From positions 4,843 through 68,842 of the forward strand of contig JALUUW010000003.1 of NCBI GenBank assembly GCA_027021195.1: a stretch of DNA of 64,000 bases, read 5' to 3'. Positions 1 through 64,000 of the stretch are shown one piece after another. Within the stretch, counting starts at the first letter, position 1. Each line of letters opens with the position of its first letter. The notes beneath the pieces were generated by a model, which ran no database searches, was not told the origin of the DNA, and saw only the letters and a list, made by a program, of their open reading frames with translations. The position numbers and the translations under genes were made by a program. The stretch comes from Candidatus Pacearchaeota archaeon. GTDB lineage: Archaea > Nanobdellota > Nanobdellia > Pacearchaeales > GW2011-AR1.

Positions 1-587
1 CTGAAACTATTGAACCTGGGAAGATAGAAATCGCTATCTTTAATGATTTGAAAGAGTTTACAAAAAAATATGAATTTGAAAATAATAAATCTCTTCCTTT
101 TTTTGTTGTAGGATTTGCTGGAAAGAACGGCAGAATTTTTATCTTGGATAAAAAACTTTTTCCAAAACAAGGACACAGAGAAGAAGAATTTGAAAGAGTC
201 GTTGTTCATGAATTATGCCATGTATTTATCAGGAGAATGCTACACCCCAAACATACTTTCATTTGGATAGAGGAAGGGCTATGTGAATTTTTGTCTTTTG
301 GAGATTATCCTTTAAAAATAAAAAAAATAGTGGATTTTAGAGAGATTGAAACTTCTGAAGGATGGAGAAAGCATAATGCCTATCAACAAGCAAAAGGTTT
401 TTTTAAATATTTATCTAAAAATTATGGGGATAAAAAAATAGTGGAATTTATTAAAAAAATTAAAGTTACTTCTGAGAGAAAGGCATTTAAAGAGGTGTTT
501 GGAAAAGAAATAAATGAAATCCAAGAAAAGTTCTTTAACACCTTGAAAAATGAAAAAACTCTATCATCCGGGAATTCCTTGCAATGA
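1..587 (+). CDS. 5'-partial CDS: HExxH zinc metallopeptidase-like protein (gluzincin-like HELCH...EEGLCEF)
   Basis: Reading frame is open to the window edge. The track starts it at a TTG at 48. HELCH motif plus a downstream EEG..E. Overlaps the start of the rSAM gene. Confidence 0.45.
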   Translation, partial: ETIEPGKIEIAIFNDLKEFTKKYEFENNKSLPFFVVGFAGKNGRIFILDKKLFPKQGHREEEFERVVVHELCHVFIRRMLHPKHTFIWIEEGLCEFLSFGDYPLKIKKIVDFREIETSEGWRKHNAYQQAKGFFKYLSKNYGDKKIVEFIKKIKVTSERKAFKEVFGKEINEIQEKFFNTLKNEKTLSSGNSLQ

Positions 588-1716
588 GAATATAGTTCAA
601 AAAGATTTAGAAAAGAGTCTTATTAATTTTAGAAATAAGCGTATAGAGATTGTTGAATGTAATGAAGGGTTTGGAGTTTTTGATAAAGACTGGTTTTGGG
701 CAACAAAAGAAGAGTTAGATTCTCTTAAGAAATGCCCAGATATCTCAATAAGGTATTTTTTAGATAATGAAAAGTTCAATCATGAAGGATGGTTTTTTTA
801 TAACCCAATAGAACTTGGTATAGAATTAACAAGAGAATGTAATCAGCTGTGTATTCATTGTTGGAATGAATCTTCTTCAAGGGATACTAAAATGCCTTTG
901 AAGAAGGCAAAAGAAATTATTCAGGAATTTAGAAAAGGAGGAGGACAGAAAATAAAGATATCTGGTGGAGAACCATTATCATATTCTTCTTTAGATGAAT
1001 TTTTATTTTTTTCAAAAGAAGTTGGGATAAAAAAAGTAGATATGACATCTAATGGAGTGTTAATGAATAGGGAAAAAGCAAAATTTTTATCTACTCATCT
1101 AACAAATATATGTATAAGTATTCATGGTTCTAAATCAGATATACATGACGATATAACTTACAATAAAGGAAGTTTTGTAAAATCTATTAAAGCAATAGAG
1201 CATCTTCAGGAAGAAGGGTTAAACCCCATAATTAATTATACTGTTATGCAGAAAAACAAAAAGGACATTGCAGACATGATTGAATTAGGGAAAATTCTTA
1301 ATGTTAACGGGATAAAATTCAGTTGTTTAAAAAAGATTGGAAGAGCGAGAAATTTAGAGGTAATTTCTAAAGAAGAGGTAAATACATTAAGAAATTTAAT
1401 ATATACTAAATCGAAAGAGCTTGGAATTGAGTTAGAGAAGAGTGAATTGTATCCTGCAGGATATGTTCAAGGCATTAGTCAATCAAAATTTTATGGATGT
1501 AATGGATTAAGAACCCAACTATATATCTCTTCAGAAGGCAACGTTTACCCATGTAGTTTAATAAATGAAAGTATTGGAAACATTTACCAAGATTCTTTAT
1601 TTAATTTATGGAGAAGTAAAAAAGCTCAGGAATTTAGAAGATTGGATAATTGTATTAAAAATGATTGCAAAATAATTAGGGATTGTGGGAGAAAGTGTAG
1701 GGCAAGTTTGAAGTAA
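550..1716 (+). CDS. radical SAM / SPASM-domain enzyme (peptide-modifying rSAM family)
   Basis: CNQLCIHC = Cx3Cx2C radical SAM motif. SGGEPL glycine-rich SAM motif. C-terminal Cys-rich SPASM/twitch region (CNGL...YPCS...CIKNDC...CGRKC). About 95-aa N-terminal extension before the core. Confidence 0.8.
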   Translation: MKKLYHPGIPCNENIVQKDLEKSLINFRNKRIEIVECNEGFGVFDKDWFWATKEELDSLKKCPDISIRYFLDNEKFNHEGWFFYNPIELGIELTRECNQLCIHCWNESSSRDTKMPLKKAKEIIQEFRKGGGQKIKISGGEPLSYSSLDEFLFFSKEVGIKKVDMTSNGVLMNREKAKFLSTHLTNICISIHGSKSDIHDDITYNKGSFVKSIKAIEHLQEEGLNPIINYTVMQKNKKDIADMIELGKILNVNGIKFSCLKKIGRARNLEVISKEEVNTLRNLIYTKSKELGIELEKSELYPAGYVQGISQSKFYGCNGLRTQLYISSEGNVYPCSLINESIGNIYQDSLFNLWRSKKAQEFRRLDNCIKNDCKIIRDCGRKCRASLK

Positions 1717-1793
1717 CGAGGGAGAGTTAAATATAAAATATATTTTGACCATGGAAGAAAAATAGGGTATGGGAAGCTAAAAAAAGAGCAGAT

Positions 1794-2372
1794 ATGGAAG
1801 GTTATGAGAATATAAAATTTGTTAAAGCTGATATCAATTCCTTACCCTTTGACTCAGAAACGTTTGACGTTGTCATAGTAGGAAATGTCTTCTCTTTGAT
1901 AGAAAATAAAAAAATTGCATTAAAGGAATGCATGCGTGTTTCTAAAAAAAATGGATTTATTATTGTAATCCCTATGTATTACATAAAAGAACCTTCGAAG
2001 GAACTTATAAAGAGAGTTTCCAAAGCCCTTAAAGTCGACATTGCTCCTATGTATCGATCAGATTGGATAAATTTCTTCTCAATATCTGGATTAGAAATAT
2101 ATTGGTCAAAAGATTTCAAATTTGACCACATAGACAATAAAAAAATAATTTCCTTTTGTGAGGAGATTTTTAATAAAGAACATTTACGAAACTTGACTAA
2201 ATCGGCATATGAGAAACTATTTGAAGTTTATCAGAAATTTATGTTTCTATTTCGCGATAATTTATCTCATATGGGATATATCATACTTATTTTATCTAAA
2301 AGAAAGTTGTGGGAAGATCCAGAACTCTTTACATCCAGAGAAAATATCTCCCTTGGAAACTTTAGTCAATAG
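1794..2372 (+). pseudogene. N-terminally truncated class I SAM-dependent methyltransferase (motif I missing)
   Basis: Protein begins at the post-I/motif II region (VKADINSLPFDSETFDVVIV...KKNGFIIV). No GxGxG motif. Only 77 nt separate it from the upstream rSAM stop, with stops in all upstream frames. Confidence 0.4.
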
Positions 2373-2390
2373 AATAAAATATGGTAATTC

Positions 2391-3416
2391 TTATTTGATT
2401 CCTTTTTCTAAGAACTCAAAATTGTTTGTTTCTGAGTCAATTACAACTTTTGTACCAATAGGGATAGTTAGCTGAGGATCGGTATGACCTATATCCACTC
2501 CAAACAAAATGGGAAAATTATATTCTTTTGTTCTCTCCAGTAACTTCTTTTTTAGCATTTCTATATCTTCTTCATTATATCTAAAAGGTCTGCCAAAAAT
2601 TAGCCCTCTGATTTGTTTAAATACTCCTAAAATGTTTAACTGCTCCAGATACCAGTCAACATAAGGAAGGGGTTCCCCTTCATCAAATGTCTGACCTTCT
2701 GGCAATTCTAAAAATAGAATCTTATCTGTATGATCTGGCCAGTATTTTGTACCTGGCAAATGGACTATTGATGTGAGACATCCTCCTATAATTTTACCTT
2801 CTGCTTTTCCTCCTCGCAACCATTCAAAACCTTTATTTTCTTTCAATTTTCTTGGCCTTGTAAGATCCAACTTTTTACTCCAATCTAAGAATTCATCAGT
2901 CCAGCTTTCAGAAGGAGATACTTTTCCTATGGGTTCATCTGATGCTACTGCCTTATTAAAATAATCTAAAGTATATTTAAGAGGATGAGGGTATTCTCCA
3001 AATTGAGTTATAATACATGGTCCATAAAAAGTTATAAGATTGGATTGCGTATGGAGTGCATAGTGCAAGATAGAGATATCTGAATAACCACAGAATATCT
3101 TTGGATTTTGTTTTATTTTCTCAAAATCTAAATAATTTAGAGTATGGGTTGCTACTGTTCCTCCAATTAAAGATATAATTGCTTTTATATCTTTGTCAAG
3201 AAAAGCGTCCATTATGTCTTTAGCCCTTTCTTCTGCAGGAGCAGATTCCCATCCGTTAACTTTTCTTGCTGTAGGAAACTCTTTAATTTTATAACCCTCA
3301 GATTTTAGAAATTTAACCGCATTGTCAAGTCTATGGGGAAAGTTCAATCCAGACGATGGAGCGATTATTGCTATTGTATCTCCTTTTCCAAGTCGTGGAG
3401 GCTTAATTAGTTCCAT
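2391..3416 (-). CDS. S66 family LD-carboxypeptidase (LdcA/MccF-like)
   Basis: N-terminal GDTIAIIAPSSG. Catalytic-Ser motif CGYSDIS. C-terminal GHTD. Typical ~340 aa length. Confidence 0.7.
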   Translation of the reverse strand: MELIKPPRLGKGDTIAIIAPSSGLNFPHRLDNAVKFLKSEGYKIKEFPTARKVNGWESAPAEERAKDIMDAFLDKDIKAIISLIGGTVATHTLNYLDFEKIKQNPKIFCGYSDISILHYALHTQSNLITFYGPCIITQFGEYPHPLKYTLDYFNKAVASDEPIGKVSPSESWTDEFLDWSKKLDLTRPRKLKENKGFEWLRGGKAEGKIIGGCLTSIVHLPGTKYWPDHTDKILFLELPEGQTFDEGEPLPYVDWYLEQLNILGVFKQIRGLIFGRPFRYNEEDIEMLKKKLLERTKEYNFPILFGVDIGHTDPQLTIPIGTKVVIDSETNNFEFLEKGIK

Positions 3417-3623
3417 TAATTTTTAACAGAGGTAAAACTTTAAATATTTATTGGATTCCCTCTAACAACCCCTTCATTCAAAATAAAAGAAAAAGCCATT
3501 ACAGATATGACTATGATGCTAATTTGAATTAAGGACAAGCAAACCTTCGGCCCTTTTTTTGGGATGGGTTAATGAAAACAATGGCATTTATTCTTGTTTA
3601 TGGGTATTTACTAAGAATAATGG

Positions 3624-3839
3624 CTAAGGAAAACAGCCTAATTTTTCATGTGCTTTTATTAAAAAATCCCTGAAATCTTTTTTGCTTTCCCATACAGGAT
3701 TTAACTTGTTCCTGATTAAATCAAAATCTATCTTCTTTAATCTTCTAATCTCTGCTAATTCACTTATCATTCTTTCGTACTTTTCTTTTGATATTTTTGC
3801 CATTTCCATAATAGCTAAATGGGGCTGATATTTATACAA
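3624..3839 (-). CDS. hypothetical small protein (71 aa), last gene of the rSAM operon
   Basis: ORF lies 23 nt downstream of the HExxH gene on the same strand. No recognisable motif. Confidence 0.3.
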   Translation of the reverse strand: MYKYQPHLAIMEMAKISKEKYERMISELAEIRRLKKIDFDLIRNKLNPVWESKKDFRDFLIKAHEKLGCFP

Positions 3840-3862
3840 TTTTCTAAATAAAACAGGGAATC

Positions 3863-4531
3863 TTATATCTTAATTCTTTTAACATATTCTATACATTCAT
3901 TAATTAGAGGAATTATATCTGGATTATGCTTCCACGTTTCCATTACTCTCTTTCTTAATTCTTTATGTTCAGCATAGCCTTTATCTTCAACAAACCATAG
4001 ATCTCTACACTCTAAATTTAAGATTGCAGTTAAAGACTCATTAACATACTCTATTTCTCTAAACCCTAGCTGATTTCTAATTAAAGGCAAATGTGTTTTT
4101 TCCATCTGTAAATGCATTAATTCATGTCCACATGTTCTTAAATTTTGCAACAGAGGTCTTCGAATTGAGACCATGAAAGAATCCTCCTCCACATTATAAG
4201 GACATCTTCCAGCAGTTGTAATATATGCATTAAATTCATTTGAATATATTTTGTGTTTGGTAATTTTTTCTAACCTTTCAAAAAACCTGTTATTTATTTT
4301 TCCCCAAGAGTTCTGCAATGTTTCTAAAAAGATGTCTAAATGGCCTGAAGAATATAATGGTTGAATATACTGTTCAATCTCTTCCCTACATTCTTCAAAT
4401 TTTCTATTTTTCCACCTCTGTAGGACTGACCCTCTTTCTAATTCATTCTCCCATGGATGCTCGTAGTTGCTAGTTTCCCATATATTCCAAAGGTCTTTTT
4501 CCTTATCAAACTTAAAAATTACTTTTGACAT
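3863..4531 (-). CDS. HExxH metallopeptidase-like protein
   Basis: CGHELMHLQ motif with downstream acidic residues (REIEYVNE). Lies 16 nt downstream of the MTase gene. Confidence 0.4.
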   Translation of the reverse strand: MSKVIFKFDKEKDLWNIWETSNYEHPWENELERGSVLQRWKNRKFEECREEIEQYIQPLYSSGHLDIFLETLQNSWGKINNRFFERLEKITKHKIYSNEFNAYITTAGRCPYNVEEDSFMVSIRRPLLQNLRTCGHELMHLQMEKTHLPLIRNQLGFREIEYVNESLTAILNLECRDLWFVEDKGYAEHKELRKRVMETWKHNPDIIPLINECIEYVKRIKI

Positions 4532-4547
4532 ATTCTTTTTTTGAAGG

Positions 4548-5072
4548 TTAAGCTTTTTGTTTATTTTTTAATAGTAATAAAATAACATTATGTTTATGGG
4601 GGGGCAAATTATCATGCTCTTCAATGGGGGTCTCATACATTCCTTCCTTCATTATTTCCCAATCAGAATATAGGTTTTTTAATTGTTTTAATGAAGGATA
4701 AAACCTATTTTGTGCATTTCTTGCCATAGGGTCTTTATCTGAAAAACAGATGATAAAAGTATGTCCTTGCTCAGAGGTATGTGTTTGTATCTTTTTTAAA
4801 ATATTTTGTGCAGTTACCTTATCTAAAAAATGCAAAACTAACGAAGCAATTATTAAGTCATATTTCTCTTTGAATTCAAAATTTGTTATATCTTCATTAA
4901 AGAATTTAAAATTTTTCTGGGAGATTTCCATAGGTCTTTTATCTACTCCAAGAACTTTTACGCCTTGTTTGGCAAATCTGAGAGATTTATGCCCTTTCCC
5001 ACAACCCAGATCCAAAACATTTTGAGGCTGTAGTTCTTTAAGATATTCTTTGACTTTATCCCTTATTATCAT
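4548..5072 (-). CDS. class I SAM-dependent methyltransferase (TehB-like, Methyltransf_11/25)
   Basis: VLDLGCGKG motif I. Post-I acidic residue. DLIIASLVLHFL motif II/III. Confidence 0.75.
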   Translation of the reverse strand: MIIRDKVKEYLKELQPQNVLDLGCGKGHKSLRFAKQGVKVLGVDKRPMEISQKNFKFFNEDITNFEFKEKYDLIIASLVLHFLDKVTAQNILKKIQTHTSEQGHTFIICFSDKDPMARNAQNRFYPSLKQLKNLYSDWEIMKEGMYETPIEEHDNLPPHKHNVILLLLKNKQKA

Positions 5073-5108
5073 TTATTAATTCTTTAAGTTTATTTTATTT
5101 AATTCTTT

Positions 5109-6170
5109 CTAATCTTGTGAGCTTCCCTGCACATATTCTTTAAAACACATAGGGTCTTTGGCCATATAATCTCCTGTTACTGCATAAGCAATTGCCCTAC
5201 ATCCTCTGCAGTGCACCACTTTATCACAAAGAGTATTCTCCCTCATTTTATTCAAATCTCTTAAATTTTGCATTACCTTGTTCTCTAAAATTAAATTACC
5301 TATTCCGTCACTTATGCGACCTATTTTAATAGGAAGTCTTCTACAAGGATAAACAGTTCCGTCCGATAATATTGAAAGCATTCTAAATCCTGCAGAACAC
5401 CCCCAAAGATATTTATTTTGCTCCTTTGCTGTTTTTATTACTTCGTTTTCTTTTTCCAATATTTGCCAAAGAACATCAGATTGAAGGACATTAATCTTAT
5501 CTCTATATTTTTCATTTAGTCTTTCAGTTTCTTTAACCATCTCGTAGATTTCTTTAGCATTAATAAATTCAGGATCTTTAATTCCTAAGTTTGAATCTGG
5601 ATTATAAGTTTTAAAACCCACTTTTTTAGCTCCTGCTAAAATTGCATTTTGGATAACATCCTCAAACTCTTTTTTATTAGACTGCATAAGAGTCATGGCT
5701 ACTGTAACATTTAAGCCTTCTTTTGAAGCATTTCTTATCCCTTCAATTGCCATATCATATGCAAAATCTTTTCTCCTAATTTTATTATGTGTGCGCTTAG
5801 ATCCATCAAGAGAAACTTGTATTGCTTCAACTTTTTGCTCCAAAAGTTCTCTAGCTTTTTTAGGAGTAATTAATGTGCCATTAGTTAACAAATTTGTTAT
5901 AACTTTTTTCTTACAAGCATATTCTAAAATTTCAAGATGATCTTCCCTCATTAAAGGATCTCCTCCCGAAATTGCGATTCTGGGTATCATCTCCCACCTT
6001 TTTGCTGTCTCTGCTAAATCATCTATCATTGATTTTACTTCATTTAAACTCATTAAATTATCATCTTGGATGTGGTCTACATTCCCTTCGTTGTTATGAT
6101 AACAATGGGAGCATTTAAGATTACAATCATTTGTGGAATCCCCTTGAATATATAAGTGTCTTTTAGCCAT
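5109..6170 (-). CDS. radical SAM / SPASM-domain enzyme
   Basis: CNLKCSHC Cx3Cx2C motif at residue 16 with no N-terminal RRE-like extension. ISGGDPL. C-terminal SPASM cysteines (CSAGF...YPCRR...CDKVVHCRGC). Confidence 0.8.
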   Translation of the reverse strand: MAKRHLYIQGDSTNDCNLKCSHCYHNNEGNVDHIQDDNLMSLNEVKSMIDDLAETAKRWEMIPRIAISGGDPLMREDHLEILEYACKKKVITNLLTNGTLITPKKARELLEQKVEAIQVSLDGSKRTHNKIRRKDFAYDMAIEGIRNASKEGLNVTVAMTLMQSNKKEFEDVIQNAILAGAKKVGFKTYNPDSNLGIKDPEFINAKEIYEMVKETERLNEKYRDKINVLQSDVLWQILEKENEVIKTAKEQNKYLWGCSAGFRMLSILSDGTVYPCRRLPIKIGRISDGIGNLILENKVMQNLRDLNKMRENTLCDKVVHCRGCRAIAYAVTGDYMAKDPMCFKEYVQGSSQD

Positions 6171-6212
6171 TACAAATTAAGAGCAGTTTTTCTAAATCTA
6201 TTTGGAATTTTT

Positions 6213-6338
6213 TTATTCTAAAGAATAGACATCATCTGCGTAACATGCATCTGGACCACAAGCATCGCAAGGGTCACAGTGATAACGATCTTTCTCTTGA
6301 GACGCTTTATTAGTTATATAAGAACTAATATCTAACAT
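6213..6338 (-). CDS. candidate RiPP precursor peptide (41 aa, Cys/Asp-rich core)
   Basis: Hand-translated ORF not in the track: MLDISSYITNKASQEKDRYHCDPCDACGPDACYADDVYSLE. ATG start. Stop lies 42 nt upstream of the rSAM start on the same strand. TTTTTATA element about 55 nt upstream. Confidence 0.45.
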   Translation of the reverse strand: MLDISSYITNKASQEKDRYHCDPCDACGPDACYADDVYSLE

Positions 6339-6392
6339 ACCCTTAAGAAAAGCTTGTTCCTCAGCAGTTCTCTCCAGTTTATTTGTTTTTGC

Positions 6393-6400
6393 TATAAAAA
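6393..6400 (-). promoter_or_regulatory. candidate archaeal TATA box (TTTTTATA) for the precursor-rSAM operon
   Basis: AT-rich octamer about 55 nt upstream of the peptide ATG on the minus strand. Confidence 0.25.
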
Positions 6401-6801
6401 GCCAACAACCTTAATATATTTAAATTTTATTGTAATGGATTTATTTTGTAGTGCCTAAGTAACTTAAAAAGTTATTTATTTGCAGATTTTTCAGAAGAAA
6501 CAACCTCAAACTCAGTTGAGCCTATATAATTTCCATCTACATTAAACACTGTTTTGCAAATCCCTAATTGTAATGATTTGTCAAAACAAAATCCTCTTCA
6601 TTTACATTTCTTGAAAACAAATTGTTTCATTTAATCCATATACCCCGCAGCTCTGCTGCGGTTGGGAGCTTCACTTCAGAACGAGATGGGGCAGAAGTCA
6701 TGACTCCAGAATTAGCGGATGTGTCTTAACAGGAAGTCTTTCTCCTCTGGAAGAATACGTTCTTCTCTCAAAAACCCTTCCCTATCAGCTATTCTAAGGG
6801 T

Positions 6802-7386
6802 TCACTCAGATGTTCTGCTGATTTCATTCAGATATTCTGCTAATTGCCTCATATCATCAGGCTTCCCCTCTAATTCAGAATAATATTTATTGTCCATTTC
6901 AAAGTAAAACCTATTCACGAAATCAATAGTCTCTTTGTATTTGCTTATGCCTTTTTTCTCAACTAATTTATTAAAGCAGTCAATATATCTCATTAGGGCT
7001 TCAGTCAACTCCCTTGTTTCCTCGCTCTCCTTAAGCAGGGCTTTATCCATATTAGAATATGCTTTATCCAAAAATTCAATTACTTCTTTATAATTCTCAA
7101 CCCCTTTTTTTTCCACCAATTTGTAAAAAGCACACGCATATTCTGTTAAAGCCATAGTCAGGTCCCTGATTTCCGGGTCTTTGATTCTATGTATCTCTTT
7201 CTGGAATCTATCCATATCATCAAGTTCTTTTTCTATTGTCTCTTGGAAAGTTTGGTTTTTTATTTTTGACCGAAAAATGATTCCGTGTTCCACTAGACCT
7301 TTATGGAATCCTCTTAATCCTTTCAATATCTTTTCATTTAATTTAATTTTTTCTGCTTCTATCATTTTAATCTTACATAGTTCCAC
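6802..7386 (-). CDS. hypothetical coiled-coil protein with an internal ~42-aa tandem repeat
   Basis: Repeat LTxAL..Y...F.KLVEKKG...YKE.I.F seen twice in the translation. Confidence 0.4.
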   Translation of the reverse strand: MELCKIKMIEAEKIKLNEKILKGLRGFHKGLVEHGIIFRSKIKNQTFQETIEKELDDMDRFQKEIHRIKDPEIRDLTMALTEYACAFYKLVEKKGVENYKEVIEFLDKAYSNMDKALLKESEETRELTEALMRYIDCFNKLVEKKGISKYKETIDFVNRFYFEMDNKYYSELEGKPDDMRQLAEYLNEISRTSE

Positions 7387-7624
7387 CTACCCTTATGCAT
7401 TAATAAAAAAGACAAAAAAAGAAATTATCTTTCAGGTCTTATTTCTTTTCAGATCCTTCAGTCATTTCTAAAACCTTCTCATTTGGCATAGAGGTTTCTA
7501 CAAGACCCAAATGGAAATTCTCAAGACCTTCCAACATTTCCCTGTTAAATCCACATAGGGGCATTTTCTTTTCCTCCTAATTTAGTTAACTATAATATAT
7601 AATTACTTTATATAAACTATTCTA

Positions 7625-8668
7625 TTGGATAATTTTACAAAAAAGAAATATTTATATATTGGTACTTATTTTATGTATAAAATGATGAAATTGGATGTAT
7701 ATGACCGGAGAATTTTGGAGGTTTTAATAGAAAACTCCGAAGAGCAAATAAGCGCTATTGCCAAAAAGATAAGGCTCAGAAGAGAAAACGTTAACTATCG
7801 GATAAACCGCATGGTTAAATCAGGTCTGATAAAAGAATTTAACACAATCTTAAATGAAAGAGCGTTGGAGCTTTCCCACTATGTTGTTTTTGTAGAACTG
7901 ATTAAACTGGAAGAAAAAACAGAGCTGGAAATTATAGATTATCTCAGGAATAGCTCCTTTGTGAGCTGGATAGGAACTTCAGCAGGGAGATGGAGCCTGG
8001 TTTTTGATATAATAGCCTATGATAAAGGCTCAAATTTTGAAAAGATATTAACGGAGTTTCTCAAAAGATTTGGCGGAGATCATATTGAAAACTACGAGGT
8101 TTTGAGGCTGAATAAAAGAGATTATTTTGCATCAAAGTTAATTGGCAAAGAAAAATATTTCCATGAAAATGCTGAAAGCAAGGCCTCTCTTAAAAGATTG
8201 GACAATATAGATCTCAGAATACTTTCATTGCTAAACAAAAATTCAAGAAAAACTTTGGTAGAAATATCTTCTAAAATAGGCTTGACTCCAAATGGAGTTA
8301 ATAATAGGATTAAGGGCCTAATCAATAATGGCATTATAACAGGATATACGATTTCCATTAATTGGAAGAAATTAGGCTATGAGTGGTTCACAATACAAAT
8401 TAAGCTGCACAAGTATGGTGAAGAAGTATATGCCAAAATGGAATCTTTTTTCAGGAATCACAAGAAAGTGGTGTTTTACTACAGATATCTTGGAGGAAGC
8501 TGGGACTATGATATAGGGGTTTTGGTTCAGAATTCAGACGAATTAAGGGATTTTATCAATGAATTCAGGAGAAATCTTTCGGATGTTTCCAAAATCTCTG
8601 ATGTTTTTTTGACTCTTGAAGAAATAACAGGATATAAAATGCCTGAAGGGGTTTTTAATCCTTCTTAA
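7625..8668 (+). CDS. tandem (duplicated) Lrp/AsnC-family transcriptional regulator
   Basis: Two HTH_AsnC-like segments (LDVYDRRILEVL...ISAIAKKI and LDNIDLRILSLLNKNSRKTLVEISSKIGL), each followed by a RAM-like domain. True start is probably at an internal Met near 7673-7685. Confidence 0.6.
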   Translation: MDNFTKKKYLYIGTYFMYKMMKLDVYDRRILEVLIENSEEQISAIAKKIRLRRENVNYRINRMVKSGLIKEFNTILNERALELSHYVVFVELIKLEEKTELEIIDYLRNSSFVSWIGTSAGRWSLVFDIIAYDKGSNFEKILTEFLKRFGGDHIENYEVLRLNKRDYFASKLIGKEKYFHENAESKASLKRLDNIDLRILSLLNKNSRKTLVEISSKIGLTPNGVNNRIKGLINNGIITGYTISINWKKLGYEWFTIQIKLHKYGEEVYAKMESFFRNHKKVVFYYRYLGGSWDYDIGVLVQNSDELRDFINEFRRNLSDVSKISDVFLTLEEITGYKMPEGVFNPS

Positions 8669-8689
8669 TTCGGCAACGAGATTATGCCC

Positions 8690-10177
8690 TCAGCTGTTAT
8701 ACCCCTCAACTCCGATAAAATTTGTTGAGCCTCCGCAGTCTCCAAGAGAGATACATGCATTATTCATCTCTTTCTTCCATGACTCTGAAAGGCACTCACA
8801 GTTTTTCACGCACTTTTCCTTTCCAGTCAGCCCTTTTTCAAATACTACTGTGCATTGAGTGTCTGCTATAGAGCATAAAGATTCAGCCTCAGTGTCCTCT
8901 TCCCAAAAATTAAATCCAGGGGCATTTTCAGGAACGCATCCTATTGAAGACCATTTGCAGTCTCTCCTGTCTTTATTCTCGCAGTCTTTTTTGGTTGTTT
9001 GAGAGGAGCAGTCCTGCCATTTATTTACTCTGCATGCAGCTGTCTTAAATCCGTCAATGTCGTCCTGGACACAGACTTCCTGCCTGAAATCCGCGCACGG
9101 CTCTATGCTTACCTCTCCGTTATAACACACCAGCCTGAAATGCCTGCTTCCAGGAAGGCTTTTGTCTGTCCCGCTTGCATCTGCGCACCATGTTTCCCCA
9201 TGCTTATATTTTTTTCCAAGATAATTGCAGCTTAAGTCTCTGCAGATGTTGTCTCCGTAAGTTGGCTTTACTCTGTCCTTTCCTCTTTCATAGGATTTGC
9301 AGGTGCTTCCCAAAAAATAATCGCAGTTGCCGCACCCGGATGATCCGGCATTTCCGTCTGCTGAACTAAATCCGCAGCTCTTTTCCTTTCCATAAGCCTT
9401 TGTCCAGTAGTTTTTGTCTTTTATTTTTGAGGCATCATAAATATTCGCAGGATTTCCGCAGCTGTCAACAAAGAAGACTTCATCTCTTCCTTCAATGCAC
9501 GTTGTTCTTTCTGAGGGTCCGCAGTTTGTTGCAAGCTCTTCTGCAGAGCATAAAAGCCCCTCGTAAAACTCTACATTGGAATCAGGAGAGCTCGCTTCCA
9601 TTTTTCGGCACTCTCTTTTTGTTATGAACTTGCATGTTCTTGCCATCTCTTCAGGATCCTCAAACACACATGCTCCTTTGACATCTGAAGTAGCAGAAGC
9701 AATGCATTCTATCTCGCTTCCTATGTTTGTCCTGAAGTCAGTTTCGAGCCCGTAAAGGGACGAAAGCCTTTTGCATCTCGTCTGCGTTACAAAAGCAGCC
9801 TGGTCTCCTATCAGGCAGCACCCAAGAGAGCATTGGGGGATTTCATCCATCTTCCCTTCGTTCCATACCCCTCCTGAATCCTCGCATACTTTTTGAGGAG
9901 TGTTTTCCATGCAGGTTCCCTCCTGGCTGTCTATGCAGGTTCCAAGCTTGCAATAAGAGGTCGCCTCGCAGGAAGTCGGGACTTTTCTGTATGAGCTGTC
10001 GCATTTATCCTGAGGAGCGTTCTGGCACCATGCATTGTTTACTGTTTTTTCGCAGCAGTATGAAACCTCTCCGACAGCTGAGACAATTGCAATATATGCT
10101 ATGACTGCCAAAAAAATCAGCGCAACTCCTGCTGCTAACCCTTTTTCAAAAACATTATTTGTCTTGTTTCTTCCCAT
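8690..10177 (-). CDS. Cys-rich secreted or surface protein with a class III-like N-terminal signal (FEKG|LAAGVALIF)
   Basis: N-terminal charged segment, then KG and a hydrophobic stretch. More than 50 Cys. N-terminal domain is paralogous to the 1247-aa protein (CC..T....C...(K/E)LSS(L/F)YG). Confidence 0.5.
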   Translation of the reverse strand: MGRNKTNNVFEKGLAAGVALIFLAVIAYIAIVSAVGEVSYCCEKTVNNAWCQNAPQDKCDSSYRKVPTSCEATSYCKLGTCIDSQEGTCMENTPQKVCEDSGGVWNEGKMDEIPQCSLGCCLIGDQAAFVTQTRCKRLSSLYGLETDFRTNIGSEIECIASATSDVKGACVFEDPEEMARTCKFITKRECRKMEASSPDSNVEFYEGLLCSAEELATNCGPSERTTCIEGRDEVFFVDSCGNPANIYDASKIKDKNYWTKAYGKEKSCGFSSADGNAGSSGCGNCDYFLGSTCKSYERGKDRVKPTYGDNICRDLSCNYLGKKYKHGETWCADASGTDKSLPGSRHFRLVCYNGEVSIEPCADFRQEVCVQDDIDGFKTAACRVNKWQDCSSQTTKKDCENKDRRDCKWSSIGCVPENAPGFNFWEEDTEAESLCSIADTQCTVVFEKGLTGKEKCVKNCECLSESWKKEMNNACISLGDCGGSTNFIGVEGYNS

Positions 10178-10178
10178 T

Positions 10179-10967
10179 TTACACTAAAACTTCATCAACT
10201 CCGTATCCAGGAGGCCATGCAAGGCTTCTTGAAGCAAACTGGAATTTATTTCCGCTGTTGAGGTCTGTTAAAATATAGATTGTAGTGCCGTCGGATTGTT
10301 TTTTCTTCTCAACTTTCAAATCACGGTAATAGTTCATGTAGGTTGTTGTTTCAGCATCTCCGTATCTTGTTTCCCATGCAATTATGCTGTTTGCAATACT
10401 TAATAGTTCATAAAGATTATTGTTCAGGACTACTCTTAAATTGTCATAGCTTTCTGAAGATTCTTTTGTGAGAGTTAAGGAGTTGCTGAATGTAGCGACA
10501 ATTCTTTTTGGAAGCAGCTCAACATCAGGCTCTCCCTGCTTTAAGCTTACTTTATACCCTCTTTTCTCATAACTCTCTTTCATGGAATCAAAGCACTCTT
10601 TTGCCTTTCCTCTTATGTCTTTTTTTATCTCAGACTCAATGTGCTTTTTCAGCATTGGCTGCTGCACCACGCATGTTTTGTAGTACTCCTCAGTGTAGCA
10701 AAGATATTCTACTTTTTCATCATTATACAAAAAATAGTGTTCTGGCTTCAGGCTGCCACCCTGCATTGAAAGCCTTTCAACAGAATTTTTAATATCCTCT
10801 TCCATGCAGTTTTGAATAAATGCAGACGGATTCATGCTCTCGAGCCACAAATTAGACCCTATCTTTGGATAAAACAAGTAAGATAAAACACCTATAATCA
10901 CAATCATTATTGCAATTATGATGAAAATCGTCACTTGCCCCTTTCTTTTCCATGATATTTCCCGCAT
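10179..10967 (-). CDS. type IV pilin-like protein (class III signal peptide KRKG|QVTIFIII)
   Basis: Basic N-terminus, KG-Q cleavage-like site and a hydrophobic helix. Paralog of the 14771..15601 protein (SMQGG, YLCYT, PML..H). Start overlaps the downstream gene's start region. Confidence 0.45.
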   Translation of the reverse strand: MREISWKRKGQVTIFIIIAIMIVIIGVLSYLFYPKIGSNLWLESMNPSAFIQNCMEEDIKNSVERLSMQGGSLKPEHYFLYNDEKVEYLCYTEEYYKTCVVQQPMLKKHIESEIKKDIRGKAKECFDSMKESYEKRGYKVSLKQGEPDVELLPKRIVATFSNSLTLTKESSESYDNLRVVLNNNLYELLSIANSIIAWETRYGDAETTTYMNYYRDLKVEKKKQSDGTTIYILTDLNSGNKFQFASRSLAWPPGYGVDEVLV

Positions 10968-11025
10968 TTTTATTTAAAGGAAATCTGATTTATAAATGTT
11001 GATAGTTTTTAATGTTTTTAATAAA

Positions 11026-14000
11026 TTAAATTGATTCCGGCCTTAATATAATTGCACAGCCAGGATTTGTATTTCCTCCAAGATCTTCGCATTTGATGTA
11101 ATGCCTCTTTCCAGACTCCCACTCGCTGGTATGGGTTCTTGAAAATACATCTGTCATAGGCTTTGCATCCTCTCCTCGAATGTCAAATCCGCATCCATTA
11201 AAACTGTAATAGCATTTTGCATCTTCGTCTGTTATTACCTTTAACTCTCCCTCGCTGTAAGCCCTTACTATTTTTGGAGCTTCAGTGTCAAGCTCTAAAG
11301 TGAATACTGCATTTCCATAAGCAGTATTTCCTGCATCGTCTTCGCACTTTACATAAATATTGTAGTCTCCTTTCATCATAGTGTTGAAGTTCTGCTTATG
11401 CCTCCTGGAGAAGCTCTCAAAAAACAGAGTCATGTCATCATATCCTGAGAAACTGTAATAACAGGAAGACTTTCCATTCCTCGCCCCTCCGGAAGTCTCA
11501 ACTTCAAGGTCTACTGAGATTGGCTCGAACCATCTCTTGATTTTTCCCTGAGGGGTTATTGAGGTTATGTTAAGATTTGTCTCTGAAACATAGAGTGTAT
11601 AAACAAAATCCTCTTCATTTACATTTCTTGAAGTGTTCTCTGGAGGAAGCCATGGCTGGTCTTTGCACCTGATGTAAAAATTGTTTTCTCCTTCTGCAAG
11701 CCCTTTAAGAGTGGTGCTGCACTGCCATCCCAACAGCTCCCTCTCTGTTATTCCTGTTTTGCAATCCATTGAATTGCTCATTTCCTCATAGCTTTTTCCG
11801 CTTTCAGTGCTGTACCTGCATTCAGCAGGCTCACTTAGGTAAATCTGAAGAGGCGTTTCTGTAACATTATATTTCAGGAAACTTTCATCCTCTGGAACTG
11901 CAACTGTTCTTGAATGGTCTACAGCAGTTGTGTCTGGCCCTGAGTTAATGCAGAAATTCACCGTATACTCGTCAATATTGTAGTTTCCATGATAGTCCTT
12001 GCACTTAACATACATATTCATGTTTCCAAACATCTCTCTTATGTCTCCTGCAACATCATAGACGCTTAAGCTGTCCAGGCTTGGCATTGAAAATGAAAAA
12101 GTGTGGTTGAGAGTGAATGCATTTTGCTCAACAGGGTATCCTCTCATTTCGTCATATTCTGTTTTCTGGAAATCAAACTTGCACTGCGCAAATTCATCTG
12201 TTTTTAGGCTGAAGCTGACAGGAGTGAATTCAGGGATGCAGTTTCCGTTTTCCCTTCTTATCTCAACTCTTTTTGCATCTTCGTTATTGAACTTGTAGCC
12301 CTCGTCAATATCTCCTGCAGAAATTACAGGAGGATTGCTTTCATAAGGGATGCTCTCGCAGACAGGGTTTTCTGTTTCTTCATTAAGGATTCTGCATGCC
12401 TGCCCAAGGCTCTCGCATCTGTATCTTGTGCAAGGCATTCCTTTTTCAGCAAGCTCGTTGCATCTTTTGCAATTCTCTCCTCCTGCAGGAGCCTGCCATG
12501 GCATGCATGTAAACTCAACAACCCTTTCTTTTGTCTTTCCCCATCCAACAACTATGACATATACCATTATTATTACTGCTGCTGCCAGTGCGTATGTTCC
12601 AAAATTCAATCCCCATTTGAGCCATCCGACCTTCATTAGGCCAAGTATTCCTCCTGCAACCCCTCCTGCTACTGTCAGGACTGTTGCTGCATTTCCAGAC
12701 CTTCCCAAAGACTGGGCAATAAATGCTCCTGCAACTGTTCCTATTGCAAACCCTGCTGCTGCCCATGCGAATGCTCCTATGGATGTATATGTGGTAGAAA
12801 CAACTGCTTCAGATCCTGCAAAAATTGTCTTTGTTCCCAATAATGATGTTGTTGTTTCATAAGCTCCATAAGTGTAGGTGGTAGTTCCTATTCCCAAATG
12901 GCTAATGGCCATAATCAAGGTTCCAGCTCCTCCTGAAACTTCTCCAAGCTGCTTTATTACAGCCTGTATTTTATCCTCTTTAGGCTTTTTGCCAGAATTA
13001 CCGCTTATTGAAGAGATGTAATCATCAATTTCCTGGGGCTTTACATACTGGCCTTCTACAGGATCTGCATAATCCTTATATCTTTCCCATGAAACACTTG
13101 GAGACCGCGTTACTTTAATGTTATCGCTTCCCTCTCCAATATAATTGATATAGCTTCCGCAATCTCCGAGGCTGATGCAAAGGTCATTCATCTGCTCTGC
13201 AAAAACTCCTTTCTCGCAATTGCAGTTCTCAATGCACTCCCACTTTCCTCTTGAGTTTTTTTGGTATATGACAGTGCATTTTTGATTTGCCATTGCGCAT
13301 ATGCTGTCTGCAATAGAGCTTTCCCTTTGCCTGAACCCTCTTGGATATCTTCCAACGCAGACATCAAAGCTGAACCCGTCATCAATATTAATGTTTTTAA
13401 TCATGCAGTGCTTGTTTTTATTGCATTTTTCAGCCATGTTTCCCTGTGAATTGTAATCAAGGCACTTTGTAGCTTCGTTCACAACGCATGAGGCTACTGA
13501 AAAGCTTTTTCCGTTTTCCTCTATTTCTGATTCTGTGCAAAGCCCCCCTCTATAGTCACTGCATCCCTCTGTCTTTACTTCTCCATCAATACATATTTTT
13601 CTCCAGTGCCTGCTTCCTGCAGGATCTTTCCCTTCTCCTATATAAGAGTCATAAGCACACCAGCTCTCCCCGTTCTTTCTCTCTTTTCCGCCTGTCTCAG
13701 GAGATGCAGGGCAGTTTTTGTTTTTGCATATATAATCTCCGTCTTTTGCTTTTTTTCCTCCTGCCTCGTCTGAAGGCGCGCACATGCTTCCAAGGAAATA
13801 ATTGCAGTTTCCGCACTCTTCTGACTGAATATTGTCTGAATCAGGGTTGCAGCTTTCCTGTTTGCTTAACACCTTTCCGTTATTCCACGAAAAATCCCTG
13901 TCTGAGGAATAGATGTTTTCCCTGTTTCCGCAGGAATCAATCCAGTAAATCTCGTCTTTTCCCTCAATGCAGCTTATGCTTGCCTGCCTTTCACATTCAA

Positions 14001-14769
14001 CCCCCATTTCTTTAAATTCCGGATTTGAACATAGATGGTCTTTGTAAAAGTCTCCCTGAATGCTGAGGCATCTTGATTCTGTTGTAAATTCGCATCTGCC
14101 TCCTTCAAGGATGCATGCCCCTTCAAACTGGCTTGCAGAAAGAGCAAGGCATTCAAATTCTGTTTCAAGGTCTCTAAAGTCTTTTTTAAACCCGTAAAAA
14201 GATGAAAGTTTTTCACACCTTTTTTCTGTAACAAACTGCGCATTATCTCCCAAAACACAGCATCCTTTCTGGCATTCGCTTACTAAACATGATTCTTCAT
14301 TTTTCCATATTCCTCCTCCAGACTCGCATTTTTTTCTGGTGGATTTTGTTGTGCATAGCCCCTCATCTTCGTCAATGCAGCATCCTATCTTGCAGTCAGC
14401 AACTTCATCGCATTTTGTCGGAAGAGGATTGTCGCAGCTTTCAGTATCAAAAAACCCGACATCCTGGCATATTGCTCCGCTTTTTGTAACAGGGCAGCAT
14501 TTCCATGACTCTTCTTCTGCAGAAACAATTCCTATCTGTTTTATTGATAAAAATCCCACTAAGAGGCTTGCTCCTGCAGCAATGAGATTCCCAAGACTGT
14601 CTTTTCCTTTATCTCTTTTTATTATAATGGAGCTGCTGTCAGGCTGGCTGCTCATTCCTATAACATAGCTGGTTGCAGGACTCATATTAACCAGAAGGAA
14701 AATCTGGAACATAACAACAGCTAGCAAGCTTAGTTCTGTTTTTCTTTCCCTGATTTTTATTGACTTCAT
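11026..14769 (-). CDS. giant (1247 aa) Cys-rich surface protein with a central Gly/Ala-rich multi-TM region
   Basis: N-terminal hydrophobic segments. Cys-rich ectodomain homologous to the 8690..10177 protein. Residues ~600-730 have several hydrophobic G/A-rich helices. C-terminal Cys-rich beta-rich domains. Confidence 0.5.
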   Translation of the reverse strand: MKSIKIRERKTELSLLAVVMFQIFLLVNMSPATSYVIGMSSQPDSSSIIIKRDKGKDSLGNLIAAGASLLVGFLSIKQIGIVSAEEESWKCCPVTKSGAICQDVGFFDTESCDNPLPTKCDEVADCKIGCCIDEDEGLCTTKSTRKKCESGGGIWKNEESCLVSECQKGCCVLGDNAQFVTEKRCEKLSSFYGFKKDFRDLETEFECLALSASQFEGACILEGGRCEFTTESRCLSIQGDFYKDHLCSNPEFKEMGVECERQASISCIEGKDEIYWIDSCGNRENIYSSDRDFSWNNGKVLSKQESCNPDSDNIQSEECGNCNYFLGSMCAPSDEAGGKKAKDGDYICKNKNCPASPETGGKERKNGESWCAYDSYIGEGKDPAGSRHWRKICIDGEVKTEGCSDYRGGLCTESEIEENGKSFSVASCVVNEATKCLDYNSQGNMAEKCNKNKHCMIKNINIDDGFSFDVCVGRYPRGFRQRESSIADSICAMANQKCTVIYQKNSRGKWECIENCNCEKGVFAEQMNDLCISLGDCGSYINYIGEGSDNIKVTRSPSVSWERYKDYADPVEGQYVKPQEIDDYISSISGNSGKKPKEDKIQAVIKQLGEVSGGAGTLIMAISHLGIGTTTYTYGAYETTTSLLGTKTIFAGSEAVVSTTYTSIGAFAWAAAGFAIGTVAGAFIAQSLGRSGNAATVLTVAGGVAGGILGLMKVGWLKWGLNFGTYALAAAVIIMVYVIVVGWGKTKERVVEFTCMPWQAPAGGENCKRCNELAEKGMPCTRYRCESLGQACRILNEETENPVCESIPYESNPPVISAGDIDEGYKFNNEDAKRVEIRRENGNCIPEFTPVSFSLKTDEFAQCKFDFQKTEYDEMRGYPVEQNAFTLNHTFSFSMPSLDSLSVYDVAGDIREMFGNMNMYVKCKDYHGNYNIDEYTVNFCINSGPDTTAVDHSRTVAVPEDESFLKYNVTETPLQIYLSEPAECRYSTESGKSYEEMSNSMDCKTGITERELLGWQCSTTLKGLAEGENNFYIRCKDQPWLPPENTSRNVNEEDFVYTLYVSETNLNITSITPQGKIKRWFEPISVDLEVETSGGARNGKSSCYYSFSGYDDMTLFFESFSRRHKQNFNTMMKGDYNIYVKCEDDAGNTAYGNAVFTLELDTEAPKIVRAYSEGELKVITDEDAKCYYSFNGCGFDIRGEDAKPMTDVFSRTHTSEWESGKRHYIKCEDLGGNTNPGCAIILRPESI

Positions 14770-14770
14770 T

Positions 14771-15601
14771 TTAAAGCCCAGGAGGTATTATGCAGCTTCT
14801 CACTGCAAACCTGAATTTTTCTTTGCTGTTTTCATGCCTGACAGTATAGATTGTTTCTAAATCGCTTGTCTTGAATCTGTCTATATTGAATTGGGGATTA
14901 ATAATCATAAAGCCAAGATAGTCAAAATTGCAGAACCTTGCCTCTTGACTCAAAATCTCCTGCACAACAGCTGCAATATCATAAAATCTGCTTGGAATAT
15001 TCGCTTCAAGGTTTTCTTTTTTTGAGCTCTCCTCTGTTCTTGTAAGAGTAATCTCGCTGTCTGTTTTAATAATCACTCTCTTTGAGATTAAGTCAACTTC
15101 AAATCCCCTGTAATCCATGCTGACTTCATAATTCTGTTTTTCAAGATTGTTTTTTAATTCATCAAAACATACTTCCATGTCCTCTGCAATATAATTTTTT
15201 ATTTCTTTTTTTAGATGGCTCATCAGCATTGGCTCGTGATTTATGCAGGGAACATAATAATTTTGAGTATAGCATAAATAAGAGATATTTACAGGGTCTT
15301 CACCTTCAAACCTGAAGGTTTTGTAGAGCTCTGGTTCAATATATCCTCCCTGCATGGAGATTGTGCCAATAGCTTCCTTGACCTTGCCTTCAATACACGA
15401 GCTTAAAAAAGCTTCAGGATTTTTTTCAGGGCTCTTTCCTGTTTTTATAGGAGCTTCTCCCCTAAAGAATAAAAACGATGAAATTGCAACAACAACAATC
15501 ATGCCTGCAATTATGAAAATAGTAACCTGCGAGCGTTTTGCCTTTGGAAAAGCCCTTTTATTAAACAGCAGGCCTAAGGCACGAGTTCCTCTTTTTTTCA
15601 T
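14771..15601 (-). CDS. type IV pilin-like protein (class III signal AKRS|QVTIFIIAG)
   Basis: Paralog of the 10179..10967 protein. Stop overlaps the start of the giant gene. Confidence 0.45.
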   Translation of the reverse strand: MKKRGTRALGLLFNKRAFPKAKRSQVTIFIIAGMIVVVAISSFLFFRGEAPIKTGKSPEKNPEAFLSSCIEGKVKEAIGTISMQGGYIEPELYKTFRFEGEDPVNISYLCYTQNYYVPCINHEPMLMSHLKKEIKNYIAEDMEVCFDELKNNLEKQNYEVSMDYRGFEVDLISKRVIIKTDSEITLTRTEESSKKENLEANIPSRFYDIAAVVQEILSQEARFCNFDYLGFMIINPQFNIDRFKTSDLETIYTVRHENSKEKFRFAVRSCIIPPGL

Positions 15602-15706
15602 ATTTACTTAAATATTTTGCTGCTTATAAATCTTGTTGGATATGCTGTCTTTGTCTTCTGTCCAGACTCTCCCCTGTTATTTTCCGGATATTGATTTCCC
15701 TTCAAG

Positions 15707-16447
15707 CTAATCCTCTGTCTCAACTCTTGGAGCAAGAATAAAATTAAGTTCAAGATGCTCTGTTTTAATATCCATTCTCAGAGGATGGTCATTTGCGAAT
15801 TTCAGTGTGGTTTTCTCAGAAAGCTTTGACCCTTTCATAAACTTCTGAAGATATTCCAGACTGTATTTTGCCTTGCAGTTTTCTGCTTCTATTTTTGCCT
15901 CGTCTCCTGAAAATTCAGACTTTGCTGAGTTTATTCCTTTAGCTTCTATTATAAACTTTCCATCTTCAATTATGAATGAGCATGCGTCAGCCACAACAGC
16001 GCAGTCTTCAATAGAAGCAATCAAATCTCCTGAATCCATGTCAACTCTTGAGCTGAATTCTAAGTTAGGCATTTCTTTATCCTCGCTTTCAACATCAATA
16101 AGGCCTAAGGTGAAGCCCCTCTTAATCTTGTCCTGAATCTCTATGCTCAATAAGTTCTCCTTTTTTTCCAGAACTAAAGAGCTTCCGGAACCGCATCTTT
16201 TCAGAATTTTTTTCAGGCTGTCTAAATTAATGCCCAAAACCTCTTTTCCAGTTTCAAACTGGGAAAAAGCACTTTTTGGAAGCCTGAAACTAACCATTGC
16301 AACATTTGCAGGATCCATTGCCGTAATGCTCATCCCGAATTCACCTATCTTAATTCTTACCTCTGTAACCAACTCGGAAATTATATCAACAGCTTTTGAT
16401 AATAATGCAGGGTCTTCAAGTTTTACTAGCATTTTAGCTTCTATCAA
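15707..16447 (-). CDS. pcn: DNA polymerase sliding clamp PCNA
   Basis: 246 aa. Clear similarity to archaeal PCNA throughout (ITAMDPANVAMV, LKKILKR, LGLIDVE, FILAPRVE). Confidence 0.85.
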   Translation of the reverse strand: MIEAKMLVKLEDPALLSKAVDIISELVTEVRIKIGEFGMSITAMDPANVAMVSFRLPKSAFSQFETGKEVLGINLDSLKKILKRCGSGSSLVLEKKENLLSIEIQDKIKRGFTLGLIDVESEDKEMPNLEFSSRVDMDSGDLIASIEDCAVVADACSFIIEDGKFIIEAKGINSAKSEFSGDEAKIEAENCKAKYSLEYLQKFMKGSKLSEKTTLKFANDHPLRMDIKTEHLELNFILAPRVETED

Positions 16448-16588
16448 AGTACGGCTTGTTTTTTAAGTATTATTGTAATTAAGGATAAGGTATTTATTTA
16501 AACTTTGCCCACTCTTTCATAAGATGTTAAGTGAGCTCAGATTATTTTTTACAGAAGGAAGATTATTGAGCTAATTAAGAGATATAAA

Positions 16589-18202
16589 ATGCAGGAAAAT
16601 CTCAAAAATTCATCAGGGGAGCAAAGCTTCAAAGAGCAGAGGATAAGGAAGATAACTCATTTGTATTACTCAAGGCCGGACATACAGAAAGCAATTTTTG
16701 AATTCTCCAAAAACAGGGAAATTTCACCAAGATATTTTGAAGGCTTCGGCAAAAGGCCTGACAGCTTCCAGTATAAAGGAGATATATTTGAGCTTGTAAA
16801 AAAAGGAGCGACATCCTTTCATTGCTCAGAGGAATTGTGGCAGGACCCTCTTAAAATAACCACTGGAATGACAGAATCCCAGTCAAATGAGCTAAGAATC
16901 GGCTGGGACTTATTAATTGATATTGACTGCAAGTGGTTTGATTATTCCAAGCTGGCGGCAAAAGCAATAATTGGAGTTTTGAAAGATAATGGAATTAAAA
17001 ATCTGGGATTGAAGTTCTCAGGAAGCAAAGGATGGCACATCTTAATTCCCTGGAAATCTTTTCCAAAAGAAATAAATGGGGTCAGTTCATCAAATCTTTT
17101 TCCAGAGCTTCCAAGAAAAATTATAAATTATATAAGATTCCAGTCAGAAAAAAAACTAAAGGAGATGCTTCCTGAAGATTTTGAGGAGCAGTTTAAAGGA
17201 GTGAATATTAAGAGAGGGATAAAATGCAACAGGTGCAGTGAAATTGCCAGCCAGTATGTTTATGCTGTTTTTTCCTGCAGAAAGTGCGGAAGAAAAGAAT
17301 ACAAAAAATTCCATTCAAAAGGCCAGATGAAAAAATACAGCTGTCCTGAATGCGGGGCTGAATTTAAAATAGAGAGCCAACTTACCTATCATGAGTGCCA
17401 TCAGTGCAGGATAAATTCAAAATATAACCCAGATGATTTCTCGCAAACAATACAGGAGGATTTGTTTGATTTAATGGGGCTGGATATTATTCTGGTTTCT
17501 CCAAGGCACTTGTTCAGGATGCCTTATTCCCTCCACGAGAAAACAGCACTTGCAAGTGTAGTAATTGATGAGCAGGATATTGACGGTTTTCAGTTAAAAG
17601 ATGCCAGCCCTATGAAAATCTCTTCAGAAAAAATAAAAAATTTTTCCCCTGTCTCAGCAGAAGAAGCTGAAGCTGAAGCTCTTGTGAGAGAGGCTCTTGA
17701 CTGGACAAAAGACCTTCAGATTGCAAGAGGGGAAACAGAAGAAAAAATAACGGGAAAATATGCAGAGTACAAGCCGGTTAAGCTTGACAATCTTTCAGAG
17801 CAGAATTTTCCGCCATGCATAAAAAATATTCTAAAAGGAATTTCAGACGGAAAAAAGAGGGCTTTGTTTGCTTTAATAAATCTTTTCAGAAGCGTAGGAA
17901 TGGACAAGGAAAAAATGGAGAATGAAATTTATGAGTGGAACAAAAAAAACAATCCGCCGTTAAAAGAAGGGTATATTAAATCCCAGCTTTCATGGGCTTA
18001 CAGAAAAAAGCCAATAATGCCCCCTAACTGCAAGGAATTTTATCAGGGAATTGCAGCATGCCAGCCAGATGATTTGTGCCTCAACAAAGGAATAAAGAAT
18101 CCAGTTAATTATGTTGTAAGAAGAAGCATTTCAAAAAGAAAAGGGCATAGAAAGTCCAGGACAAATGGAAACAGTAAGGATAATTTTAAAAAGAAGAATT
18201 GA
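16589..18202 (+). CDS. priS: DNA primase, fused PriS catalytic domain plus PriL-CTD-like Fe-S domain (single-chain archaeo-eukaryotic primase)
   Basis: AEP motifs GWDLLIDIDC and FSGSKGWHIL. Zn-ribbon cysteines. C-terminal half carries four conserved Cys (FPPC, PNC, AAC, DLC), typical of the PriL C-terminal 4Fe-4S domain. Confidence 0.7.
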   Translation: MQENLKNSSGEQSFKEQRIRKITHLYYSRPDIQKAIFEFSKNREISPRYFEGFGKRPDSFQYKGDIFELVKKGATSFHCSEELWQDPLKITTGMTESQSNELRIGWDLLIDIDCKWFDYSKLAAKAIIGVLKDNGIKNLGLKFSGSKGWHILIPWKSFPKEINGVSSSNLFPELPRKIINYIRFQSEKKLKEMLPEDFEEQFKGVNIKRGIKCNRCSEIASQYVYAVFSCRKCGRKEYKKFHSKGQMKKYSCPECGAEFKIESQLTYHECHQCRINSKYNPDDFSQTIQEDLFDLMGLDIILVSPRHLFRMPYSLHEKTALASVVIDEQDIDGFQLKDASPMKISSEKIKNFSPVSAEEAEAEALVREALDWTKDLQIARGETEEKITGKYAEYKPVKLDNLSEQNFPPCIKNILKGISDGKKRALFALINLFRSVGMDKEKMENEIYEWNKKNNPPLKEGYIKSQLSWAYRKKPIMPPNCKEFYQGIAACQPDDLCLNKGIKNPVNYVVRRSISKRKGHRKSRTNGNSKDNFKKKN

Positions 18203-20064
18203 CTCTATCAGACATGGGAAAAAGAGTTCAAGCGTCATGTCTTTTAGTGATATCTCTGCTTTTTGTAATTCTATCAGCATCTTTTATGGCTGCAGAAGGC
18301 AACTCAACAAGTTCTGATGCGGACAAAATCAATAAAGCATATGGGTGTCTTGAAGATAAAGTAAAGGGAAAATGCCCCTCTCTTTCTCTGGAAGAGAGAA
18401 TTTTCTCTCTATTAGCTATAGGAGAGTGTAAAGAAGAGCTTCTTTCTAATTCAAAAGACGAGGAGTGCTGGCCAAAATCTGATTGCAAGGTTAAGCCTAC
18501 AGCTCAGGCTATTCTGGCCCTTAACGGAGCAAACAAAGATACAAGCAGGGCAGAAGAGTGGCTTTTATCTCAGAATTCCACTCCTTCTGAAATTGACTGG
18601 TTTCTGCAGATTGAAAGCGCAGAAGCCACAACATGTAATGTGGATTACTCAGGAAATTCTTATCAAGTATCTATTGACGCTGAAAAAAAACTGAGCTCTA
18701 ATGCAGGAAGTTGCCTCAGTCTTTATGGAGGGGATTACTGGTTTAGAATCTCTCCTTCATGCTATGATAACGAATTCGCAATTTCATGCGACAAGCCTTT
18801 TCTTACAACGCTTTTGTTTAAGAAAAAAACCTCTTCAACAATTCATGTCTCTCAAAAAACAAACTCTGCTGCATCAGAAGGGACAACAATAGAGAAGGTT
18901 GGCTCTCTTTGCTTTTCAAAAGGAGGCTCCTGTGATTATGAGGGGAGCTTATGGGCTGCTTTGGCACTAAACTCACTGGGTAAAGATGTTTCATCATTTA
19001 TGCCTTACCTTATAACAATGGCTGATGAGAATGGCAAGTATCTTCCGGAGTCTTTTTCCTATATTCTGACAGGATATGAGGATTTTCGCAATGAATTGCT
19101 CTTAAAACAAAAAAGCAACAAGTACTGGATGGAATCAGGGGACAAGTTTTATGATACTGCTCTTGCATTGTATCCGTTGCAGTATGAAACTCCTGAAGAA
19201 AAGACAAATGCAGTAAACTGGCTTTTGGAATCCCAGGACAATGAAGGGTGCTGGGAAGGCAACATAAGAAATACTGCTTTTATTCTTTATTCTGTCTGGC
19301 CAAAAGACTTTGCTGTTGATGAGGAGGATGAAAGAGTTGATTGCGAGAGTGCAGGATATTATTGCATGTCTGAGATAAACTGTGAAGGAGAGGTTCTTCC
19401 GGACTATTCCTGCTCAGGAGTTTTTAAGTGCTGCGACACCCCTATCCCTCTGGAAACCTGTGAAGAAATGGGCGGACAGGTCTGCAACTCAAATCAGGCA
19501 TGCGTTGAAGGAAGAGTTGAAGACTCTCCAGACCTTGATTTTGGAGAGGCTTGCTGCCTGGGTGGCTTTTGCGAAGACTCTGCCCCCGTTGAAGAAGAAG
19601 TGTCAGAATGCGAGTCATACGGAGGGGTGTGCAGAACAAACGGGTGTTTTGATGATGAAGAGGAATCTTCCTATTCCTGTGACTTCACTACTGACTCCTG
19701 CTGCACTGTAAAAATTTCTCCTAAAAAAAGCTATTGGTATGTCTGGGTGCTGTTGTTTTTAATAGGGCTTGTAGCTATTGGCATAGTTTTCAGGGATAAA
19801 TTGAGGCCTTATTGGTTTAGGCTGAAGTCAAAGTTTAAAGGCAAAGGCTCTGGAACTGGAAGCCCTGCTCCAAGAAGGCCAGGGTTCCCTCCTCCGTCTT
19901 CAAGAATTCCTTTAAGAAGGAGAATTATGCCAAGAAGAATAATTCCTCCGCAGCAGACTCCTCAAAATATTCCAAGACAATTTCGCCCTTCTGTTCAAAA
20001 GAAACAAAAATCAAGCAAGGAGCTTGATGAAGTTCTTAAAAAGCTCAGGGAAATGGGAAATTGA
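18199..20064 (+). CDS. secreted surface protein with a Cys-rich membrane-proximal module, C-terminal TM anchor and Pro-rich tail
   Basis: Sec-type signal peptide. Cys-rich region (CCLGGFC). TM helix YWYVWVLLFLIGLVAIGIVF. PRRPGFPPPSS tail. Confidence 0.45.
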   Translation: MTLSDMGKRVQASCLLVISLLFVILSASFMAAEGNSTSSDADKINKAYGCLEDKVKGKCPSLSLEERIFSLLAIGECKEELLSNSKDEECWPKSDCKVKPTAQAILALNGANKDTSRAEEWLLSQNSTPSEIDWFLQIESAEATTCNVDYSGNSYQVSIDAEKKLSSNAGSCLSLYGGDYWFRISPSCYDNEFAISCDKPFLTTLLFKKKTSSTIHVSQKTNSAASEGTTIEKVGSLCFSKGGSCDYEGSLWAALALNSLGKDVSSFMPYLITMADENGKYLPESFSYILTGYEDFRNELLLKQKSNKYWMESGDKFYDTALALYPLQYETPEEKTNAVNWLLESQDNEGCWEGNIRNTAFILYSVWPKDFAVDEEDERVDCESAGYYCMSEINCEGEVLPDYSCSGVFKCCDTPIPLETCEEMGGQVCNSNQACVEGRVEDSPDLDFGEACCLGGFCEDSAPVEEEVSECESYGGVCRTNGCFDDEEESSYSCDFTTDSCCTVKISPKKSYWYVWVLLFLIGLVAIGIVFRDKLRPYWFRLKSKFKGKGSGTGSPAPRRPGFPPPSSRIPLRRRIMPRRIIPPQQTPQNIPRQFRPSVQKKQKSSKELDEVLKKLREMGN

Positions 20065-20443
20065 TGGGGTATATAACAAGATAAGGATGATTGCGGGCTT
20101 TATGATAAAGCAAAAATTTTCCAGATAATGCAAATACTCTGCAATTATATTTAGAAACAATGAAAAGATTTGGCGAGGAGATGATGTTTTTCGCAACATA
20201 GGTATTGGAACTGTTTGCTCTTCTTGTGGAAATCATTATGAATTTGATTTTTACCATGATAAGAAGATGTTAGAAAGACTTGCTGAAGGTCCGGAACAAG
20301 AATTGCGTTGAATGTTTTGTTCAGGATGGCTCTATCCGCTTAGCTATGAGGAAGGGTATCTGCCTATATCACTGACAGAATTATGCATTCGTGTTCTTTC
20401 TAAATAAAAAAACTTTATTAACCATATATTTCTTTACATACTT

Positions 20444-21775
20444 ATGAAAAAAAGCATAATTATTCTTGCAGTTTTATTACTGGCAATTCAATTTGCCTCA
20501 GCAGTTGAGTTTGACATGAAATCAGAATTCAGTCAGGGAGAAACAATTATTGCCAGAGTTTCTGGAAATTTCATAGACCCTGTTCTCAGGGAAAACATAC
20601 ATTTTTACAGGGGCAATGTGCCGACTTCAATAATCTATGATGTTGCAAGAATAAGCGGAGAGTTTTACATTTATGCTATTCTCTCTGGAAAAAAAGAGGG
20701 AAATTATTCAATAGTGATAGAGAATGCAAAATACATGAAAGGCTCTCAGGTAGTTGAAGATGCAATAACAAAAAACTTCTCAATAACCAACAGTACAGCA
20801 GATTTTTCAGTAGATCCCGGGTTTATTATAACAAAAGGGAAATTTTTTGTGCAGGTTCAGAATCTGAAGGATTATAAAATAAATGTCAATGCAAAAATAC
20901 TTGCAGATTCAGGAAACAATGGCGGAGGGCTTTTTGATTCTTTGTTTGGAAACAATGGTGAAACAAATGTTTATGAGAAATCAGTTGCTCTGAAATCTGG
21001 CGAGATTAAAAAGATTGATTTTGAATTGGCAAATCTAACTGGCTCAGAACTGACAACTCTTGAAGTAAGCAGTGAAAATCTAAAATACAGCATCCCTCTT
21101 TATATTATAACGAATATGACTGGCGAGGAAGGGGAAAAAGAAAAGGGGATTAAACTTAAATTTGATCCTTCTGAATTAAATGTATCAATCCCTACTTCTT
21201 CAAACACTACAAGAATCATCTATCTGCGAAATTCCGGAGAAGTGGCAATAGAGAATATTTCTTTATCAGTGTCTGATTCCCTGAAGGATTATCTTTCTCT
21301 TTCAGCATATGATATTAATGGGCTTGAGGGGAACTCAAGTGTAAAAATAGAGGTTTATCTTTCTTCAGGAGATATAGAAAGAACTTTTGAAGGGCAGATA
21401 ACTGCAAAAGCTCCTTCAGCAGCTGAAGGAAATGACGTCTATGCTTATGCTGCTGTTTTTTTGAATTTTGTAAAAGGGTTTAAGCCTTTGGACAATGAAA
21501 CAGGAGAGATAAACTATGGAAAAGAAAATACCTGTTCGGAAATGAATGGTGAAATCTGCGCTGAAAATATGGAGTGTTACGGAGACCTAAAATATGCTTT
21601 AGATGGTGTTTGTTGTTTGGGAAGCTGCAGGGAGCTTAAGGAGAGCCCTACAGGAAAAATAATCGGATGGTTAATAATAGTTCTTGTTGCAGTCTTCCTT
21701 ATATGGTTTTTCCGGTTTAAATACAAGGAGGCAAAAAAAGAAGTAAATCTTTTGAAAATTGCCAAGAGAAAGTGA
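20444..21775 (+). CDS. secreted surface protein with a C-terminal Cys motif (CCLGSC) and TM anchor
   Basis: Signal peptide MKKSIIILAVLLLAIQFASA. C-terminal CSEMNGEICAENMECYGD..GVCCLGSC followed by a TM helix. Confidence 0.4.
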   Translation: MKKSIIILAVLLLAIQFASAVEFDMKSEFSQGETIIARVSGNFIDPVLRENIHFYRGNVPTSIIYDVARISGEFYIYAILSGKKEGNYSIVIENAKYMKGSQVVEDAITKNFSITNSTADFSVDPGFIITKGKFFVQVQNLKDYKINVNAKILADSGNNGGGLFDSLFGNNGETNVYEKSVALKSGEIKKIDFELANLTGSELTTLEVSSENLKYSIPLYIITNMTGEEGEKEKGIKLKFDPSELNVSIPTSSNTTRIIYLRNSGEVAIENISLSVSDSLKDYLSLSAYDINGLEGNSSVKIEVYLSSGDIERTFEGQITAKAPSAAEGNDVYAYAAVFLNFVKGFKPLDNETGEINYGKENTCSEMNGEICAENMECYGDLKYALDGVCCLGSCRELKESPTGKIIGWLIIVLVAVFLIWFFRFKYKEAKKEVNLLKIAKRK

Positions 21776-21778
21776 TTT

Positions 21779-22315
21779 TTACCTCCCTCCTTTTTTCCTT
21801 ACACCTTTCTTCTTTTTGGATTTTTTCTTTGTATTTTCAGCTTTCTTTTCTGAGGCTGTTTTTTTATCTCCAATAACTTCCCTCAGTTTTTTCTCAAGAA
21901 TGTTTCTTTCTACCTGCATTACTCTTGCAATTTCATCATATCCGTGGAGCCTTCTTGTAAGTTCATTAAGAATATCATTCCACCCGTTGTTTGTAAGCGC
22001 AATTAGCTCAGGGGATACAATTTCAATGTGGGCTGGCATATACTTGAAAAGAATTATTGCAAGGTTTAGTATGTCTTCAACCTCAATCTCAACTTCTGCA
22101 AAATTAGTATAAAATTCTTTTTGATCTTTCATTAATTTTGGCTCGTTTATCTTTTTGCTCACAACACTGACCCCTTTTTCACCATCAATCTGGCTTATAA
22201 TGTTGTTCAGCGTCTCAGTAAGATGTTCCGGAGGCCTTCCAATAACTTCGATTATAATTGCTGCTGTAATTCCTTTTGTTTCATACTTTTCTCTTTCTTC
22301 TTTACTCAAACCCAT
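21779..22315 (-). CDS. hypothetical protein with a basic Lys-rich C-terminal tail
   Basis: ORF only. KKKSKKKKGVRKKGGR tail suggests nucleic-acid binding. Confidence 0.3.
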   Translation of the reverse strand: MGLSKEEREKYETKGITAAIIIEVIGRPPEHLTETLNNIISQIDGEKGVSVVSKKINEPKLMKDQKEFYTNFAEVEIEVEDILNLAIILFKYMPAHIEIVSPELIALTNNGWNDILNELTRRLHGYDEIARVMQVERNILEKKLREVIGDKKTASEKKAENTKKKSKKKKGVRKKGGR

Positions 22316-23048
22316 TTTTTCTAAATTCCTTGTCTTTCATTTTCAATGCAAACAAGACTGCAAGCAAAATACAGAAGGCTATAAGGCCGTAAATTCCATA
22401 TCTGCCTTTTCTCAAACCTTCGTTGGAATCTCTGGTTTTTATACTTTTGGTATTAAGTTTTATCACTTCTGGAGAGTCGGAAGAGATTTTTTCCAGAGAG
22501 TCTTTTTTTGTCTCGCTGGTTTTTGTTTCTTCACGAATTTCAGGCAAGGGGCTTCTTTTTTTATTCTCATCCTCATTCTTTTGAGTGCCTCTTTTTTCCC
22601 TGCCTTCTTCTTTTGCTGTTCCGGCATCTTTTTCACATTCATTTTCTCTTCCTTTTGTTTCCTCTGAAAACCCCCATTCTTCATTGCAGAACCGCCATGT
22701 TAATGCGCTATTTTCAGAATCTTCAAGTAAATCAGTTTCATCAATAATGCTGTTTCCTTTGTATAAAAAGACTTTCTCATCAGAGTTGTCAAGCCATTGC
22801 TTGCTGAAGCCATAAACATAGTATCCTGAAAAAACACTGCCTGAATTAAACAATATCTCATCTCCGTCATTATTCAAAAGCCTGTACCCGCCGAGGTCAA
22901 CTTCTTCTTCACTGTAAAGCTCAATCCATTCATTGCCTGCATCTTTTCCAGGAGGATTTAACTCAACCTCTGTTATTCTGATAGCTGAGGCAAGAGAGGT
23001 AATTATTAATGCAATAATTATCGCAAAGAAGAGTTTTCTTCCAGCCAT
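22302..23048 (-). CDS. lamin-tail-domain (LTD) secreted protein with C-terminal TM anchor
   Basis: Signal peptide. ITEVELNPPGKDAGNEWIELYS is the LTD signature. C-terminal hydrophobic helix. Confidence 0.5.
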   Translation of the reverse strand: MAGRKLFFAIIIALIITSLASAIRITEVELNPPGKDAGNEWIELYSEEEVDLGGYRLLNNDGDEILFNSGSVFSGYYVYGFSKQWLDNSDEKVFLYKGNSIIDETDLLEDSENSALTWRFCNEEWGFSEETKGRENECEKDAGTAKEEGREKRGTQKNEDENKKRSPLPEIREETKTSETKKDSLEKISSDSPEVIKLNTKSIKTRDSNEGLRKGRYGIYGLIAFCILLAVLFALKMKDKEFRKNGFE

Positions 23049-23098
23049 TAAAATAAGAGCTAAAAGATTGTTTTAAATTTTATTGCATTCAGCCACAC

Positions 23099-23497
23099 TT
23101 AACAGAAAAACTGCGCAAACTTCTTTCCTTTTTTTCTCGCATCCTCAAGGCTAATGACAAAATTTTTCCCAGAGTCTCTCAGGCTTTTAGGATGGATAAA
23201 CAGCCATCCCTCTCTGTTGAATCTTAAGGCTATTACTGGCTTTAGCTTGAAAATTTCAGAGAATACTATGAAGTTGCTTATCTGTTCCTTGGATATATAC
23301 TTGACAGGCTTTTTGCTTGATTTCACCTCTATACAGTATTTTTTCCCTTTTTTTCCTGCAATTAAATCGCAGTCAGCATTCTCCATTGCTCCTGATCCTG
23401 CAACTCTGACAGCCCTGTAATTATTATCAATAAACATCTGAAACAGTTCGCGTTCAGCCTTGCTTCCCTTGGATTTGTTTTTTGGCATTTTTATCAC
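23099..23497 (-). CDS. hjc: Holliday junction resolvase Hjc
   Basis: 132 aa. ERELFQMF..G..AVRVAGSG....DLIAGKKGKKYCIEVKSS matches the archaeal Hjc catalytic core. Confidence 0.7.
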   Translation of the reverse strand: MIKMPKNKSKGSKAERELFQMFIDNNYRAVRVAGSGAMENADCDLIAGKKGKKYCIEVKSSKKPVKYISKEQISNFIVFSEIFKLKPVIALRFNREGWLFIHPKSLRDSGKNFVISLEDARKKGKKFAQFFC

Positions 23498-23567
23498 CTC
23501 ACATAAAATTAATAAGAAAAAAAGTTTTTAAAATTTCTCTAAACAAAAGCCAATAAGCCTTGTTTTA

Positions 23568-23753
23568 TCATAAATCCCTTGCCTGCAATGTTCTGCGGCC
23601 ATTTGCCTTTGCCCTTTTTATTGCCTCTACCAAAATCTCCTCAACTTTTCTTTCCAAAGCTGTTTCAACTTCATCAGCAACACTTGAAACCGCATTTTCC
23701 TTGTCAAGCTCTTTTACAGCTTTTCTTATATTGCTTTTTACAATTAATGCCAT
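23568..23753 (-). CDS. archaeal histone (HMf-family histone fold)
   Basis: 61 aa. Alignable to HMfB (..IVKSNIRKAV......VS..A...LE..V.EI...A...AK.NGRRTL.ARDL). Confidence 0.55.
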   Translation of the reverse strand: MALIVKSNIRKAVKELDKENAVSSVADEVETALERKVEEILVEAIKRAKANGRRTLQARDL

Positions 23754-23874
23754 TTTTTCAGTTTCTTTTTTTAGTGCAACACAATTTATTTGATTTAATC
23801 AAAGTTTCTATTTCAACAATGCTTAGCTTTTTATAATTTTCTTTATCAAAAGACTTCTTTTTTTAATTCACTTT

Positions 23875-25359
23875 TTACTTCTTTTCTCTTCCTTCTTCAG
23901 GCTTCATCAAAGGAAATATGACGCACTCTCTTATAGGCCTTCCCATTAAAAATGAAAACAATCTTTCTGATACTCCAAATCCGCATGTTGGAGGCATCCC
24001 GTATTTCAGGGCTTCAACAAAGTCTATGTCATGTTCATGAGCTTCTTCATATCCTTTATTCTTCATCTCCATTTGTTTTTTGAATCTTTGCTCCTGGTCA
24101 AAAGGATCGTTCAATTCACTGTATCCGTTTCCCATTTCTGTTCCTGCAAGAATAACCTGAAACTGCTCTACCTTTTTTGAGTCTTCTGCTTTTCTTTTTG
24201 CCAGAGGAGAGACCTCAACAGGCTGGTTAATCAAAAACCCCGGCCCTGAGATTTTCTTTCTGCAGTACTTCCATAGGCTGTCAACAAGGCTCCATTTCTC
24301 CCCGTCTTTTGTATGTTCTACGCCAAGCTCTTTTAGCTTTTTTTCAATATCTCTTTTGGTTGCAGAATAAATATCAATTCCTGTATATTTTTTTATTGTC
24401 TTTTCATAATCATAGATTTCCCATTTTTTTCCCAAGTCAACTTTATGCCCATGAGCCTCGAACTTTAAACTTCCGAGAGTTTCCTTTGCAACCTTTTGGT
24501 ACATTTCCTGAACAAGCTTCATTCCGTCTTCATAATTTGCATATGCCCAGTAGAATTCCATTTGAGTGTAGTCCTGAAGATGCTCTGCATCCATTCCTTC
24601 ATTTCTGAACTGCCTTCCTATTTCAAATGTTTTTTCATACCCTGCGACCATCAGCCTTTTTTGCCACAACTCCCCCATAGAAATTCTAAGATAGACATCC
24701 ATATTAAGAGCATTATGATGTGTTTTAAAAGGTGTTGCTGCAGCGCCTCCCGCGCTTATTTCTAAAACAGGAGTTTCCACCTCCAGAAACCCTTTTTCTA
24801 AAAGAAAATCTCTTATGGTTTTCCAGAACCTTGCCTTTTTTATAAAGAGCTCTTTTACTTCAGGATTCATAAGAATGTCAAGATATCTCTTTCTCAGCCT
24901 TTCCTCTTCATCCCTGAGGCCGTGCCATTTCTCAGGAAGCGGAAGGACAGACTTGCTCAGGAGTTCCAGTTTTTTAACTATGATAGAAAGCTCCCCTCTT
25001 TTTGTTCTCATAATGATTCCTTCCACTCCTACAAAATCTCCTGCATCAATATATCTCTTAAACAGTTCAAATGTATCCTTTGGAGTTTCCTTATCCTGCA
25101 GAACAATCTGTATCCTCCCGGATGAATCCTGCAGAGAGGCAAAAGAGATTTTCCCCAAATCACGTTTAACCATAATCCTTCCTGCTGTTTTTACCCTGTC
25201 CTTTGTCTTTGAATCATTCTTCAGTTTTTTATGCTTCTCCTGCAATTCTGCAAAACACTGTTTTTTCTCAAACCTGTTTGGGTAAGGATTAATTCCTTTC
25301 TTTTTGAGCTCAGAAAGCTTTCTTATTCTTTCACTTATTATTTGCTCTTCACGTCCCAT
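23875..25359 (-). CDS. lysS: lysyl-tRNA synthetase, class II
   Basis: 494 aa. OB-fold N-terminus plus class II catalytic core motifs. Confidence 0.9.
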   Translation of the reverse strand: MGREEQIISERIRKLSELKKKGINPYPNRFEKKQCFAELQEKHKKLKNDSKTKDRVKTAGRIMVKRDLGKISFASLQDSSGRIQIVLQDKETPKDTFELFKRYIDAGDFVGVEGIIMRTKRGELSIIVKKLELLSKSVLPLPEKWHGLRDEEERLRKRYLDILMNPEVKELFIKKARFWKTIRDFLLEKGFLEVETPVLEISAGGAAATPFKTHHNALNMDVYLRISMGELWQKRLMVAGYEKTFEIGRQFRNEGMDAEHLQDYTQMEFYWAYANYEDGMKLVQEMYQKVAKETLGSLKFEAHGHKVDLGKKWEIYDYEKTIKKYTGIDIYSATKRDIEKKLKELGVEHTKDGEKWSLVDSLWKYCRKKISGPGFLINQPVEVSPLAKRKAEDSKKVEQFQVILAGTEMGNGYSELNDPFDQEQRFKKQMEMKNKGYEEAHEHDIDFVEALKYGMPPTCGFGVSERLFSFLMGRPIRECVIFPLMKPEEGREKK

Positions 25360-25381
25360 GTCCTCTAAAAATAAATCTTGT

Positions 25382-25921
25382 TTAAATATGTTTTTGAAGC
25401 TCTTTTAAAGCAACCTTCAGCCAATAAGAATAATTGCCGGGGTTTTCTTTAATGTCTTTTTTTAATTCTTTCATAGAAATCCATTTGTAATCTTTAACTT
25501 CAATAGGATTCGGAGATATCTTCTGGCTTTCATTGATTTTTCCTATAAAAACACAGTCATATTCATGCTCAATCAGCCCGTTGTCAAACTCTGTTTTATA
25601 AGTAAAACAGAATAATCTTTTAAGTTTGCAGCTAAATCCCATCTCTTCAATAAGTCTTCTATTGGCTGCATCATAATCGCTTTCACCAGGCCTTGGATGG
25701 CTGCAGCAGGTGTTTGACCAAAGCCCGCCTGAATGGTATTTTGCTTTTGCCCTTTTCTGCAGCAGCAGCTCATCCTTTGAATTAAAAACAAAAATTGAAA
25801 AAGCCCTGTGAAGCTTCCCTTCCTTATGAGCCTTTATTTTTTCCTCTTCCCCGATTTTCCTGTTGTTTTCATCAACAAGTATTACTTTTTCTTTAGCTTG
25901 ATTTTTCATTGTTTTTTCCAT
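25382..25921 (-). CDS. idi: isopentenyl-diphosphate delta-isomerase, type 1 (Nudix fold)
   Basis: LHRAFSIFVFN, WSNTCCSHP and EHEYDCVF motifs. Confidence 0.7.
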   Translation of the reverse strand: MEKTMKNQAKEKVILVDENNRKIGEEEKIKAHKEGKLHRAFSIFVFNSKDELLLQKRAKAKYHSGGLWSNTCCSHPRPGESDYDAANRRLIEEMGFSCKLKRLFCFTYKTEFDNGLIEHEYDCVFIGKINESQKISPNPIEVKDYKWISMKELKKDIKENPGNYSYWLKVALKELQKHI

Positions 25922-25968
25922 TATCCATCAATGATAATTCTTTTGTTTCGCAGCTATTAAAAATTGTT

Positions 25969-26394
25969 TCATTTTTTCCAGTACCTTTTAAATCCGTGGC
26001 TGTCCAGCTCTTTGTTTAAAAGCTCATCAGCCATCTGCTGGAATTTGTCCCATCTGCTTACATGCTTGTAGGCTATTTCTTTAAAGTTCTCCTGAAGCTT
26101 CTGGACTTTTAGAAATAATGGAAGCAATTTTGGGTCTCTGACTCTGTACTCTCCTAAAAGCTGCTTGACTATTAATTCTGAATCCAAAAAACACATTACC
26201 TTTTCCCTAGTATGCTTTGAAGCGAGCTGCAATGCTTTAATTAATGCCTCATATTCAGCCATATTGTTTGTGACTCTTCTTCCTATAAACTGGCTGTATC
26301 TGGTAAGTATCTCTTCATCTCTTCTTACTATAACTCCTATTGCACCAGGCCCTGGATTGCCTCTTGCCCCTCCGTCTGAATTTGTGTATATCAT
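25969..26394 (-). CDS. rnhA: ribonuclease HI
   Basis: TDGGARGNPGPGAIGVI...TNNMAEYEALIKAL signature of RNase H type 1. Confidence 0.7.
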   Translation of the reverse strand: MIYTNSDGGARGNPGPGAIGVIVRRDEEILTRYSQFIGRRVTNNMAEYEALIKALQLASKHTREKVMCFLDSELIVKQLLGEYRVRDPKLLPLFLKVQKLQENFKEIAYKHVSRWDKFQQMADELLNKELDSHGFKRYWKK

Positions 26395-26427
26395 TTTATT
26401 TTTGCCATATATTTGGTTTTATCTGAT

Positions 26428-26703
26428 TCATATATGCAAAACCTTAAAGGCCTTAAATCCCTGAAATCTCTCAGGCTTAATCTGAACATTTTTTATCTGC
26501 GCATGGCGAGGGCCTTTTTTGCACAACTCAATCATCTTATTTACATCATTAACATCTCCTTCAAGAAAAACTTCAACTCTTCCGTCTTCTAAATTTCTTG
26601 TAAATCCTTTAACATTGTATCTTTCAGCATTTTCCTTTACAAATGCCCTAAAGAAGACTCCCTGAACAGTCCCGCTGATGTATAATCTTACAGACTTTTT
26701 CAT
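26428..26703 (-). CDS. acyP: acylphosphatase
   Basis: 91 aa. V.GTVQGVFFR...KGFTRNLEDGRVEV..EG motifs. Confidence 0.8.
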   Translation of the reverse strand: MKKSVRLYISGTVQGVFFRAFVKENAERYNVKGFTRNLEDGRVEVFLEGDVNDVNKMIELCKKGPRHAQIKNVQIKPERFQGFKAFKVLHI

Positions 26704-26791
26704 AATAAAGGATATTGGCTTTGGTTTATTAATTTTGTTAAAATTATATGAAAGCAGAAATAATTATAAACTGGCTCTGGCAGGTTTTTTT

Positions 26792-27433
26792 ATGGATCTG
26801 TTTGAGCAAATAAAAGAAGAAGTAAGATACTTTTTTGAAGAGTCTAAAGGAAGCCATGATTGGGAGCATGTTGAAAGAGTCTATAATCTTGCACTTCATA
26901 TAGGGCAAAAAGAAAATGCGGATTTGGAGATTTTGAAGCTTGCTGTAATCTTGCACGATATTGGAAGAGCTGAGCAGGATAATTCTAAGGGAAAAATATG
27001 TCATGCAGAAATTGGGGCGGCACTTGCCAGACAGCTGTTGGAAAAATATGGATTGGAAAAAGAGAAGATTGACAAGATAGTTCACTGCATTGAAACTCAC
27101 AGATTCAGGAACAGCAAGGAGCCTAAGTCAAAAGAGGCCAAGATACTCTTTGATGCAGATAAATTAGATTCAATAGGGGCTGTTGGAGTAGGAAGGGCAT
27201 TTTTATTTGCAGGAGAGCATGGAAACAAGCTCCATAATTCTAAAGGAATAGATGTTGAAAAGACAGATGCTTATACGAGAGAAGATACTGCTTACAGGGA
27301 ATTTATAGTTAAGCTTAGGAAAATTAAAGACAAGATGCTTACACAAGAAGGAAAAAGAATTGCTGAAGAGAGGCACAAATTTATGGAGGAATTTTTTGAG
27401 AGGCTGAATAAGGAGGTTGAAGGGGAATTGTGA
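26792..27433 (+). CDS. HD-domain phosphohydrolase
   Basis: H..HV..V...A..I and LHDIGR HD motifs. Start moved to the internal Met at 26792 to avoid overlap with acyP. The longest ORF starts at 26678. Confidence 0.65.
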   Translation: MDLFEQIKEEVRYFFEESKGSHDWEHVERVYNLALHIGQKENADLEILKLAVILHDIGRAEQDNSKGKICHAEIGAALARQLLEKYGLEKEKIDKIVHCIETHRFRNSKEPKSKEAKILFDADKLDSIGAVGVGRAFLFAGEHGNKLHNSKGIDVEKTDAYTREDTAYREFIVKLRKIKDKMLTQEGKRIAEERHKFMEEFFERLNKEVEGEL

Positions 27434-27446
27434 TTTTTTGTTTTAA

Positions 27447-28043
27447 CTAAATTCCTCTCCTGTCCAGCTCGTTGTTCACAATGGCAACTGTCTGGCTGGC
27501 AAAATACATCTTAGGGCCAATGGAGATTTTCTTTGCAATTTTTTTCAGCCTTTTAAGCTCTTTGATAGGAAGCCCTTCGTGGTCCCCTAAAACAAAAACA
27601 CTTTCTTCAGGAATTTTTGCCTTTCTTATGTCTTCTCCCTTTCTGTCAAGAATGAATATTTCATTTCCATCCTCATAGAGCCCCTCAACAACTTTCAGAA
27701 AGCTCTTTTTCTCTATAAAGCATCCGGAAAGAGCTTCTGTTTTTTTGCCTTCCCTGTACTTGTAAAGGATTTTTTTAATTAAATTCCCTATGTCTTTCTT
27801 GCTTATGTCAAGCTCAGGAGTTACCTGCATTTCAATGTGTTTTGGAGCATCAGGAGGGCCGTAAAATACCAAGTGCATCTTAACATCCTTTCTGAATCCA
27901 TGGGAAAGAAAAAAAGCAGAGATGATTGTGTGTATTGCAATGTCCATTCTACCTGCTTTCATCAGGTTTCCTTTTCCTTTTTCTCCTGAAAGGGCCTTTC
28001 CAGATGTCGCTGCTTTGCTTGAAAAATATATGAAGTGCCTCAT
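27447..28043 (-). CDS. trmY: SPOUT methyltransferase, probable tRNA(Psi54-N1) methyltransferase TrmY
   Basis: AFFLSHGFRKDV...LVFYGPPDAP...VLGDHEGL...ISIGP..YFASQ pattern resembles the DUF358/TrmY family. Confidence 0.5.
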   Translation of the reverse strand: MRHFIYFSSKAATSGKALSGEKGKGNLMKAGRMDIAIHTIISAFFLSHGFRKDVKMHLVFYGPPDAPKHIEMQVTPELDISKKDIGNLIKKILYKYREGKKTEALSGCFIEKKSFLKVVEGLYEDGNEIFILDRKGEDIRKAKIPEESVFVLGDHEGLPIKELKRLKKIAKKISIGPKMYFASQTVAIVNNELDRRGI

Positions 28044-28054
28044 GAAAAAATTAA

Positions 28055-28996
28055 TCAGGCATTCTTTTTAAAATTATACAGTGGCTGCAGAACAAATTCC
28101 GGCTTTGCAAAAATTTCATCTCTGTTTTTATCATAAGTGTTGATTACTTTATACATTCCGATAAACCTTTCTCCTGAAAAAACACATATAATTCTTCCTT
28201 TTTCAATCTCTTCCCCTTCATCCATCAAATCTTTAGTAAAAATTGGCTTTCCTGTTAAAAGCCTTTTAATCTCTTTTTCTTTGACCCGCACAACTGGATA
28301 AACTTCAGACACTATTTCAGCAGGGACTATAATGTCTTTCAATGGCTTTTCACTGCCTTTCCTGTATTCTTCAACAGCTTTTTCAAAATCATACAAATTT
28401 ACAGATGGATACTTGCAATTCTTGTTTCTGTATTCTGAGAAAATTCCTGCCCTTATCCTCCTTAATTCAAGCATGTGTGCTCCTATTCCAAGCTCTTTCC
28501 CCAAATCATCAATCAATTTCCTTATGTAAGTTCCTCCCTCGCACTCAACATGAAACAAAATATCTTTTCCATCTTCGCTTTTTTCAAGCAGCTCAAATTT
28601 TTTTATCTCTCTTTCTCTGAATTGCCTTTTAACTCTTGATTTCACAGGAGGCATCTGCATAATCCTGCCAATGAATTTTTCCCTTATTGTCTCTTTAATT
28701 TTTTCCATAGGAGTATCCTCATGAATTCTCATTATCCCAACATACTCTTTATCCTCTCCCAAAAAAAATCCAGTCAGCTTGCATGCTCTGTTTAATGCAA
28801 TGGGCAAAACTCCTGTAACTTTTGGGTCAAGTGTTCCAAAATGGCTTGTTTTCCTGATTCCAAAATCCTTCAAGGCTTTCCTGACAAAATCAGAAATATT
28901 GAATGATGTAGGTCCTGAAGGCTTGTCAATGTTTATAATCCCGAATTCCAAAAGCTCTTGAATGCTTTTCTTCACTTTTAGTTTTTCAATATCCAT
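28055..28996 (-). CDS. cbf5: H/ACA RNP pseudouridine synthase Cbf5 (TruB family, C-terminal PUA)
   Basis: KPSGPTSF and HFGTLDPKVTGVLPIAL catalytic motifs. PUA-like C-terminus. Confidence 0.8.
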   Translation of the reverse strand: MDIEKLKVKKSIQELLEFGIINIDKPSGPTSFNISDFVRKALKDFGIRKTSHFGTLDPKVTGVLPIALNRACKLTGFFLGEDKEYVGIMRIHEDTPMEKIKETIREKFIGRIMQMPPVKSRVKRQFREREIKKFELLEKSEDGKDILFHVECEGGTYIRKLIDDLGKELGIGAHMLELRRIRAGIFSEYRNKNCKYPSVNLYDFEKAVEEYRKGSEKPLKDIIVPAEIVSEVYPVVRVKEKEIKRLLTGKPIFTKDLMDEGEEIEKGRIICVFSGERFIGMYKVINTYDKNRDEIFAKPEFVLQPLYNFKKNA

Positions 28997-29145
28997 AATA
29001 TCTCCTGTTAAATGCCTTTAAAAAGCATTAATTTACTACTGAAATATCTTTGCAACCTTTCTTTAAGAAATCTTCTGATTTTTATAATATTTCTGCAAGA
29101 GCCTGTTATGAAAATCTTTATAAAGTTTGTAATTCTTAATAAAAA

Positions 29146-29724
29146 ATGCTTGATAGGGATATTTCCCAAGGCCAAGGTGTTTTTGAGGTCAGAGGGGATT
29201 ACAGCATAAAATTCCCAATGGGGAAAGAGGAGAGGGAGATTATATCAGGAGATTATGCAGTATATTTCTATAATCAGATTTTAAATGCAGAAACTCCTTC
29301 TGAATGTTCTTTTTTTAGAATAGTGTTTGACGGGCTTAGATTTGAGGAACAACAAAGCCTGATACGCATTCATGAATGGTGTATGGGTGAAAAAGCAAAT
29401 CACTATATAGGGTATGGAAATGCTGCTCTTGATTTGTATGAAAGAATGGGAGTTGATGTAGGGAACTACATTGAGATAATAAAAAGGCTTGAGGATAAAA
29501 AATATGGTCATTGCAATGAGTGCGGATACCTGTTTGATGAAGAGTTTAAAAAAGAGAACAGGATAGGCTTTATTACGAAAAATCCGGGCAGAATATTTAA
29601 GCCATTTAACATATCTTCCAGCTATTGCGACGACTGCCTTGAAGAGGTTAGAGATAAAAATAAGAGGCTGAAGATAGCTGAAAGATTAAGCCATGATTTT
29701 AGGATTTTTACCACCCTTTTATGA
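29146..29724 (+). CDS. hypothetical protein with C-terminal Zn-ribbon cysteines
   Basis: ORF plus CNECG...CDDC. Confidence 0.3.
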   Translation: MLDRDISQGQGVFEVRGDYSIKFPMGKEEREIISGDYAVYFYNQILNAETPSECSFFRIVFDGLRFEEQQSLIRIHEWCMGEKANHYIGYGNAALDLYERMGVDVGNYIEIIKRLEDKKYGHCNECGYLFDEEFKKENRIGFITKNPGRIFKPFNISSSYCDDCLEEVRDKNKRLKIAERLSHDFRIFTTLL

Positions 29725-29745
29725 TTTCGGATTATAATTTAAGTT

Positions 29746-30390
29746 CTACTTCTTTAAGGCCTTTCTAAATTCATGCTTTGGCTTTTTTGCCTTCTCTTGA
29801 ACCTGATGTTTTGCTTTTTTATGAGCTTCTTTTTCAAGTTGCTTTCCTTCTTCAACAACTGAGGCCTTTTTTTCTTCCTCCTCTTTTTTTTCTTCTTTTG
29901 CCTCTTCCTTGATTCTTTTTTCTTCAGCCTCTTTTGCAGCTGCTTTTTTCTTTTCAGCAACTTCTGATGCAAGCTTCTCTCTTTTTTCTTCCCTTAATCT
30001 CTTAAACTTTAATTTTTCAGGAAGCTCAGCAAGCTCTGCAACAACTGTATCGCTTCCTGATTCTTTAACTGCTTTAACTCTTACTTTTACAGGAGGCTTT
30101 CTTATTCCTCTGCTCCAGACAAATTCATTCAGGTATTTGTCAATCTTGACTTTTCCCAAATCCCCGTCTCTTATTTTCATATGCCTTACTAAGAACTCTT
30201 TGATTGTTTTTACTGCTTTGTTTGCTTTTTTATATCTTGGAACAGCTTCAAGCTTTTTCCGAAGAGGAATAACATATTCTCTTTCAATGCCTTTTGGATT
30301 CTCTTTTTTTGATTTATTATCTCCAGAGGCTCCTTGCTTTTGAGGGCTTTCTTTTCCTTTGGTTTCTCTTGTTTCAGTTTTTTCTGTCAT
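29746..30390 (-). CDS. rpl31e: 50S ribosomal protein L31e with long N- and C-terminal charged extensions
   Basis: Core EYVIPLRK...RYKKANKAVKTIKEFLVRHMK...LNEFVWSRGIRKPP matches L31e. 214 aa against a usual ~90. Confidence 0.7.
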   Translation of the reverse strand: MTEKTETRETKGKESPQKQGASGDNKSKKENPKGIEREYVIPLRKKLEAVPRYKKANKAVKTIKEFLVRHMKIRDGDLGKVKIDKYLNEFVWSRGIRKPPVKVRVKAVKESGSDTVVAELAELPEKLKFKRLREEKREKLASEVAEKKKAAAKEAEEKRIKEEAKEEKKEEEEKKASVVEEGKQLEKEAHKKAKHQVQEKAKKPKHEFRKALKK

Positions 30391-30400
30391 ATTATGGAAT

Positions 30401-30604
30401 TTAGCCGAAATGAGATTTTCTCTGTTTTCTTGGCTTGATATGCAATTTAGTTCTTCTCCATGAGCGCCTGTGTTTTGTTATGGCTGAAGGATGAATTCTT
30501 TTTCCCATTCCAAACTTTTTCAGGACAACCCACACAGGAGCCCACTTAGTCTGCCTTCCTTTTTTTGCAAGCTGCGCTTTTTTTTGCGGATTTTTTATTG
30601 GCAT
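30401..30604 (-). CDS. rpl39e: 50S ribosomal protein L39e
   Basis: 67 aa. KKAQLAKKGRQTKWAPVWVV...HP..RRSWRRTKL. Confidence 0.8.
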   Translation of the reverse strand: MPIKNPQKKAQLAKKGRQTKWAPVWVVLKKFGMGKRIHPSAITKHRRSWRRTKLHIKPRKQRKSHFG

Positions 30605-30609
30605 TTTCC

Positions 30610-30861
30610 TTATCTACTCTCCTTTGCTTTAAATTTTCTCAGAATATTGTTCTTTTTTCCACACAAGATTTCTGCAGGGACAAATTCTTTTCCAGATTTT
30701 AGCAAAGCGTATACTCTTGTTTCTCCACCCCTTTGAGATATTAAAAAATCTCTCCTGTCTTCTTTGCAAGTGAATTTTTCTAACTTTCCTTCTTTAATCT
30801 CCCAAGGATAAGCTATTCGGTAAATTGTTCCTGAATACTTTCTTCCTGAATAATCCATCAT
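30610..30861 (-). CDS. hypothetical small protein within the ribosomal gene cluster
   Basis: ORF only. Position between rpl39e and rps19e. Confidence 0.3.
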   Translation of the reverse strand: MMDYSGRKYSGTIYRIAYPWEIKEGKLEKFTCKEDRRDFLISQRGGETRVYALLKSGKEFVPAEILCGKKNNILRKFKAKESR

Positions 30862-31280
30862 TTTATTCCCTCCAAAAACTCTTTTCCTTTTTGAGTAAGC
30901 TTCCTTCCGGGCTTTCTTCCCTTTACTCCTTTGACAGCCTTTACAATCTCTGTAAAACCTGCCTTGTCTGATTGCTGAAGAATCGTCCTGATTATCTTTC
31001 CTCCGGCCTTTCTGAATTCTTCTGGCTTAAACCCTCTGTTTTTTTTGCTTCCATACTTTGTCCTGAGTCTGTTGACTCCTACACTGTTTTTTTTGTAAAT
31101 CTGCCTTAAAATGCTTGCAGCCCTCTTGTACCAAAAGTCAGGGTCATCTATTGGTCTTTCCTTTGCTGGCCCTGACTTGACAAATTCAGCCCACTCCGGC
31201 TGCTTAAATTCATCAACTTTCTTCAGCGCTTCAGCTAATTTTTTGTTGTATTCACTGGCATCAATGTCATAAACTCCCAT
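30858..31280 (-). CDS. rps19e: 30S ribosomal protein S19e
   Basis: PEWAEFVKSGPAKERP..DPDFWYKRAASILRQIY matches S19e. Confidence 0.8.
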   Translation of the reverse strand: MGVYDIDASEYNKKLAEALKKVDEFKQPEWAEFVKSGPAKERPIDDPDFWYKRAASILRQIYKKNSVGVNRLRTKYGSKKNRGFKPEEFRKAGGKIIRTILQQSDKAGFTEIVKAVKGVKGRKPGRKLTQKGKEFLEGIK

Positions 31281-31478
31281 TTTATGTTTTCTTTGTCTGA
31301 AATTTAGCCACGCTTTGCAGCGTTAGATAAGTCTCCTTTTTTGGAGACCACTCAGCTAAAAATTATCAACAAAGTTAGTTTATAAATCTATCTGAAACAC
31401 CTGATTGGATGATGAAGTTTTTAAAAAGCCAACTCCTTAATTAATATCATGACTGGATAAAAAAAGACCATATAAAAA

Positions 31479-32957
31479 ATGCCACAAAATAAAACCAGAA
31501 GCTTCAAAACAAAAACAAAGAATTTTCAAATAAGCACTGCTATAGACTATCCTTCTGGAAAGTTTCATCTTGGCCACGCCTATGAAAAAATATGCACTGA
31601 CACTTTTGCAAGATGGAAGAGGCTAAAGGGGTATAATGTGCATTTTAGCACCGGAACTGATTGTCATGGATTAAAGATAGAGAGGATAGCAAAAAAACAT
31701 GGCAAAACACCTCTTGAATTTGTTAATGAAATATCAGGGGGATTTAAGGATCTGTCAAAATCACTCAATGTCTCTTATGATGATTTTATTATGACGACTG
31801 AAGAAAGGCACAAGAAGGTTGTAGCAAAGATACTAAATGGCCTGAAAAATAAAGGAGAAATTTACAAAGGGTATTACGAAGGGCTTTATTGTGTTGAATG
31901 TGAAACATATTATACTGAAAAAGATGCAGAAAATATGTGCTGCCCAATACATAAAAATGCTCTGGAAAAGATAAAAGAAGAAAGTTATTTCTTTAAATTA
32001 AGCAAATATCAGAACAGGCTCATTAAGGCAATTAAAGACAGAAATCTGGTTTGGCCTGAAAAGAAGAAAAAAGAGATTTTGAACAGGCTAAAAGAGCCTC
32101 TAAAAGATTTGAGCATTAGCAGAGAAAATGTATCCTGGGGAATTCCCCTCCCTTTTGATAAAAATAAAACCGCTTTTGTCTGGGTTGAAGCTCTGATGAA
32201 TTATCTGACAACTGTTGATTATCCTAATAAGATGTTCAGGGATTTTTGGCCGGCAACCCATTTTATCGGCCCTGACATTGTGTGGCATCATACAGTAATA
32301 TGGTATTCGCTGCTAATGGCTTTAGAGTTAGAGCTGCCAAGAGTGGTTGTTCACGGATTTATAAATCTTAAAGGAGAAAAACTAAGCAAGGCAAGAGGCA
32401 TTACAATTGACCCTCTGGAACTATCAGAAAAGTTTTCTTCAGACAGCCTAAGGTATTTTTTAATGAGAAATATCCCCTTTGGCCAGGATGGAGATTTTTC
32501 AGAAAAAGCATTAATTGACAGGCATAACAACGAGCTGGCAGACAAGCTTGGCAACCTTGTTTCAAGAGTTTCAGGCTTAATTGAGAAAACAGGAATTGAG
32601 AAGACTCAAAACACTATTGCAGGAAAATTAAACATTGAAAAAATTGAAAAGCTGTTTGAGAGTTATGAGTTTGACAAGGTGCTGAATGAAATTTTTGCCT
32701 TTATTGACATATGCAACGAGTATATTCAGGAAAAAAAGCCGTGGGAGACAAAAGATGTTAAAGTTTTATATGAGGTTGCTGACAGCATTAAAGCAGTAGC
32801 AATTCTTCTTTGGCCTTTTATTCCTTCATCATGCGAGAGAATTGCAGAGCAGTTCGGGTTTGAAGTGGGAGAAAGGACTTTTGATAAAATTAAAGAGCCT
32901 TTAAAAATAAGCAAGATTAAAAAAAGAGAGATACTTTTTAAGAAAAGTAGCATTTAG
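31479..32957 (+). CDS. metG: methionyl-tRNA synthetase (catalytic core without a C-terminal tRNA-binding domain)
   Basis: HLGHAY (HIGH-like). Zn knuckle CVECETYYTEKDAENMCCPIH. KLSKARG (KMSKS-like). Confidence 0.9.
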   Translation: MPQNKTRSFKTKTKNFQISTAIDYPSGKFHLGHAYEKICTDTFARWKRLKGYNVHFSTGTDCHGLKIERIAKKHGKTPLEFVNEISGGFKDLSKSLNVSYDDFIMTTEERHKKVVAKILNGLKNKGEIYKGYYEGLYCVECETYYTEKDAENMCCPIHKNALEKIKEESYFFKLSKYQNRLIKAIKDRNLVWPEKKKKEILNRLKEPLKDLSISRENVSWGIPLPFDKNKTAFVWVEALMNYLTTVDYPNKMFRDFWPATHFIGPDIVWHHTVIWYSLLMALELELPRVVVHGFINLKGEKLSKARGITIDPLELSEKFSSDSLRYFLMRNIPFGQDGDFSEKALIDRHNNELADKLGNLVSRVSGLIEKTGIEKTQNTIAGKLNIEKIEKLFESYEFDKVLNEIFAFIDICNEYIQEKKPWETKDVKVLYEVADSIKAVAILLWPFIPSSCERIAEQFGFEVGERTFDKIKEPLKISKIKKREILFKKSSI

Positions 32958-32960
32958 AAA

Positions 32961-33308
32961 ATGGAGGGAATATTAAGCTTCAGCGACTGGCAAAAGCTTG
33001 ACTTAAGAGTAGGGCAGATTGTTGAAGTTGAAGATATCCAAGGGGCTGACAGGCTTTACAAGCTTACAATTGATTTGGGAGAGGAATTGGGAAAAAGAAT
33101 TGTCTGCGCAGGATTAAAAGAGCATTATTCTAAAGAAGAGCTAAAAGATAAAAAAGTAATTCTCTTTGTCAACCTGGCTCCAAGAAAACTAAAAGGAATT
33201 GAAAGCAGAGGGATGATTCTTGCTGCTGTTTCTGAATCAGGAGGCAGAAAAAAAGTATGTTTGCTTCAGCCAGACAAAGACATTGAAGCTGGGAGCAAAG
33301 TAAGTTAA
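32961..33308 (+). CDS. standalone tRNA-binding domain protein (Trbp111/EMAP-II-like, MetRS C-terminal domain homolog)
   Basis: LDLRVGQIVEVEDIQGADRLYKLTIDLGEE..RIVCAGL...LKGIESRGMILAA matches the OB-fold tRNA-binding domain. Lies 4 nt after the metG stop. Confidence 0.75.
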   Translation: MEGILSFSDWQKLDLRVGQIVEVEDIQGADRLYKLTIDLGEELGKRIVCAGLKEHYSKEELKDKKVILFVNLAPRKLKGIESRGMILAAVSESGGRKKVCLLQPDKDIEAGSKVS

Positions 33309-33358
33309 ACATATATTTCGTAATCTATATATTGAAAAGTATATATTATTGTTTCTAT

Positions 33359-34135
33359 TTAAGCCTTTAAGCCTAATTTTTTAAGAACTCTTTCAATCAT
33401 CCTCTCTCTGTCTTTGTTTGAATCATATTCCACTTCAAGAATTCTTGCAGCAATTTCTTTATATGCGCGGGAAGGCTTGCTCTTTGGATGAGTATGAACA
33501 ATTGCATCTTTCATGTTCAAAGATTCCTGCACAGTTATGTCCTCTGGAATCATTCCAAGGATTGGGGCCTCAAGCATCTCCTTAACAACTTCAGGATGCA
33601 TTTCTGTATGGTTTTTCCTTACTCTCGTGACAATAACCCCAAGGACAGGTTTTTTCATTTGTTCTGCAAGTTTTATTGTCTTTAGAGCGTCAGTTATTGC
33701 AGGCATCTCCGGGTTTGTTACAACTATCAGCTCATCTGCAATCTCTATTGAAGGCAGAACTTCGCTTCCAAGGCCTGCAGCGCTGTCAACAATTATGTAT
33801 TCAGAAATTTTCAGGAAGTCTTTTCTGAATCCCTTTATTTTCTCTGGCTTTGTCCTTCTTAATTCTTTTATTGACAGGGAGGAAGGAAGCACTTTCATCC
33901 CTGACTCATGCTCGTAAATTGCTTCAAATACGTCTGCTTTTCCAGAGAGAACCTGGTTTAAAGTTATAGGGACTTCAGGAGACCCAAGATGAATTCCTAC
34001 ATTCGGAGTTGTAAGATTTCCGTCAATTATAAGAACATCCTTTCCAAAATGATTCATTGCTGCCCCAAGATTTATTGCAGTAGTTGTCTTTCCAACCCCT
34101 CCTTTTCCAGATGTAATAACAATTATCTTTCTCAT
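33359..34135 (-). CDS. minD: MinD/ParA-family P-loop ATPase
   Basis: IVITSGKGGVGKTTTAINLGAA deviant Walker A. Confidence 0.8.
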   Translation of the reverse strand: MRKIIVITSGKGGVGKTTTAINLGAAMNHFGKDVLIIDGNLTTPNVGIHLGSPEVPITLNQVLSGKADVFEAIYEHESGMKVLPSSLSIKELRRTKPEKIKGFRKDFLKISEYIIVDSAAGLGSEVLPSIEIADELIVVTNPEMPAITDALKTIKLAEQMKKPVLGVIVTRVRKNHTEMHPEVVKEMLEAPILGMIPEDITVQESLNMKDAIVHTHPKSKPSRAYKEIAARILEVEYDSNKDRERMIERVLKKLGLKA

Positions 34136-34189
34136 TTTTAATTATCTCTGAAATATCTGTTTGAATCGCAGATAAAGAAGCTTAACTTC

Positions 34190-34630
34190 TTATCGTAAAA
34201 GAAATTGTTTTGTAGTGCTTATAAACTTTTCCAACATGTCGGCATATTCCTTTAAACGCTCAAGATTGATATTAATCTCCTTCCCCCTGTAAAAAACCTT
34301 TAGTGTGACATTTTTTCTGAATTCACCGATTCTTTCCTTCCTTAAGTCCTCAACTTTTCTGAACATCTCATAAGCATCCATTACTGCCAGGAAGTTCTTG
34401 TCATTTCTAAACAGTTTTCTGACCTCTTCTATTTTTTTTAAAGGATTTGACGGCACTGAAGATATCTTTTTCTTTTTTTTGGCATGCTTTAGTATTTCAT
34501 CTATGCTTCTCTCAATCATTCTCCTCCATCTCAGGAGAAGATTCATTATCACATCGCAGGTTTTTGTATATTTCAGGCTTACATACAATAGATGGTCTGC
34601 GCTTATTTTTTCCTGAATAATCTCTTCCAT
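34190..34630 (-). CDS. hypothetical protein
   Basis: ORF only. Confidence 0.3.
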   Translation of the reverse strand: MEEIIQEKISADHLLYVSLKYTKTCDVIMNLLLRWRRMIERSIDEILKHAKKKKKISSVPSNPLKKIEEVRKLFRNDKNFLAVMDAYEMFRKVEDLRKERIGEFRKNVTLKVFYRGKEININLERLKEYADMLEKFISTTKQFLLR

Positions 34631-34735
34631 TATCGAACTCCTATAAAATCACCAATTAGAAGTATCTTTTACATATACACAAGGCTTTTTATATTTTTCT
34701 CAAAAATGAAATTTTCTTAATCTTGCCCTTAAATG

Positions 34736-35074
34736 CTATTTGCTTAGGTTCAAGATAGCTTCAGCGAGGTCATTTGTCTTTTCAAGAGCCTCTCTCGCTT
34801 CTTCATCAGTGCATCCTGTTTTTTCCATTACTGTTTTCACGTCTTCTTCTGAAATTCCTGGTTCAGCAGTTTCTTCTCTAACCTCTCCTGCAATTTGGAA
34901 TGTCTCCTGTCCCTGTATCTCTATTTTTGTCACAGAAGGATTTTCAATTATTATCTTTCCACTGCCTGAAGAATCAGCTTTTTCAATTACAACTCTTGAA
35001 GCCGGAATCTCCTCCTGAGACATTCCCATTTGCTTCATCAATGCCTGCATCTTTTTAGGGTTTAGGTTGAACAT
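34736..35074 (-). CDS. nac: nascent polypeptide-associated complex protein (NAC alpha, with UBA domain)
   Basis: MMKQMGM, VVIEK, VTKIEIQGQETFQIAGE and a C-terminal UBA-like ISEEDVKTVMEKTGCTDEEAREALEKTNDLAEAI. Confidence 0.8.
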   Translation of the reverse strand: MFNLNPKKMQALMKQMGMSQEEIPASRVVIEKADSSGSGKIIIENPSVTKIEIQGQETFQIAGEVREETAEPGISEEDVKTVMEKTGCTDEEAREALEKTNDLAEAILNLSK

Positions 35075-35178
35075 TTTATGTATCCTCTAAAATGTATCAT
35101 GTTGTTATTATTTATACTTTTCTATATCTAATATTAAGAATATAAAAGGATGGAAGAGTTATTTGCTCAGGAATTATT

Positions 35179-35340
35179 TCAGTAAATCAATCCTAAAAAA
35201 ATTCTGAAAGCAACAATAAGTCCTATGAATACAATTACATGAATTGGCTTTAAATTGAATCTGCTTGCATACTCCTCATTGAATCTCATCAATCCCCCAA
35301 ATCCTCCTGGAAGATTTACTGAGTTTCCTGCTTGTGCCAT
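35179..35340 (-). CDS. preprotein translocase subunit Sec61-beta (SecG-like), 53 aa
   Basis: Hand-translated: MAQAGNSVNLPGGFGGLMRFNEEYASRFNLKPIHVIVFIGLIVAFRIFLGLIY. The GL.R...E pattern and C-terminal TM are typical of archaeal Sec61-beta. Not in the ORF track. Confidence 0.5.
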   Translation of the reverse strand: MAQAGNSVNLPGGFGGLMRFNEEYASRFNLKPIHVIVFIGLIVAFRIFLGLIY

Positions 35341-35391
35341 GCTTTTCTGAATAAGGGATACTTTTTAAAAGTTTCCTGACTGCCCTTACCT

Positions 35392-37776
35392 ATGCCAAAA
35401 AACAAAATTGACATTAAGAAAACAGAAGATAAATGGAAGTCTTTTTGGGAGAAAGAAGGAATTTATAAGTTTGAAGGAAAGAAAAGAAAAAAAATCTACA
35501 GCATAGACACTCCTCCGCCTTATGTTTCAGGGGACATGCACATCGGCCATGCTTTCTCATATTCCCAGCAGGATTTTATTGCAAGATTCAGAAGAATGCT
35601 TCACATGAAGGATGGAGAGGTTTTTTACCCTTTTGGAACAGACGACAATGGATTGCCTACTGAAAGGTTTGTAGAAAAAAAGAATAGAATAAAAAGCAAA
35701 AGCATTTCAAGGGCCGAATTTATTGAGTTGTGCTTAAAAACACTGAAAGAGATAACTCCTGATTTTATTCAAGACTGGAAAGACCTGGGAATATCATGCG
35801 ATTACAGTCTTTACTACTCAACTATTGACAAACACTCGCAGAAAATATCGCAGAAGTCATTTATTGAGCTGTTTAAGCAGGGAGATATATACAGAAAGGA
35901 GTTTCCGACTTTATGGTGTACTGAATGCCAGACTACAATTGCTCAGGCAGAGCTTGAAGACATGGAAAAAGACAGCCTGTTTTCAACACTCAAATTTAAA
36001 GCAGATGGAAAAGACCTGCTGATTGCAACAACAAGGCCTGAGATGCTGAGAGCGTGTGTTGCTGTTTTTGTGAACCCAAAAGATACGAGATACAAAAGCC
36101 TTATAGGAAAAAAGGCAAAAGTTCCTTTATTTAATCATGAAGTTCCTATAATTGAGGATGAGTCAGCAGACATTGAAAAAGGGACAGGAGTCTTAATGAT
36201 TTGCTCCTACGGAGACAAGTTTGATGTTGAGGCAATTAACAGGCATGGCCTTAATCCAAAGATAATTCTGGGTAAAAACGGAACCATGAGCATTGAAGGT
36301 CATGAAAAGTATAATAGCTTAAGAGTAAAAGAGGCAAGAAAAAAAATTCTTGAAGATTTAAGAGAAAATGGCCTGATTGAAGAGCAGAAGCAAATCTCGC
36401 ATGTCGTGAATGTTCATGACAAGTGCGGAACTGAGATAGAGTTTGTTCCGACAGAGCAGTGGTTTATTAAAATTCTGGACAAAAAGAAAGAGCTTGTAAA
36501 GCAGGGAAAAAAGATTAACTGGCATCCTGAATTTATGTTTAAGAGGTATGAAAACTGGGTTAATGGCCTGGAGTGGGACTGGAGCATTTCAAGAGAGAGG
36601 CATTTCGGAGTTCCTATTCCTGTCTGGATTTGCAGGAAATGCAATGAAATTATTCTTCCTGAAGAAAAAGAGCTTCCAGTTGACCCTCTGCAAGAAAGAA
36701 AAAAATGCTCAAAATGCAATGAGCTTGCAGAAGGGGAAGAAAGGGTTTTAGACACCTGGGCAACCTCGTCATTAACTCCGCAGATTGCTTCCTCTCTGCC
36801 GGCTGTTAAAAAAACTGCAGAAGTAAAAATGCCTTTTTCATTAAGGCCCCAGGCTCATGACATAATAAGGACATGGGCATTTTATACTATTGTTAAATCA
36901 TATTTGCATGAAAAAGAGATTCCGTGGAAGGACATTATAATTTCAGGGTTTGTGACACACAAAGGAGAAAAAATGTCAAAAAGCAAAGGAACAGGAATCA
37001 GGCCAAGGCAACTCATGGAAACATACGGGACAGATGCATTAAGGTTCTGGGCTGCTGGCTCAAAACTCGGAGAGGACATGGACTATCATGAAAAGGATTT
37101 AATAACAGGAAAAAAATTCATAACAAAACTGGTTAATGCATCAAGGTTTGTTTTTATGAATCTTGAAGACTATTCCTCTGGAAAGAGGAAGCCGAAAAAA
37201 CTTGAAAAGCTTGATGAGTTATTCCTGAATAGGCTGAACGCTCTTATAAAGAGCTCTACAGAAAATTTTAAGAGATATGAATATTCAAAAGCAAAATCAG
37301 AAACAGAGCAGTTTTTCTGGCATGTTTTTTGCGATAATTATCTGGAGATAGTTAAAAAAAGAATCTACAATGAGAAAGGAGACAAAAAAATCTCAGCGCA
37401 ATACACTCTTTACACTTCCCTTCTTACAATCCTGAAGCTAATTGCACCTATAATGCCGTTTATCACAGAGGAAATTTACCAGACTTACTTTAAAAAATCA
37501 GAAAAAGAAAAAAGCATTCATATTTCTAAGTGGCCTGAGGAGATTAAAATACCAAAGCTAAGCAAGAAAGAAGAGGGAATTTTTGATATAATGATTGAAA
37601 TCATTGCCAAAGTAAGGCATGAAAAATCCATTGCAAAAAAATCCATGAACTCTGAGATAGTTTTAACCTTAGAGAGAGATTTTTTAGAGAAGTTAGAAGA
37701 AGTCATTGATGACTTAAAGGCTGTTGCAAACGCGAAAGAAATCAGGGAAGGAAAATTCAGTGTTGAGTTTGTTTAA
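35392..37776 (+). CDS. valS: valyl-tRNA synthetase (compact class I LeuRS/ValRS/IleRS-type enzyme)
   Basis: YSIDTPPPYVSGDMHIGHAFSY, FGTDDNGLPTE, the ATTRPEM editing-domain motif, W.ISRERHFGVPIP and KMSKSKGT. Confidence 0.7.
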   Translation: MPKNKIDIKKTEDKWKSFWEKEGIYKFEGKKRKKIYSIDTPPPYVSGDMHIGHAFSYSQQDFIARFRRMLHMKDGEVFYPFGTDDNGLPTERFVEKKNRIKSKSISRAEFIELCLKTLKEITPDFIQDWKDLGISCDYSLYYSTIDKHSQKISQKSFIELFKQGDIYRKEFPTLWCTECQTTIAQAELEDMEKDSLFSTLKFKADGKDLLIATTRPEMLRACVAVFVNPKDTRYKSLIGKKAKVPLFNHEVPIIEDESADIEKGTGVLMICSYGDKFDVEAINRHGLNPKIILGKNGTMSIEGHEKYNSLRVKEARKKILEDLRENGLIEEQKQISHVVNVHDKCGTEIEFVPTEQWFIKILDKKKELVKQGKKINWHPEFMFKRYENWVNGLEWDWSISRERHFGVPIPVWICRKCNEIILPEEKELPVDPLQERKKCSKCNELAEGEERVLDTWATSSLTPQIASSLPAVKKTAEVKMPFSLRPQAHDIIRTWAFYTIVKSYLHEKEIPWKDIIISGFVTHKGEKMSKSKGTGIRPRQLMETYGTDALRFWAAGSKLGEDMDYHEKDLITGKKFITKLVNASRFVFMNLEDYSSGKRKPKKLEKLDELFLNRLNALIKSSTENFKRYEYSKAKSETEQFFWHVFCDNYLEIVKKRIYNEKGDKKISAQYTLYTSLLTILKLIAPIMPFITEEIYQTYFKKSEKEKSIHISKWPEEIKIPKLSKKEEGIFDIMIEIIAKVRHEKSIAKKSMNSEIVLTLERDFLEKLEEVIDDLKAVANAKEIREGKFSVEFV

Positions 37777-37841
37777 TCAATCCAATACGGCTTTGAACCT
37801 GTCATACTCAGTTTTATAAACATCTTTTTTCTTTTTAAAAT

Positions 37842-38930
37842 ATGACACAATTAACTAAAGCAGAACTTGAAGAAATTTTGGAAGAATTAGGAAAACACCG
37901 AGGAAGGGCAACAGAGCTTATCACAGTTTACATACCTTCAGGCCAGAATATTTATACTGTTTCAGACCAGCTTGAAGCAGAAAAATCAACTGCAAAAAAC
38001 ATAAAATCCACTTCAACACGAAAAAATGTAATTAATGCTTTGGAAAAGATAACAAGATACCTCAAAACCATGAAAAAGACTCCTGAGAACGGCCTTGCTG
38101 TTTTTTGCGGCAATGTAAGCAAGGTTGAAGGGCAGGAGGATCTGAAATTATGGGGTATTGAGCCTCCAATGCCCTTGAAAGTAAGAATGTACAGATGCGA
38201 CAAGGAATTTGTTCTTGAGCCTTTAAGAGAGCAGCTTGAAGTCTCAGAGGTTTTTGGCCTGCTTGTTATGGACAGAAAAGAGGCAACTATAGGCATGCTT
38301 GAAGGAAAAAGAATAGAGGTTTTGCAGCACATGACTTCAGGAATTCCAAGCAAAGTAAGGGCAGGAGGCCAGTCAAGCCAGAGGTTCCACAGAATTACTG
38401 AAGGATTAACAAAAGAATTTTACAAGAGAATTGCTGATGAGATGAAAAAGGTTTTTTTCGATATGCCGAAACTTAAGGGAATTCTTGTAGGAGGCCCTAT
38501 TCCTACAAAAGACGAGTTTCTTGACAATAAATATCTGGCCACAAAGCTTCAGGAAAAAGTGATAGGAAGAGTGGATATTGGAGATGCTGATGAATCAGGG
38601 CTAAAAGAGATTGTTGCAAAATCTCATGATATTTTGGAGAATCAGGAGATAATTCATGAAAAAAAGGTTCTTGAAAAGTTTTTTGAGACTCTTGGAGAAA
38701 AGCCTGATTTTGCTCTTTATAAAGAAGAAGATGTCAGAAAGGCTCTTGAATACGGAGCTGTAGATGTATTAATATTGTCAAAAGACCTTGATAAAAAACT
38801 CTCAAAAGAGCTGAAAAAAATGGCAGAGAGTATTTCATCAGAGGTTGAGGTTGTCTCCACAGAAACAGAAGAAGGAAAGCAGTTCAATAATCTCTCTGGA
38901 ATAGGGGCTTTGCTGAGGTTTAAGGTTTAA
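37842..38930 (+). CDS. prf1: peptide chain release factor aRF1
   Basis: NIKS motif (AKNIKSTSTRKNV). GGQ motif (RAGGQSSQRF). C-terminal LLRFKV. Confidence 0.85.
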   Translation: MTQLTKAELEEILEELGKHRGRATELITVYIPSGQNIYTVSDQLEAEKSTAKNIKSTSTRKNVINALEKITRYLKTMKKTPENGLAVFCGNVSKVEGQEDLKLWGIEPPMPLKVRMYRCDKEFVLEPLREQLEVSEVFGLLVMDRKEATIGMLEGKRIEVLQHMTSGIPSKVRAGGQSSQRFHRITEGLTKEFYKRIADEMKKVFFDMPKLKGILVGGPIPTKDEFLDNKYLATKLQEKVIGRVDIGDADESGLKEIVAKSHDILENQEIIHEKKVLEKFFETLGEKPDFALYKEEDVRKALEYGAVDVLILSKDLDKKLSKELKKMAESISSEVEVVSTETEEGKQFNNLSGIGALLRFKV

Positions 38931-39051
38931 CAGTTTTTCAGGGTATTTTTGGGATGATTGCAAGAATATCTGGATTTGCTCCTGACTAAATTAACTGATT
39001 ATAACTAATTTTAAACACAATCTTTAAAATCCCATCCCATTTATTATAAAA

Positions 39052-39603
39052 ATGGAAATAAGCAGCAAGACAGCAGAGGAAATTGATGAGGCAAAAGAAA
39101 AAGAGGATCTGAAAAAGCTTGAAGCAGTCTTTTTTGTTTCAGGAAGATTTCTGAATATGCAGGAGCTGATATCCTTGACAGACTTAAATCCAATAATAAT
39201 CAGGGAGCTGATAGAAAAGCTTCAGGAAAAGTATGACAATGGAGATTCTGCAATTGAAATTGTTGAAAAAAATAATCTTTGGAAGATGGATGTAAGAAAA
39301 GAATACTCTTACATAATTAACAGATTAGCTACAGGCTCCTCAGAGTTTTCAAAAGCAGAGCAGGAAACTCTTGCAATTATTGCCTATAAACAGCCAGTTA
39401 AGCAATCAGTAATAATTAAAATAAGAGGAAATAAGGCTTATGACCACATAAAAAAATTTGTTGAGCTTGGGCTTTTAAAAAAGAAAAAATCAGGGCATAC
39501 TCATGAGCTGAGCTTAAGCGATGAATTTTATGATTACTTTAATCTGGAGGACAGGAAAAGCTTTGCGGAGAATCTCTCCGGCAATGAATCTTCAAGAGAA
39601 TAA
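39052..39603 (+). CDS. scpB: segregation and condensation protein ScpB-like
   Basis: LEAVFFVSGRFL......IIAYKQPVKQSVIIKIRGNKAYDHIKKFVELGLL, two winged-helix repeats. Confidence 0.65.
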   Translation: MEISSKTAEEIDEAKEKEDLKKLEAVFFVSGRFLNMQELISLTDLNPIIIRELIEKLQEKYDNGDSAIEIVEKNNLWKMDVRKEYSYIINRLATGSSEFSKAEQETLAIIAYKQPVKQSVIIKIRGNKAYDHIKKFVELGLLKKKKSGHTHELSLSDEFYDYFNLEDRKSFAENLSGNESSRE

Positions 39604-39604
39604 A

Positions 39605-40834
39605 ATGGAATCTCTGACTGTTATTTATCTTGCTTATACCTTTATTGCGCTTTATTTTTTAGTCTTATTTATCTTGATTTATATTCCAAACAGAAAGAAT
39701 CTCTTTTTTTATCCAAATCCGGACAGGAATTATTCTTTAAGCATTGTTGTTCCGTGCTACAATGAAGAAGAGAACATAGAGGGGACTATCCGGGCTTTGC
39801 TGGATTCAGATTATAAAGGCCTTAAAAAAGTAATTGTTGTGGATGACTGCAGCACTGACCGCTCTTATGACATAATAAAAAAGCTGTCAAAAAAATATCC
39901 TAAAGTTCTTGCCCTGAAAACTCCAAAAAATACAGGCAAGGCAAGCGGAGCAAAGAATTACGGAGCAAAGTTTGTGACTACTGAGCTGATAGGATTTACA
40001 GATGCGGACTCATACCCAAAAAAGGATGCAATAACAAAGATGGTTGGTTTTTTTAATGATAAAAATGTAGGGGCAGTTACTGCAAGGGTTCTTGTAAAAA
40101 AAAGGGATAATTTTATAGAGAGGCTGCAGTCAATAGAGTATAAGATAATCTCTTTCTCAAGAAAGCTTTTGGGATTTATAGGGGCAATATATGTAACTCC
40201 TGGCCCTCTGGCCATCTACAGAAGAAGCGCCTTTAATGAAATTAACGGGTTTGATGAAAAAAACATGACAGAGGATATAGAGATAACATGGCATCTTATC
40301 TCAAAAAAATACAGGGTGGAGATGAGCCTCTTATCAAGAGTTTACACAGTTGCTCCTGATAATTTTAAGGCATGGTTTAGGCAGAGAGTAAGATGGAATA
40401 TTGGAGGGATACAGACAATAAATAAGTATAAGAAAACATTTTTTAAGGTTGGAATGCTTGGAAGCTTCATTCTGCCTTTTTTTGTCTTCTCATGGATGCT
40501 TGGAATTTTTGGAATTTTAATCTTGTTTTACAGGATTGTTAGGAGGGCTGTTGTCCAGTATCTTTCAACAACTTACTCTGTGAAGGCCCAGACAGCAATT
40601 TTTACATTCAGGGAACTGAACCTTACTCCAAGCATTCTTGTTTTTTTTGGAATAGCAATGTTTATCCTAAGTTTCTCTTTTACATTGCTTGCCCTTCTCC
40701 ACTCAAGAGAAAAAGAATTTAAAAAGCATAAATTGCTTGATATTCTGGCTTATATGTTTGTATATTTGCTAAGTTATCCAGTAATCCTGATAACATCAAT
40801 ATATAAATTTTTTAAAGGGAAACACTCTTGGTAA
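39605..40834 (+). CDS. family 2 glycosyltransferase, integral membrane (processive synthase-like)
   Basis: LSIVVPCYNEEENI and VVDDCSTD motifs. D.D. Several TM helices. Start chosen at the ATG right after the scpB stop rather than the track's overlapping 39521. Confidence 0.7.
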   Translation: MESLTVIYLAYTFIALYFLVLFILIYIPNRKNLFFYPNPDRNYSLSIVVPCYNEEENIEGTIRALLDSDYKGLKKVIVVDDCSTDRSYDIIKKLSKKYPKVLALKTPKNTGKASGAKNYGAKFVTTELIGFTDADSYPKKDAITKMVGFFNDKNVGAVTARVLVKKRDNFIERLQSIEYKIISFSRKLLGFIGAIYVTPGPLAIYRRSAFNEINGFDEKNMTEDIEITWHLISKKYRVEMSLLSRVYTVAPDNFKAWFRQRVRWNIGGIQTINKYKKTFFKVGMLGSFILPFFVFSWMLGIFGILILFYRIVRRAVVQYLSTTYSVKAQTAIFTFRELNLTPSILVFFGIAMFILSFSFTLLALLHSREKEFKKHKLLDILAYMFVYLLSYPVILITSIYKFFKGKHSW

Positions 40835-41493
40835 AAATGGCTGGAAATCCAAAGAACGTTTTTTTGCAGGCTTTTTTTTTAACTGCAGTTATATTTGTTT
40901 TTGGGCTTCTTCTCGGAGTTGCTTTTGAGGCATCTAGGATCGATAAGGTAAATGAGTATTACGCAAGATCAGAAATATCCTTAATAGATGCAGTTGCTCT
41001 GAACAGCCTGACTGACCTCTTTGATTCCAGCTGCGAATATCTAGTGGACGCAAATATTGATTTTGCAAACAGGATTTATGAGGAAGCCAAGCTTCTTGAC
41101 AGATATGAGGATGCTGGGAAAATTGATGACAATATTAAATTGGCTCATAAGAGGTATGACCTCTTGAGGACTTTTTTATGGATAAATGTGATAAAAACAA
41201 GGGAGAAGTGCAGCGAAGAGTTCTCTTCAGTCGTATATCTTTATGAATACGAGTCAAAAGATCTCGCAAAAAGAGCGACTCAGAATGTATGGTCAAAAGT
41301 CTTGTTTGACTTAAAGAAGGAAATGGGGAATGACATAATCCTTCTATCAATAGCTGCGAACAATAATATTGATTCTCTTGATTCTCTGAAAAGGAAATTT
41401 GGAATATCAAGGCTTCCGGCTGTTATTATAAATGAGAAATATGTAATACAGGAGCTTTCTTCTGTTGAAAGCTTGAAGAGATATCTTGTTTGA
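40828..41493 (+). CDS. hypothetical membrane-anchored protein
   Basis: N-terminal TM helix. Start overlaps the GT2 stop. Confidence 0.3.
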   Translation: MVKMAGNPKNVFLQAFFLTAVIFVFGLLLGVAFEASRIDKVNEYYARSEISLIDAVALNSLTDLFDSSCEYLVDANIDFANRIYEEAKLLDRYEDAGKIDDNIKLAHKRYDLLRTFLWINVIKTREKCSEEFSSVVYLYEYESKDLAKRATQNVWSKVLFDLKKEMGNDIILLSIAANNNIDSLDSLKRKFGISRLPAVIINEKYVIQELSSVESLKRYLV

Positions 41494-42365
41494 TTTTGTA
41501 TAGAAATATTAAAAAACAGGGTCAGCTCCATTGGTTTATGGAAGAGTGCTTTAGCTGCGGAGTTTCTGAAAAAAAGACGCTTTTGTCTGACGCAATTTCA
41601 GAGAAGGGAATAGTAAAGATATGCAGGAAATGCTCCTTTAAAGAAGAGGTCCTGATTATTAAAAAACCTTCTTTTGACTTTGAAGAGCCTGAAAAAAGAG
41701 GGAGTGTTTATGAAAGGGTTTCAAAAATTGCAGGAATTGACCCTGAAAAAACAAAAGAGCCTGAAAAGAACCCTGAACTTGAAAAACAAGAAGATTCTCT
41801 TAAAAAAATTGTTGAAAAGAACTTTAGTATGAGTGTTGGTGGGCAAAGCAGTTTTACAAAGAAAGGGGAGGGCTTGATTGATAATTTTCACTGGGTTATT
41901 ATGAGGGGAAGAAGGGCAAAACACTTGACTAAAAAACAGCTTGCAGAAGCAATTGCAGAGCCGGAACTGGCTGTAAATCTTGCAGAAAAAGGGATTCTTC
42001 CTGAAAACAGCTCGAAAATCATTGCCAAGCTGGAGAATTATCTTGGGATAAGAATCAGAAAAAAAGGAATTAACGGGAATCAAGGAATGTTTGATGCTTC
42101 AAAGGCAGGAGATGATTTATTGCAGAAAAAAGAGATAACTGAAATCGATTTTGACCCCCTTATTTCCCGAAATTTAACAATAGCAGACTTGAGGGAGATG
42201 AAAAAGAAAAAAGAGGAAGAGATGCTTGGAAAGGACAATGGTAACTTTCAGAAAAAAGAATCTGAAACAACTGACAGCATAAACAAGAGCCATGAAAAAA
42301 GAGAATTGTCTCAGAATGAGATTAATGACCTGATTTTTGGGAAAAAGAAAACACAAGCTTTATAA
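41490..42365 (+). CDS. Zn-ribbon plus Cro/C1-type HTH protein (MBF1-like architecture, extended)
   Basis: N-terminal C4 ribbon (CFSCG...CRKCS). HTH_XRE-like segment (LTKKQLAEAIAEPELAVNLAEKGILPENSSKIIAKLENYLGI). Confidence 0.4.
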   Translation: MILYRNIKKQGQLHWFMEECFSCGVSEKKTLLSDAISEKGIVKICRKCSFKEEVLIIKKPSFDFEEPEKRGSVYERVSKIAGIDPEKTKEPEKNPELEKQEDSLKKIVEKNFSMSVGGQSSFTKKGEGLIDNFHWVIMRGRRAKHLTKKQLAEAIAEPELAVNLAEKGILPENSSKIIAKLENYLGIRIRKKGINGNQGMFDASKAGDDLLQKKEITEIDFDPLISRNLTIADLREMKKKKEEEMLGKDNGNFQKKESETTDSINKSHEKRELSQNEINDLIFGKKKTQAL

Positions 42366-42387
42366 ATAAACTTTTATCCATTTTAAT

Positions 42388-42651
42388 ATGGATATCAATA
42401 TTCTTAAAAGCTCAAAAGATGAAATTGAAGTCGAGGTTGAAAGCCTGACAATTGCTGAAATTTTAAGGGTTTACCTTAATAAGGATTCTTCAGTCTCATT
42501 TGCTGCATGGAAAAGGGAGCACCCCACTAAGAAGCCGGTCCTTGCAGTTAAAACAAAAGGAAAAACACCCAAAAAAGCAATAAGTGATGCAGTTGCCGCA
42601 ATAACCAGGGACTTGGAGAAAATCGAGGGTGATTTTAAAAAACTAAAATAA
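42388..42651 (+). CDS. rpoL: DNA-directed RNA polymerase subunit L (Rpo11)
   Basis: 87 aa. E.ESLTIAEILRVYLNKDSSVSFAAWKREHP.....LAVKTKG pattern of RpoL/Rpb11. Confidence 0.65.
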   Translation: MDINILKSSKDEIEVEVESLTIAEILRVYLNKDSSVSFAAWKREHPTKKPVLAVKTKGKTPKKAISDAVAAITRDLEKIEGDFKKLK

Positions 42652-42705
42652 TTCTTAAAAAGCTTATTCAGGCATTTTTACAGCAATTTATATAAATTGC
42701 CTTAA

Positions 42706-43449
42706 ATGTTCTTTAGCATGGCTAATAACAGAATATCTGCAGGAAGCTTTGACCTGAACAAGTGGCTCCATGGAGGTTATGAAAAAGATATAATTACAAT
42801 GATTGCAGGGCCTCCCGGATGCGGTAAAACAAACATGGCTGTTCTTGCTGCCTGCAGCCAGGCGAAAAAAGGAAACAAAGTTATTTTTATTGATACAGAA
42901 GGAGGGTTTTCAACAGAGAGGGTGAAGCAGATTGTTGGAGAGGGCTATGAAAGCATTCTGGGAAATATTCTTCTCCTCGAACCTTCAAATTTTGAGGAGC
43001 AGAAAAAGTGTTTTGTAAATCTTCTGAAAAGGCTCAAAAAAAACCATATAGGGCTTATAATTGTTGATGGCATGGCAATGCTTTACAGGCTTGAGCTTGG
43101 AGATGCGGCTAAGTCAAAAGACGGCTCCAAAATAAAAGGAGTGAATAAAGAGGTGGCAAAGCAGATGCAGATTCTCGCTGAAATCTCAAGAAAACAGAAG
43201 ATTCCAGTCATAATAACAAATCAGGTTTACAAAGAATTTCTTTCAGAAGATGATTTAAAAAAAGGGGTTAAGCCAGAGGCAAATATTGTCGGAGGGGATT
43301 TGTTTAAGTATTGGAGCAAGTGTATAATTGAGCTGAAAAATGAAAGGGGAAGGAGAAAGGCAATTCTTCATAAGCATAGAAGCCTTCCGAGGAAAGAGAT
43401 TGGGTTTGAAATAAAAGACAGGGGAATTTTTAAAAGAGGCTGGCTGTAA
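42706..43449 (+). CDS. radB: RadB recombinase paralog (RecA/RadA superfamily)
   Basis: Walker A GPPGCGKTNMA. ~245 aa without the RadA N-terminal domain. Confidence 0.7.
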   Translation: MFFSMANNRISAGSFDLNKWLHGGYEKDIITMIAGPPGCGKTNMAVLAACSQAKKGNKVIFIDTEGGFSTERVKQIVGEGYESILGNILLLEPSNFEEQKKCFVNLLKRLKKNHIGLIIVDGMAMLYRLELGDAAKSKDGSKIKGVNKEVAKQMQILAEISRKQKIPVIITNQVYKEFLSEDDLKKGVKPEANIVGGDLFKYWSKCIIELKNERGRRKAILHKHRSLPRKEIGFEIKDRGIFKRGWL

Positions 43450-43549
43450 TTGCTCCGGATTATTGAATTCTGCAGCAAATAAATATTTAAAAACATAAAT
43501 GACTGAAGTCTTATTCAGTAAATATATGTGATTTTATTGAATAGCTGGC

Positions 43550-44200
43550 ATGGAAAGCAGATTATTGTCTCTTGAAGAAATAAGCAGAGATTATCCTTTT
43601 GTTATTCTGGATACAAGCGCCTTGCTTTATCCAATAGGAAGGAAAAGAATTCAGACGCTCAAAGACAAAATACACCTTTCCAGAGTTGAGAGAGATTCTG
43701 CGGTTTTCTTTAAAAAAAGCCTTCCGCAGTTAAATATTTATGTCACTGACCTTATTTTAAAAGAGTATTTCAGCGAGAAGAGGCGGCCCTGCAAAGGTAT
43801 GCCTTATTTTACAACAAGAAAAAAAGAAGTAATGAAGTTAAGGAGCATGAGGATGGATGCGCACAGAAAAAAGAGAAAATTAGCAGAAGCATTTGGCATA
43901 AACAACAGGGTTATCTCTGAGAGCTGTCTGAGTGAAGAGGAAAGGTCCAATTATGAAATTTTGCTGGAAGAGCATTCTTATTTCGAAGAAAAATACGGGC
44001 TCAGCTATCCTGATTTGGATTTTCTTGTTTTGGGATCAGCAATTTCGCAAAGCAGAGAGAGCGTATCTTTGATATCCAATGACAGCGGGATTATTAATGC
44101 ATGGAATGAGATGTTAAAAAAATATAAAAGCAGTCCGGAAAGGCTCGGCTTTTTCAGGAGAGAAAAGCTTAATGGATTTAGAAAGCTGAGAGTTACTTGA
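43550..44200 (+). CDS. hypothetical protein, possible PIN-domain nuclease
   Basis: N-terminal FVILDTSAL, typical of the first PIN acidic residue. Otherwise unassigned. Confidence 0.3.
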   Translation: MESRLLSLEEISRDYPFVILDTSALLYPIGRKRIQTLKDKIHLSRVERDSAVFFKKSLPQLNIYVTDLILKEYFSEKRRPCKGMPYFTTRKKEVMKLRSMRMDAHRKKRKLAEAFGINNRVISESCLSEEERSNYEILLEEHSYFEEKYGLSYPDLDFLVLGSAISQSRESVSLISNDSGIINAWNEMLKKYKSSPERLGFFRREKLNGFRKLRVT

Positions 44201-44317
44201 TAAAGAATAAAAATCCCTTTCTGCTATAGTTCTCTTTAGAAGCCATGCAGGGAATTCTGCAGGACAATTAAGTTCTTGCAACTATAAAAATATAAACTTC
44301 CATGCATCTGTCTTTTT

Positions 44318-45541
44318 ATGGATGGATTGGTTAAGGAAAAAATAAGGTTTGAGGCAATAAAAAAAATAGCTGAGACTGGTTTTAAATATCGGAGTTTGAA
44401 GAAGATATCAAATCTTGACACTAATTCTCCTCCAAGCGTTTTCATAGGCTCCAGGCTGAGATATCCTCTTGTGAATGTTGGGATTTTAAGCCCTCTTGAA
44501 AGAGATGAAAATTCCTGGATTTATGATGATGCAAAGTATTGGGCAGAAAATGATTTTAAAATCAATGATGTTCTTAAGTTTAGAAACAGCCTTGTAAATT
44601 CAAGATTCCAGTCAAAAGTCCATGGAAGCTCCAGCTTAAATAAGAGATTAGTCCTGATTGCACAGGAGATTGCCCTTGCTTCAAAGCCTGTTGATGTGGA
44701 AATTGAGCTGAGAAGAAGGCTGAATATTGACAGGAGAAGAGATAGAGTGACAATGCCTCAGGGATTCAAAGCCCCTTTAAAAAAAGCAAAAATAACCAGT
44801 AATGTAAAAATTCACAGAAAGGTTGACAAAGTAATAAATGATGAGATAAAGGCTTCTGAAGGAGTGAGATATCTTCATAAAAGCGGTTTCAGCGAGTATG
44901 CTTTGAGCAAGATTTTAAGTGTGGGTGTTCTCGGGCTGAAAAAAGATAAGAAGCTTGTTCCCACAAGATGGTCAATTACAGCCACTGACGATATTATTGG
45001 AAAAAGCCTTCTAAAAAAGATAAGGGATTATAAATGGATTGAGAATTATGAATTGTTTTTTGGAGAGTTTATGGGAAACCAATACATGATAATGCTTTTT
45101 CCGAATGTCTGGAGTTATGAGCTTTTTGAGCTTTACCTGCCTGGAAGCTCATGGAACCCCTCTCATGAAATAAAAGCCTCTACAGATTACGAGTCATACG
45201 CTGGAAGAAAAAGCTATGCTTTAGACACTGCCGGAGGGTATTATGCTGCAAGGCTTCCTGTTTTGGAGTATCTTGAGAAAATAAAAAGGCAGGCAAGCGC
45301 ATTAGTAATCAGAATTGAAACTCCAAGCTACTGGGCTGCTTTAGGGGTATGGGTGTGCAGAGAGGCATGCAGAAAGACTCTCAGATATAGGAAACTGGAG
45401 TTTGATAGTTTTGAAGAGGCAGTTAATAGCCTTCAAAACATCGGAAAAGCAAGATTCAATTTTGCCCCTTCAGGAATATTGAAGAAAAGCAGGCTGATAG
45501 AAGCTATAAAAACTCAAAAGAGCCTGAGAGAGTGGTTTTAA
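44318..45541 (+). CDS. hypothetical protein, possibly NreA-like (archaeal DNA repair-associated family)
   Basis: The ~400 aa length and the VPTRWSITATDD motif are remembered as conserved in the Nre family. Weak call. Confidence 0.3.
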   Translation: MDGLVKEKIRFEAIKKIAETGFKYRSLKKISNLDTNSPPSVFIGSRLRYPLVNVGILSPLERDENSWIYDDAKYWAENDFKINDVLKFRNSLVNSRFQSKVHGSSSLNKRLVLIAQEIALASKPVDVEIELRRRLNIDRRRDRVTMPQGFKAPLKKAKITSNVKIHRKVDKVINDEIKASEGVRYLHKSGFSEYALSKILSVGVLGLKKDKKLVPTRWSITATDDIIGKSLLKKIRDYKWIENYELFFGEFMGNQYMIMLFPNVWSYELFELYLPGSSWNPSHEIKASTDYESYAGRKSYALDTAGGYYAARLPVLEYLEKIKRQASALVIRIETPSYWAALGVWVCREACRKTLRYRKLEFDSFEEAVNSLQNIGKARFNFAPSGILKKSRLIEAIKTQKSLREWF

Positions 45542-45648
45542 TCCTCTGGGCTTAAAATGGCTCTGAGAAGATTATTTGGAGGAATGGAGGCTGGTTAGTT
45601 CTTCTTAAGAATATAAATCTTTATAAGAAATGTTAAAAAATAATCTCT

Positions 45649-46227
45649 ATGGAACAGAATAGAGCTATTAACAAAATCAAGTATGCAATTAAAAACAGGC
45701 TTCCGTCTTCTTTTGAATGCTACTCCCATGCCTGTAGCAACTATGCTATGTCAGAGATGATCGATCTTTCAGAGAAATCAATTTCTATGGTTATAAACTC
45801 CTATGACCCTGGACGCTATAATGATCCTTGCCTTATATACTCTTTTTTGAAATTTATAGATAAAACAGAAGGAAATGGAAGAATAAAGATAATCTTTGGA
45901 GAGGGGATTGGGAATATTGAAGAAAAAGGCCTTGTAGTAAGGATGAGAGCGCACTACAGAAGAAAAAACAAGGAAGATTCTCTGGAAGCCTACTCTCTTA
46001 GAGATAATGAGAAAGTAAGGTTTAGCAGATTTGCCCCCTCTCTTCTTTTCACAGCAGACTTAATGTCTCTTTGCGAGACTACAAAAAGAAATCTTTCTTC
46101 TGGAGAGGTGTTCTCTGTTTGGGCAAGCTTTAAGGGGTATGAGCCTGTTTTTTATATTGAGGGCCATCCTATCAGAGTGAGCAGTTTGATTAATCTTTAT
46201 TTAAATAATTCAGACAGGATTATCTAG
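45649..46227 (+). CDS. hypothetical protein
   Basis: ORF only. Confidence 0.3.
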   Translation: MEQNRAINKIKYAIKNRLPSSFECYSHACSNYAMSEMIDLSEKSISMVINSYDPGRYNDPCLIYSFLKFIDKTEGNGRIKIIFGEGIGNIEEKGLVVRMRAHYRRKNKEDSLEAYSLRDNEKVRFSRFAPSLLFTADLMSLCETTKRNLSSGEVFSVWASFKGYEPVFYIEGHPIRVSSLINLYLNNSDRII

Positions 46228-46244
46228 TAGGATTTAAATTCAGT

Positions 46245-48653
46245 TTATTCTCCTTTCTCCTCTTTCTTCTTTCTGTATTCCTCCAGCCTTTCTTTGTTTG
46301 TCTCACATTCTGGATTAAAGCAGAAAGTCCATGGCCTTTTTCCTTTTCTTAGAGATATCAGCATTGGAAAATTGCATTTTTCGCAATTTTTTAAGGGAGT
46401 TGTTTTTTTTATTGTTCCGTTTGGTGGGAGAGAGTATGTTTTCGTGCATTCCGGATAGCTGTCACAGGCAATAAAATTTCTTTTAGTCTTTTTTGAGTAT
46501 GTTATTGCAAGGTTCCCCTTTCCGCATTCCGGACATGCGCAGAGAGTATTTTCTGCTTTTTGCTGCTCTCTTAATTTGATGTTTGCCTGCAAAAGTTCTT
46601 TTCCTATTTCTTTCTCATTTTTTTCAAACTGCTTTGCTATTTTTGTTATGGCCTCTTTTGCCTCGCTGATTATTCTCTTTTCATGCTCCATAAACCCCTC
46701 TTTTTCTTCCTGAATCTTATCCATTTCTTTTTCAAAGTGCCTTGTCAGCTCTTCATCTATTATTATTGGAGAGTATTTTTCCAGAGTTTCAATTAAAGAG
46801 ATTCCAAGCGGTGTTGCCTCTATGCTTTTCTCTTTTATGTAATTTCTTTCATAAAGAGTCTCCAGGATTGAGCTTCTTGTTGCTTTGGTTCCGAGATTTC
46901 TTTTTTCCAGTTCAGAAACAATTGATGCCGGAGAATACCTTTTAGGAGGCTGCGTTTCTTTTTCCTCTATCCTTGAGTCTGTTATTTTCACCTCCCCTTT
47001 CATGTCAGGAATTTCATTTTCTTTCATTTTAACAGGATAGATTTCCATCCATGCTTTTTTTCTGACTGATAATCCTTTTGCTGAAAATTTTAATTCATCA
47101 ACACTTGCTGTAATCTTCTTGTTGTCTATTATTGCATCTTCGCAGAAAAGAGAGAGAAATCTTTTTACAATCAGGTTGTAAATTTTTTCTTCGTCTCCTG
47201 AGAGTATTATGGAGTCATTTTGTCCTGTTGGGTATATTGAAGGGTGCGCAGGGTCTGTTTTCTTTCCTTCTACTGGCTTTTCCCTTTTTATGAGGTGTTC
47301 TGCATTATATTTTTTGGCAAGCCTTTTAAGAATCTCTCTGTATCCTATGGAATCAGGAAGCTTCTGGCTTGAAGTTCTTGGATAGGATATGAGGCCTGAA
47401 AGATAGAGGGATTGGGCTGCCCTCAGAGTGTTTGAAGGAGTAATTCCGTGAAGCTTGTATGCTTCTGTCTGAAGGGTTGTTAAATTGAAAGGCGGTGAAG
47501 GAGGGATTATCTGTTCTGTTTTTTTTGTTTCTGCAGTTGCGGTTTTTCCAATGAGATTCTCAAATTTTTTAAGTTCCTTTTTCTCAAAAATATCTTTGTT
47601 ATGCTTCAGCTCCAGGCTGTTTTTTCCGTCATTTGCTTCAATAAAAACCTGCCAGTATGGCGTTGGCTTGAATGACTGGATTTCTCTTTCTTTTTGGACT
47701 ATCAGGTTCAATGCAGGGCCCTGCACGCGCCCTATAGACATAATCCTGAATTTTCCTGTTGTTTTAATTGCATTCATCAGTGCTCTTGAAAGATTTATAC
47801 CGTAAAACCAGTCCAGATAATGCCTTGTCTCTCCTGCAATTGCCTGCCCCCAGTTCACGCTTGAGGATTTTTCCTCGTATGCTTTGTTCAGCTCTTTTTC
47901 TGTCAGTGTGGAGAATTTCATTCTTTTTGCATCCTTCTGGTTGCAGATAAATCTTACAACATTCAGCCCAATGAGCTCCCCTTCAATGTCGTAATCTGTT
48001 GCAACTGTAATGCTTCCGGCATTTTTTGCAAGTTTCAGAAGAGTGTCATGATATCTCTTTGTAAAATCATTCTTTCTAGCCATATAATTTGGGATCCAGC
48101 TTATATCAAAAACAGGAACTTCTGATCCAGGAGTGTTCTGTTTAAGAGTGAATAAATGGCCTACAGCGCATGCCACTATTATTTTTTTGCCGTCTCTCTC
48201 AACCTCATAGTATGGGACACTTCCGGAGTTTTTTTTAGTTGATTTTCCAAGTGCAGAGGATATTTTCAGGGCAGCCTGTGGCTTTTCAGTAATAATAAGC
48301 TCATATCCGTTTTTCTTTAATTCTGTTTTCGGGGGAGAGTACTTCTCCATGCTTTTTGCTTTTTTCTTTCTTGCCTGTTTCTTTTTTTTCCCGACTTTTA
48401 TTACTTTTTCAAGAGACTTTCTGTCAGGCTTGAGATACTCTTTTTCAACCGCTCCCTTCAATATCTCCTCTTTTGGAAGAGGGTCTTTTATCGGTATTTC
48501 AACAGACTTTTTTGCAAGGTCGTGCTCACTAAGAACTATTTTCTTTTCTGCTTTCTCAATTTTCTCAGTAGCATATTCAACATCACTCTTATCTACTGGG
48601 AAATAACTTTCAGCTACTTTCTCTTCATGTGTTTTTCTTGGTTTTCTTGGCAT
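46245..48653 (-). CDS. topA: DNA topoisomerase type IA with C-terminal zinc ribbons and a Lys-rich N-terminal extension
   Basis: TOPRIM (LIITEKPQAA). Active-site region GLISYPRTSS. C-terminal CxxC zinc ribbons. No helicase domain. Confidence 0.8.
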   Translation of the reverse strand: MPRKPRKTHEEKVAESYFPVDKSDVEYATEKIEKAEKKIVLSEHDLAKKSVEIPIKDPLPKEEILKGAVEKEYLKPDRKSLEKVIKVGKKKKQARKKKAKSMEKYSPPKTELKKNGYELIITEKPQAALKISSALGKSTKKNSGSVPYYEVERDGKKIIVACAVGHLFTLKQNTPGSEVPVFDISWIPNYMARKNDFTKRYHDTLLKLAKNAGSITVATDYDIEGELIGLNVVRFICNQKDAKRMKFSTLTEKELNKAYEEKSSSVNWGQAIAGETRHYLDWFYGINLSRALMNAIKTTGKFRIMSIGRVQGPALNLIVQKEREIQSFKPTPYWQVFIEANDGKNSLELKHNKDIFEKKELKKFENLIGKTATAETKKTEQIIPPSPPFNLTTLQTEAYKLHGITPSNTLRAAQSLYLSGLISYPRTSSQKLPDSIGYREILKRLAKKYNAEHLIKREKPVEGKKTDPAHPSIYPTGQNDSIILSGDEEKIYNLIVKRFLSLFCEDAIIDNKKITASVDELKFSAKGLSVRKKAWMEIYPVKMKENEIPDMKGEVKITDSRIEEKETQPPKRYSPASIVSELEKRNLGTKATRSSILETLYERNYIKEKSIEATPLGISLIETLEKYSPIIIDEELTRHFEKEMDKIQEEKEGFMEHEKRIISEAKEAITKIAKQFEKNEKEIGKELLQANIKLREQQKAENTLCACPECGKGNLAITYSKKTKRNFIACDSYPECTKTYSLPPNGTIKKTTPLKNCEKCNFPMLISLRKGKRPWTFCFNPECETNKERLEEYRKKKEEKGE

Positions 48654-48703
48654 TTTCTATAAATCATATAAACATAGTGTAGAAAAAGGGTTTTTATAGG
48701 TTT

Positions 48704-49543
48704 TTAAAAAATCTTATTCATCTCCTGAAGCCTTTTTCCCGAGCCTATTGAGCTGTTGAACATTTTCCAGAATATTCTCGTCATCCACTCTGTCCATTCC
48801 CTGTTTTTGATTGTATAGAACACAAAGAGCCTTTTATTCAGCTCTTTTTCTTTTCCTGTCGGCTCTTTCATTTCCTTCATGTTAAAGAGCTTATTGTCTA
48901 TTATTGTGGCTCTTAATGGCTGTTCTCTGTGCCTTATTTCCACTAATTCTTTTCCATGCTTGAAATTTAAAGACAGCATTTTTTCTATGTTCTTCTTGCC
49001 TGCTAAATCAACCCTGCAGACGACCTTAATGCTTATTCCATTTTTCACAAGCCTGTCAAGAATATCAAAGATGTCTGTTTTTCTGTCTTTGTAATTTATA
49101 AGCGAAAGGTTTCCTGAAAAAAACAGGATTTGCTTTTTTGCGCTTAACAGGATGTCTTTAAACTCCTTTAGCCTTCCTGATTTCATCTCGCTTTCCCCCT
49201 TTTTCATCCATGCCTCCTTGTCTTTGTCCGCGACATGCTGAAAAATGTCAAATGCAGAAAAGTCCCCCTTGTTTTTGCCCTGCATTATCTGCTCCTCCAG
49301 CTTCTCCTGAAAAACAGAGTGGTTCGCCTTTTCTACTGAAGCCCAGTAAACGATTTTCAGTGCTCCGCGAGTCCCTTCCCTGAAGGTTCTTGTTGCCAGT
49401 GTTCCGAATTCTTTTTCAATTTCCTGAACATACCTGTCAGCAGTTCTCCAGTTTTTTCCCAGGTGCTTGGCTATCTCCTGTATGCTTCTTGGCTTTGAAT
49501 AGGCAAAATCCTCTATTTTTTTTATTGTTTTAGTGTCAAGCAT
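48704..49543 (-). CDS. hypothetical HTH-domain protein
   Basis: N-terminal winged-helix-like segment (SIQEIAKHLGKNWRTADRYVQEIE). Confidence 0.3.
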   Translation of the reverse strand: MLDTKTIKKIEDFAYSKPRSIQEIAKHLGKNWRTADRYVQEIEKEFGTLATRTFREGTRGALKIVYWASVEKANHSVFQEKLEEQIMQGKNKGDFSAFDIFQHVADKDKEAWMKKGESEMKSGRLKEFKDILLSAKKQILFFSGNLSLINYKDRKTDIFDILDRLVKNGISIKVVCRVDLAGKKNIEKMLSLNFKHGKELVEIRHREQPLRATIIDNKLFNMKEMKEPTGKEKELNKRLFVFYTIKNREWTEWMTRIFWKMFNSSIGSGKRLQEMNKIF

Positions 49544-49648
49544 AGTGTTTCAACCATTTTGTGATATTTAAGCATTTCTACAATATACAACACTTTTGAC
49601 AAAATATGTACAGTAAAATGTATCTAATCTGCAAGTCTTTGTTAGAAT

Positions 49649-50224
49649 ATGAGAAAATACGTCTTGACAGGAGGGCCGTGCTCTGGAAAAACAACACTTA
49701 TTAATGAACTTAGAAAAAACGGCTTTTCTGTTTTAGATGAAACTGCAAGAGAGGTGTTAAGCTCTGCCCTAATCTCTGATAAGGTTATTAATAATAAAGA
49801 GAATTATGAAAAACTGGAGATTGAGATATTTCAAAGGCAGCTGAAAAAGGAAAGCAGCCTTTGCAAAAAAACCTTGCTTTATTTTCTTGACAGAGGAACT
49901 ATTGACTGCCTTGCTTATTCAGAGGTGTTTCTTGGATATGTTCCTGAAGAAATTGCAATCCACACTCATTCCGGAAGGTATGACAAAGTCTTTGCTTTAG
50001 AAAGATTGCCTTTTGTTAATGACGGAGTAAGAGTTGAGGGCACAGAAGAGGAAGCTAAAAAAATTCACGATTTTCTGATTAAGACCTATCTTGATTACGG
50101 ATATGAGCTGATACATGTTCCTGTTATGTCAGTAGAAGAAAGGATGGAATTTATTCTAAGATGCATTAAATCATGCTGTCTCAATAGATATCCTTCCCAA
50201 CAAGGATGTTTATCTGGAGATTGA
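49649..50224 (+). CDS. P-loop NTPase (AAA_28-like small ATPase). The 3' end may be frameshifted.
   Basis: Walker A GGPCSGKTT. An open frame with no start codon continues downstream (50160..50316) in another frame. Confidence 0.55.
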   Translation: MRKYVLTGGPCSGKTTLINELRKNGFSVLDETAREVLSSALISDKVINNKENYEKLEIEIFQRQLKKESSLCKKTLLYFLDRGTIDCLAYSEVFLGYVPEEIAIHTHSGRYDKVFALERLPFVNDGVRVEGTEEEAKKIHDFLIKTYLDYGYELIHVPVMSVEERMEFILRCIKSCCLNRYPSQQGCLSGD

Positions 50225-50316
50225 AGGAGACAAAAAATCAATCTTAAAGTGCCTGAGGGATTTTGGGCTGAAGCTTGAGGATATTGAAAAAAGGCCCTAT
50301 CAGGAGATAATCAAAA

Positions 50317-51624
50317 ATGCATAAAAACATAATAAGAATAAAAAAGGAAAAGAGCAATTACCTGATTTTCAGCTCTGAAGGAATGCTCCTCTCCCTGACT
50401 CGGGAGGAATTTGAGGCTTTTGAAAAACACGGAAAAAAGAAAAAAATCAATCCTGAATATAAGGAAATACTTTCAAGGCTTGCATCTTATGGCATTCTGG
50501 AATTTGAGGATTTTAAGCCAGATGATGAAAGAAAGACTTATGACCTGTCTCTTTTAAGGCACAACTCTTCTGAGCCTCTTTATCCTGCTCCTGTTCTTGC
50601 TCATTTGTCTGTAACCAATAAATGCAATATGTCCTGCGAGTATTGCTCTGTCAGGGAACTGCACTGCTCTAATGCTGAAAAAGAACTGACAACAGAGCAA
50701 TGGAAAAAAATAATTTCCGGGCTTGCAGAATGGGGTGTTTTTCAGATAGGGTTCACAGGAGGAGAGCCGACACTGAGAAAGGATTTGCCTGAGCTTGCAA
50801 ACCATGTTCATGAAAAAGGATGCGTATTTAACCTGACAACAAACGGCTGGCTTTTAGATGAAAAGCTTGTTAGCAAGCTTGCAGAATCAGGAATGAAGCA
50901 GTGCCAGGTTTCCTTAGACTCCCACATTAAAGAGACTCATGAAAAGCTGAGGGGAAAAGGCTCTTATGAGAGAGCCATAAAATCCATAAGGCTGTTAAAG
51001 GACAAGGGAGTTGCTGTTGGAATAGACTGCGTTGTTTCTAGAAATAATATCGGCTCAATTCCTGAATTTATAAAGTGGATTGAAAAAGAAGGGATTCCTT
51101 ATCTGACTTTAATAAAGCTGAAAAAAGGGGATTTAAGCAGAGAGTATTATAATTACCTAATGCCTGATTACCATGCATATTCTAGATTGATAAAAGATAT
51201 ATGCTGCAGGGAAAAAAACAAAAACCCCAATATAACTCTTGACTGCGGAAGCGTTTCAAACCTTCAGGCAGTTGCTGATAAAAATAAATTTCATAATCTT
51301 CCTGTTGCAGGATGCCCTTTAGGCCATCATTTAATATGCATCTCTCCTTCTGGAAATATTTTCAGCTGCGCTGCCCTTCTTGATAAAAGGCTTTGTCTTG
51401 GAAATGCCTTAAAAGATGATATTAAGGAAGTCTGGGAAAACAATTCTCTTTTAAGGGAATTTAGATTAATAAAACAAAAAATCTCAGGAAAGTGCAGGAA
51501 TTGCGAAAGGCTTGACATATGCAGGGGAGGGTGCAGGGGAATTTCTTATTCAATAAACAATGGGTTGTTTGGCTCTGACTCAACATGTAAATTTCAGGAG
51601 GTGAAAAATGGAAATACGGGTTGA
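50317..51624 (+). CDS. radical SAM / SPASM-domain enzyme with ~100-aa N-terminal extension (possible RRE)
   Basis: CNMSCEYC Cx3Cx2C. FTGGEPTL. C-terminal SPASM cysteines (CPLGHHLICISPSGNIFSC...CRNCERLDICRGGC). Confidence 0.8.
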   Translation: MHKNIIRIKKEKSNYLIFSSEGMLLSLTREEFEAFEKHGKKKKINPEYKEILSRLASYGILEFEDFKPDDERKTYDLSLLRHNSSEPLYPAPVLAHLSVTNKCNMSCEYCSVRELHCSNAEKELTTEQWKKIISGLAEWGVFQIGFTGGEPTLRKDLPELANHVHEKGCVFNLTTNGWLLDEKLVSKLAESGMKQCQVSLDSHIKETHEKLRGKGSYERAIKSIRLLKDKGVAVGIDCVVSRNNIGSIPEFIKWIEKEGIPYLTLIKLKKGDLSREYYNYLMPDYHAYSRLIKDICCREKNKNPNITLDCGSVSNLQAVADKNKFHNLPVAGCPLGHHLICISPSGNIFSCAALLDKRLCLGNALKDDIKEVWENNSLLREFRLIKQKISGKCRNCERLDICRGGCRGISYSINNGLFGSDSTCKFQEVKNGNTG

Positions 51625-51719
51625 CAAGCTTCAGGGCGGGCATTATGCTTTTTTAAGCGAGCTGCCTCATCTTGCAGAAAAGAGCAAACAGCTTTCTGAA
51701 AAGCTTGCTTTTGAAAAAA

Positions 51720-51842
51720 ATGAAAAGAAGCTTATTTGAGGTGGCATGGGAAATAACAGATGGGTGCAATCTTGAGTGCATCCACTGTTACAACCCCCAA
51801 AAAAAGAAGATATTTTTTAGGCCAGTTAAAGACCTTTGTTGA
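51720..51842 (+). pseudogene. remnant of a radical SAM gene (40-aa N-terminal fragment carrying the Cx3Cx2C motif)
   Basis: Translation MKRSLFEVAWEITDGCNLECIHCYNPQKKKIFFRPVKDLC then stop. Typical rSAM N-terminus that ends before the rest of the domain. Confidence 0.5.
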
Positions 51843-51854
51843 ATAACCCATAAA

Positions 51855-52475
51855 TCAAATGTCAAAAATCTTCTCTTTTCTTGAGACATTAATGATTTTT
51901 GTTTTTCCCATTTTTTCCTCAATCCCTTCAGCCTCATGAATGTGCGCGCTGATTAAGATGTCTGGCTTGAATTCTTTTACTGCCTTTTTTATTGCCTTGC
52001 TTCCTTTAAATCCTGAGAATTCCGCCTTGCTTCCATTGTGATGCATATGGGTTACCATAATTTTTTTATTGACTTTTTTAAGGGCATTGTTTCCTTTTTT
52101 CAGAGCATCAAAAATCTCTTTTTCTGTTGTATTAAACTCCAGTGCCCCTCCTGCCCCGAAAATACCCACTTTGTCTTTTACAAAAGAGTATCCATGAATG
52201 TTCTTGGTGTTTGGATACATTTCTGCAAGAAAATCCACTGTAGCAATAGATTCGTGGTTTCCATGAAGCAATAAAACCGGTTTTTCTGCTTTTGTGAAAG
52301 GGCCTACAATGTTTTTTACTGAGCTTTCTGCCAGAGTCAGGTCTCCTGCAAGTATTACTAAGTCAACATTTTCTTTTTTTGCCTTTTCAGCCAGCTTTTT
52401 CACTAGCCCAGTGTCTCCATGAATGTCTCCAACTGCAAGTATTCTTGTTTTTTTTCTGTTTCCTGGATGTTTCAT
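51855..52475 (-). CDS. metallophosphoesterase (calcineurin-like, YfcE/MJ0936 family)
   Basis: ILAVGDIHGD, ILAGDLT, LHGNHES and GHIHE-like motifs. Confidence 0.75.
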   Translation of the reverse strand: MKHPGNRKKTRILAVGDIHGDTGLVKKLAEKAKKENVDLVILAGDLTLAESSVKNIVGPFTKAEKPVLLLHGNHESIATVDFLAEMYPNTKNIHGYSFVKDKVGIFGAGGALEFNTTEKEIFDALKKGNNALKKVNKKIMVTHMHHNGSKAEFSGFKGSKAIKKAVKEFKPDILISAHIHEAEGIEEKMGKTKIINVSRKEKIFDI

Positions 52476-52643
52476 GATATTAAATTAAAATTTTGATTAA
52501 TAAAGATTATTAATTTATTTTTTGGCTATTTTATAGAAGGTATTATTTTTTAAATGTTTTGGCAGATATATCCTTCCCAAAAGATTTAAAAGGACTATAC
52601 TGTCTGGATATATACATTAAACTATACATATCCGAGTATCAAA

Positions 52644-52910
52644 ATGAAAGACAATTTTGATATCTTTTTCAGGAGAAAGCCAGCTCTGATGCTGGTATCT
52701 CTTAAAAAGAATACAAGGATGAGGTATGGTAGTGTTTTGGCTAAGGAAGTTGACTGCACCTACAGCCATGCAGTGAAGATTTTGCAGACACTTGAAGACC
52801 TTAAGTTAGTTGTTTTTGAAAAAAAGGGGCGGATAAAAATTATACAGCTAACGAAGAAGGGAAGAGAAGTTGCAGATGCAATTGAAAACATTCAAAAGCT
52901 GATTAAATGA
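52644..52910 (+). CDS. small winged-helix transcriptional regulator
   Basis: 88 aa. HTH-like YSHAVKILQTLEDLKLV. Confidence 0.45.
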   Translation: MKDNFDIFFRRKPALMLVSLKKNTRMRYGSVLAKEVDCTYSHAVKILQTLEDLKLVVFEKKGRIKIIQLTKKGREVADAIENIQKLIK

Positions 52911-53052
52911 AAGCTTTTGGCTACCACGCCCCTGAAAGAGCCTTATGGGCAGAAGACAATAGCAGGCAGTATTTAGTTTAGGATTAGCCTGGATGCTTTA
53001 AGATATTTTTTATCCTATGCAATGCTTTTCTGTGTTTGGGATTTTATAAGCA

Positions 53053-53127
53053 TGGCCCTGGAGGGATTTGAACCCCCGACACCCAGATTAAGAGTCTGGT
53101 GCTCTAACCAGGCTGAGCTACAGAGCC
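53053..53127 (-). tRNA. tRNA-Lys (anticodon CTT), no encoded CCA
   Basis: Hand-folded. Acceptor GGCTCTG/CAGGGCC with one G-U pair. D-arm TAGCTCAGCCTGGTTAGAGCA. Anticodon stem-loop CCAGA-CTCTTAA-TCTGG. T-arm GGGGGTTCAAATCCCTC. Discriminator A. Confidence 0.85.
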
Positions 53128-53169
53128 ATAATTCAATATCAGAGAAGAAGTTTAAAAATCTTTACTAGC

Positions 53170-53475
53170 TTACCTGTATTCTCTCCATGTATGCTCGCAT
53201 TTTACGCATTTGAAGAATTTTGTTTCCGCCTCGTCTCCTGAACGCGTCTGAACTGTCCAGAAGTATGCCTTTCCATTACCGCATTTTTTGCATATTTCAT
53301 CAATAATTGGAAAAACCTCTGTTCCTTTTTTAAGGACAGCCACGCCTTTTTTTTCCTCTATCTTTTCAGATGTCTTTATTTTTACTTTCTCTTTTGCAGA
53401 ATAACTGCATCTTGGACATCCGTCTTTCTTTCTTTTTTGCACAAGAACAGCACCGCATTTTGGACAAAATTCCAT
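53170..53475 (-). CDS. tfs: transcription factor S / RNAP subunit M family (TFIIS-type C-terminal zinc ribbon)
   Basis: N-terminal CPKCG...CPRC ribbon. C-terminal CKKCGNGKAYFWTVQTRSGDEAETKFFKCVKCEHTWR. Confidence 0.8.
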   Translation of the reverse strand: MEFCPKCGAVLVQKRKKDGCPRCSYSAKEKVKIKTSEKIEEKKGVAVLKKGTEVFPIIDEICKKCGNGKAYFWTVQTRSGDEAETKFFKCVKCEHTWREYR

Positions 53476-53550
53476 TTTGACTTCTGATTAATAACCAAAT
53501 TCTTTTAAAAATCTTTCTTTCCTGGTTTTTCACAGGCAAATGGTAAAACA

Positions 53551-54189
53551 TCAATTTTCTTTGCAGAATCCCCTCTCGCTCGGAGGCTTTCCAATCTCAA
53601 AGAACACCAGCTTCCCCCATCCTATATAAGGAGCAATCCTGAATGCAGCCTTTCCGACGAGCTGCTCTTCTTTTATGCTTTTTTCAAAAGTTAGCTGCCC
53701 TCTGTTGTTGTCTCCCATTGTTGAGAAAATTTTTTCCCCTTTTTCATTTCTGATGCTGATTATTCGATGTATAACAGGATTTCTCTGTCCTGCACTGAAT
53801 ATGACTACATCTCCGATTTTCAGCCTGTCAGGATCTGCTTTTGTTATAAACAAGATATCTCCTTTGTTAAATCCGTTTTTAAATATAAACTCCTCAAACT
53901 CCTCTTTTTCAATATTAAATTTGGAATACTTTGCTTCATGCCTCTCCCACCATTCATCATAATTGGAGAGGAGATTTCCCTGATGATACATGCTGCATGA
54001 TTCAACAATTGCCAGAGGAAGCGCAGTTCCTGTTGCCAGGCTCAGAAGAGGAAAAAAGATGAACTTTATGAATATAAAAAGAAATGCAATTGAAAAAATC
54101 CACCCTTTAAAGCTGTCATCTTTCCACAGCAGAAACCAGAATTTTTTCCACAATTTAAAAGCACTCTTTTTTACGGCATTTTGGCCCAT
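53551..54189 (-). CDS. signal peptidase I (Sec11/S26B-like)
   Basis: N-terminal TM. SCSM (catalytic Ser box-like). VIHRII (His box). GDNN box. Confidence 0.6.
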   Translation of the reverse strand: MGQNAVKKSAFKLWKKFWFLLWKDDSFKGWIFSIAFLFIFIKFIFFPLLSLATGTALPLAIVESCSMYHQGNLLSNYDEWWERHEAKYSKFNIEKEEFEEFIFKNGFNKGDILFITKADPDRLKIGDVVIFSAGQRNPVIHRIISIRNEKGEKIFSTMGDNNRGQLTFEKSIKEEQLVGKAAFRIAPYIGWGKLVFFEIGKPPSERGFCKEN

Positions 54190-54341
54190 GTAAACAAGTA
54201 ATTGCAGAGAGTTTATAAGTGTTTCATGTTTTTACGCATTATGCCAATTTATTTTTTCATGAATTTAATCATTTTTTATTTTTTTATCTGCTCTGGCTTT
54301 TGCCTCTCCGGACAGGGCAGAAAAACCGCAAAGTTTAAATA

Positions 54342-54432
54342 GTATACATGTATGTGTATATACATAAAGGTATATACTTTTTGTATAACCTTCTTTCACC
54401 CCTCTTTAAGACCGTGTCATTCCGGCACGGTT
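54342..54432 (+). promoter_or_regulatory. cluster of palindromic operator-like motifs and a hairpin upstream of the Cdc48/Hsp20 operon
   Basis: Perfect 10-bp palindrome ATACATGTAT at 54344-54353. 8-bp palindrome GTATATAC at 54356-63 and again at 54370-77. Related GTATAAC at 54383-89, giving ~14 bp periodicity. Hairpin ACCGTG/CACGGT at 54411-16 and 54426-31. Confidence 0.3.
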
Positions 54433-54451
54433 CATTTTAAAAGTCAAAAAA

Positions 54452-54829
54452 ATGAAAATGGCAGACATATTTGAGAACACAATACTTTGCAAAAAATGTG
54501 ATGCAGAAATGGAGAAAGTAAAACTAATGAAAAACGGATTTCTAATGCGGGCAGTGGCTTGTCCGGAATGCAATGAAAAGATTATGCATCCGGTTGATGA
54601 GCAAGAGTACCATAGGTTTATAAATTTGAAAAATAAAGAGTTTAGAGTTAAGATGAGGCTTGTTGGAAACAGTTATGCAGTATCAATTCCTAAAGAAATT
54701 GTTTCATTCATGGAAGAGCAGAAAAAAATTATGGATGATATGGTGAGGTTATGCTTTGAAGATGTTGGAAGGCTGTCTCTCAGTTTCGGAGATTTTGAAG
54801 AATTAAAAATTAACAGGAGAAAAAAATGA
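54452..54829 (+). CDS. Zn-ribbon plus AbrB/SpoVT-like swapped-hairpin domain protein (possible regulator)
   Basis: CKKCD...CPECN ribbon. VGNSYAVSIPKEIV resembles the AbrB/MazE-type fold. Stop overlaps the next start. Confidence 0.35.
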   Translation: MKMADIFENTILCKKCDAEMEKVKLMKNGFLMRAVACPECNEKIMHPVDEQEYHRFINLKNKEFRVKMRLVGNSYAVSIPKEIVSFMEEQKKIMDDMVRLCFEDVGRLSLSFGDFEELKINRRKK

Positions 54830-55107
54830 AAAACATCTGGCTTGTTGTAGATAATACCGGAAAGAAACTGGCTTACTCGCCTATTAGGCTGGCTCCTAAA
54901 TTGAGGATTGCCAGTAATCCTGAAACTAATCAGGAGTATGATGATGCAAAAGATGGTGAAGTTGGAGAATTTGAGAGATGTGTTTCATGCTGGAATCCTA
55001 CAGATATTAAAAAAAACACTCCTATAGATAAAAGGCCTTTTTATGTTGAAGGGGTGGGGCAATTAGACAGAGAATGCTTTATGGAGGTTTATGGAATTAG
55101 AAAATGA
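54826..55107 (+). CDS. hypothetical protein (93 aa), translationally coupled to Cdc48
   Basis: ORF with 4-nt overlaps on both sides. Confidence 0.3.
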   Translation: MKNIWLVVDNTGKKLAYSPIRLAPKLRIASNPETNQEYDDAKDGEVGEFERCVSCWNPTDIKKNTPIDKRPFYVEGVGQLDRECFMEVYGIRK

Positions 55108-57398
55108 CAAAAGAAAAGCAAATTCAGCTGAAAGTGGTTGAGGCGCTGCAGGATGATGCCTACAAAGGGATAGCAAGGATAGACAGCGAGGTAATGAGAG
55201 AGCTTGACATAAGGAGAGGGGATGTTATTAAGATAAAAGGAAATAAAGAAACAGTTGCAATTGCCGACAGGGCATACCCTGCAGACATGGGAGAGAATAT
55301 TATAAGGATAGACGGGATTATGAGGAGAAATGCAAAGACAGGAATCGGAGATATTGTAACAATATCAAAGGCAGAAGTAAGAGAGGCAAAAAAGATAATG
55401 ATTGCACCTGCACAAAAAGGGATTCTGGTTCAGGGAGATTCTGAAAGTTTGAGAGGGGGCCTTTTAGGCAGGGCTGTAATGAAAGGAGACATTGTTGTTT
55501 TGGGAGGAGTCCAGAGAAGAAGAGATCTTCTCTCAGATGATTTTGGCGAGATTAATGACATGATTGGAGACATGCTTGGAAATATGGGATTTGGAAATCT
55601 TGGAGGAGGTGTTACGCAAATAAGGTTCCTTGTTGTCAACACAACCCCAAATCAGCCAGTTATTGTTACTGAAAATACTGAAGTGGCTCTTAGCCCTAAA
55701 GCAGTAGAGGTAAGCGACGAGAAAATCCCTGAGATTACTTATGAAGATATTGGAGGATTGAGTGAGGAGATAAAGAAAATAAGGGAAATGGTTGAGATTC
55801 CCTTGAAGCACCCTGAGATTTTCAATAAATTGGGGGTAGAGCCTCCTAAAGGAGTGCTGCTTCACGGGCCTCCAGGAACAGGAAAAACCCTTTTGGCAAA
55901 GGCAGTTGCCAATGAATCAGATGCAAATTTTATTCTTCTTAACGGGCCTGAGATTATGAGTAAGTTTTACGGAGAAAGCGAAAAGAAAATAAGAGATATT
56001 TTTGAGGAAGCAGAAAAAACAGCTCCGACAATCATTTTTATTGATGAGATTGATGCCATTGCTCCAAAAAGAGAAGAGGTTATGGGAGAGGTGGAGAGAA
56101 GAGTTGTAAGCCAGATTTTAACAATGATGGACGGACTTAAGTCAAGAGGAAAGGTGATAGTCATTGGCGCTACTAACAGGATTAATGCAATTGACCCTGC
56201 TTTGAGGCGCCCAGGTCGTTTTGACAGGGAAGTTGAGATTAATGTTCCGAGCAAAAAAGGAAGAAATTCTATCCTAAAGATTCATACAAGAGGGATGCCG
56301 TTGGCAAAAAATGTTAATCTTGGGGAAATAGCTTCTCTGACTCATGGTTTTGTTGGTGCTGATTTGGAGTCTTTAAGCAAGGAAGCTGCTATGAATGTTT
56401 TAAGAAAACATCTCCACAAAATAAAGCTTGATGATGAAGAGATTCCTCCGGAGATTCTGGAAAAAATGATTGTCAGGCAGGAAGATTTCATGGAGGCATT
56501 AAAAGTTGTGAGGCCTTCAGCCATGAGAGAGGTGTTGGTTGAAACTCCTAATGTAGGCTGGGATGCTGTCGGAGGCCTGGATAAAATCAAACAGGAGTTA
56601 AAGGAGGCTGTTGAATGGCCTTTAAAATATCCTGGAAGCTTTAAGAGAATGGGTATCAGGCCTTCAAGAGGGATTTTGCTTTACGGTCCTCCAGGAACAG
56701 GAAAAACTCTTTTGGCAAAGGCCGTTGCCAAAGAATCAGAGGCAAATTTCATTCAGGTTAAAGGGCCTTCACTATTGAGCATGTGGGTCGGAAAAAGCGA
56801 AGAGGGAGTTAGAAAGATATTTGAAAGGGCAAGGCAGGTAGCTCCTTGCGTTGTGTTTTTTGACGAGATTGATGCTCTTGCAGGAAAAAGAGGCCAGGAA
56901 ACAGGAACAAAGGTTACTGAAAGGGTTTTAAACCAGCTTCTTGCTGAAATGGATGGGTTGGAAGATCTGAATGATGTTCTTGTTATTGCTGCAACAAACA
57001 GGCCTGATATGCTTGACCCTGCGCTTTTAAGGCCAGGAAGATTTGACAAAATCCTTCTTGTAAATGCTCCTGAAGAAGAAGGAAGGTATAAAATACTCCA
57101 GATACACACAAAAAATATGCCTCTGGCAAAAGGGGTTAAGATAAGAGATCTTGCAAAGACAACTGTGGGATATACAGGGGCTGATCTTGAGGCTCTGACA
57201 AGGGAGGCTGCATTGCTTTCATTAAGAGAATCTATTGACTCAAAGGAAGTCAAGAAAAAGCATTTTGACGAGGCATTGAAGAAAGTGAGACCCAGTGTAA
57301 GCAAGCCGACAATTGAAGTTTACAAGAAGATTGAAGATAATCTCCTTAAATCCGCAAAGTCTGCAGTTGCTTCTGTTGGAAGCAGCTATCTCGGATAA
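55104..57398 (+). CDS. cdc48: Cdc48/VCP-like AAA+ ATPase (N-domain plus two AAA modules)
   Basis: Two GPPGTGKT Walker A motifs, DEID Walker B and the second region of homology. CDC48-N-like start ([25 protein letters not shown]). Confidence 0.9.
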
Positions 57399-57424
57399 TT
57401 AAATTAAGATGTTGAGAGATAAAA

Positions 57425-57808
57425 ATGAGCTTTTTCGATGAGGATCCGTTTGAGACAATTGTAAGGGAGTTTTTCGGCCATAGCCCTTCAAGAGAGAGGT
57501 ATAAGGAAGAGATTATTCATGGCGAAGAGGAAGACAGAGTTATTGACTTCGTAGAGCATAAAAATAAGACTTATCTTATTTTTGAACTTCCTGGATTTGA
57601 TGAAAAGGATATTTTTGTAAGTGTTAAGGACAGGAAATTGGAGATAAAAGTGAAAAAGAGAAATAAAGAAGGAATTCAGGCTTACCTGGTTCCGAGGCTG
57701 AGTCAGGAGGAGATTATCAGGAAACCTCTTCCAAAGTTTGTTGATCCAAAGACGTTTTCATATACTGTAAAAAATGGAGTTTTGGAGGTTGCTTTTAATA
57801 AAAAATGA
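57425..57808 (+). CDS. hsp20: Hsp20/alpha-crystallin small heat-shock protein
   Basis: Alpha-crystallin domain (DFVEHKNKTYLIFELPGFDEKDIFVSVKDRKLEIKVKK). Confidence 0.8.
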   Translation: MSFFDEDPFETIVREFFGHSPSRERYKEEIIHGEEEDRVIDFVEHKNKTYLIFELPGFDEKDIFVSVKDRKLEIKVKKRNKEGIQAYLVPRLSQEEIIRKPLPKFVDPKTFSYTVKNGVLEVAFNKK

Positions 57809-59988
57809 CCAGAGAAAAAGAACCAAAAAAAATTGAACTTGAAGTTGCAGAGTCACTGCAGGAGGACATTGATAAAGGAATTGCAAGAATACCTTCTGAT
57901 TTTATGGATTCTTTAGGCATCTCTTCAGGAGATATTGTGGAGGTCAGGGGAAAAAGCGCCGCTGTTATCAAGGCAATGCGTTCCTTAAATGACAGTAGCC
58001 AGGATATAATAAGGCTTGATGGGTCTACAAGGTCAAATATCGGCGCTTCTATCGGGGATAAGATATCCTTGAGCCCAGTAAAGATTAGCGAGGCTAAATC
58101 CCTGACACTCTCTCCTCTTCAGGAAGTGAGGTTTAGCGACAATCCGACAGAATATTTCCATACAAAACTGCTCCATAAGCCTCTGAGTGCCGGGCAGAAG
58201 ACAATTATTGATGTTTTTGGAACAAGGCTTGAATATATGGTGTCAAAAACAAGTCCAAAAGGATATGTTATTGTTACCCCTGCAACAAAGATTATTGTTT
58301 CTGATGTTCCTTATTCAGGAGAGTTTAAGGCTACAGGAGTTTCATACGAGGATATTGGAGGATTGAAAAGCGAAGTTGAGCTTATCAGAGAGATGGTTGA
58401 ACTTCCAATGAAGCACCCAGAGGTTTTTCAGAAGCTTGGAGTGGGAGCTCCAAAAGGAGTGTTGCTTACAGGCCCTCCTGGAACAGGGAAAACCCTCTTG
58501 GCAAAGGCGGTTGCCAATGAAACAGACTCTATGTTTTATTCCATTGCAGGCCCTGAGATAATGTCGAAATTTTATGGGGAATCGGAGAAGCACATCCGAG
58601 ACATTTTTGAAAAAGCAGAGAAAACAGCTCCTTCAATCATTTTTATTGACGAGATTGACAGCATAGCTCCAAAAAGAAGCGAAGGGACAGATCAGACTGA
58701 AAAGAGAATTGTTGCACAGCTTCTTACATTAATGGACGGCCTTAAGTCAAGAGGGCAGGTTGTTGTCATGGCTGCTACAAACAGGCCCGATGATATTGAT
58801 CCTGCTTTGAGGCGCCCAGGCCGTTTTGACAGGGAACTAAGAATAAATCCTCCTGATGAAAAAGGAAGAAAGGAGATTCTTCAGATACACACAAGAGGAA
58901 TGCCTCTTGACAAGGATGTGGATTTTAATGAGCTTTCAAATAAGACTATTGGATATACTGGAGCGGACATAGAGGTTTTATGCAAGGAGGCTGCACTGAA
59001 ATCAATAAAGCCGTATTTCTCAGAGCTGAAGAATATTCAGGAGAAGGTTCCAACACAAATTCTGGACAAGATTAAAGTATCCAGAGAGCATTTTATTGAA
59101 GCTATAAAACACGTAGAGCCGTCAGCCATGAGAGAGGTTTTAATTAACAAGCCGAATGTCAGATGGGAAGATGTCGGAGGAATGGATAAAATAAAAGAAA
59201 AGCTAAGAGAGCTTGTAGAGCTTCCATTGATAAGGCCTGACTTGTATGCTAAAGCAGGAATAAAGCCTTCCAAAGGAGTGTTGCTTACAGGCCCTCCTGG
59301 AACAGGGAAAACCCTTCTGGCAAAGGCAGTTGCGACAGAAGCAAATGCAAATTTCATTTCAGTTAAGGGGCCAGAGCTTGTAAGCAAGTGGGTTGGTGAA
59401 AGTGAGAAGCATATTCGTGAGATATTCAAAAAAGCCCGCCAGGTTTCTCCGTCAATAATTTTTTTTGATGAGTTTGACAGCATCTCAAAATTAAGGGGAA
59501 GCTCAATGAGTGATTCAACAGAGAGAATTGTTAACCAGCTTTTAACAGAAATGGATGGGATAGAGGAGCTTGAGAATGTAATTGTTATTGCTGCAACAAA
59601 CAGGAAAGACCTGATAGACCCTGCGCTTTTAAGGCCCGGAAGGATTGATTCAATAATAGAGCTGGAAATCCCTGATAAAAAAACAAGAGAGGCGATTTTT
59701 AAAGTTCATACAAAAAATATGCCTTTGGAAAAATCATTGAAGCTTGACGAGTATGTGGAAAAAACAGAATCATGGACTGGAGCAGAAATTGAAGCTCTCT
59801 GCAGAAATGCAGGTGTGAATGCAATCAAAAGAATGTATAAAGAGAGAAAAAAATCTTCAGGAGAGCTGATAATCAGAAAAGAGGATTTTGACAAGTCCCT
59901 GAAAGAGACATCAGAGCAGATTAATAAGCCAATTAAGTCTGAGAAAAAAGAGCTAAAGAGCAAAGGAAAGAAAGAGTCAAAAAAATAA
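57805..59988 (+). CDS. cdc48: Cdc48/VCP-like AAA+ ATPase, second paralog
   Basis: Same architecture. About 70-75% identical to the first copy across the D1 domain by eye. Confidence 0.9.
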   Translation: MTREKEPKKIELEVAESLQEDIDKGIARIPSDFMDSLGISSGDIVEVRGKSAAVIKAMRSLNDSSQDIIRLDGSTRSNIGASIGDKISLSPVKISEAKSLTLSPLQEVRFSDNPTEYFHTKLLHKPLSAGQKTIIDVFGTRLEYMVSKTSPKGYVIVTPATKIIVSDVPYSGEFKATGVSYEDIGGLKSEVELIREMVELPMKHPEVFQKLGVGAPKGVLLTGPPGTGKTLLAKAVANETDSMFYSIAGPEIMSKFYGESEKHIRDIFEKAEKTAPSIIFIDEIDSIAPKRSEGTDQTEKRIVAQLLTLMDGLKSRGQVVVMAATNRPDDIDPALRRPGRFDRELRINPPDEKGRKEILQIHTRGMPLDKDVDFNELSNKTIGYTGADIEVLCKEAALKSIKPYFSELKNIQEKVPTQILDKIKVSREHFIEAIKHVEPSAMREVLINKPNVRWEDVGGMDKIKEKLRELVELPLIRPDLYAKAGIKPSKGVLLTGPPGTGKTLLAKAVATEANANFISVKGPELVSKWVGESEKHIREIFKKARQVSPSIIFFDEFDSISKLRGSSMSDSTERIVNQLLTEMDGIEELENVIVIAATNRKDLIDPALLRPGRIDSIIELEIPDKKTREAIFKVHTKNMPLEKSLKLDEYVEKTESWTGAEIEALCRNAGVNAIKRMYKERKKSSGELIIRKEDFDKSLKETSEQINKPIKSEKKELKSKGKKESKK

Positions 59989-60083
59989 TTCTGCAAAGAG
60001 AATAAATGGCAAAGCCTGACTTGCTGCGTGGCAAGGGTTTCTGATAATGGGTTAGTTATCAGTGCTTACTCTGCAGGATGATT

Positions 60084-60980
60084 TTATCCCCTTGTCACAA
60101 TGATTTTTCCTTCTTCATCTATTAAAATAGTGTCTTCTGCCTGGCTGACCTTTCCTCCTGAACTCTCTACAAGCTGTGGAAAGTGGTGAAGATTTCCGTT
60201 TTGCTCCAGCTGCCTTAATGCAATCAGAGCCCCTGTTCCTGCTTTTTTTACAATCCATCTTGAGCAAAAAGGCATTGTCCTGTATTCTTCTTCAATTAGC
60301 TTCAGGACCTTTCTTGCAATAGGGCTTCTTATGTTTTTATTATTAATCAGAATGTAAATTCCTGAAGGATTTCCGTCATGCACTTTTCCGCTTCCAGGAG
60401 TTGCAAATGGCTCTATTGCATAAACGCCTTTTTGCAGAAGAATGTTTTTTTTATTGTCAATATTCGGGATTGTGAGCCCGGCATGAATTCTGTGCTGTTT
60501 TATTTCATGTCCTGATAAGTTCATTATTGGAGAAAATCCCAGAGATTCTATTGTTTCCTGAATTTTTTTTCCTATCTCTCTCACACTGATGCCTTCTTTG
60601 GCTGTTTTAACTGCGCTCTCAAGAGCTTTTTCAGAGGCCTCTATGAGCTTTTTGTTTTCCTCGCTTTCCTTTCCTCTTTCAAGGTCAAGGGAAAAAGCAG
60701 TATCAGTTATCCATCCGCCTATGTGGACTCCTATATCCACTTTCAATAATCCTCTTGCAAGAGTTTTTTCATCATGCGAAGGAGTGTAGTGCGCAGCAAT
60801 CTCATTAATGCTTAAACTTACTGGAAAAGCAGGCTCTCCTCCCAGCTCTCTTATTTTTTCTTCAATCTTCTCAGCTATTTCCAGAAGAGGAACACCTCTT
60901 TTAATAATTGTTTTTGCATACTCTTTGGCTTGGCAGGCAATTTTTCCAGCTTTGATGATTTTATCCTTATCCATGTCCAA
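60084..60980 (-). CDS. map: methionine aminopeptidase, type 2
   Basis: VDIGVHIGGWITDTAFS, GHEIKQHRIHAG and IEPFAT motifs with the characteristic insertion. Confidence 0.85.
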   Translation of the reverse strand: MDMDKDKIIKAGKIACQAKEYAKTIIKRGVPLLEIAEKIEEKIRELGGEPAFPVSLSINEIAAHYTPSHDEKTLARGLLKVDIGVHIGGWITDTAFSLDLERGKESEENKKLIEASEKALESAVKTAKEGISVREIGKKIQETIESLGFSPIMNLSGHEIKQHRIHAGLTIPNIDNKKNILLQKGVYAIEPFATPGSGKVHDGNPSGIYILINNKNIRSPIARKVLKLIEEEYRTMPFCSRWIVKKAGTGALIALRQLEQNGNLHHFPQLVESSGGKVSQAEDTILIDEEGKIIVTRG

Positions 60981-61030
60981 AATTAGCCTGTTTATTTTAT
61001 AAATTAGCGTATAACAATAATTAAATATGT

Positions 61031-61321
61031 TTGTATTATTGGTATTTCATGGGTGAAAGCGAGAAACCCGCATATTATAGGTGGCTGAAAGAGCCTTATA
61101 AGGATTTTAAGGATTCAACAAGTAACTGGGAAGAATACTCTTATCACAGAGAGTTGTTATTCAGATGCATTAAGAATATTGTTCCAGAAGGAGAGCCTTT
61201 GAGAGAGCTTTATGATAAAGCCAAATCCAGTCTAAGGGAGAGATATGACCCAAAAAACCCTCATGTCAGGAGGTTTTTGAAAGACCTTGAGAGAGGGATA
61301 TTTGGAGAGGAAGAGGATTAA
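61031..61321 (+). CDS. hypothetical protein
   Basis: ORF only. Confidence 0.25.
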   Translation: MYYWYFMGESEKPAYYRWLKEPYKDFKDSTSNWEEYSYHRELLFRCIKNIVPEGEPLRELYDKAKSSLRERYDPKNPHVRRFLKDLERGIFGEEED

Positions 61322-61340
61322 TTAAGATTTTTTATCCTGC

Positions 61341-61841
61341 TCAGTTTTTATCTTTTATTCTCCTGTTTTTTGGAATGAAGTTCGTTATTTTTTTCTCAGA
61401 GGCTTTTCCGCATCCAAGAAAATCGCCATTATATTTCATAACTAAAAAACCTTTTTTCCCTGTTTCAATCTGAAGCTCTTCTCCTCTCATCCATTTTTCC
61501 ATTTGTTCATGGCTTAATTCAAAAATATTTTTTGTTATCTGCTCTTTCAGGATTTGCGTTCCCTCAATGCTCAGCCTTACTTTGCTCTCTTCTTCTGCGC
61601 TTAAAACAAGCTTTGCAAAATAGACTCCAACCCTCTCAATCGAAATTGTTTTTTCAAGGCTTTTTATTTCACTCTCAGAAAAAGAGCCGGAAAAAAAGAA
61701 GAGCCTTTCTTTCCCTCTCTGAACAACTATCCCCGGAATATCTTTTACACCGAATTGCTGTTTTAGTTTTTTTAATATCTCTTGTTTTTCATCCCTGCTT
61801 AGGATTCTTAGTTTAGTGTATCCCTTTTTTTTCTGTTTCAT
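61341..61841 (-). CDS. hypothetical protein translationally coupled to the NSUN methyltransferase (possible RNA-binding accessory domain)
   Basis: 4-nt overlap with the upstream NSUN gene. No firm motif. Confidence 0.3.
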   Translation of the reverse strand: MKQKKKGYTKLRILSRDEKQEILKKLKQQFGVKDIPGIVVQRGKERLFFFSGSFSESEIKSLEKTISIERVGVYFAKLVLSAEEESKVRLSIEGTQILKEQITKNIFELSHEQMEKWMRGEELQIETGKKGFLVMKYNGDFLGCGKASEKKITNFIPKNRRIKDKN

Positions 61842-62854
61842 TTTATTTTTTTTATCTTCACAAGGAAAAACCCTTCTGTGTCATTGTCATGAGGGTAAAT
61901 CCTGCACGAGTATTTAACTTCTTCAGCATACTCTTTTTCCTGCCACTTTCTTATTCCTTCGCGGGGCTTTATTGGCAGTGATATCTTCTCTATTTTTATT
62001 CTGCCTTTAAATTCATCTGAGTTCAGAATAAAGTCAACAACTTCTTCATTTTCTTCAGGAGAGTGCGTGCATGTTGAGTAAATCAGTTCTCCGCCTGTTT
62101 TTAAGATTTCTATTGCTGAAAAAACCAGCTGTTTTTGTATTCTTGAAAGGCTTTTTACTGTTTTTATATTCCACATAAGGCATGTCTTTGGATTGCTTCT
62201 TAATGTCCCCTCTCCAGAGCATGGAGCATCCACCAGAATCCTGTCAAATTTTAATTCAGGATTGTATTTTTTTATTTTTCTGCAAAAAGCAATCCCGTCT
62301 TTTCTGGTGATGATTGTATTTGTAACTCCGCATCTCTCAAGATTTGACGCCAGTATCTTTAATCTGGACATAGAAACCTCATTTGCAATTATTGTTCCTG
62401 TATTTTTCATTTTTGCAGCCATTTGCGTTGTTTTGCTTCCAGGAGCAGAACACAGATCAAGTATTGTTTCATTTTCCTTGGGATTCAAAGCAATAACCGG
62501 AAGCATGCTTGCAAGTTCCTGAATATAGTAATATCCGAGCAGATGCTCTAAAGCTCTCCCCAACTCTCCTGGAAGGAGGCCTCCCCTGTCCTCTGTGGAA
62601 TTTGCATCCTCCTCTCTATTAACAATCATCACTTCAGGATGGCTTTTCCATGGCTGAGTGATTTTCCAGCCTTTTTTTTCAAGCCTTTTTTTTAATCTTT
62701 CCGGAGAGATTTTTAAAGTATTGCATCTTATAGACTTTAGTTCAGGCTTTTTCAAAATCTCAAGATATTTCATGAAATCTTCCTTCTCCTCAAAAAGCAA
62801 CTTCATTCTTTCAACAAAAAGCGGCTTGAGCTCCATGGGCTTTCTTTGTTTCAT
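61838..62854 (-). CDS. NOL1/NOP2/Sun-family RNA (cytosine-C5)-methyltransferase
   Basis: DLCSAPGSKT SAM motif. DAPCSGEGT catalytic motif. TCT..PEENE. Confidence 0.8.
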   Translation of the reverse strand: MKQRKPMELKPLFVERMKLLFEEKEDFMKYLEILKKPELKSIRCNTLKISPERLKKRLEKKGWKITQPWKSHPEVMIVNREEDANSTEDRGGLLPGELGRALEHLLGYYYIQELASMLPVIALNPKENETILDLCSAPGSKTTQMAAKMKNTGTIIANEVSMSRLKILASNLERCGVTNTIITRKDGIAFCRKIKKYNPELKFDRILVDAPCSGEGTLRSNPKTCLMWNIKTVKSLSRIQKQLVFSAIEILKTGGELIYSTCTHSPEENEEVVDFILNSDEFKGRIKIEKISLPIKPREGIRKWQEKEYAEEVKYSCRIYPHDNDTEGFFLVKIKKIK

Positions 62855-63132
62855 AAATAACTAATCAAAGAATTGCTTTTAATATTTTCCTTAGTTTATG
62901 CTCTGCCCGCAGTCCTTCAGACAATTTGCTGGAACTTTGTTACATCTAAATTTTTCTGATATTCGTTGAGAATTTTATAAAAGAGAAAGTTAATATACCT
63001 ATAAGAAGATTGAGCTCTTTCTCTCAAATGCAATCTGTTAAACAGGCACACGAGGGAAAGGAAGAAATACAAACGAAGAAGGGTAAAATAAGGCTTCTAA
63101 CCGCAGCAAAGTTGCATGGCATATGGATTAAA

Positions 63133-63471
63133 TCAATACCTAAATCTTCTTTCATAATCTTTATGGCTCATCCATTCAAGGATAATTGACAGTATTGTAA
63201 TTTCCCCATTAGCCACAGAATAAATCAATCGCCAACCTTTTGGCAAATCATATTTCCAGATATTATCAATTCCATATTTCTCAATGTAAGCTTTTGGAAT
63301 TAATCTTTTTTGTATCCTTATTCCACAAAAGGCGTTTTCCTCTAAATCTTCAAAAGCTCTACAAATCCATTTGTATAATTTTTGATCTTCTGTTTTTGAT
63401 TCTTTTAAAGCCTCAAAACTCTTCTGAATCTTCTCGTCAGCAAATTTGATTTCAGATTTCATTTTCTCCAA
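63133..63471 (-). CDS. RelE/ParE-family type II toxin-like protein
   Basis: 112 aa. WRLIYSV...ITILSIILEWMSHKDYERRF resembles the RelE C-terminal signature (W.LIY.V....I.I..I.H.KDY). Confidence 0.45.
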   Translation of the reverse strand: MEKMKSEIKFADEKIQKSFEALKESKTEDQKLYKWICRAFEDLEENAFCGIRIQKRLIPKAYIEKYGIDNIWKYDLPKGWRLIYSVANGEITILSIILEWMSHKDYERRFRY

Positions 63472-63743
63472 CTTAGATGAGGCTTAGACAGGTATTTTTT
63501 TACAAGTTCCGGATTCCAAATCCAGACAACCCATCCTTCTTTGTCTTGTGCTATTTTTCCAGACTCCAACAAATAGTCAAAAATTACACAGAAAGTTTGG
63601 TAAATCATTTTTTTAGGCAGTGCTTCCCAAAGAGATTTTTTCTTGTATTCCCCGGAATTTTCTCTAATAAACTCCTCTACCATCAGAATAGTATCTAATT
63701 GTGGATAGTGCAAAATATTTCTTTTTGATATTTCTTGTGGCAT
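63459..63743 (-). CDS. putative cognate antitoxin / small HTH-like protein
   Basis: Overlaps the toxin start by 13 nt. Start placed at the internal Met because the track's longer ORF (to 63923) adds an unlikely Cys-rich extension. Confidence 0.3.
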   Translation of the reverse strand: MPQEISKRNILHYPQLDTILMVEEFIRENSGEYKKKSLWEALPKKMIYQTFCVIFDYLLESGKIAQDKEGWVVWIWNPELVKKYLSKPHLSWRK

Positions 63744-64000
63744 GGTTATACATACTTGTATAACTATTAAAATCTTTCGGTTTTCAAAAAATCCTTCTTT
63801 CTCCAAAAAAGAAACAAAAAACCCTTTCTCAGATATACTGGAACGTTTCACGTGCCAGCTTGCTCTCTTTTTTAGAATTTCATCCTTGCAACATGGCTGT
63901 TTATGCTCTGCCTGCAGGCTCAAAAGTCCCCAAGAGTCATCTGCCTTTTTCCTTCAATAATCTCTTTTATGTCCAGACCAAAAACCTGAAAAATGTTTTC

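What the first reader, a model, noticed from the sequence alone, without database searches (positions are those of the whole stretch)
6213..6338. Unannotated 41-aa Cys/Asp-rich ORF with CxxxD/CxxD spacing (candidate ranthipeptide- or thioether-type core)
Translation MLDISSYITNKASQEKDRYH-CDPCDACGPDACYADDVYSLE. The C-terminal half holds 4 Cys and 5 Asp. The spacings C21-x3-D25, C27-x2-D30, C32-x2-D35 and C32-x3-D36 match the Cys-to-Asp thioether patterns handled by ranthipeptide (PapB-type) and QhpD-type rSAM-SPASM enzymes. It sits 42 nt upstream of such an enzyme, with a TTTTTATA element ~55 nt upstream. It is below the 60-aa cutoff of the ORF track.
Basis: partly seen in the sequence, partly recalled or inferred. 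Interest (0 to 1): 0.8.

Follow-up and report, generated by a model that had tools for sequence, protein, structure and literature searches.

The report
Archaeal radical-SAM peptide precursor, start lost

Summary
The 41-aa ORF (6213-6338, minus strand) exists exactly as described. Cys-richness alone is not significant: 46 such short segments occur in the window. The evidence is comparative. 50 of 52 distinct DPANN loci with a rSAM homologue at >=41% identity carry a Cys-rich micro-ORF ending within 60 nt of it. None of 37 more distant homologues has the conserved ORF.

The core Y-x-CDPC(D/E)(A/G)CG is invariant in 17 DNA versions, with synonymous changes at every codon. The homologous gene is 60 codons (6213-6395). 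Its upstream 19 codons hold the family's leader motif and align codon for codon with relatives, but the family's ATG is ATA here, in three assemblies. The real promoter is TTTAAATA at 6417-6424, 29 nt upstream, which implies a leaderless mRNA.

The conserved cassette is precursor, RRE-less rSAM/SPASM and TehB-like methyltransferase. This subfamily adds an HExxH metallopeptidase.

Family-wide only a leader Glu and C-x2-C-x2-C are invariant. The Asp residues are subfamily-specific, so the Cys-to-Asp ranthipeptide reading is not supported. No curated family (ACGX, PapB, SCIFF, AhbD) is matched at its cutoff. Thioether chemistry is the best guess and is untested.

The parts
6213..6395 (-). Full homologous precursor-peptide gene: 60 codons plus stop. 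Product would be (I/M)AKTNKLERTAEEQAFLKGMLDISSYITNKASQEKDRYHCDPCDACGPDACYADDVYSLE.
   Evidence: Open frame. Codon-for-codon alignment with the L082, L085, L001 and L002 precursors. dN/dS is 0.35 for codons 2-19 and 0.22 for the rest against L082.
6393..6395 (-). ATA codon at the position of the family's ATG start (start-codon lesion or rare non-AUG start).
   Evidence: L082 reads TTTTTTT ATG GGA AAA where the window reads GCTTTTT ATA GCA AAA. The same ATA is present in ENA contig L126 and Logan contig L127, which differ from the window by 1-2 SNPs elsewhere.
6213..6338 (-). It starts at the first in-frame ATG, which is the conserved Met that ends the leader motif (FL.SM) in relatives.
6336..6377 (-). 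Leader motif L-E-x-T-x-x-E-x-x-F-L-x-G-M (residues 7-20). Glu13 is invariant and Leu17 nearly invariant in the family.
   Evidence: Alignments A2 and A4.
6243..6284 (-). Core Y38-H-C40-D-P-C43-D-A-C46-G-P-D-A-C51. C40, C43 and C46 are invariant family-wide. Y38 is nearly invariant. C51 is not invariant even within the subfamily.
6417..6430 (-). Archaeal promoter: A-rich BRE-like ATAAAA (6425-6430) plus TATA box TTTAAATA (6417-6424), at -29 to -22 from the ATA. This implies a leaderless mRNA starting at about 6395.
   Evidence: The TATA box sits at the same position (-29/-30) in 31 of 46 family loci. The same geometry is common for other genes in the window.
5109..6170 (-). Radical SAM/SPASM maturase, 353 aa, with no RRE domain. 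CxxxCxxC lies at C16/C20/C23. Six further invariant Cys: 258, 276, 315, 321, 324 and 342.
4548..5072 (-). TehB-like SAM-dependent methyltransferase, 174 aa. It follows the rSAM in about 30 of 31 DPANN genome loci.
3863..4531 (-). 222-aa protein of a DPANN-only uncharacterised family: a putative gluzincin-type zinc metallopeptidase (H136-E-L-M-H140 plus N-E165-S-L-T) and candidate leader peptidase. It is present only in the CDPCD subfamily.
   Evidence: The AF2 model has pLDDT 94.7. Its PDB matches are weak but uniformly MA-clan peptidases, including EryP.

Best explanation
The finding is the 3' two-thirds of a 60-codon precursor-peptide gene (6213-6395, minus strand). The gene belongs to a conserved, uncurated, RiPP-type cassette specific to DPANN archaea (Pacearchaeota, Woesearchaeota, Nanoarchaeota). 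The cassette is precursor, RRE-less radical SAM/SPASM enzyme and TehB-like methyltransferase. In this subfamily an HExxH zinc peptidase is added.

Shown:
- The gene, its frame, its purifying selection and its obligate position upstream of the enzyme.
- The shared leader motif (E..F/Y-L..M) and the invariant C-x2-C-x2-C core.
- The BRE/TATA box 29 nt upstream of the start.
- The ATG-to-ATA change in this genome.

Inferred:
- The mRNA is leaderless and is normally translated from a 5'-terminal AUG.
- The rSAM enzyme binds the precursor and makes a 5'-deoxyadenosyl radical. It abstracts an H atom in the core and joins the invariant Cys thiols to carbon atoms of neighbouring residues as thioether rings. 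I give thioether chemistry about 0.4. Because the acceptor positions are not conserved, C-alpha (sacti-type) links or promiscuous links are more likely than Asp-specific links.
- The methyltransferase then methylates the product. A sulfur or carboxylate target is a guess.
- The metallopeptidase removes the leader.
- In this genome the AUA start should cut translation of the full precursor sharply. The cassette here is therefore either freshly inactivated or makes a short 41-aa form from the internal AUG.
For: - Position and conservation: 50 of 52 distinct DPANN loci have a Cys-rich ORF ending from 60 nt before the rSAM start to 8 nt past it. Only 0-4 noise-like cases occur in 37 distant homologues (Fisher p about 1e-17 to 5e-23).
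- Coding selection: the core is invariant in 17 DNA versions with synonymous variation at every codon, and dN/dS is 0.22-0.49.
- Leader and core architecture. The core module is duplicated in L110 and L111.
- Cassette partners. HExxH...NE is invariant, and the fold matches MA-clan peptidases.
- Enzyme: Radical_SAM and SPASM both score above the Pfam cutoffs. The nearest solved relatives are the thioether-forming SkfB and CteB (6.5e-24 and 1.1e-22, against about 1e-13 for MoaA, PqqE and anSME). SkfB is also the top fold hit.
- Start codon and promoter.
- Leaderless initiation depends on pairing between the start codon and the initiator tRNA anticodon. SD-less leadered mRNAs were not translated in a Sulfolobus cell-free system (PMC7531240).
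Against: - No product, transcript or modification has been observed, so the chemistry is wholly inferred.
- The NCBIfam scores nearly tie between a peptide system (ACGX, 171.8 bits) and the heme enzymes NirJ2 and AhbD (170.2 and 153.5 bits), all far below their cutoffs.
- The enzyme has no RRE and no PqqD-like partner, so how it reads the leader is unknown.
- The cassette has no transporter or immunity gene.
- Only 6 conserved C-terminal Cys are present, and they lack the canonical Cx2Cx5Cx3C spacing.
- In this window the start codon is lost, and 5 other lineages also carry leader lesions. The gene may therefore be dispensable or decaying.
Confidence: 0.8

Rival explanations
1. The architecture is the same (precursor plus rSAM maturase), but the chemistry is not a thioether. 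Possibilities: anSME-like oxidation of Cys C-beta to formylglycine or a thioaldehyde; SbtM-like thio-oxazole formation; a C-C or aromatic crosslink involving the nearly invariant Tyr two residues before the first Cys; or epimerisation. S-methylation of the Cys by the TehB-like enzyme would be the main tailoring step.
For: - The highest TM-scores (about 0.7) are to anSME, which is also RRE-less, of similar size and acts on a Cys in a peptide.
- SbtM, WgkB and ScmE/F appear among the NCBIfam hits at 105-109 bits.
- Y38 is conserved in at least 90% of precursors.
- Both methyltransferases of the island belong to clades that act on soft nucleophiles: TehB, and ArsM/UbiE-like.
- The acceptor residues between the Cys are not conserved.
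Against: - By profile, SkfB and CteB (thioether formers) are ten orders of magnitude better than anSME.
- Tyr is replaced by Ser in the closest relative L082 and is absent in L023.
- No sulfatase or selenium context is present.
Confidence: 0.3
2. In this particular genome the gene is a pseudogene or a decaying allele. The ATG-to-ATA change on a leaderless mRNA abolishes translation, so no peptide is made and the downstream enzymes are orphaned.
For: - ATA replaces the family ATG in three assemblies.
- No other ATG, GTG or TTG lies in frame upstream.
- The promoter geometry implies a leaderless mRNA.
- Leaderless recruitment relies on start-codon pairing, and SD-less leaders are poorly used.
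- 5 other lineages carry frameshift or nonsense lesions in the leader.
- Truncated rSAM copies occur elsewhere (L025, L029, L047).
Against: - The rSAM, methyltransferase and peptidase genes are intact here.
- The 19 upstream codons still show dN/dS of 0.30-0.86 and an intact motif, so the lesion is recent or tolerated.
- An in-frame ATG follows at codon 20. The L004 lineage likewise has an ATG two codons after its in-frame TAG, which hints that a short form may work.
Confidence: 0.45
3. The micro-protein is not a substrate. It is a small metal- or Fe-S-binding partner, such as a mini-ferredoxin, metallochaperone or electron donor for the rSAM enzyme.
For: - The invariant C-x2-C-x2-C, often followed by a fourth Cys, resembles the ferredoxin CxxCxxCxxxC cluster motif.
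- The cassette has no transporter.
- The cassette is kept in very reduced genomes.
Against: - The Cys number varies from 3 to 8 and the flanks are hypervariable.
- The core module is duplicated in tandem in L110 and L111.
- The N-terminal region is leader-like with its own conserved motif, and the subfamily has a dedicated HExxH peptidase.
- These are the hallmarks of RiPP precursors, not of folded metalloproteins.
Confidence: 0.08
4. The rSAM is an AhbD/NirJ-type tetrapyrrole enzyme, as JGI annotates several homologues, and the upstream ORF is incidental.
For: - The NirJ2 and AhbD models score 170 and 153 bits.
- JGI names some homologues 'AdoMet-dependent heme synthase'.
- A divergent double Lrp/AsnC protein at 7625-8668 has faint AhbA/B similarity.
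Against: - All scores are far below the 500-bit cutoffs.
- The Lrp-like gene is not conserved in other loci.
- The Cys-rich ORF is conserved in 50 of 52 loci under purifying selection.
- The roughly 32%-identical homologues from Nitrospirota and Deltaproteobacteria lack both the ORF and the methyltransferase.
Confidence: 0.03

Closest known systems
SCIFF/thermocellin system (CteA precursor and CteB rSAM/SPASM, PDB 5WGG)
   Same: A roughly 45-60-aa Cys-rich precursor is encoded directly upstream of a rSAM/SPASM enzyme. CteB is the second-best solved relative (1.1e-22). Its chemistry is a Cys thioether.
   Different: CteB has an N-terminal RRE of about 100 aa that is absent here; the match starts at CteB residue 105. 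The precursors do not hit the SCIFF model TIGR03973. SCIFF clusters have no conserved methyltransferase (from memory). SCIFF is bacterial (from memory).
SkfB/SkfA sactipeptide maturation (PDB 6EFN)
   Same: SkfB is the best solved relative both by profile (6.5e-24) and by fold (E 1e-16, TM 0.67). It forms a Cys-S to C-alpha thioether, which is indifferent to the acceptor's side chain. That fits the non-conserved acceptor positions here.
   Different: SkfB has an N-terminal extension and a twitch-type domain. The TIGR04403 score is 66.5 bits against a 300-bit cutoff. The precursor and operon are unrelated.
ACGX system (TIGR04340 rSAM and TIGR04341 ACGX-repeat peptide)
   Same: It is the top NCBIfam hit for the enzyme, covering the full length (11-345 of 353). 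It is a Cys-rich peptide plus rSAM/SPASM pair, itself uncharacterised (model type hypoth_equivalog). The window core contains one ACGP.
   Different: The score is 171.8 bits against a 400-bit cutoff. None of 9 representative precursors hits TIGR04341 at E<=10, although the model is in the library. There is no ACGX repeat array.
PapB/freyrasin ranthipeptides and QhpD/QhpC (Cys-to-Asp/Glu thioethers)
   Same: The window peptide does show C-x3-D and C-x2-D spacings. The enzyme class is rSAM/SPASM.
   Different: The PapB model scores 94.8 bits against a 340-bit cutoff, and QhpD is not among the best 25 hits. The Asp residues are confined to one subfamily. There is no RRE. No amine-dehydrogenase genes are nearby.
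anSME (anaerobic sulfatase-maturating enzyme, PDB 4K36-4K39)
   Same: It has the best TM-scores (0.70-0.71), a similar length and no RRE, and it acts on a Cys within a peptide motif.
   Different: Sequence similarity is confined to the N-terminal 125 residues. There is no sulfatase substrate. The SPASM Cys spacing differs.
EryP-type M1 leader peptidases of lanthipeptides (PDB 7V9N-P)
   Same: The 222-aa partner has HExxH plus a downstream NE, and its fold matches MA-clan gluzincins, EryP included. A leader-removal role is the likely function.
   Different: It is only 222 aa, with a minimal catalytic domain. The Foldseek E-values are weak (0.2-2). It has no Pfam or PDB sequence match. The family is DPANN-only.

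Membership tests
rSAM/SPASM-dependent RiPP system (generic kind) | Radical SAM CxxxCxxC cluster motif and a SPASM/twitch C-terminal domain | tested here: met
   PF04055 scores 87.5 bits (cutoff 29.5) and PF13186 scores 29.3 bits (cutoff 21.5). C16, C20 and C23 plus six C-terminal Cys are invariant in 27 homologues. The fold matches SPASM enzymes.
rSAM/SPASM-dependent RiPP system (generic kind) | A small precursor gene conserved next to the enzyme, with leader and core organisation | tested here: met
   50 of 52 DPANN loci have it, against 0-4 of 37 distant homologues. The precursors share a leader motif and have a hypervariable core.
rSAM/SPASM-dependent RiPP system (generic kind) | RRE (PqqD-like) leader-recognition domain, fused or stand-alone | tested here: not met
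   The rSAM core starts at residue 13. The CteB and SkfB alignments begin after their RREs. No PqqD-family hit was found in the neighbours. An RRE is common but not obligatory for this kind.
rSAM/SPASM-dependent RiPP system (generic kind) | Enzyme-dependent covalent modification of the peptide | not testable with these tools
   This needs co-expression or in vitro reconstitution followed by MS.
PapB-family ranthipeptide maturase (NF047865) | Score at or above the curated cutoff (340 bits) | tested here: not met
   94.8 bits.
PapB-family ranthipeptide maturase (NF047865) | Conserved Cys-x3-Asp acceptor motifs in the precursor | tested here: not met
   The motifs are present in the window peptide. 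The Asp positions are not conserved across the family's precursors; only C-x2-C-x2-C is invariant.
SCIFF ranthipeptide (TIGR03973) | Precursor matches the six-Cys SCIFF model | tested here: not met
   None of 9 representative precursors hits it at E<=10.
ACGX system (TIGR04340 / TIGR04341) | rSAM scores at or above 400 bits on TIGR04340 | tested here: not met
   171.8 bits. It is the best hit but nearly ties with NirJ2 at 170.2 bits.
ACGX system (TIGR04340 / TIGR04341) | Precursor matches the ACGX-repeat peptide model | tested here: not met
   No hit at E<=10. The model's presence in the library was verified with a synthetic ACGX repeat.
QhpD/QhpC | QhpD-type enzyme with quinohemoprotein amine dehydrogenase subunit genes nearby | tested here: not met
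   QhpD is not among the best 25 NCBIfam hits. The neighbours are a methyltransferase and a metallopeptidase.
AhbD / NirJ heme-pathway rSAM | Score at or above 500 bits, and linkage to ahb or nir genes | tested here: not met
   153.5 and 170.2 bits. No conserved ahb or nir neighbours were found in 30 loci.
Gluzincin (MA-clan) zinc metallopeptidase, for the 222-aa partner | HExxH plus a downstream Glu ligand on a thermolysin-like catalytic fold | tested here: inconclusive
   H136, E137, H140 and E165 are invariant in 39 sequences. The model is confident. All top PDB matches are M1 or M4 peptidases, but with E-values of 0.2-2 and TM about 0.35. No Pfam hit.

The most novel reading that the evidence does not exclude
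The cassette is not a conventional secreted antimicrobial RiPP. It would be a lineage-wide DPANN system that makes a Cys-derived, methylated small peptide product, such as a metallophore or a cofactor-like or host-interaction molecule, using an RRE-independent mode of leader recognition. The leader lesions recur (ATA start here; TAG followed by a restart ATG in L004; frameshifts in L006 and L100) and all spare the core. Under this reading, that pattern means a short form with only the core-proximal 14-20 leader residues is still processed, or the leader can act in trans.
Probability: 0.12. Interest if true: 0.8.

Novelty: new variant of a known kind. Interest (0 to 1): 0.6.

Why it matters
To my knowledge no radical-SAM-modified peptide from any archaeon has been characterised. 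A 2025 survey says only that such clusters are predicted across DPANN and other archaea and remain unstudied (PMC12144867).

This work defines a concrete, testable system for ultra-small symbiotic archaea:
- a precursor family with a recognisable leader motif and an invariant C-x2-C-x2-C core;
- its RRE-less maturase;
- a conserved methyltransferase;
- a new minimal metallopeptidase family.

All of these are currently annotated as hypothetical, missed altogether, or, for the enzyme, mislabelled 'heme synthase'. The work also supplies intact alleles (for example L082's 62-mer) that are better expression targets than this window's start-less copy. DPANN genomes are extremely reduced, so a cassette kept in many lineages is likely to matter for their biology.

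Tried and rejected
- Curated precursor families: NCBIfam and Pfam scans of 9 and 6 representative precursors found nothing relevant.
- Literature: searches for ACGX, TIGR04340, DPANN + RiPP + radical SAM, and Pacearchaeota/Woesearchaeota + SPASM found no description of this family. Only generic antiSMASH-type counts turned up.
- Defence-system reading: the PADLOC hits to viperins (71.6 bits) reflect only the shared rSAM core and are weaker than the SPASM families, so I rejected it.
- RNA element: Rfam finds only a tRNA in the window.
- Cys-richness as evidence: rejected after the window and simulation control.
- Frameshifts in L003 and L022 as evidence of pseudogenes: these are two different 1-nt changes in G runs of otherwise near-identical sequences, so they are most likely assembly errors.
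- Exact look-up of the window's rSAM protein found no record. The locus was reached through the 100%-identical cluster representative instead.
- Exhaustive profile search for precursors: it returned only 38 cluster representatives. Such short proteins have little statistical power, and many are never called as genes, so this undercounts the family.
- A companion peptide for the fourth rSAM (50317-51624): none found.

Full report
**1. The observation**

The minus strand of 6213-6338 encodes MLDISSYITNKASQEKDRYHCDPCDACGPDACYADDVYSLE. The stop codon lies 42 nt upstream of a 353-aa protein (5109-6170). That protein has Radical_SAM (87.5 bits) and SPASM (29.3 bits) domains, both above the Pfam cutoffs. 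TTTTTATA sits at 6393-6400.

The composition, however, is not remarkable. Short stop-to-stop segments with at least 4 Cys in 15 residues occur 46 times in this window and about 9 times per simulated window. The case has to rest on comparative evidence.

**2. Conservation**

The rSAM has more than 2,000 database homologues. The best 120 are 50-100% identical, and those that carry a name are from Pacearchaeota, Nanoarchaeota or unclassified archaea. I fetched 80 genome loci and 40 metagenome loci, plus the contigs of the closest relatives.

- Of 52 distinct upstream regions from DPANN-type homologues (41-77% identity), 50 carry a Cys-rich ORF that ends between 60 nt before the rSAM start and 8 nt past it.
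- Of 37 more distant homologues (one Pacearchaeota locus, otherwise Nitrospirota and Deltaproteobacteria; 30-35% identity), none has the conserved ORF. Four have unrelated Cys-containing noise. None has the downstream methyltransferase.
- Fisher p is 1e-17 to 5e-23.

In the window's own subfamily the core Y-x-C-D-P-C-(D/E)-(A/G)-C-G is invariant in 17 distinct DNA versions, with synonymous variation at every codon: TGT/TGC, GAT/GAC, CCT/CCA/CCC and all four GGN. Against the closest relative (L082, rSAM 77% identical), dN/dS is 0.22 for the 41-aa part at pS 0.45. This is a real protein-coding gene.

**3. The true gene is longer and has lost its ATG**

Relatives' genes encode 52-86 aa. Their N-terminal region contains a shared motif, roughly L-E-x-T-x-x-E-x-x-(F/Y)-L-x-S-(M/I).

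This aligns codon for codon with L082:

- L082: TTTTTTT ATG GGA AAA GTA AAT ... GAA CAA GCA TTT CTT GGA AGT ATG
- Window: GCTTTTT ATA GCA AAA ACA AAT ... GAA CAA GCT TTT CTT AAG GGT ATG

So the family's start ATG is ATA (6393-6395) here. No ATG, GTG or TTG lies in frame further upstream.

The 19 extra codons show dN/dS of 0.30-0.86. They have evolved as coding sequence, so the lesion is recent or tolerated. The ATA is present in two other assemblies (ENA ERZ27262676 and Logan SRR8439019) that differ from the window by 1-2 SNPs elsewhere. It is not an assembly error. Neither the 41-aa nor the 60-aa product has ever been called as a gene.

**4. Promoter**

Across 46 family loci, the best TTTAWATA octamer starts at -29 or -30 from the start codon in 31 (binomial p about 2e-33). 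It is preceded by an A-rich BRE-like stretch. The window has ATAAAA-TTTAAATA at 6417-6430, exactly at -29 from the ATA.

A TATA box centred about 26 nt upstream of the start codon implies a leaderless mRNA (archaeal promoter geometry, from established knowledge). The same geometry is common for other genes in this window.

The G-to-A change happens to create a 7/8 TATA-like octamer, which I regard as coincidence.

Leaderless mRNAs are recruited through pairing between the start codon and the initiator tRNA. SD-less leadered mRNAs were not translated in a Sulfolobus cell-free system (PMC7531240). Both possible routes to a product here should therefore be inefficient: the 5'-AUA, or the internal AUG after a 57-nt SD-less leader.

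**5. The cassette**

tblastn of the window's neighbours against the loci gives the following picture.

- A TehB-like SAM methyltransferase (4548-5072) follows the rSAM in about 30 of 31 DPANN genome loci.
- A 222-aa protein (3863-4531) is present only in the CDPCD subfamily. It belongs to a DPANN-only family of 'hypothetical proteins' with no Pfam domain and no PDB sequence match.
- That protein has invariant H136-E-x-x-H140 and N-E165-(S/A)-L-T. Its AlphaFold model is confident (pLDDT 94.7).
- Its PDB matches are individually weak (E 0.2-2) but are uniformly MA-clan gluzincins: M1 aminopeptidases, vibriolysin/LasB, and the lanthipeptide leader peptidase EryP.
- I infer that it is a minimal zinc peptidase that removes the leader.

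**6. The enzyme**

The enzyme has CxxxCxxC at residues 16-23 and no room for an RRE. Six further Cys are invariant: 258, 276, 315, 321, 324 and 342. Their arrangement is Cx17C...Cx5Cx2C...C, which is not the canonical SPASM Cx2Cx5Cx3C.

- NCBIfam: the best hit is the uncharacterised ACGX-system rSAM (171.8 bits, cutoff 400). It nearly ties with NirJ2 (170.2) and AhbD (153.5). PapB scores 94.8 against a cutoff of 340. The enzyme belongs to no curated family.
- PDB by profile: SkfB (6.5e-24) and CteB (1.1e-22), both Cys-thioether-forming peptide maturases, stand ten orders of magnitude above MoaA, PqqE and anSME.
- PDB by fold: SkfB is the top hit. anSME, which is also RRE-less and acts on a peptide Cys, gives the best TM-scores at about 0.7.

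**7. What is conserved in the substrate**

Over 34 hand-collected precursors and 56 database precursors, the invariant positions are one leader Glu and three Cys spaced C-x2-C-x2-C (C40 falls just short of invariance in the hand-collected set). A Tyr two residues before the first Cys is conserved in at least 90%.

- The residues between the Cys are Asp only in the window's subfamily. Elsewhere they are S/E/D/N, V/I/S, K/Q/L or A/P/G.
- The fourth Cys of the window's core is replaced by Tyr or Ser in two subfamily members.
- Cores carry from 3 to 8 Cys, and L110 and L111 carry the module twice.

If thioethers are made, the acceptor is either C-alpha, which is independent of the side chain as in sactipeptides, or it is chosen loosely.

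I rate thioether formation at about 0.4 and other rSAM chemistry on the Cys or Tyr at about 0.3. A non-substrate, metal-binding role is unlikely (about 0.08), given the leader/core architecture and the dedicated peptidase.

**8. Known or new**

The precursors match no NCBIfam or Pfam family, including the ACGX-repeat peptide model. I verified that this model is in the library.

Literature searches found no description of the family. A 2025 survey notes only that rSAM-type RiPP clusters are predicted across DPANN and other archaea and are uncharacterised. Several homologues of the enzyme are labelled 'AdoMet-dependent heme synthase' by JGI, which the context contradicts.

I class this as a new variant of a known kind, the rSAM/SPASM-modified Cys-rich peptide. 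What is new is the precursor family, the enzyme clade, the absence of an RRE, the obligatory methyltransferase and the new minimal peptidase.

**9. Open point**

Six of the 50 precursor genes have lesions, and all six lie in the leader:

- the window's ATA;
- an in-frame TAG followed two codons later by ATG, identical in three contigs (L004, L094, L095);
- frameshifts in L006 and L100;
- two different G-run indels in L003 and L022, which are probably assembly errors.

This may be decay of an accessory cassette, or a hint that a short form is usable. The loci were found through intact rSAM motifs, so I could not compare lesion rates between the two genes fairly.

**10. Verdict**

The copy in this window has lost its canonical start.

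Noticed in passing
window 1-2372 (+); L126:1471-3643: A second RiPP-like cassette lies back to back with the first. It comprises the C-terminal part of a BSP/MA-type metallopeptidase (window 48-587; 226 aa in full on L126), a 388-aa rSAM/SPASM with an N-terminal extension of about 90 aa (550-1716), and an ArsM/UbiE-like methyltransferase (1794-2372). Just left of the window, L126 shows a third rSAM/SPASM (435 aa). It is followed by a 59-aa Cys-rich ORF, MIKDIESVASEGALDTKNIGVLRIRNYCLTDRDYKKPDASDLAEYSCDAVCDNCHCATF, which is a second candidate precursor of a different family.
   Followed up: partly
window 2391-3416 (-): An S66 LD-carboxypeptidase/MccF-like peptidase sits between the two cassettes. 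This is odd for an archaeon without murein. A 35%-identical copy also sits upstream of the rSAM in L021, the one full-length DPANN-type locus that lacks both the Cys ORF and the methyltransferase.
   Followed up: partly
window 1-8000: The roughly 8-kb stretch holding the cassettes has 29-33% GC, against 35-43% for the rest of the window. It may be an acquired island. I did not look for an integrase or a tRNA border.
   Followed up: no
window 50317-51624 (+) and 51672-51842 (+): A fourth rSAM/SPASM protein (435 aa, with an N-terminal extension of about 95 aa) has no Cys-rich ORF beside it. Immediately downstream, a 56-codon frame reads ...WEITDGCNLECIHCYNPQKK. This looks like the N-terminal remnant of another rSAM gene of the same type as the finding's enzyme (TNDCNLKCSHCYHN).
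   Followed up: partly
L004:1276-1509 (= L094, L095); L006; L100; L003/L022: Leader-region lesions occur in other members of the precursor family, with the core always intact. They are an in-frame TAG followed by ATG two codons later (identical in three contigs), 1-nt frameshifts in L006 and L100, and two different G-run indels in L003 and L022.
   Followed up: partly
window 7625-8668 (+): A 347-aa protein with two Lrp/AsnC-type wHTH modules is transcribed divergently from the cassette region. It has faint similarity to the siroheme decarboxylases AhbA/B (29.5 bits, cutoff 125). It is not conserved next to the cassette in other loci.
   Followed up: partly
P0026, P0031, P0042, P0044, P0071: JGI annotates several members of this rSAM clade as 'AdoMet-dependent heme synthase'. 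The conserved peptide and methyltransferase context suggests this is a misannotation.
   Followed up: partly
window 3624-3839 (-): A 59-aa helical-looking ORF (MAKISKEKYERMISELAEIRRLKKIDFDLIRNKLNPVWESKKDFRDFLIKAHEKLGCFP) is called by gene finders between the HExxH peptidase and the S66 gene. Its function is unknown.
   Followed up: no
window 11026-14769 (-), 16589-20064 (+): Very large ORFs of 1247, 537 and 621 aa have no Pfam domain at E<=1e-5. The 1247-aa ORF has an antisense frame (12640-12840) with 8 Cys in 15 residues, which is probably a compositional artefact of a repetitive, Cys-codon-complementary sequence.
   Followed up: no

What the first reader, a model, noticed from the sequence alone, without database searches (positions are those of the whole stretch)
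8690..15601. Tandem duplicated two-gene module: type IV pilin-like protein followed by a giant Cys-rich surface protein
Two consecutive minus-strand pairs (15601-14771 plus 14769-11026, and 10967-10179 plus 10177-8690). In each pair the small protein carries an archaeal class III signal (KRKG|QVTIFIII or KRS|QVTIFIIAG) and its stop overlaps the start of a Cys-rich ectodomain protein. The large proteins have class III-like N-termini and paralogous N-terminal Cys modules. This looks like a pilus or adhesin-type surface system, plausibly used for host-cell attachment by a DPANN-like symbiont, and not a described family.
Basis: partly seen in the sequence, partly recalled or inferred. Interest (0 to 1): 0.7.

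Follow-up and report, generated by a model that had tools for sequence, protein, structure and literature searches.

The report
Conserved pilin-like surface module, duplicated
Two old copies of a previously undescribed cell-surface gene module of Pacearchaeota-type DPANN archaea, each pairing a small protein that has a type IV pilin-style N-terminus with a large cysteine-rich exported protein; it is probably part of a pilus-like attachment apparatus, but no function has been shown.

Summary
The four minus-strand ORFs exist as described: S1 is 276 aa, G1 1,247 aa, S2 262 aa and G2 495 aa. The paralogy is real (S1/S2 E=1e-45; G1 N-terminal part/G2 E=1e-88). The duplication is old, because S1- and S2-type genes form clean orthologue groups across 80 related genomes.

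S1 and S2 carry a family-wide [KR][KR][G/A/S]|QVTIFII junction typical of archaeal class III (prepilin) signals. The large proteins do not: G2-type proteins have ordinary Sec signal peptides, and G1 has a Lys-rich hydrophobic anchor with no G/A at -1.

G1 combines a 45-Cys N-domain of unknown fold, a Gly/Ala-rich hydrophobic segment and four to five Ig-like domains. G2 is the Cys-rich domain alone.

In relatives the unit is larger. The S2-type and G2-type genes are followed by a separate gene for the Ig-like part and by four more small families with class III-like N-termini. It usually sits beside PCNA and primase. This window lacks those extra genes.

No protein matches Pfam, NCBIfam or PDB sequences. 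No prepilin peptidase or pilus ATPase lies in the window or within 8 kb of the module in 80 loci.

Most likely these are non-core subunits and an adhesin of a type IV filament-like surface structure. A stand-alone membrane-anchored complex is a serious rival.

The parts
14771..15601 (-). S1: 276-aa small protein with a leader, a class III-like junction AKRS|QVTIF, a ~23-aa hydrophobic helix and a ~230-aa ectodomain containing 6 Cys
   Evidence: ORF. Paralogue of S2, E=1e-45. The S1-type orthologue group is 31/31 consistent. A strict FlaFind-like motif is present in 19/31 orthologues; most of the rest have Ser at -1, as here.
15533..15601 (-). S1 leader (residues 1-23, MKKRGTRALGLLFNKRAFPKAKRS) ending at the putative class III cleavage junction S|Q
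   Evidence: Read directly from the sequence and found by the motif scan. Ser at -1 is a minority state in the family (6 of 115). Cleavage is inferred, not shown.
11026..14769 (-). G1: 1,247-aa fusion protein made of an N-terminal anchor, a Cys-rich domain, a hydrophobic Gly/Ala-rich segment and an Ig-like array
   Evidence: ORF. 619 homologues, 39-60% identical among those listed, most over nearly the full length. AF2 model has mean pLDDT 80.7.
14659..14769 (-). G1 N-terminal Lys/Arg-rich leader and hydrophobic segment (residues 1-37, ..RKTELSLLAVVMFQIFLLVNMSPATSYVIG); a Sec-type signal or anchor, not class III
   Evidence: Family N-termini lack G/A at -1, and 1/36 fit the FlaFind-like pattern.
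13135..14508 (-). G1 Cys-rich N-domain (residues ~88-545, 45 Cys), paralogous to G2
   Evidence: 37% identity to G2, E=1e-88. About 40 invariant Cys columns. pLDDT is mostly 80-95. No PDB sequence match.
12547..12789 (-). G1 hydrophobic Gly/Ala-rich region (residues 661-741), predicted as three helices
   Evidence: Hydropathy and AF2 helices. The number of hydrophobic segments in this linker ranges from 0 to 5 among orthologues.
11029..12516 (-). G1 C-terminal domain (residues 752-1247): a CxPWQxP Cys-rich knot followed by four to five Ig-like beta-sandwich domains, 21 Cys in all
10179..10967 (-). S2: 262-aa small protein with leader MREISWKRKG, junction G|QVTIFIII, a hydrophobic helix and an alpha/beta ectodomain with 4 invariant Cys
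   Evidence: ORF. 1,784 homologues; the 120 listed are 63-74% identical. 4,418 clusters at 50% identity match the profile. AF2 mean pLDDT 81.5.
10938..10967 (-). S2 leader (residues 1-10) ending at the putative class III cleavage junction KG|Q
   Evidence: Among the 119 close homologues with the motif, -1 is G in 107, +1 is Q in all 119 and +5 is F in 118. Matches the FlaFind-like pattern.
8690..10177 (-). G2: 495-aa exported Cys-rich protein (43 Cys) with a Sec-type signal peptide ending ..IAIVSA|VGE and no membrane anchor after it
   Evidence: ORF, hydropathy. Orthologue N-termini are plain Sec signal peptides, and 1/75 fit the FlaFind-like pattern.
14767..14773 (-). S1-G1 junction TAAAATG: stop, 1-nt spacer, start
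   Evidence: Read. Translational coupling is inferred.
10175..10181 (-). S2-G2 junction TAAAATG, identical in arrangement to the S1-G1 junction
   Evidence: Read.
15623..15630 (-). TTTATAAG, a possible archaeal TATA box 22-29 nt upstream of the S1 start codon
   Evidence: Read. This is inference only: the intergenic DNA is AT-rich and no archaeal promoter tool was available.

Best explanation
The four genes are two ancient paralogous copies of a cell-surface module found in Pacearchaeales/Woesearchaeales-type DPANN archaea.

Proposed mechanism (inferred unless marked otherwise):
1. Each small protein (S1, S2) inserts into the membrane with its short basic leader inside the cell.
2. A class III (prepilin-type) signal peptidase encoded elsewhere clips it at [KR][KR][G/S]|Q. 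This leaves a ~23-residue hydrophobic N-terminal helix carrying a ~220-aa alpha/beta ectodomain.
3. The Cys-rich partner is exported by the Sec pathway. G2 has no anchor of its own, so it is probably retained on the surface by binding S2, whose gene abuts it (TAAAATG).
4. G1 carries the same Cys-rich domain fused through hydrophobic hairpins to a stalk of four to five Ig-like domains.

In related genomes the unit also contains a separate gene for the Ig-like part and four more small proteins with class III-like N-termini. The whole set therefore most likely supplies the accessory, minor-pilin-like subunits and the adhesin of a type IV filament-like surface structure. That structure would be assembled by machinery encoded elsewhere and used for contact with other cells or surfaces.

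Shown here: the gene structure, the paralogy, the conserved N-terminal junctions, the domain architecture and the synteny. Inferred: cleavage, surface location, S-G binding, filament assembly and adhesion.
For: Paralogy and age of the duplication:
- S1/S2 E=1e-45 and G1/G2 E=1e-88.
- Orthologue groups are clean, 31/31 and 74/74.

Class III-like junction in the S family:
- Among the 119 close homologues with the motif, -1 is G in 107, +1 is Q in all 119 and +5 is F in 118.
- Among the 115 (of 150 divergent) representatives that match the motif, -1 is G in 88, A in 21 and S in 6; the median leader is 9 aa.

Same type of junction in other families of the operon in relatives:
- The four extra small families are labelled cl3, cl4, cl6 and cl7 here.
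- cl4, cl6 and cl7, which showed no cross-hits with one another or with S beyond a few members, and cl3, which is cross-matched by cl4's profile, all carry this junction.
- Of 161 ORFs with [KR][GAS]Q plus a hydrophobic stretch among 923 ORFs in ~1 Mb of related loci, 159 belong to these operon families.
- One cl4 member is labelled 'UPF0333 family' by JGI. From my own memory this label corresponds to the class III-signal family; I did not verify it.

Export and surface location of the G proteins:
- G2-type proteins have Sec signal peptides.
- About 40 Cys columns are invariant.
- Three orthologues fuse the Cys-rich and Ig-like domains with no hydrophobic segment between them, so both domains lie on the same side of the membrane.

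Coupling and conservation:
- Both pairs have the junction TAAAATG.
- The order S, Cys-rich gene, Ig-like gene recurs in 80 species-level loci.
- Median identity to the window's proteins is 60% for S2 and 50% for G2, against 64% for primase, so purifying selection is strong.
- TFF systems (type IV filament systems) occur in some DPANN archaea, and pilin genes can be split from their machinery (bioRxiv 10.64898/2026.04.22.720090).
Against: - No curated pilin or class III N-terminal model (TIGR02537, and Pfam, which includes PF07790 and PF04021) matches S1 or S2 even at E<=1.
- No prepilin peptidase, assembly ATPase or platform gene lies in the 64-kb window, in the contig flanks, or within 8 kb of the module in 80 loci.
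- S1 in this window has Ser at -1, a minority state.
- S2 is nearly as conserved as primase, which is unlike typical fast-evolving pilins and adhesins.
- This genome's locus lacks the separate Ig-like gene and the four small pilin-like genes.
Confidence: 0.5

Rival explanations
1. The module forms a stand-alone, membrane-anchored envelope complex such as a surface coat, an anchoring lattice or a cell-contact patch, and no filament is built. In this reading the hydrophobic N-termini of the small proteins act as permanent membrane anchors, whether or not a class III peptidase trims them. Sulfolobus sugar-binding proteins behave this way. The complex would serve a core envelope function.
For: - S2 and G2 are almost as conserved as primase.
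- The module is syntenic with PCNA and primase in 49/80 loci rather than with any pilus machinery.
- The AF2 model of S2 shows the transmembrane helix separated from the ectodomain by a flexible linker.
- G1 has its own hydrophobic segments.
- The S2 ectodomain has no convincing pilin fold.
Against: - A plain anchor does not explain a conserved [KR][KR]G|Q junction with an invariant Gln in five families of one operon, four of them with no detectable similarity to one another.
- N-glycosylation sequons are not enriched in S or G (0-0.4 per 100 aa, against 2.3 in the neighbouring 443-aa protein). This argues against a classical S-layer glycoprotein.
Confidence: 0.3
2. The small protein is a dedicated membrane-bound assembly or folding factor for the Cys-rich protein, for example a chaperone or scaffold needed for its many disulfides. 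It would not be a structural subunit.
For: - One S gene sits immediately upstream of one Cys-rich gene, with a coupled junction, in both modules and across genomes.
- The S ectodomain is very highly conserved and includes invariant polar motifs such as HIESEI, GDAETT and ASRS..WPPGYG.
Against: - S has no thioredoxin-like CxxC motif. Its four invariant Cys are spaced 36, 9 and 26 residues apart.
- S matches no enzyme or chaperone family in Pfam, NCBIfam or PDB.
- The idea does not explain the prepilin-like junction shared with the other small proteins of the operon.
Confidence: 0.1
3. The module belongs to a virus, provirus or other mobile element, for example as entry or fusion proteins.
For: Only weak chance-level Pfam hits to viral envelope families, with E 0.004-0.05 and scores below the cut-offs.
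Against: - No S relative was found among 2.9 million IMG/VR viral contigs.
- The chromosomal position beside PCNA and primase is fixed across dozens of species.
- Orthologue groups are clean.
- The surrounding genes are housekeeping genes.
Confidence: 0.02

Closest known systems
Minor-pilin operons with an associated non-pilin adhesin in bacterial type IV pili (Pseudomonas fimU-pilVWXY1E with PilY1; recalled from established knowledge)
   Same: Several small proteins with prepilin-type N-termini are encoded together with one large Sec-exported non-pilin surface protein. The genes lie apart from the assembly ATPase. The presumed role is a tip or priming complex that presents an adhesin.
   Different: There is no sequence or fold similarity. 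The large protein has a disulfide-rich domain and Ig-like repeats, not a vWA domain and beta-propeller. The junction is K-K-G|Q with no Glu at +5. The small protein is ~260 aa and unusually conserved. Two paralogous modules are present. No machinery genes have been identified.
Modular type IV pilins such as Streptococcus sanguinis PilB and the PilA/PilC minor-pilin complex (PMC8179133 and PMC9934059, listed)
   Same: A prepilin-type N-terminus is followed by a large functional ectodomain grafted onto the pilin helix. Such subunits give a filament its adhesive properties.
Archaeal class III signal peptide proteins (archaeal pilins and archaellins recognised by FlaFind, TIGR02537, PF07790 and PF04021; also non-pilin substrates such as Sulfolobus sugar-binding proteins)
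   Same: A short basic leader, G/A/S at -1, Gln at +1 and a ~20-residue hydrophobic stretch. Several such genes are clustered together.
   Different: None of the curated N-terminal models is matched. The ectodomain is an alpha/beta fold, not the Ig-like sandwich typical of archaeal pilins. The proteins are twice the usual pilin size.
Predicted archaeal S-layer or secretion-associated membrane proteins with extracellular Ig-like domains and 2 or 4 TM segments (arCOG02884/arCOG02487 group, Makarova et al. 2015, PMC5898192), and the DPANN-specific 'NEQ255' cluster noted as adjacent to arCOG02487 (PMC6393860)
   Same: Membrane-associated proteins with extracellular Ig-like domains and a few TM segments, encoded next to a small secreted DPANN-specific protein.
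   Different: The Pfam scans of G1 and of an Ig-like-part (GC) orthologue returned no family above threshold. From memory this group is Pfam DUF1616. The NEQ255 sequence could not be retrieved, so identity with the S family is an untested lead. The Cys-rich domain is not described there.

Membership tests
Archaeal type IV pilin / class III signal peptide proteins (small proteins S1, S2) | A short positively charged leader, then [KRDE][GA] at -2/-1, then a ~20-residue hydrophobic stretch (FlaFind-type pattern) | tested here: met
   S2 has KRKG|QVTIFIIIAIMIVIIGVLSYLFY. The pattern holds in 56/73 S2-type and 19/31 S1-type orthologues. Position -1 is G in 88, A in 21 and S in 6 of the 115 divergent representatives that match the motif. 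S1 in this window has Ser at -1, so it fails the strict pattern and is borderline.
Archaeal type IV pilin / class III signal peptide proteins (small proteins S1, S2) | A match to the curated N-terminal domain models (TIGR02537 arch_flag_Nterm; Pfam PF07790 Pilin_N; PF04021 Class_IIIsignal) | tested here: not met
   These families do not hit S1 or S2 at E<=1, nor the 40 family members at E<=0.05. The models are short, and HMMER's filters may lose weak matches.
Archaeal type IV pilin / class III signal peptide proteins (small proteins S1, S2) | A class III signal peptidase (Peptidase_A24: PibD/FlaK/EppA) in the same genome | not testable with these tools
   No polytopic GxGD-type protein is present in the window, in the contig flanks or in 80 related loci. 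The rest of the genome is not available.
Archaeal type IV pilin / class III signal peptide proteins (small proteins S1, S2) | An assembly ATPase (FlaI/PilB family) and a platform protein (FlaJ/TadC/PilC) in the locus or genome | tested here: not met
   The large window ORFs scanned are aminoacyl-tRNA synthetases, eRF1, a topoisomerase, CDC48 and similar genes. No Walker-A ATPase longer than 350 aa lies within 8 kb of the module in 80 loci. Presence elsewhere in the genome was not testable.
Archaeal type IV pilin / class III signal peptide proteins (small proteins S1, S2) | A pilin fold: the N-terminal helix is followed by a globular beta-rich domain that resembles solved pilins | tested here: inconclusive
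Archaeal type IV pilin / class III signal peptide proteins (small proteins S1, S2) | Clustering with other prepilin-like genes | tested here: met
   In relatives four more families with [KR][KR][GAS]|Q junctions follow on the same strand. This is not met inside this window.
   1/36 G1-type and 1/75 G2-type orthologues fit the pattern. G2-type N-termini are Sec signal peptides ending in ISA or VSG.
PilY1/PilC-type pilus-associated adhesins | A vWA-like N-domain and a C-terminal beta-propeller | tested here: not met
   No such Pfam hits were found. Fold searches return only Ig/FN3-type matches. The resemblance is one of gene context and not of homology.
Bacterial/archaeal Ig-like domain surface proteins (Big, FN3 or cadherin-like arrays) | Tandem beta-sandwich domains recognised by fold and by family HMM | tested here: inconclusive
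Archaeal S-layer glycoproteins | An abundant N-glycosylated surface protein, and a match to known S-layer families | tested here: not met
   S and G have 0-0.4 sequons per 100 aa, the same as cytoplasmic proteins. There are no family hits. Abundance was not testable.

The most novel reading that the evidence does not exclude
The unit of a small pilin-like protein, a Cys-rich protein, an Ig-like protein and four further small pilin-like proteins is a new, lineage-defining surface organelle of Pacearchaeales/Woesearchaeales. It would derive from, but no longer depend on, classical type IV filament machinery. It would act as the essential host-contact or uptake device of these reduced archaea. 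That would explain why it is about as conserved as, and syntenic with, replication genes.
Probability: 0.15. Interest if true: 0.8.

Novelty: new variant of a known kind. Interest (0 to 1): 0.55.

Why it matters
Pacearchaeota and Woesearchaeota are among the most abundant uncultured archaea. They are thought to depend on other cells, yet the molecules that make that contact are unknown.

This work defines a concrete candidate. The gene set is lineage-wide and strongly conserved. It is entirely unannotated. It combines prepilin-type small proteins with a disulfide-rich exported domain and an Ig-like stalk. More than 300 species-level genomes carry a relative of the small protein, and its profile matches 4,418 protein clusters at 50% identity.

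The result gives structural biologists and metagenomic or proteomic studies specific targets:
- the cleavage site of the small proteins;
- the complex between the small and Cys-rich proteins;
- surface localisation.

It also shows that the locus in this window is a reduced version of a larger operon.

Tried and rejected
Sequence and family searches that found nothing:
- Pfam and NCBIfam scans of all four proteins, of the neighbours and of the extra operon families gave only sub-threshold noise.
- PDB sequence and profile searches for S, G1 and the Cys-rich domain were negative.

Structure searches:
- The AFDB50 library was unavailable.

Ideas rejected:
- Viral or mobile origin: there is no relative in IMG/VR.
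- S-layer glycoprotein: sequons are not enriched.

Searches for missing parts:
- The window and the contig flanks contain no separate Ig-like gene, none of the four small pilin-like families, no PibD-like gene and no pilus ATPase.

Leads left unresolved:
- The link to the DPANN 'NEQ255' cluster (PMC6393860) could not be tested because the sequence was not retrievable.
- Literature searches found no description of this operon.
Full report
**Labels.** S1, S2, G1 and G2 are the four window proteins defined in the next section. GN is the Cys-rich part (the N-terminal part of G1, and all of G2). GC is the Ig-like part (the C-terminal part of G1; a separate gene in many relatives). cl3, cl4, cl6 and cl7 are four families of small proteins found next to the module in related genomes.

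**Observation**

Four consecutive minus-strand ORFs are present exactly where stated:
- S1: 14771-15601, 276 aa
- G1: 11026-14769, 1,247 aa
- S2: 10179-10967, 262 aa
- G2: 8690-10177, 495 aa

The paralogy holds statistically.
- S1 and S2 share 35% identity over 215 residues, E=1e-45.
- G1 residues 50-545 align with G2 residues 1-489 at 37% identity, E=1e-88.
- G1 has 66 Cys and G2 has 43.

Both small-to-large gene junctions read TAA-A-ATG. The genes therefore abut with a one-base spacer and do not overlap.

**Organism and distribution**

Every named relative is labelled Pacearchaeota, Woesearchaeota or Nanoarchaeota, which are DPANN archaea. The rest of the window is housekeeping: PCNA, a primase, aminoacyl-tRNA synthetases, eRF1, a topoisomerase and two CDC48 genes.

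- S2 has 1,784 homologues. The best 120 are 63-74% identical.
- A family profile matches 4,418 clusters at 50% identity, of which 533 have E<=1e-30.
- At least 303 species-level genomes encode a relative.
- G1 has 619 homologues; those listed are 39-60% identical, most over nearly the full length.
- None of these proteins has a name or a Pfam domain.

**N-termini**

Across 119 close S2 homologues the junction is essentially fixed:
- -3 and -2 are K or R;
- -1 is G in 107, S in 6 and A in 4;
- +1 is Q in all 119;
- +5 is F in 118.

Among the 115 (of 150 divergent) representatives that match the motif, -1 is G in 88, A in 21 and S in 6, with a median leader of 9 residues. This is the signature of an archaeal class III (prepilin-type) signal. 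In the whole window only S1 and S2 show it. S1 here has Ser at -1. That fails a strict FlaFind-like rule, but 19 of 31 S1-type orthologues have G or A.

The large proteins differ from this pattern.
- G2-type orthologues have classical Sec signal peptides, for example MKKILITIILGIFLVSMISA|VGE. Only 1 of 75 fits the class III pattern.
- G1-type proteins start with a Lys-rich leader and a hydrophobic stretch (..FQIFLLVNM..A.SY.I.Q) with no G/A at -1. Only 1 of 36 fits.

**Structure predictions**

S2 (AF2, mean pLDDT 81.5) has three parts:
- an N-terminal helix, residues 7-36;
- a low-confidence linker;
- an alpha/beta ectodomain with four invariant Cys.

G1 residues 48-1247 (mean pLDDT 80.7) show four regions:
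- a confidently modelled disulfide-rich N-domain;
- a disordered linker;
- three Gly/Ala-rich hydrophobic helices;
- a beta-rich C-terminal half.

**Comparative genomics changes the picture**

In 80 related loci I annotated ORFs with profiles built from the window proteins. The recurrent pattern is:

[S1][G1 fused] [S2][Cys-rich gene][Ig-like gene]

Many genomes carry only the second, split module. The unit is thus S + Cys-rich domain + Ig-like domain. In module 1 the last two are fused, which gives G1. In module 2 they are separate genes. The window has no separate Ig-like gene after G2; an Lrp/AsnC gene follows instead. None is present elsewhere in the window or in the contig flanks.

The two modules are old paralogues. 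All 31 small genes upstream of a fused G are closer to S1, and all 74 upstream of a G2-type gene are closer to S2.

Clustering all neighbouring ORFs showed four further small families downstream on the same strand:
- cl4: ~165 aa, in 38 loci, junction KK[GA]|QMxLSFGMIF
- cl3: ~313 aa, in 38 loci, junction KKG|FLQISFAWLF
- cl6: ~175 aa, in 33 loci, junction KK[GAS]|QMKIQQMAF
- cl7: ~165 aa, in 19 loci, junction KK[AGS]|QEEMVGF

Of 161 ORFs with a [KR][GAS]Q junction followed by a hydrophobic stretch, among 923 ORFs in about 1 Mb of related loci, 159 belong to the S, cl3, cl4, cl6 or cl7 families. Four of these families (S, cl4, cl6, cl7) show no cross-hits with one another beyond a few members; cl3 and cl4 are cross-matched by each other's profiles. 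Having the same processing-type junction on all of them in one operon is the strongest argument that they are substrates of one prepilin-type peptidase.

Separately encoded Ig-like proteins often begin KKG|ALALSQIIILIVG..., which is also pilin-like. The strict pattern is met in 12 of 50.

Upstream, PCNA lies on the same strand in 49 loci, and primase is usually adjacent.

**Topology**

Three fused orthologues (L022, L024, L028) have no hydrophobic segment between the Cys-rich and Ig-like domains. Both domains must therefore lie on the same side of the membrane. Three features indicate that this side is outside: the Sec signals, the conserved Cys and the Ig-like arrays. The odd number of predicted helices in G1, and the basic residues after the last helix, remain unexplained. 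The count of hydrophobic segments varies from 0 to 5 among orthologues.

**Conservation**

Median identity to the window's proteins across the same 46 genomes was as follows:

| Protein | Median identity |
|---|---|
| PCNA | 72% |
| primase | 64% |
| S2 | 60% |
| G2 | 50% |
| S1 | 46% |
| G1 | 40% |

S2 is unusually conserved for an extracytoplasmic protein. This argues for many fixed interaction partners and against a rapidly evolving host-specificity determinant.

**What is missing**

No prepilin peptidase, FlaI/PilB-type ATPase or platform protein lies in the window, in the contig flanks or within 8 kb of the module in 80 loci. The rest of the genome could not be examined.

Published surveys report type IV filament (TFF) systems in some DPANN archaea. 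They also note that pilin genes can be separated from the machinery genes (bioRxiv 10.64898/2026.04.22.720090). Archaellin expression has been reported in Woesearchaeota (PMC11606122). I found no paper describing this operon.

**Interpretation**

*Most likely reading (confidence about 0.5).* The window encodes two paralogous copies of the S plus Cys-rich core of a type IV filament-related surface apparatus.
- The S proteins are prepilin-like subunits.
- The Cys-rich and Ig-like proteins form the exposed, probably adhesive part.
- G2 has no anchor, so it is probably held by S2.

The nearest functional analogy is a minor-pilin operon with its non-pilin adhesin (PilY1), or the modular pilins of Streptococcus sanguinis (PMC8179133, PMC9934059). 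The resemblance is in organisation and not in homology.

*Main rival (about 0.3).* The same proteins form a stand-alone membrane-anchored envelope complex that never builds a filament. The high conservation, the replication-gene synteny and the lack of a pilin fold favour this view. The shared junction in several families with no detectable similarity to one another argues against a mere anchor.

*Other rivals.* A role for S as an assembly factor for the Cys-rich protein is possible (about 0.1). A viral origin is effectively excluded.

**Verdict**

The class III reading holds for the small proteins only. The module is an undescribed, lineage-wide DPANN surface system whose full form is larger than what this window contains. 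I rate it a new variant of a known kind, namely prepilin-type surface systems. It is of moderate to high interest, and its function has not been demonstrated.

Noticed in passing
window 48-6170 (both strands); contig flank in L084 1-3650: A cluster of three radical SAM/SPASM genes, two or three methyltransferases, a BSP-like peptidase, an S66 peptidase and several unannotated 41-59 aa ORFs. It could be a RiPP-type peptide maturation locus.
   Followed up: no
window 18199-20064 (+): A 621-aa protein with a Sec signal, 31 Cys, a C-terminal TM segment and a Pro/Arg-rich tail. Its start overlaps the primase stop by 4 nt. It is conserved next to primase in 19 of 80 related loci. The only Pfam hit is a chance-level match to squalene-hopene cyclase.
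   Followed up: partly
window 20444-21775 (+): A 443-aa protein with a Sec signal and a C-terminal TM segment. It has 10 N-X-S/T sequons (2.3 per 100 aa, five to ten times its neighbours) and is conserved in 17 loci. It is a better S-layer or glycoprotein candidate than the proteins of the finding.
   Followed up: partly
L005 8773-9126; L019 11725-12464; L007 10909-11211 and others: Small ORFs, some with nucleotidyltransferase-like motifs (a possible MNT/HEPN-type pair, judged by eye; no domain search was run), recur inside the operon of relatives, between the S2-type, Cys-rich and Ig-like genes (clusters 12, 14, 16 and 17).
   Followed up: no
L003 2166-3026 (+): A 286-aa protein between primase and PCNA in a related Pacearchaeota genome begins MKRRG|MSAIITSVIII, an archaellin/pilin-type N-terminus. 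TIGR02537 matches only at E=0.5. It is absent from the window.
   Followed up: partly
IMG/VR viral contigs (no loci kept): 42 stretches match the peptide patterns [RK][GS]Q[VI]TIFI or D[AS]ETTxYM but do not encode S relatives. One possibility, not examined, is that the N-terminal motif also occurs on other proteins.
   Followed up: no
window 16589-18202 (+): A 537-aa primase with only a faint DNA_primase_S hit, divergently oriented to PCNA. Its position is conserved in 36 of 80 related loci.
   Followed up: no
window 12547-12789 (G1 residues 661-741): The Gly/Ala-rich hydrophobic helices between the two ectodomains vary from 0 to 5 segments among orthologues. The count here is odd (three), which conflicts with both flanking domains being outside the cell.
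   Followed up: partly

Follow-up and report, generated by a model that had tools for sequence, protein, structure and literature searches.

We describe a conserved, uncharacterised protein family that we infer to be displayed on the surface of tiny DPANN archaea of the Pacearchaeota/Woesearchaeota group. Its representative in the 64,000-nucleotide stretch of Candidatus Pacearchaeota DNA analysed here (the window) is a 1247-aa protein with 66 Cys, referred to below as the big protein. With a probability of about 0.6, we read it as an envelope protein that carries two domains outside the cell, is held by a two-pass anchor placed mid-chain, and is produced jointly with p276, a prepilin-like partner, and with a split copy of the module. 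An earlier note on this DNA had described a Cys-rich ectodomain, an internal Gly/Ala-rich hydrophobic block, and further Cys-rich domains, and this arrangement is borne out: an uncharged Gly/Ala-rich block at residues ~598 to 745 has Cys-rich domains on both sides, no Cys occurs between residues 537 and 755, and beyond the N-terminal signal region the block is the sole hydrophobic segment of the protein.

The family comprises 619 protein clusters, none with a name, and relatives are present in 323 species-representative genomes; those listed are nearly all labelled Pacearchaeota, Woesearchaeota or Nanoarchaeota. The Cys of both halves of the protein are nearly all invariant across the family. 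The whole protein had no match above threshold in Pfam and NCBIfam, and sequence searches of Pfam, NCBIfam and PDB with the whole protein, an N-domain profile, a C-domain profile and the block alone likewise returned none above threshold. No homologs were found in the viral contigs searched, and a literature search found no paper describing the family. In a published metaproteome, Pacearchaeota entries appear only as "hypothetical proteins," and the supplements hold no peptides matching the family (PMC11537232). The label "GRP family sugar transporter" on one homolog (P0041) was not reproduced: that protein has no NCBIfam match and only weak Ig-like Pfam matches.

Features of the big protein and of its neighbors (positions counted from the first letter of the window)
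Feature	Position	Strand	Description or basis
Big protein, whole ORF	11026..14769	-	
Export signal, residues 1-84	14518..14769	-	Lys/Arg-rich start, hydrophobic helix, motifs, VSA
N-ectodomain, residues 85-560	13090..14517	-	~470 aa, 45 Cys, nearly all invariant
Linker, H1 and stalk L1, residues 561-660	12790..13089	-	
Glycine-zipper helical hairpin, residues 661-715	12625..12789	-	AF2, GxxxGxxxG enrichment
Interfacial loop, TM and junction, residues 716-747	12529..12624	-	KD, dG19, AF2
C-ectodomain, residues 748-1247	11029..12528	-	DSSP string as read
p276, prepilin-like partner	14771..15601	-	276 aa, class-III-type N terminus KR-S/QVTIFII
p262, second prepilin-like protein	10179..10967	-	p276 paralog, N-terminal KG/QVTIFIII
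p495, N-ectodomain paralog alone	8690..10177	-	signal peptide ending IVSA, 43 Cys

The AlphaFold (AF2) model of the big protein (pLDDT 78.8) shows four parts: a Cys-rich N-domain that is novel, a stalk of low confidence, a set of three helices, and the C-half. In the export signal, the first hydrophobic helix carries a conserved Q (FQIFLLVN) and is followed by an SY.I.Q motif, and a comparison of family N termini found VSA conserved immediately ahead of the first CC. Two Kyte-Doolittle (KD) windows reaching 1.4 or more lie in this region, at residues 9 to 37 and 58 to 84. The second, optional stretch, LLVGFLSIKQIG, is absent from P0028, P0031, P0037, P0040, P0042 and P0044, and because it is missing in several orthologs a transmembrane (TM) pass at 58 to 84 was ruled out. 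The N-ectodomain contains three repeated CC/GCC beta-hairpin units. It is followed by an acidic linker, the amphipathic, Gly-rich H1 (~598 to 632, LG.ISGG.G; net charge of the preceding flank, -2.5) and the Thr/Ser/Gly-rich stalk L1. The pLDDT drops below 50 at model residues 499 to 579, which correspond to full-length residues 584 to 664. L1 varies in length from 2 to 49 aa among homologs; Thr makes up 13.8% of it, and some homologs carry poly-Thr tracts there. Past the zipper hairpin come a Trp/Lys interfacial loop, the TM helix 721 to 743 and a conserved GWGKTK junction. From our reading of the DSSP string, the C-ectodomain would consist of a small Cys-rich unit (~748 to 805, 7 Cys) and then four Ig/FN3-like beta-sandwich domains. 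Most of its Cys occur as closely spaced pairs, structure comparison of the AF2 model matched the C-half to Ig/FN3/cadherin arrays, and Big_13 and Y_Y_Y recur there as weak Pfam matches. The C-terminal end is a beta-sandwich with no hydrophobic segment.

The operon that contains the gene is strongly conserved and adjoins PCNA and primase. Directly upstream is a pilin-like gene in 61 of 65 loci, at a median gap of 0 nt, and PCNA is upstream in 48 of 56 loci; downstream, a pilin-like gene with an N-only gene immediately behind it is found in 56 of 58 loci and a C-only gene in 32 of 37. In the partner p276, a single TM helix is joined to an ectodomain of alpha/beta type that contains conserved Cys. 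Its paralog p262 (35% identity, E 3e-52) has a TATA-like TTTATAAA 29 nt upstream of its ATG, located by eye. Residues 50 to 545 of the big protein match p495 at 37% identity (E 1e-88), and p495 ends at the point at which the big protein enters its hydrophobic block; the sole hydrophobic segment of p495 is N-terminal. A separate C-only paralog was sought in the window and none was found. Across the family, the module exists in fused, split and anchor-less natural variants.

The N termini of the partners bear on whether the operon encodes a type-IV-pilus-like system, in which the big protein would be a giant pilin-like or pilus-associated adhesin working with p276 and p262, the peptidase and ATPase being encoded elsewhere. 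Class III signal peptides were defined by a FlaFind-type motif, [KRDE][GA][ALIFQMVED][ILMVTAS]x3, with a hydrophobic H-domain near the N terminus. The p262 sequence (KGQVTI) conforms to this definition, and p276 has RS in place of RG. A [KR]G/QVTIF-type motif (the slash marks the predicted processing site) is found in 100 of 120 members of the p276 family, with RG or KG at positions -2/-1 in 77. The KGQV processing motif is listed for EpdB and EpdC of M. maripaludis, which are EppA substrates (PMC4371748), and p262 has the identical KGQV; the partner N terminus matches EppA-type class III signal peptides. Like EpdB and EpdC, p276 and p262 have a basic N terminus, KG/QV and a hydrophobic helix of ~20 residues, and the family carries Gln at position +1 of the predicted processing site. 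Further points for a pilus-like system are that C-only paralogs start KRG-x-IALSQIIILL, that the N-terminal helix of the big-protein family has its conserved Q, that conservation of these signal sequences suggests a helix that is retained and functional, and that the partner gene appears to be translationally coupled. We regard a pilus-like system as unlikely overall. As for the partners themselves, at ~260 aa p276 and p262 are larger than typical pilins, and their processing is a prediction; they match no Pfam pilin family and no pilin-like fold, and their alpha/beta ectodomain has no significant pilin-fold match. Pilus-assembly genes were not found nearby: the window ORFs include no evident polytopic membrane protein, and the subset of them scanned against Pfam gave no match to a prepilin peptidase, pilus ATPase or platform protein.

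The hydrophobic block is distinct in composition from the rest of the protein. Residues 601 to 750 hold 0 to 1 Cys and 24 to 32% Gly plus Ala per 100 residues, with very few charges, and the strings quoted in the earlier note were located at residues 614 to 630, 670 to 689 and 700 to 744. Nor is it a peculiarity of a single sequence: over 115 homologs, mean hydropathy is +0.7 to +1.3 in the block versus -0.4 to -0.9 in the flanking domains; identity is lowest in the block, which is also the most length-variable part. KD windows of at least 1.4 cover residues 662 to 689, 693 to 715 and 719 to 747. The AF2 model, a check that the earlier note had proposed along with a homology search of the block alone, places helices at 661 to 687 (HA), 692 to 713 (HB) and 721 to 741 (TM), with HA and HB at pLDDT 66 to 80 and joined by a tight turn, LG-RSGN, at 688 to 691. 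What had been described as several consecutive hydrophobic helices stands as a multi-helix membrane segment, but only helix 721 to 743 is strongly hydrophobic (median Hessa-scale dG19 of -1.8, KD 2.45); HA and HB come out as marginal, at +2.8 and +2.2, and H1 (609 to 632) is weak (+5.5). The glycine-zipper character proposed for these helices is well supported: in 88 of 115 homologs the HA-HB region contains GxxxGxxxG, versus 38 ± 4.7 in shuffles that preserve composition. Conserved Gly columns of the block are 673, 677, 681, 689, 692, 702 and 706; G744 is invariant and G742 is conserved in >90%.

Searched alone against Pfam at E ≤ 10, the block gave only the sub-threshold matches DUF6297 (E 0.029) and PF05433 (E = 0.032) and no transporter or channel family; nor did any Pfam or NCBIfam match above threshold identify it as a known transporter domain, an outcome that would have spoken against the earlier note's account. 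PF05433, the Glycine zipper 2TM domain (Rick_17kDa_Anti; SlyB/PCP-type lipoproteins), has in common with HA-HB two helices with GxxxGxxxG faces and a short turn, and its profile aligns over positions 2 to 39 of 43 with residues 673 to 710. However, the score (12.1 bits with the whole protein, 14.6 bits with the block alone) is well under the gathering threshold of 24.2 bits. Furthermore, PF05433 is known from small bacterial outer-membrane lipoproteins, whereas here the hairpin lies within an archaeal protein of 1247 aa and precedes a third, strongly hydrophobic helix.

As we read the sequences, the two large domains have to be extracellular and thus on the same side, in keeping with the earlier picture of a segment amid an extracellular-looking protein, and several independent arguments point there. 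N-only paralogs, p495 included, start with a standard Sec signal peptide (..VSA or ..ISA at its end) and are otherwise free of hydrophobic segments; since they are plain secreted proteins, the N-domain is placed outside. For the C-domain, the telling variant is the ortholog P0117 (AR13), present on 27 contigs and with very similar genes in loci of two further species genomes (L024, L037). These AR13-type orthologs have a signal peptide and, in place of the block, a polar linker with no Gly-zipper helices and no credible TM; they retain the Cys pattern and both ectodomains and bear many NxS/T sequons. With a signal peptide but no TM, and with the same Cys conserved, their C-domain is exported. 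The Ig-like folds of the C-domain contain conserved Cys pairs. C-only paralogs run from an N-terminal TM through a Pro/Thr-rich or Cys-containing variable region to the block and C-domain. Helices homologous to HA and HB align in them, the second being polar and Lys-containing, and the block plus C-domain makes up one evolutionary module. The C-only lineage also ruled out, as a general feature, signal-peptidase cleavage at GWG/KTK that would release the C-domain, because at the homologous place it has ..MYKKE.., with no small residues at -1/-3. Sequon density was dropped as a marker of outside location, there being no enrichment: the N-domain has fewer N-glycosylation sequons than expected (0.30 versus 1.04 per 100 aa) and the C-domain about as many as expected (1.09 versus 1.20), which gives no family-wide support.

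With an extracellular domain on either flank, the block has to traverse the membrane an even number of times. Very short loops, of 4 and 7 residues, separate its three confident helices; taken alone, this looks like a three-pass bundle, which would put the ectodomains on opposite sides. HA, HB and TM 721 to 743 would then all span, leaving the N-domain outside and an Ig-like C-half in the cytoplasm with metal-binding Cys. AF2 does give three consecutive helices, of 21 to 27 residues; basic residues (KTK) follow the last of them, with a flank net charge of +0.4 to +0.7, and CxxC...CxxxxC at 767 to 785 can be read as a zinc ribbon. We nevertheless consider three passes quite improbable, given that the AR13-type C-domain is exported with the same Cys. 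In addition, the C-half matches solely extracellular-type Ig/FN3/cadherin folds and bacterial Ig-like Pfam families, its Cys are mostly closely spaced pairs along beta-sandwiches rather than metal-binding clusters, and in C-only paralogs an extracellular variable region is followed by HA and a single definite TM. The positive-inside rule was uninformative on pass number, loop net charges being near zero in both paralog lineages. With both domains outside, either HB would not span or the weak H1 would. Nor is the big protein merely an outside protein with one terminal anchor, the other outcome that would have spoken against the earlier note's account. The simplest reading is that the block is the membrane anchor of the big protein and not a transporter domain.

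GxxxGxxxG is typical of homo-oligomeric channel helices, and its conservation in HA-HB invites the view that the zipper helices oligomerise as a channel or insert conditionally into a host membrane, forming a conduit for the DPANN cell. Their marginal insertion energies (+2 to +3) are as expected of helices needing partners, and the sub-threshold resemblance to the Glycine zipper 2TM domain points the same way. We hold such a role to be very improbable: the block is less conserved and more variable in length than any other region, the AR13-type ortholog keeps both ectodomains but has a polar linker in place of the whole block, HB is polar and Lys-containing in C-only paralogs, and there is no match to any transporter or pore family. 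Moreover, were the hairpin to stay out of the membrane of its own cell, only one pass would remain and the C-domain would be cytoplasmic, against the same-side evidence. Of the pore-like or membrane-inserting segment that the earlier note had suggested, the membrane segment therefore stands, and the pore or host-membrane-inserting role is unsupported. That the operon (the prepilin-like protein, the double-ectodomain protein and its split second copy) is a lineage-specific cell-contact apparatus of Pacearchaeota and Woesearchaeota, in which the zipper hairpin goes beyond anchoring and acts as an oligomerising element to form a channel or a membrane bridge into the host cell, seems to us scarcely probable, although, if true, it would be a mechanism without a described counterpart.

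In the two-pass reading that we prefer, the N-terminal signal sequence would export the big protein, and the 470-aa Cys-rich N-domain and the C-domain would be displayed outside the cell, stabilised by disulfides. The anchor would most likely be a hairpin of helix 721 to 743 and one glycine-zipper helix, with the remaining zipper helix packed against it at the membrane; four passes, with H1 used as well, would be the alternative. Most plausibly, the conserved GxxxGxxxG faces drive tight helix packing, within the hairpin or between protomers, and the Thr/Ser-rich stalk may hold the N-domain away from the membrane. The protein would be co-produced with p276 and with the second, split copy of the module (p262 and the secreted N-only p495), and, on the basis of architecture and synteny, the complex may build a surface layer or a cell-cell attachment structure.

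Among the known systems that we take to be closest are archaeal S-layer and cell-surface glycoproteins (Haloferax csg, Nitrosopumilus SLP, Sulfolobus SlaA/SlaB). Like the big protein as predicted, S-layer proteins are exported and consist largely of tandem Ig-like beta-sandwich domains, and the big protein has both the export signal and the tandem Ig-like ectodomain. The likeness extends to a Thr/Ser-rich stalk adjoining the membrane anchor, a lineage-wide, core-genome distribution, and fused or split two-component versions. However, the anchor is mid-chain and not C-terminal, with no C-terminal TM anchor, PGF-CTERM/archaeosortase signal or separate stalk subunit. The big protein also differs in its additional 470-aa Cys-rich domain and its obligatory prepilin-like partner gene; it has no sequence homology to described S-layer proteins. 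Similarity to the tandem Ig/FN3/cadherin ectodomains of PTP-delta, NCAM2, desmogleins, GhpA and SiiE is generic to the fold (5 to 13% identity), with nothing pointing to common ancestry or a shared ligand. The ectodomain has no structural similarity to the three-domain fold of class II fusogens/fusexins (HAP2-like).

Published protein-family surveys have noted lineage-specific membrane and extracellular families without function (PMC8204110), and one account describes the biology of Pacearchaeota and Woesearchaeota as poorly understood for want of cultured isolates (PMC8421398). What has been obtained so far is a new surface-protein family, described with good support, rather than a new mechanism. 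For archaea that are among the most widespread uncultured ones, one lineage-specific surface family is now precisely defined, by its strongly syntenic operon, its architecture, its mid-chain anchor, its prepilin-like partner, and its fused, split and anchor-less variants. The family offers concrete targets that could help to explain how such cells make their surface and engage their partners. Should the block do more than anchor the protein, it would count as a candidate for the long-sought machinery of host connection.

The best-supported reading of the 1247-aa protein under study (here, the big protein) is that it is a conserved envelope protein in which a mid-chain glycine-zipper block serves as the membrane anchor. 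Its 66 Cys residues are confined to residues 91-537 and 755-1238, separated by a nearly charge-free, Gly/Ala/Thr-rich stretch. Kyte-Doolittle peaks lie at residues 662-689, 693-715, and 719-747 and in two N-terminal segments; the hydrophobic block that an earlier note had placed between Cys-rich domains is present, with its quoted strings exact and its coordinates right. In an AlphaFold2 model of residues 86-1247 (54 sequences; mean pLDDT, 78.8), the N-domain consists, confidently, of small beta-hairpins and short helices. Residues 584-664 are modeled with low confidence, with one long helix at ~598-625, and are followed by helices HA (661-687), HB (692-713), and TM (721-741), at pLDDT 66-80. 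Reading of the secondary-structure string suggests that, in the C-half, four beta-sandwiches come after a small Cys-rich unit, and half of the family members weakly match Big_13 and Y_Y_Y, both bacterial Ig-like families. The N-domain lacks a Pfam family and a PDB sequence relative and, searched together with the rest of the protein, yielded no large structural match exceeding the Ig-like background.

Coordinates of the big gene, its neighbors, and other features (in the window unless a locus is named)
Feature	Coordinates	Strand	Description
Radical SAM protein	550-1716	+	SPASM domain
Radical SAM protein	5109-6170	-	SPASM domain
p495	8690-10177	-	N-only paralog
p262	10179-10967	-	prepilin-like
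Big gene	11026-14769	-	1247 aa
p276	14771-15601	-	prepilin-like
PCNA	15707-16447		archaeal core gene next to operon
Fused PriS-PriL primase	16589-18202	+	537 aa; matches both PriS and PriL families
621-aa ORF	18199-20064	+	31 Cys; N-terminal signal-like segment, C-terminal TM
443-aa ORF	20444-21775	+	predicted surface protein; signal peptide, C-terminal TM anchor; no family
248-aa ORF	22302-23048	-	predicted surface protein; signal peptide, C-terminal TM anchor; sub-threshold Lamin Tail Domain match
Radical SAM protein	50317-51624	+	SPASM domain
Cdc48-type ATPase	55104-57398	+	double AAA
Cdc48-type ATPase	57805-59988	+	double AAA
P0117 (archaeon AR13; L002/L003)	10001-13840		anchor-less ortholog
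Split big gene (L080)	6831-8828		665 aa
Split big gene (L080)	8825-10816		663 aa

A database search with the big protein returned 619 related protein clusters. Among the clusters listed, most relatives are 1200-1400 aa long, none carries a Pfam domain, named source organisms are Nanoarchaeota or Pacearchaeota MAGs, and no functional name appears except in one case, "GRP family sugar transporter." That name, given to the full-length member P0041 in its NCBI source record, is reproduced by neither NCBIfam nor Pfam and looks like a mis-annotation. Scanning one genome per species, we found relatives in 323 genomes, the best 80 of which are nearly all labeled Pacearchaeota, Woesearchaeota, or Nanoarchaeota; the viral contigs searched held none. 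In the literature searched, we found no description of the family. Functional predictions are entirely absent for the Pacearchaeota-specific Module 222, and predictions place many lineage-specific DPANN families in the membrane or outside the cell (Castelle et al. 2021, PMC8204110).

Several lines of evidence bear on the side of the membrane occupied by each ectodomain. The paralog p495 corresponds to just the N-domain (37% identity; E, 1e-88), and such N-only genes are present in 56 of 58 other genomes. Because N-only proteins carry an ordinary Sec signal peptide (ending ..VSA or ..ISA) and otherwise lack a hydrophobic segment, the N-domain is a secreted domain. The big protein's own N-terminus might have been a two-pass anchor, but the second hydrophobic stretch is absent from several orthologs and VSA is conserved immediately ahead of the first CC; it is therefore a signal sequence. 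P0117, found on 27 contigs, and genes closely resembling it in two further species genomes (L024 and L037) abound in NxS/T sequons and retain the Cys residues of both domains. These orthologs have a signal peptide but neither glycine-zipper helices nor a credible TM where the block would be, and so their C-domain must be exported. The AR13 clade locus holds three modules, and its anchor-less variant is a second full-length copy in which a polar linker replaces the block and an Asn-rich, sequon-rich insert has been gained. The C-half of the big protein has extracellular-type folds only, and most of its Cys lie along the beta-sandwich region as closely spaced pairs. Four lines of evidence thus place both the N-domain and the C-domain outside the cell, and the number of membrane crossings made by the block must therefore be even.

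Two passes are most likely, and four less so. C-only paralogs (680-860 aa; in 32 of the 37 loci for which the sequence sufficed) begin with a TM, KRG-x-IALSQIIILL..SYAIG..VSG, followed by a variable Pro/Thr-rich region (sometimes with Cys), homologs of helices HA and HB, a strong TM, and the C-domain. Since their HB is short and contains Lys, the simplest reading is that they make two passes, through HA and the last helix; by homology, the big protein would do likewise, with HB packed at the membrane. Its HA-HB and HB-TM loops, just 4 and 7 residues in the AlphaFold2 model, look more like those of three helices embedded fully as one unit, in which case the preceding helix, H1, would have to be a fourth pass; the extracellular-looking poly-Thr tracts in the H1-HA linker of some homologs speak against this. 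The charge bias is flat around the block helices and does not decide the number. On the Hessa biological hydrophobicity scale, favorable insertion is limited to the last helix (median dG19, -1.8, versus +2.8 for HA, +2.2 for HB, and +5.5 for H1).

The earlier note had also described glycine-zipper-like helices and suggested that they may be a pore-like or membrane-inserting segment. The zippers are true ones: GxxxGxxxG occurs in HA/HB of 88 of 115 homologs, compared with 38 ± 4.7 after shuffling, and conserved Gly columns stand at 673, 677, 681, 689, 692, 702, and 706. The hydrophobic character of the block is also maintained across the 115 homologs. Searched alone, the block matched no transporter domain, and its one suggestive match, to the Glycine zipper 2TM domain (14.6 bits), was below the cut-off of 24.2. 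A pore would suit the conserved zippers, the marginal hydrophobicity of HA and HB, and the predicted symbiotic habit of DPANN archaea; nevertheless, it is weakened by the polar HB of C-only paralogs, by natural loss of the block in one clade, and by poor conservation, with majority-residue frequencies of 26-42% (the lowest in the protein) versus 55-70% in the flanking domains. Linkers inside the block differ widely in length among homologs, and nearly all Cys in both halves are invariant or >90% conserved. In L080, from a Woesearchaeota MAG, two overlapping ORFs take the place of the big gene and meet directly upstream of the block, either a genuine split or an assembly frameshift.

Genes follow a conserved order at the locus: primase, PCNA, pilin-like, big gene, second pilin-like, N-only, and C-only, although the window has no C-only gene. 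In 61 of 65 loci, the gene immediately upstream of the big gene is pilin-like (median gap, 0 nt), and in 48 of 56, PCNA is found upstream; the fused primase adjoins the operon in most related loci, and tRNA synthetases, topoisomerase, and Cdc48 are also among the archaeal core neighbors. Within the window, 1 nt separates p276 from the big gene and p262 from p495, and a TTTATAA-type box, read by eye, precedes the ATG of each pair by 29 nt, an arrangement that fits two putative leaderless archaeal transcription units. The partners p276 and p262 are 35% identical, and 100 of 120 family members start with basic residues that precede [KR]G|QVTIF, after which comes a hydrophobic helix. They share the pattern KGQV with EpdB and EpdC of Methanococcus maripaludis, EppA-processed pilins for which it is the listed processing site, with a hallmark +1 Gln (PMC4371748). 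No prepilin peptidase or pilus ATPase was evident among the ORFs scanned in the window.

The 621-aa ORF, the start of which overlaps the primase stop, matched nothing in Pfam or NCBIfam, and BLAST detected no relation to the big-protein N-domain; a 602-aa gene holds the equivalent position, adjoining primase, in L001. The 621-aa product is predicted to be a further uncharacterized Cys-rich surface protein, and 8.7-23 kb is a putative envelope-gene cluster broken by PCNA and primase. The first 8 kb (1-8000) have a G+C content of 29-33%, versus 39-43% across the Cys-rich operon (8001-14000), which may be a simple effect of Gly/Ala/Cys-rich coding content. Elsewhere, this 64-kb window of a small genome holds three radical SAM proteins and two nearly adjacent Cdc48-type paralogs with a 127-aa ORF between them.

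The big protein resembles archaeal surface-layer/attachment proteins in its tight synteny, high conservation, Ig-like arrays, and Thr-rich stalk. Anchored surface proteins with Ig-like domains are known; this one stands apart in its unusual central anchor, new Cys-rich domain, and prepilin-like partner. On the cell surface, the big protein would present two parts, the novel Cys-rich domain and the Ig-like arm, and it may act with its prepilin-like partner and with the module's second copy, which is split.
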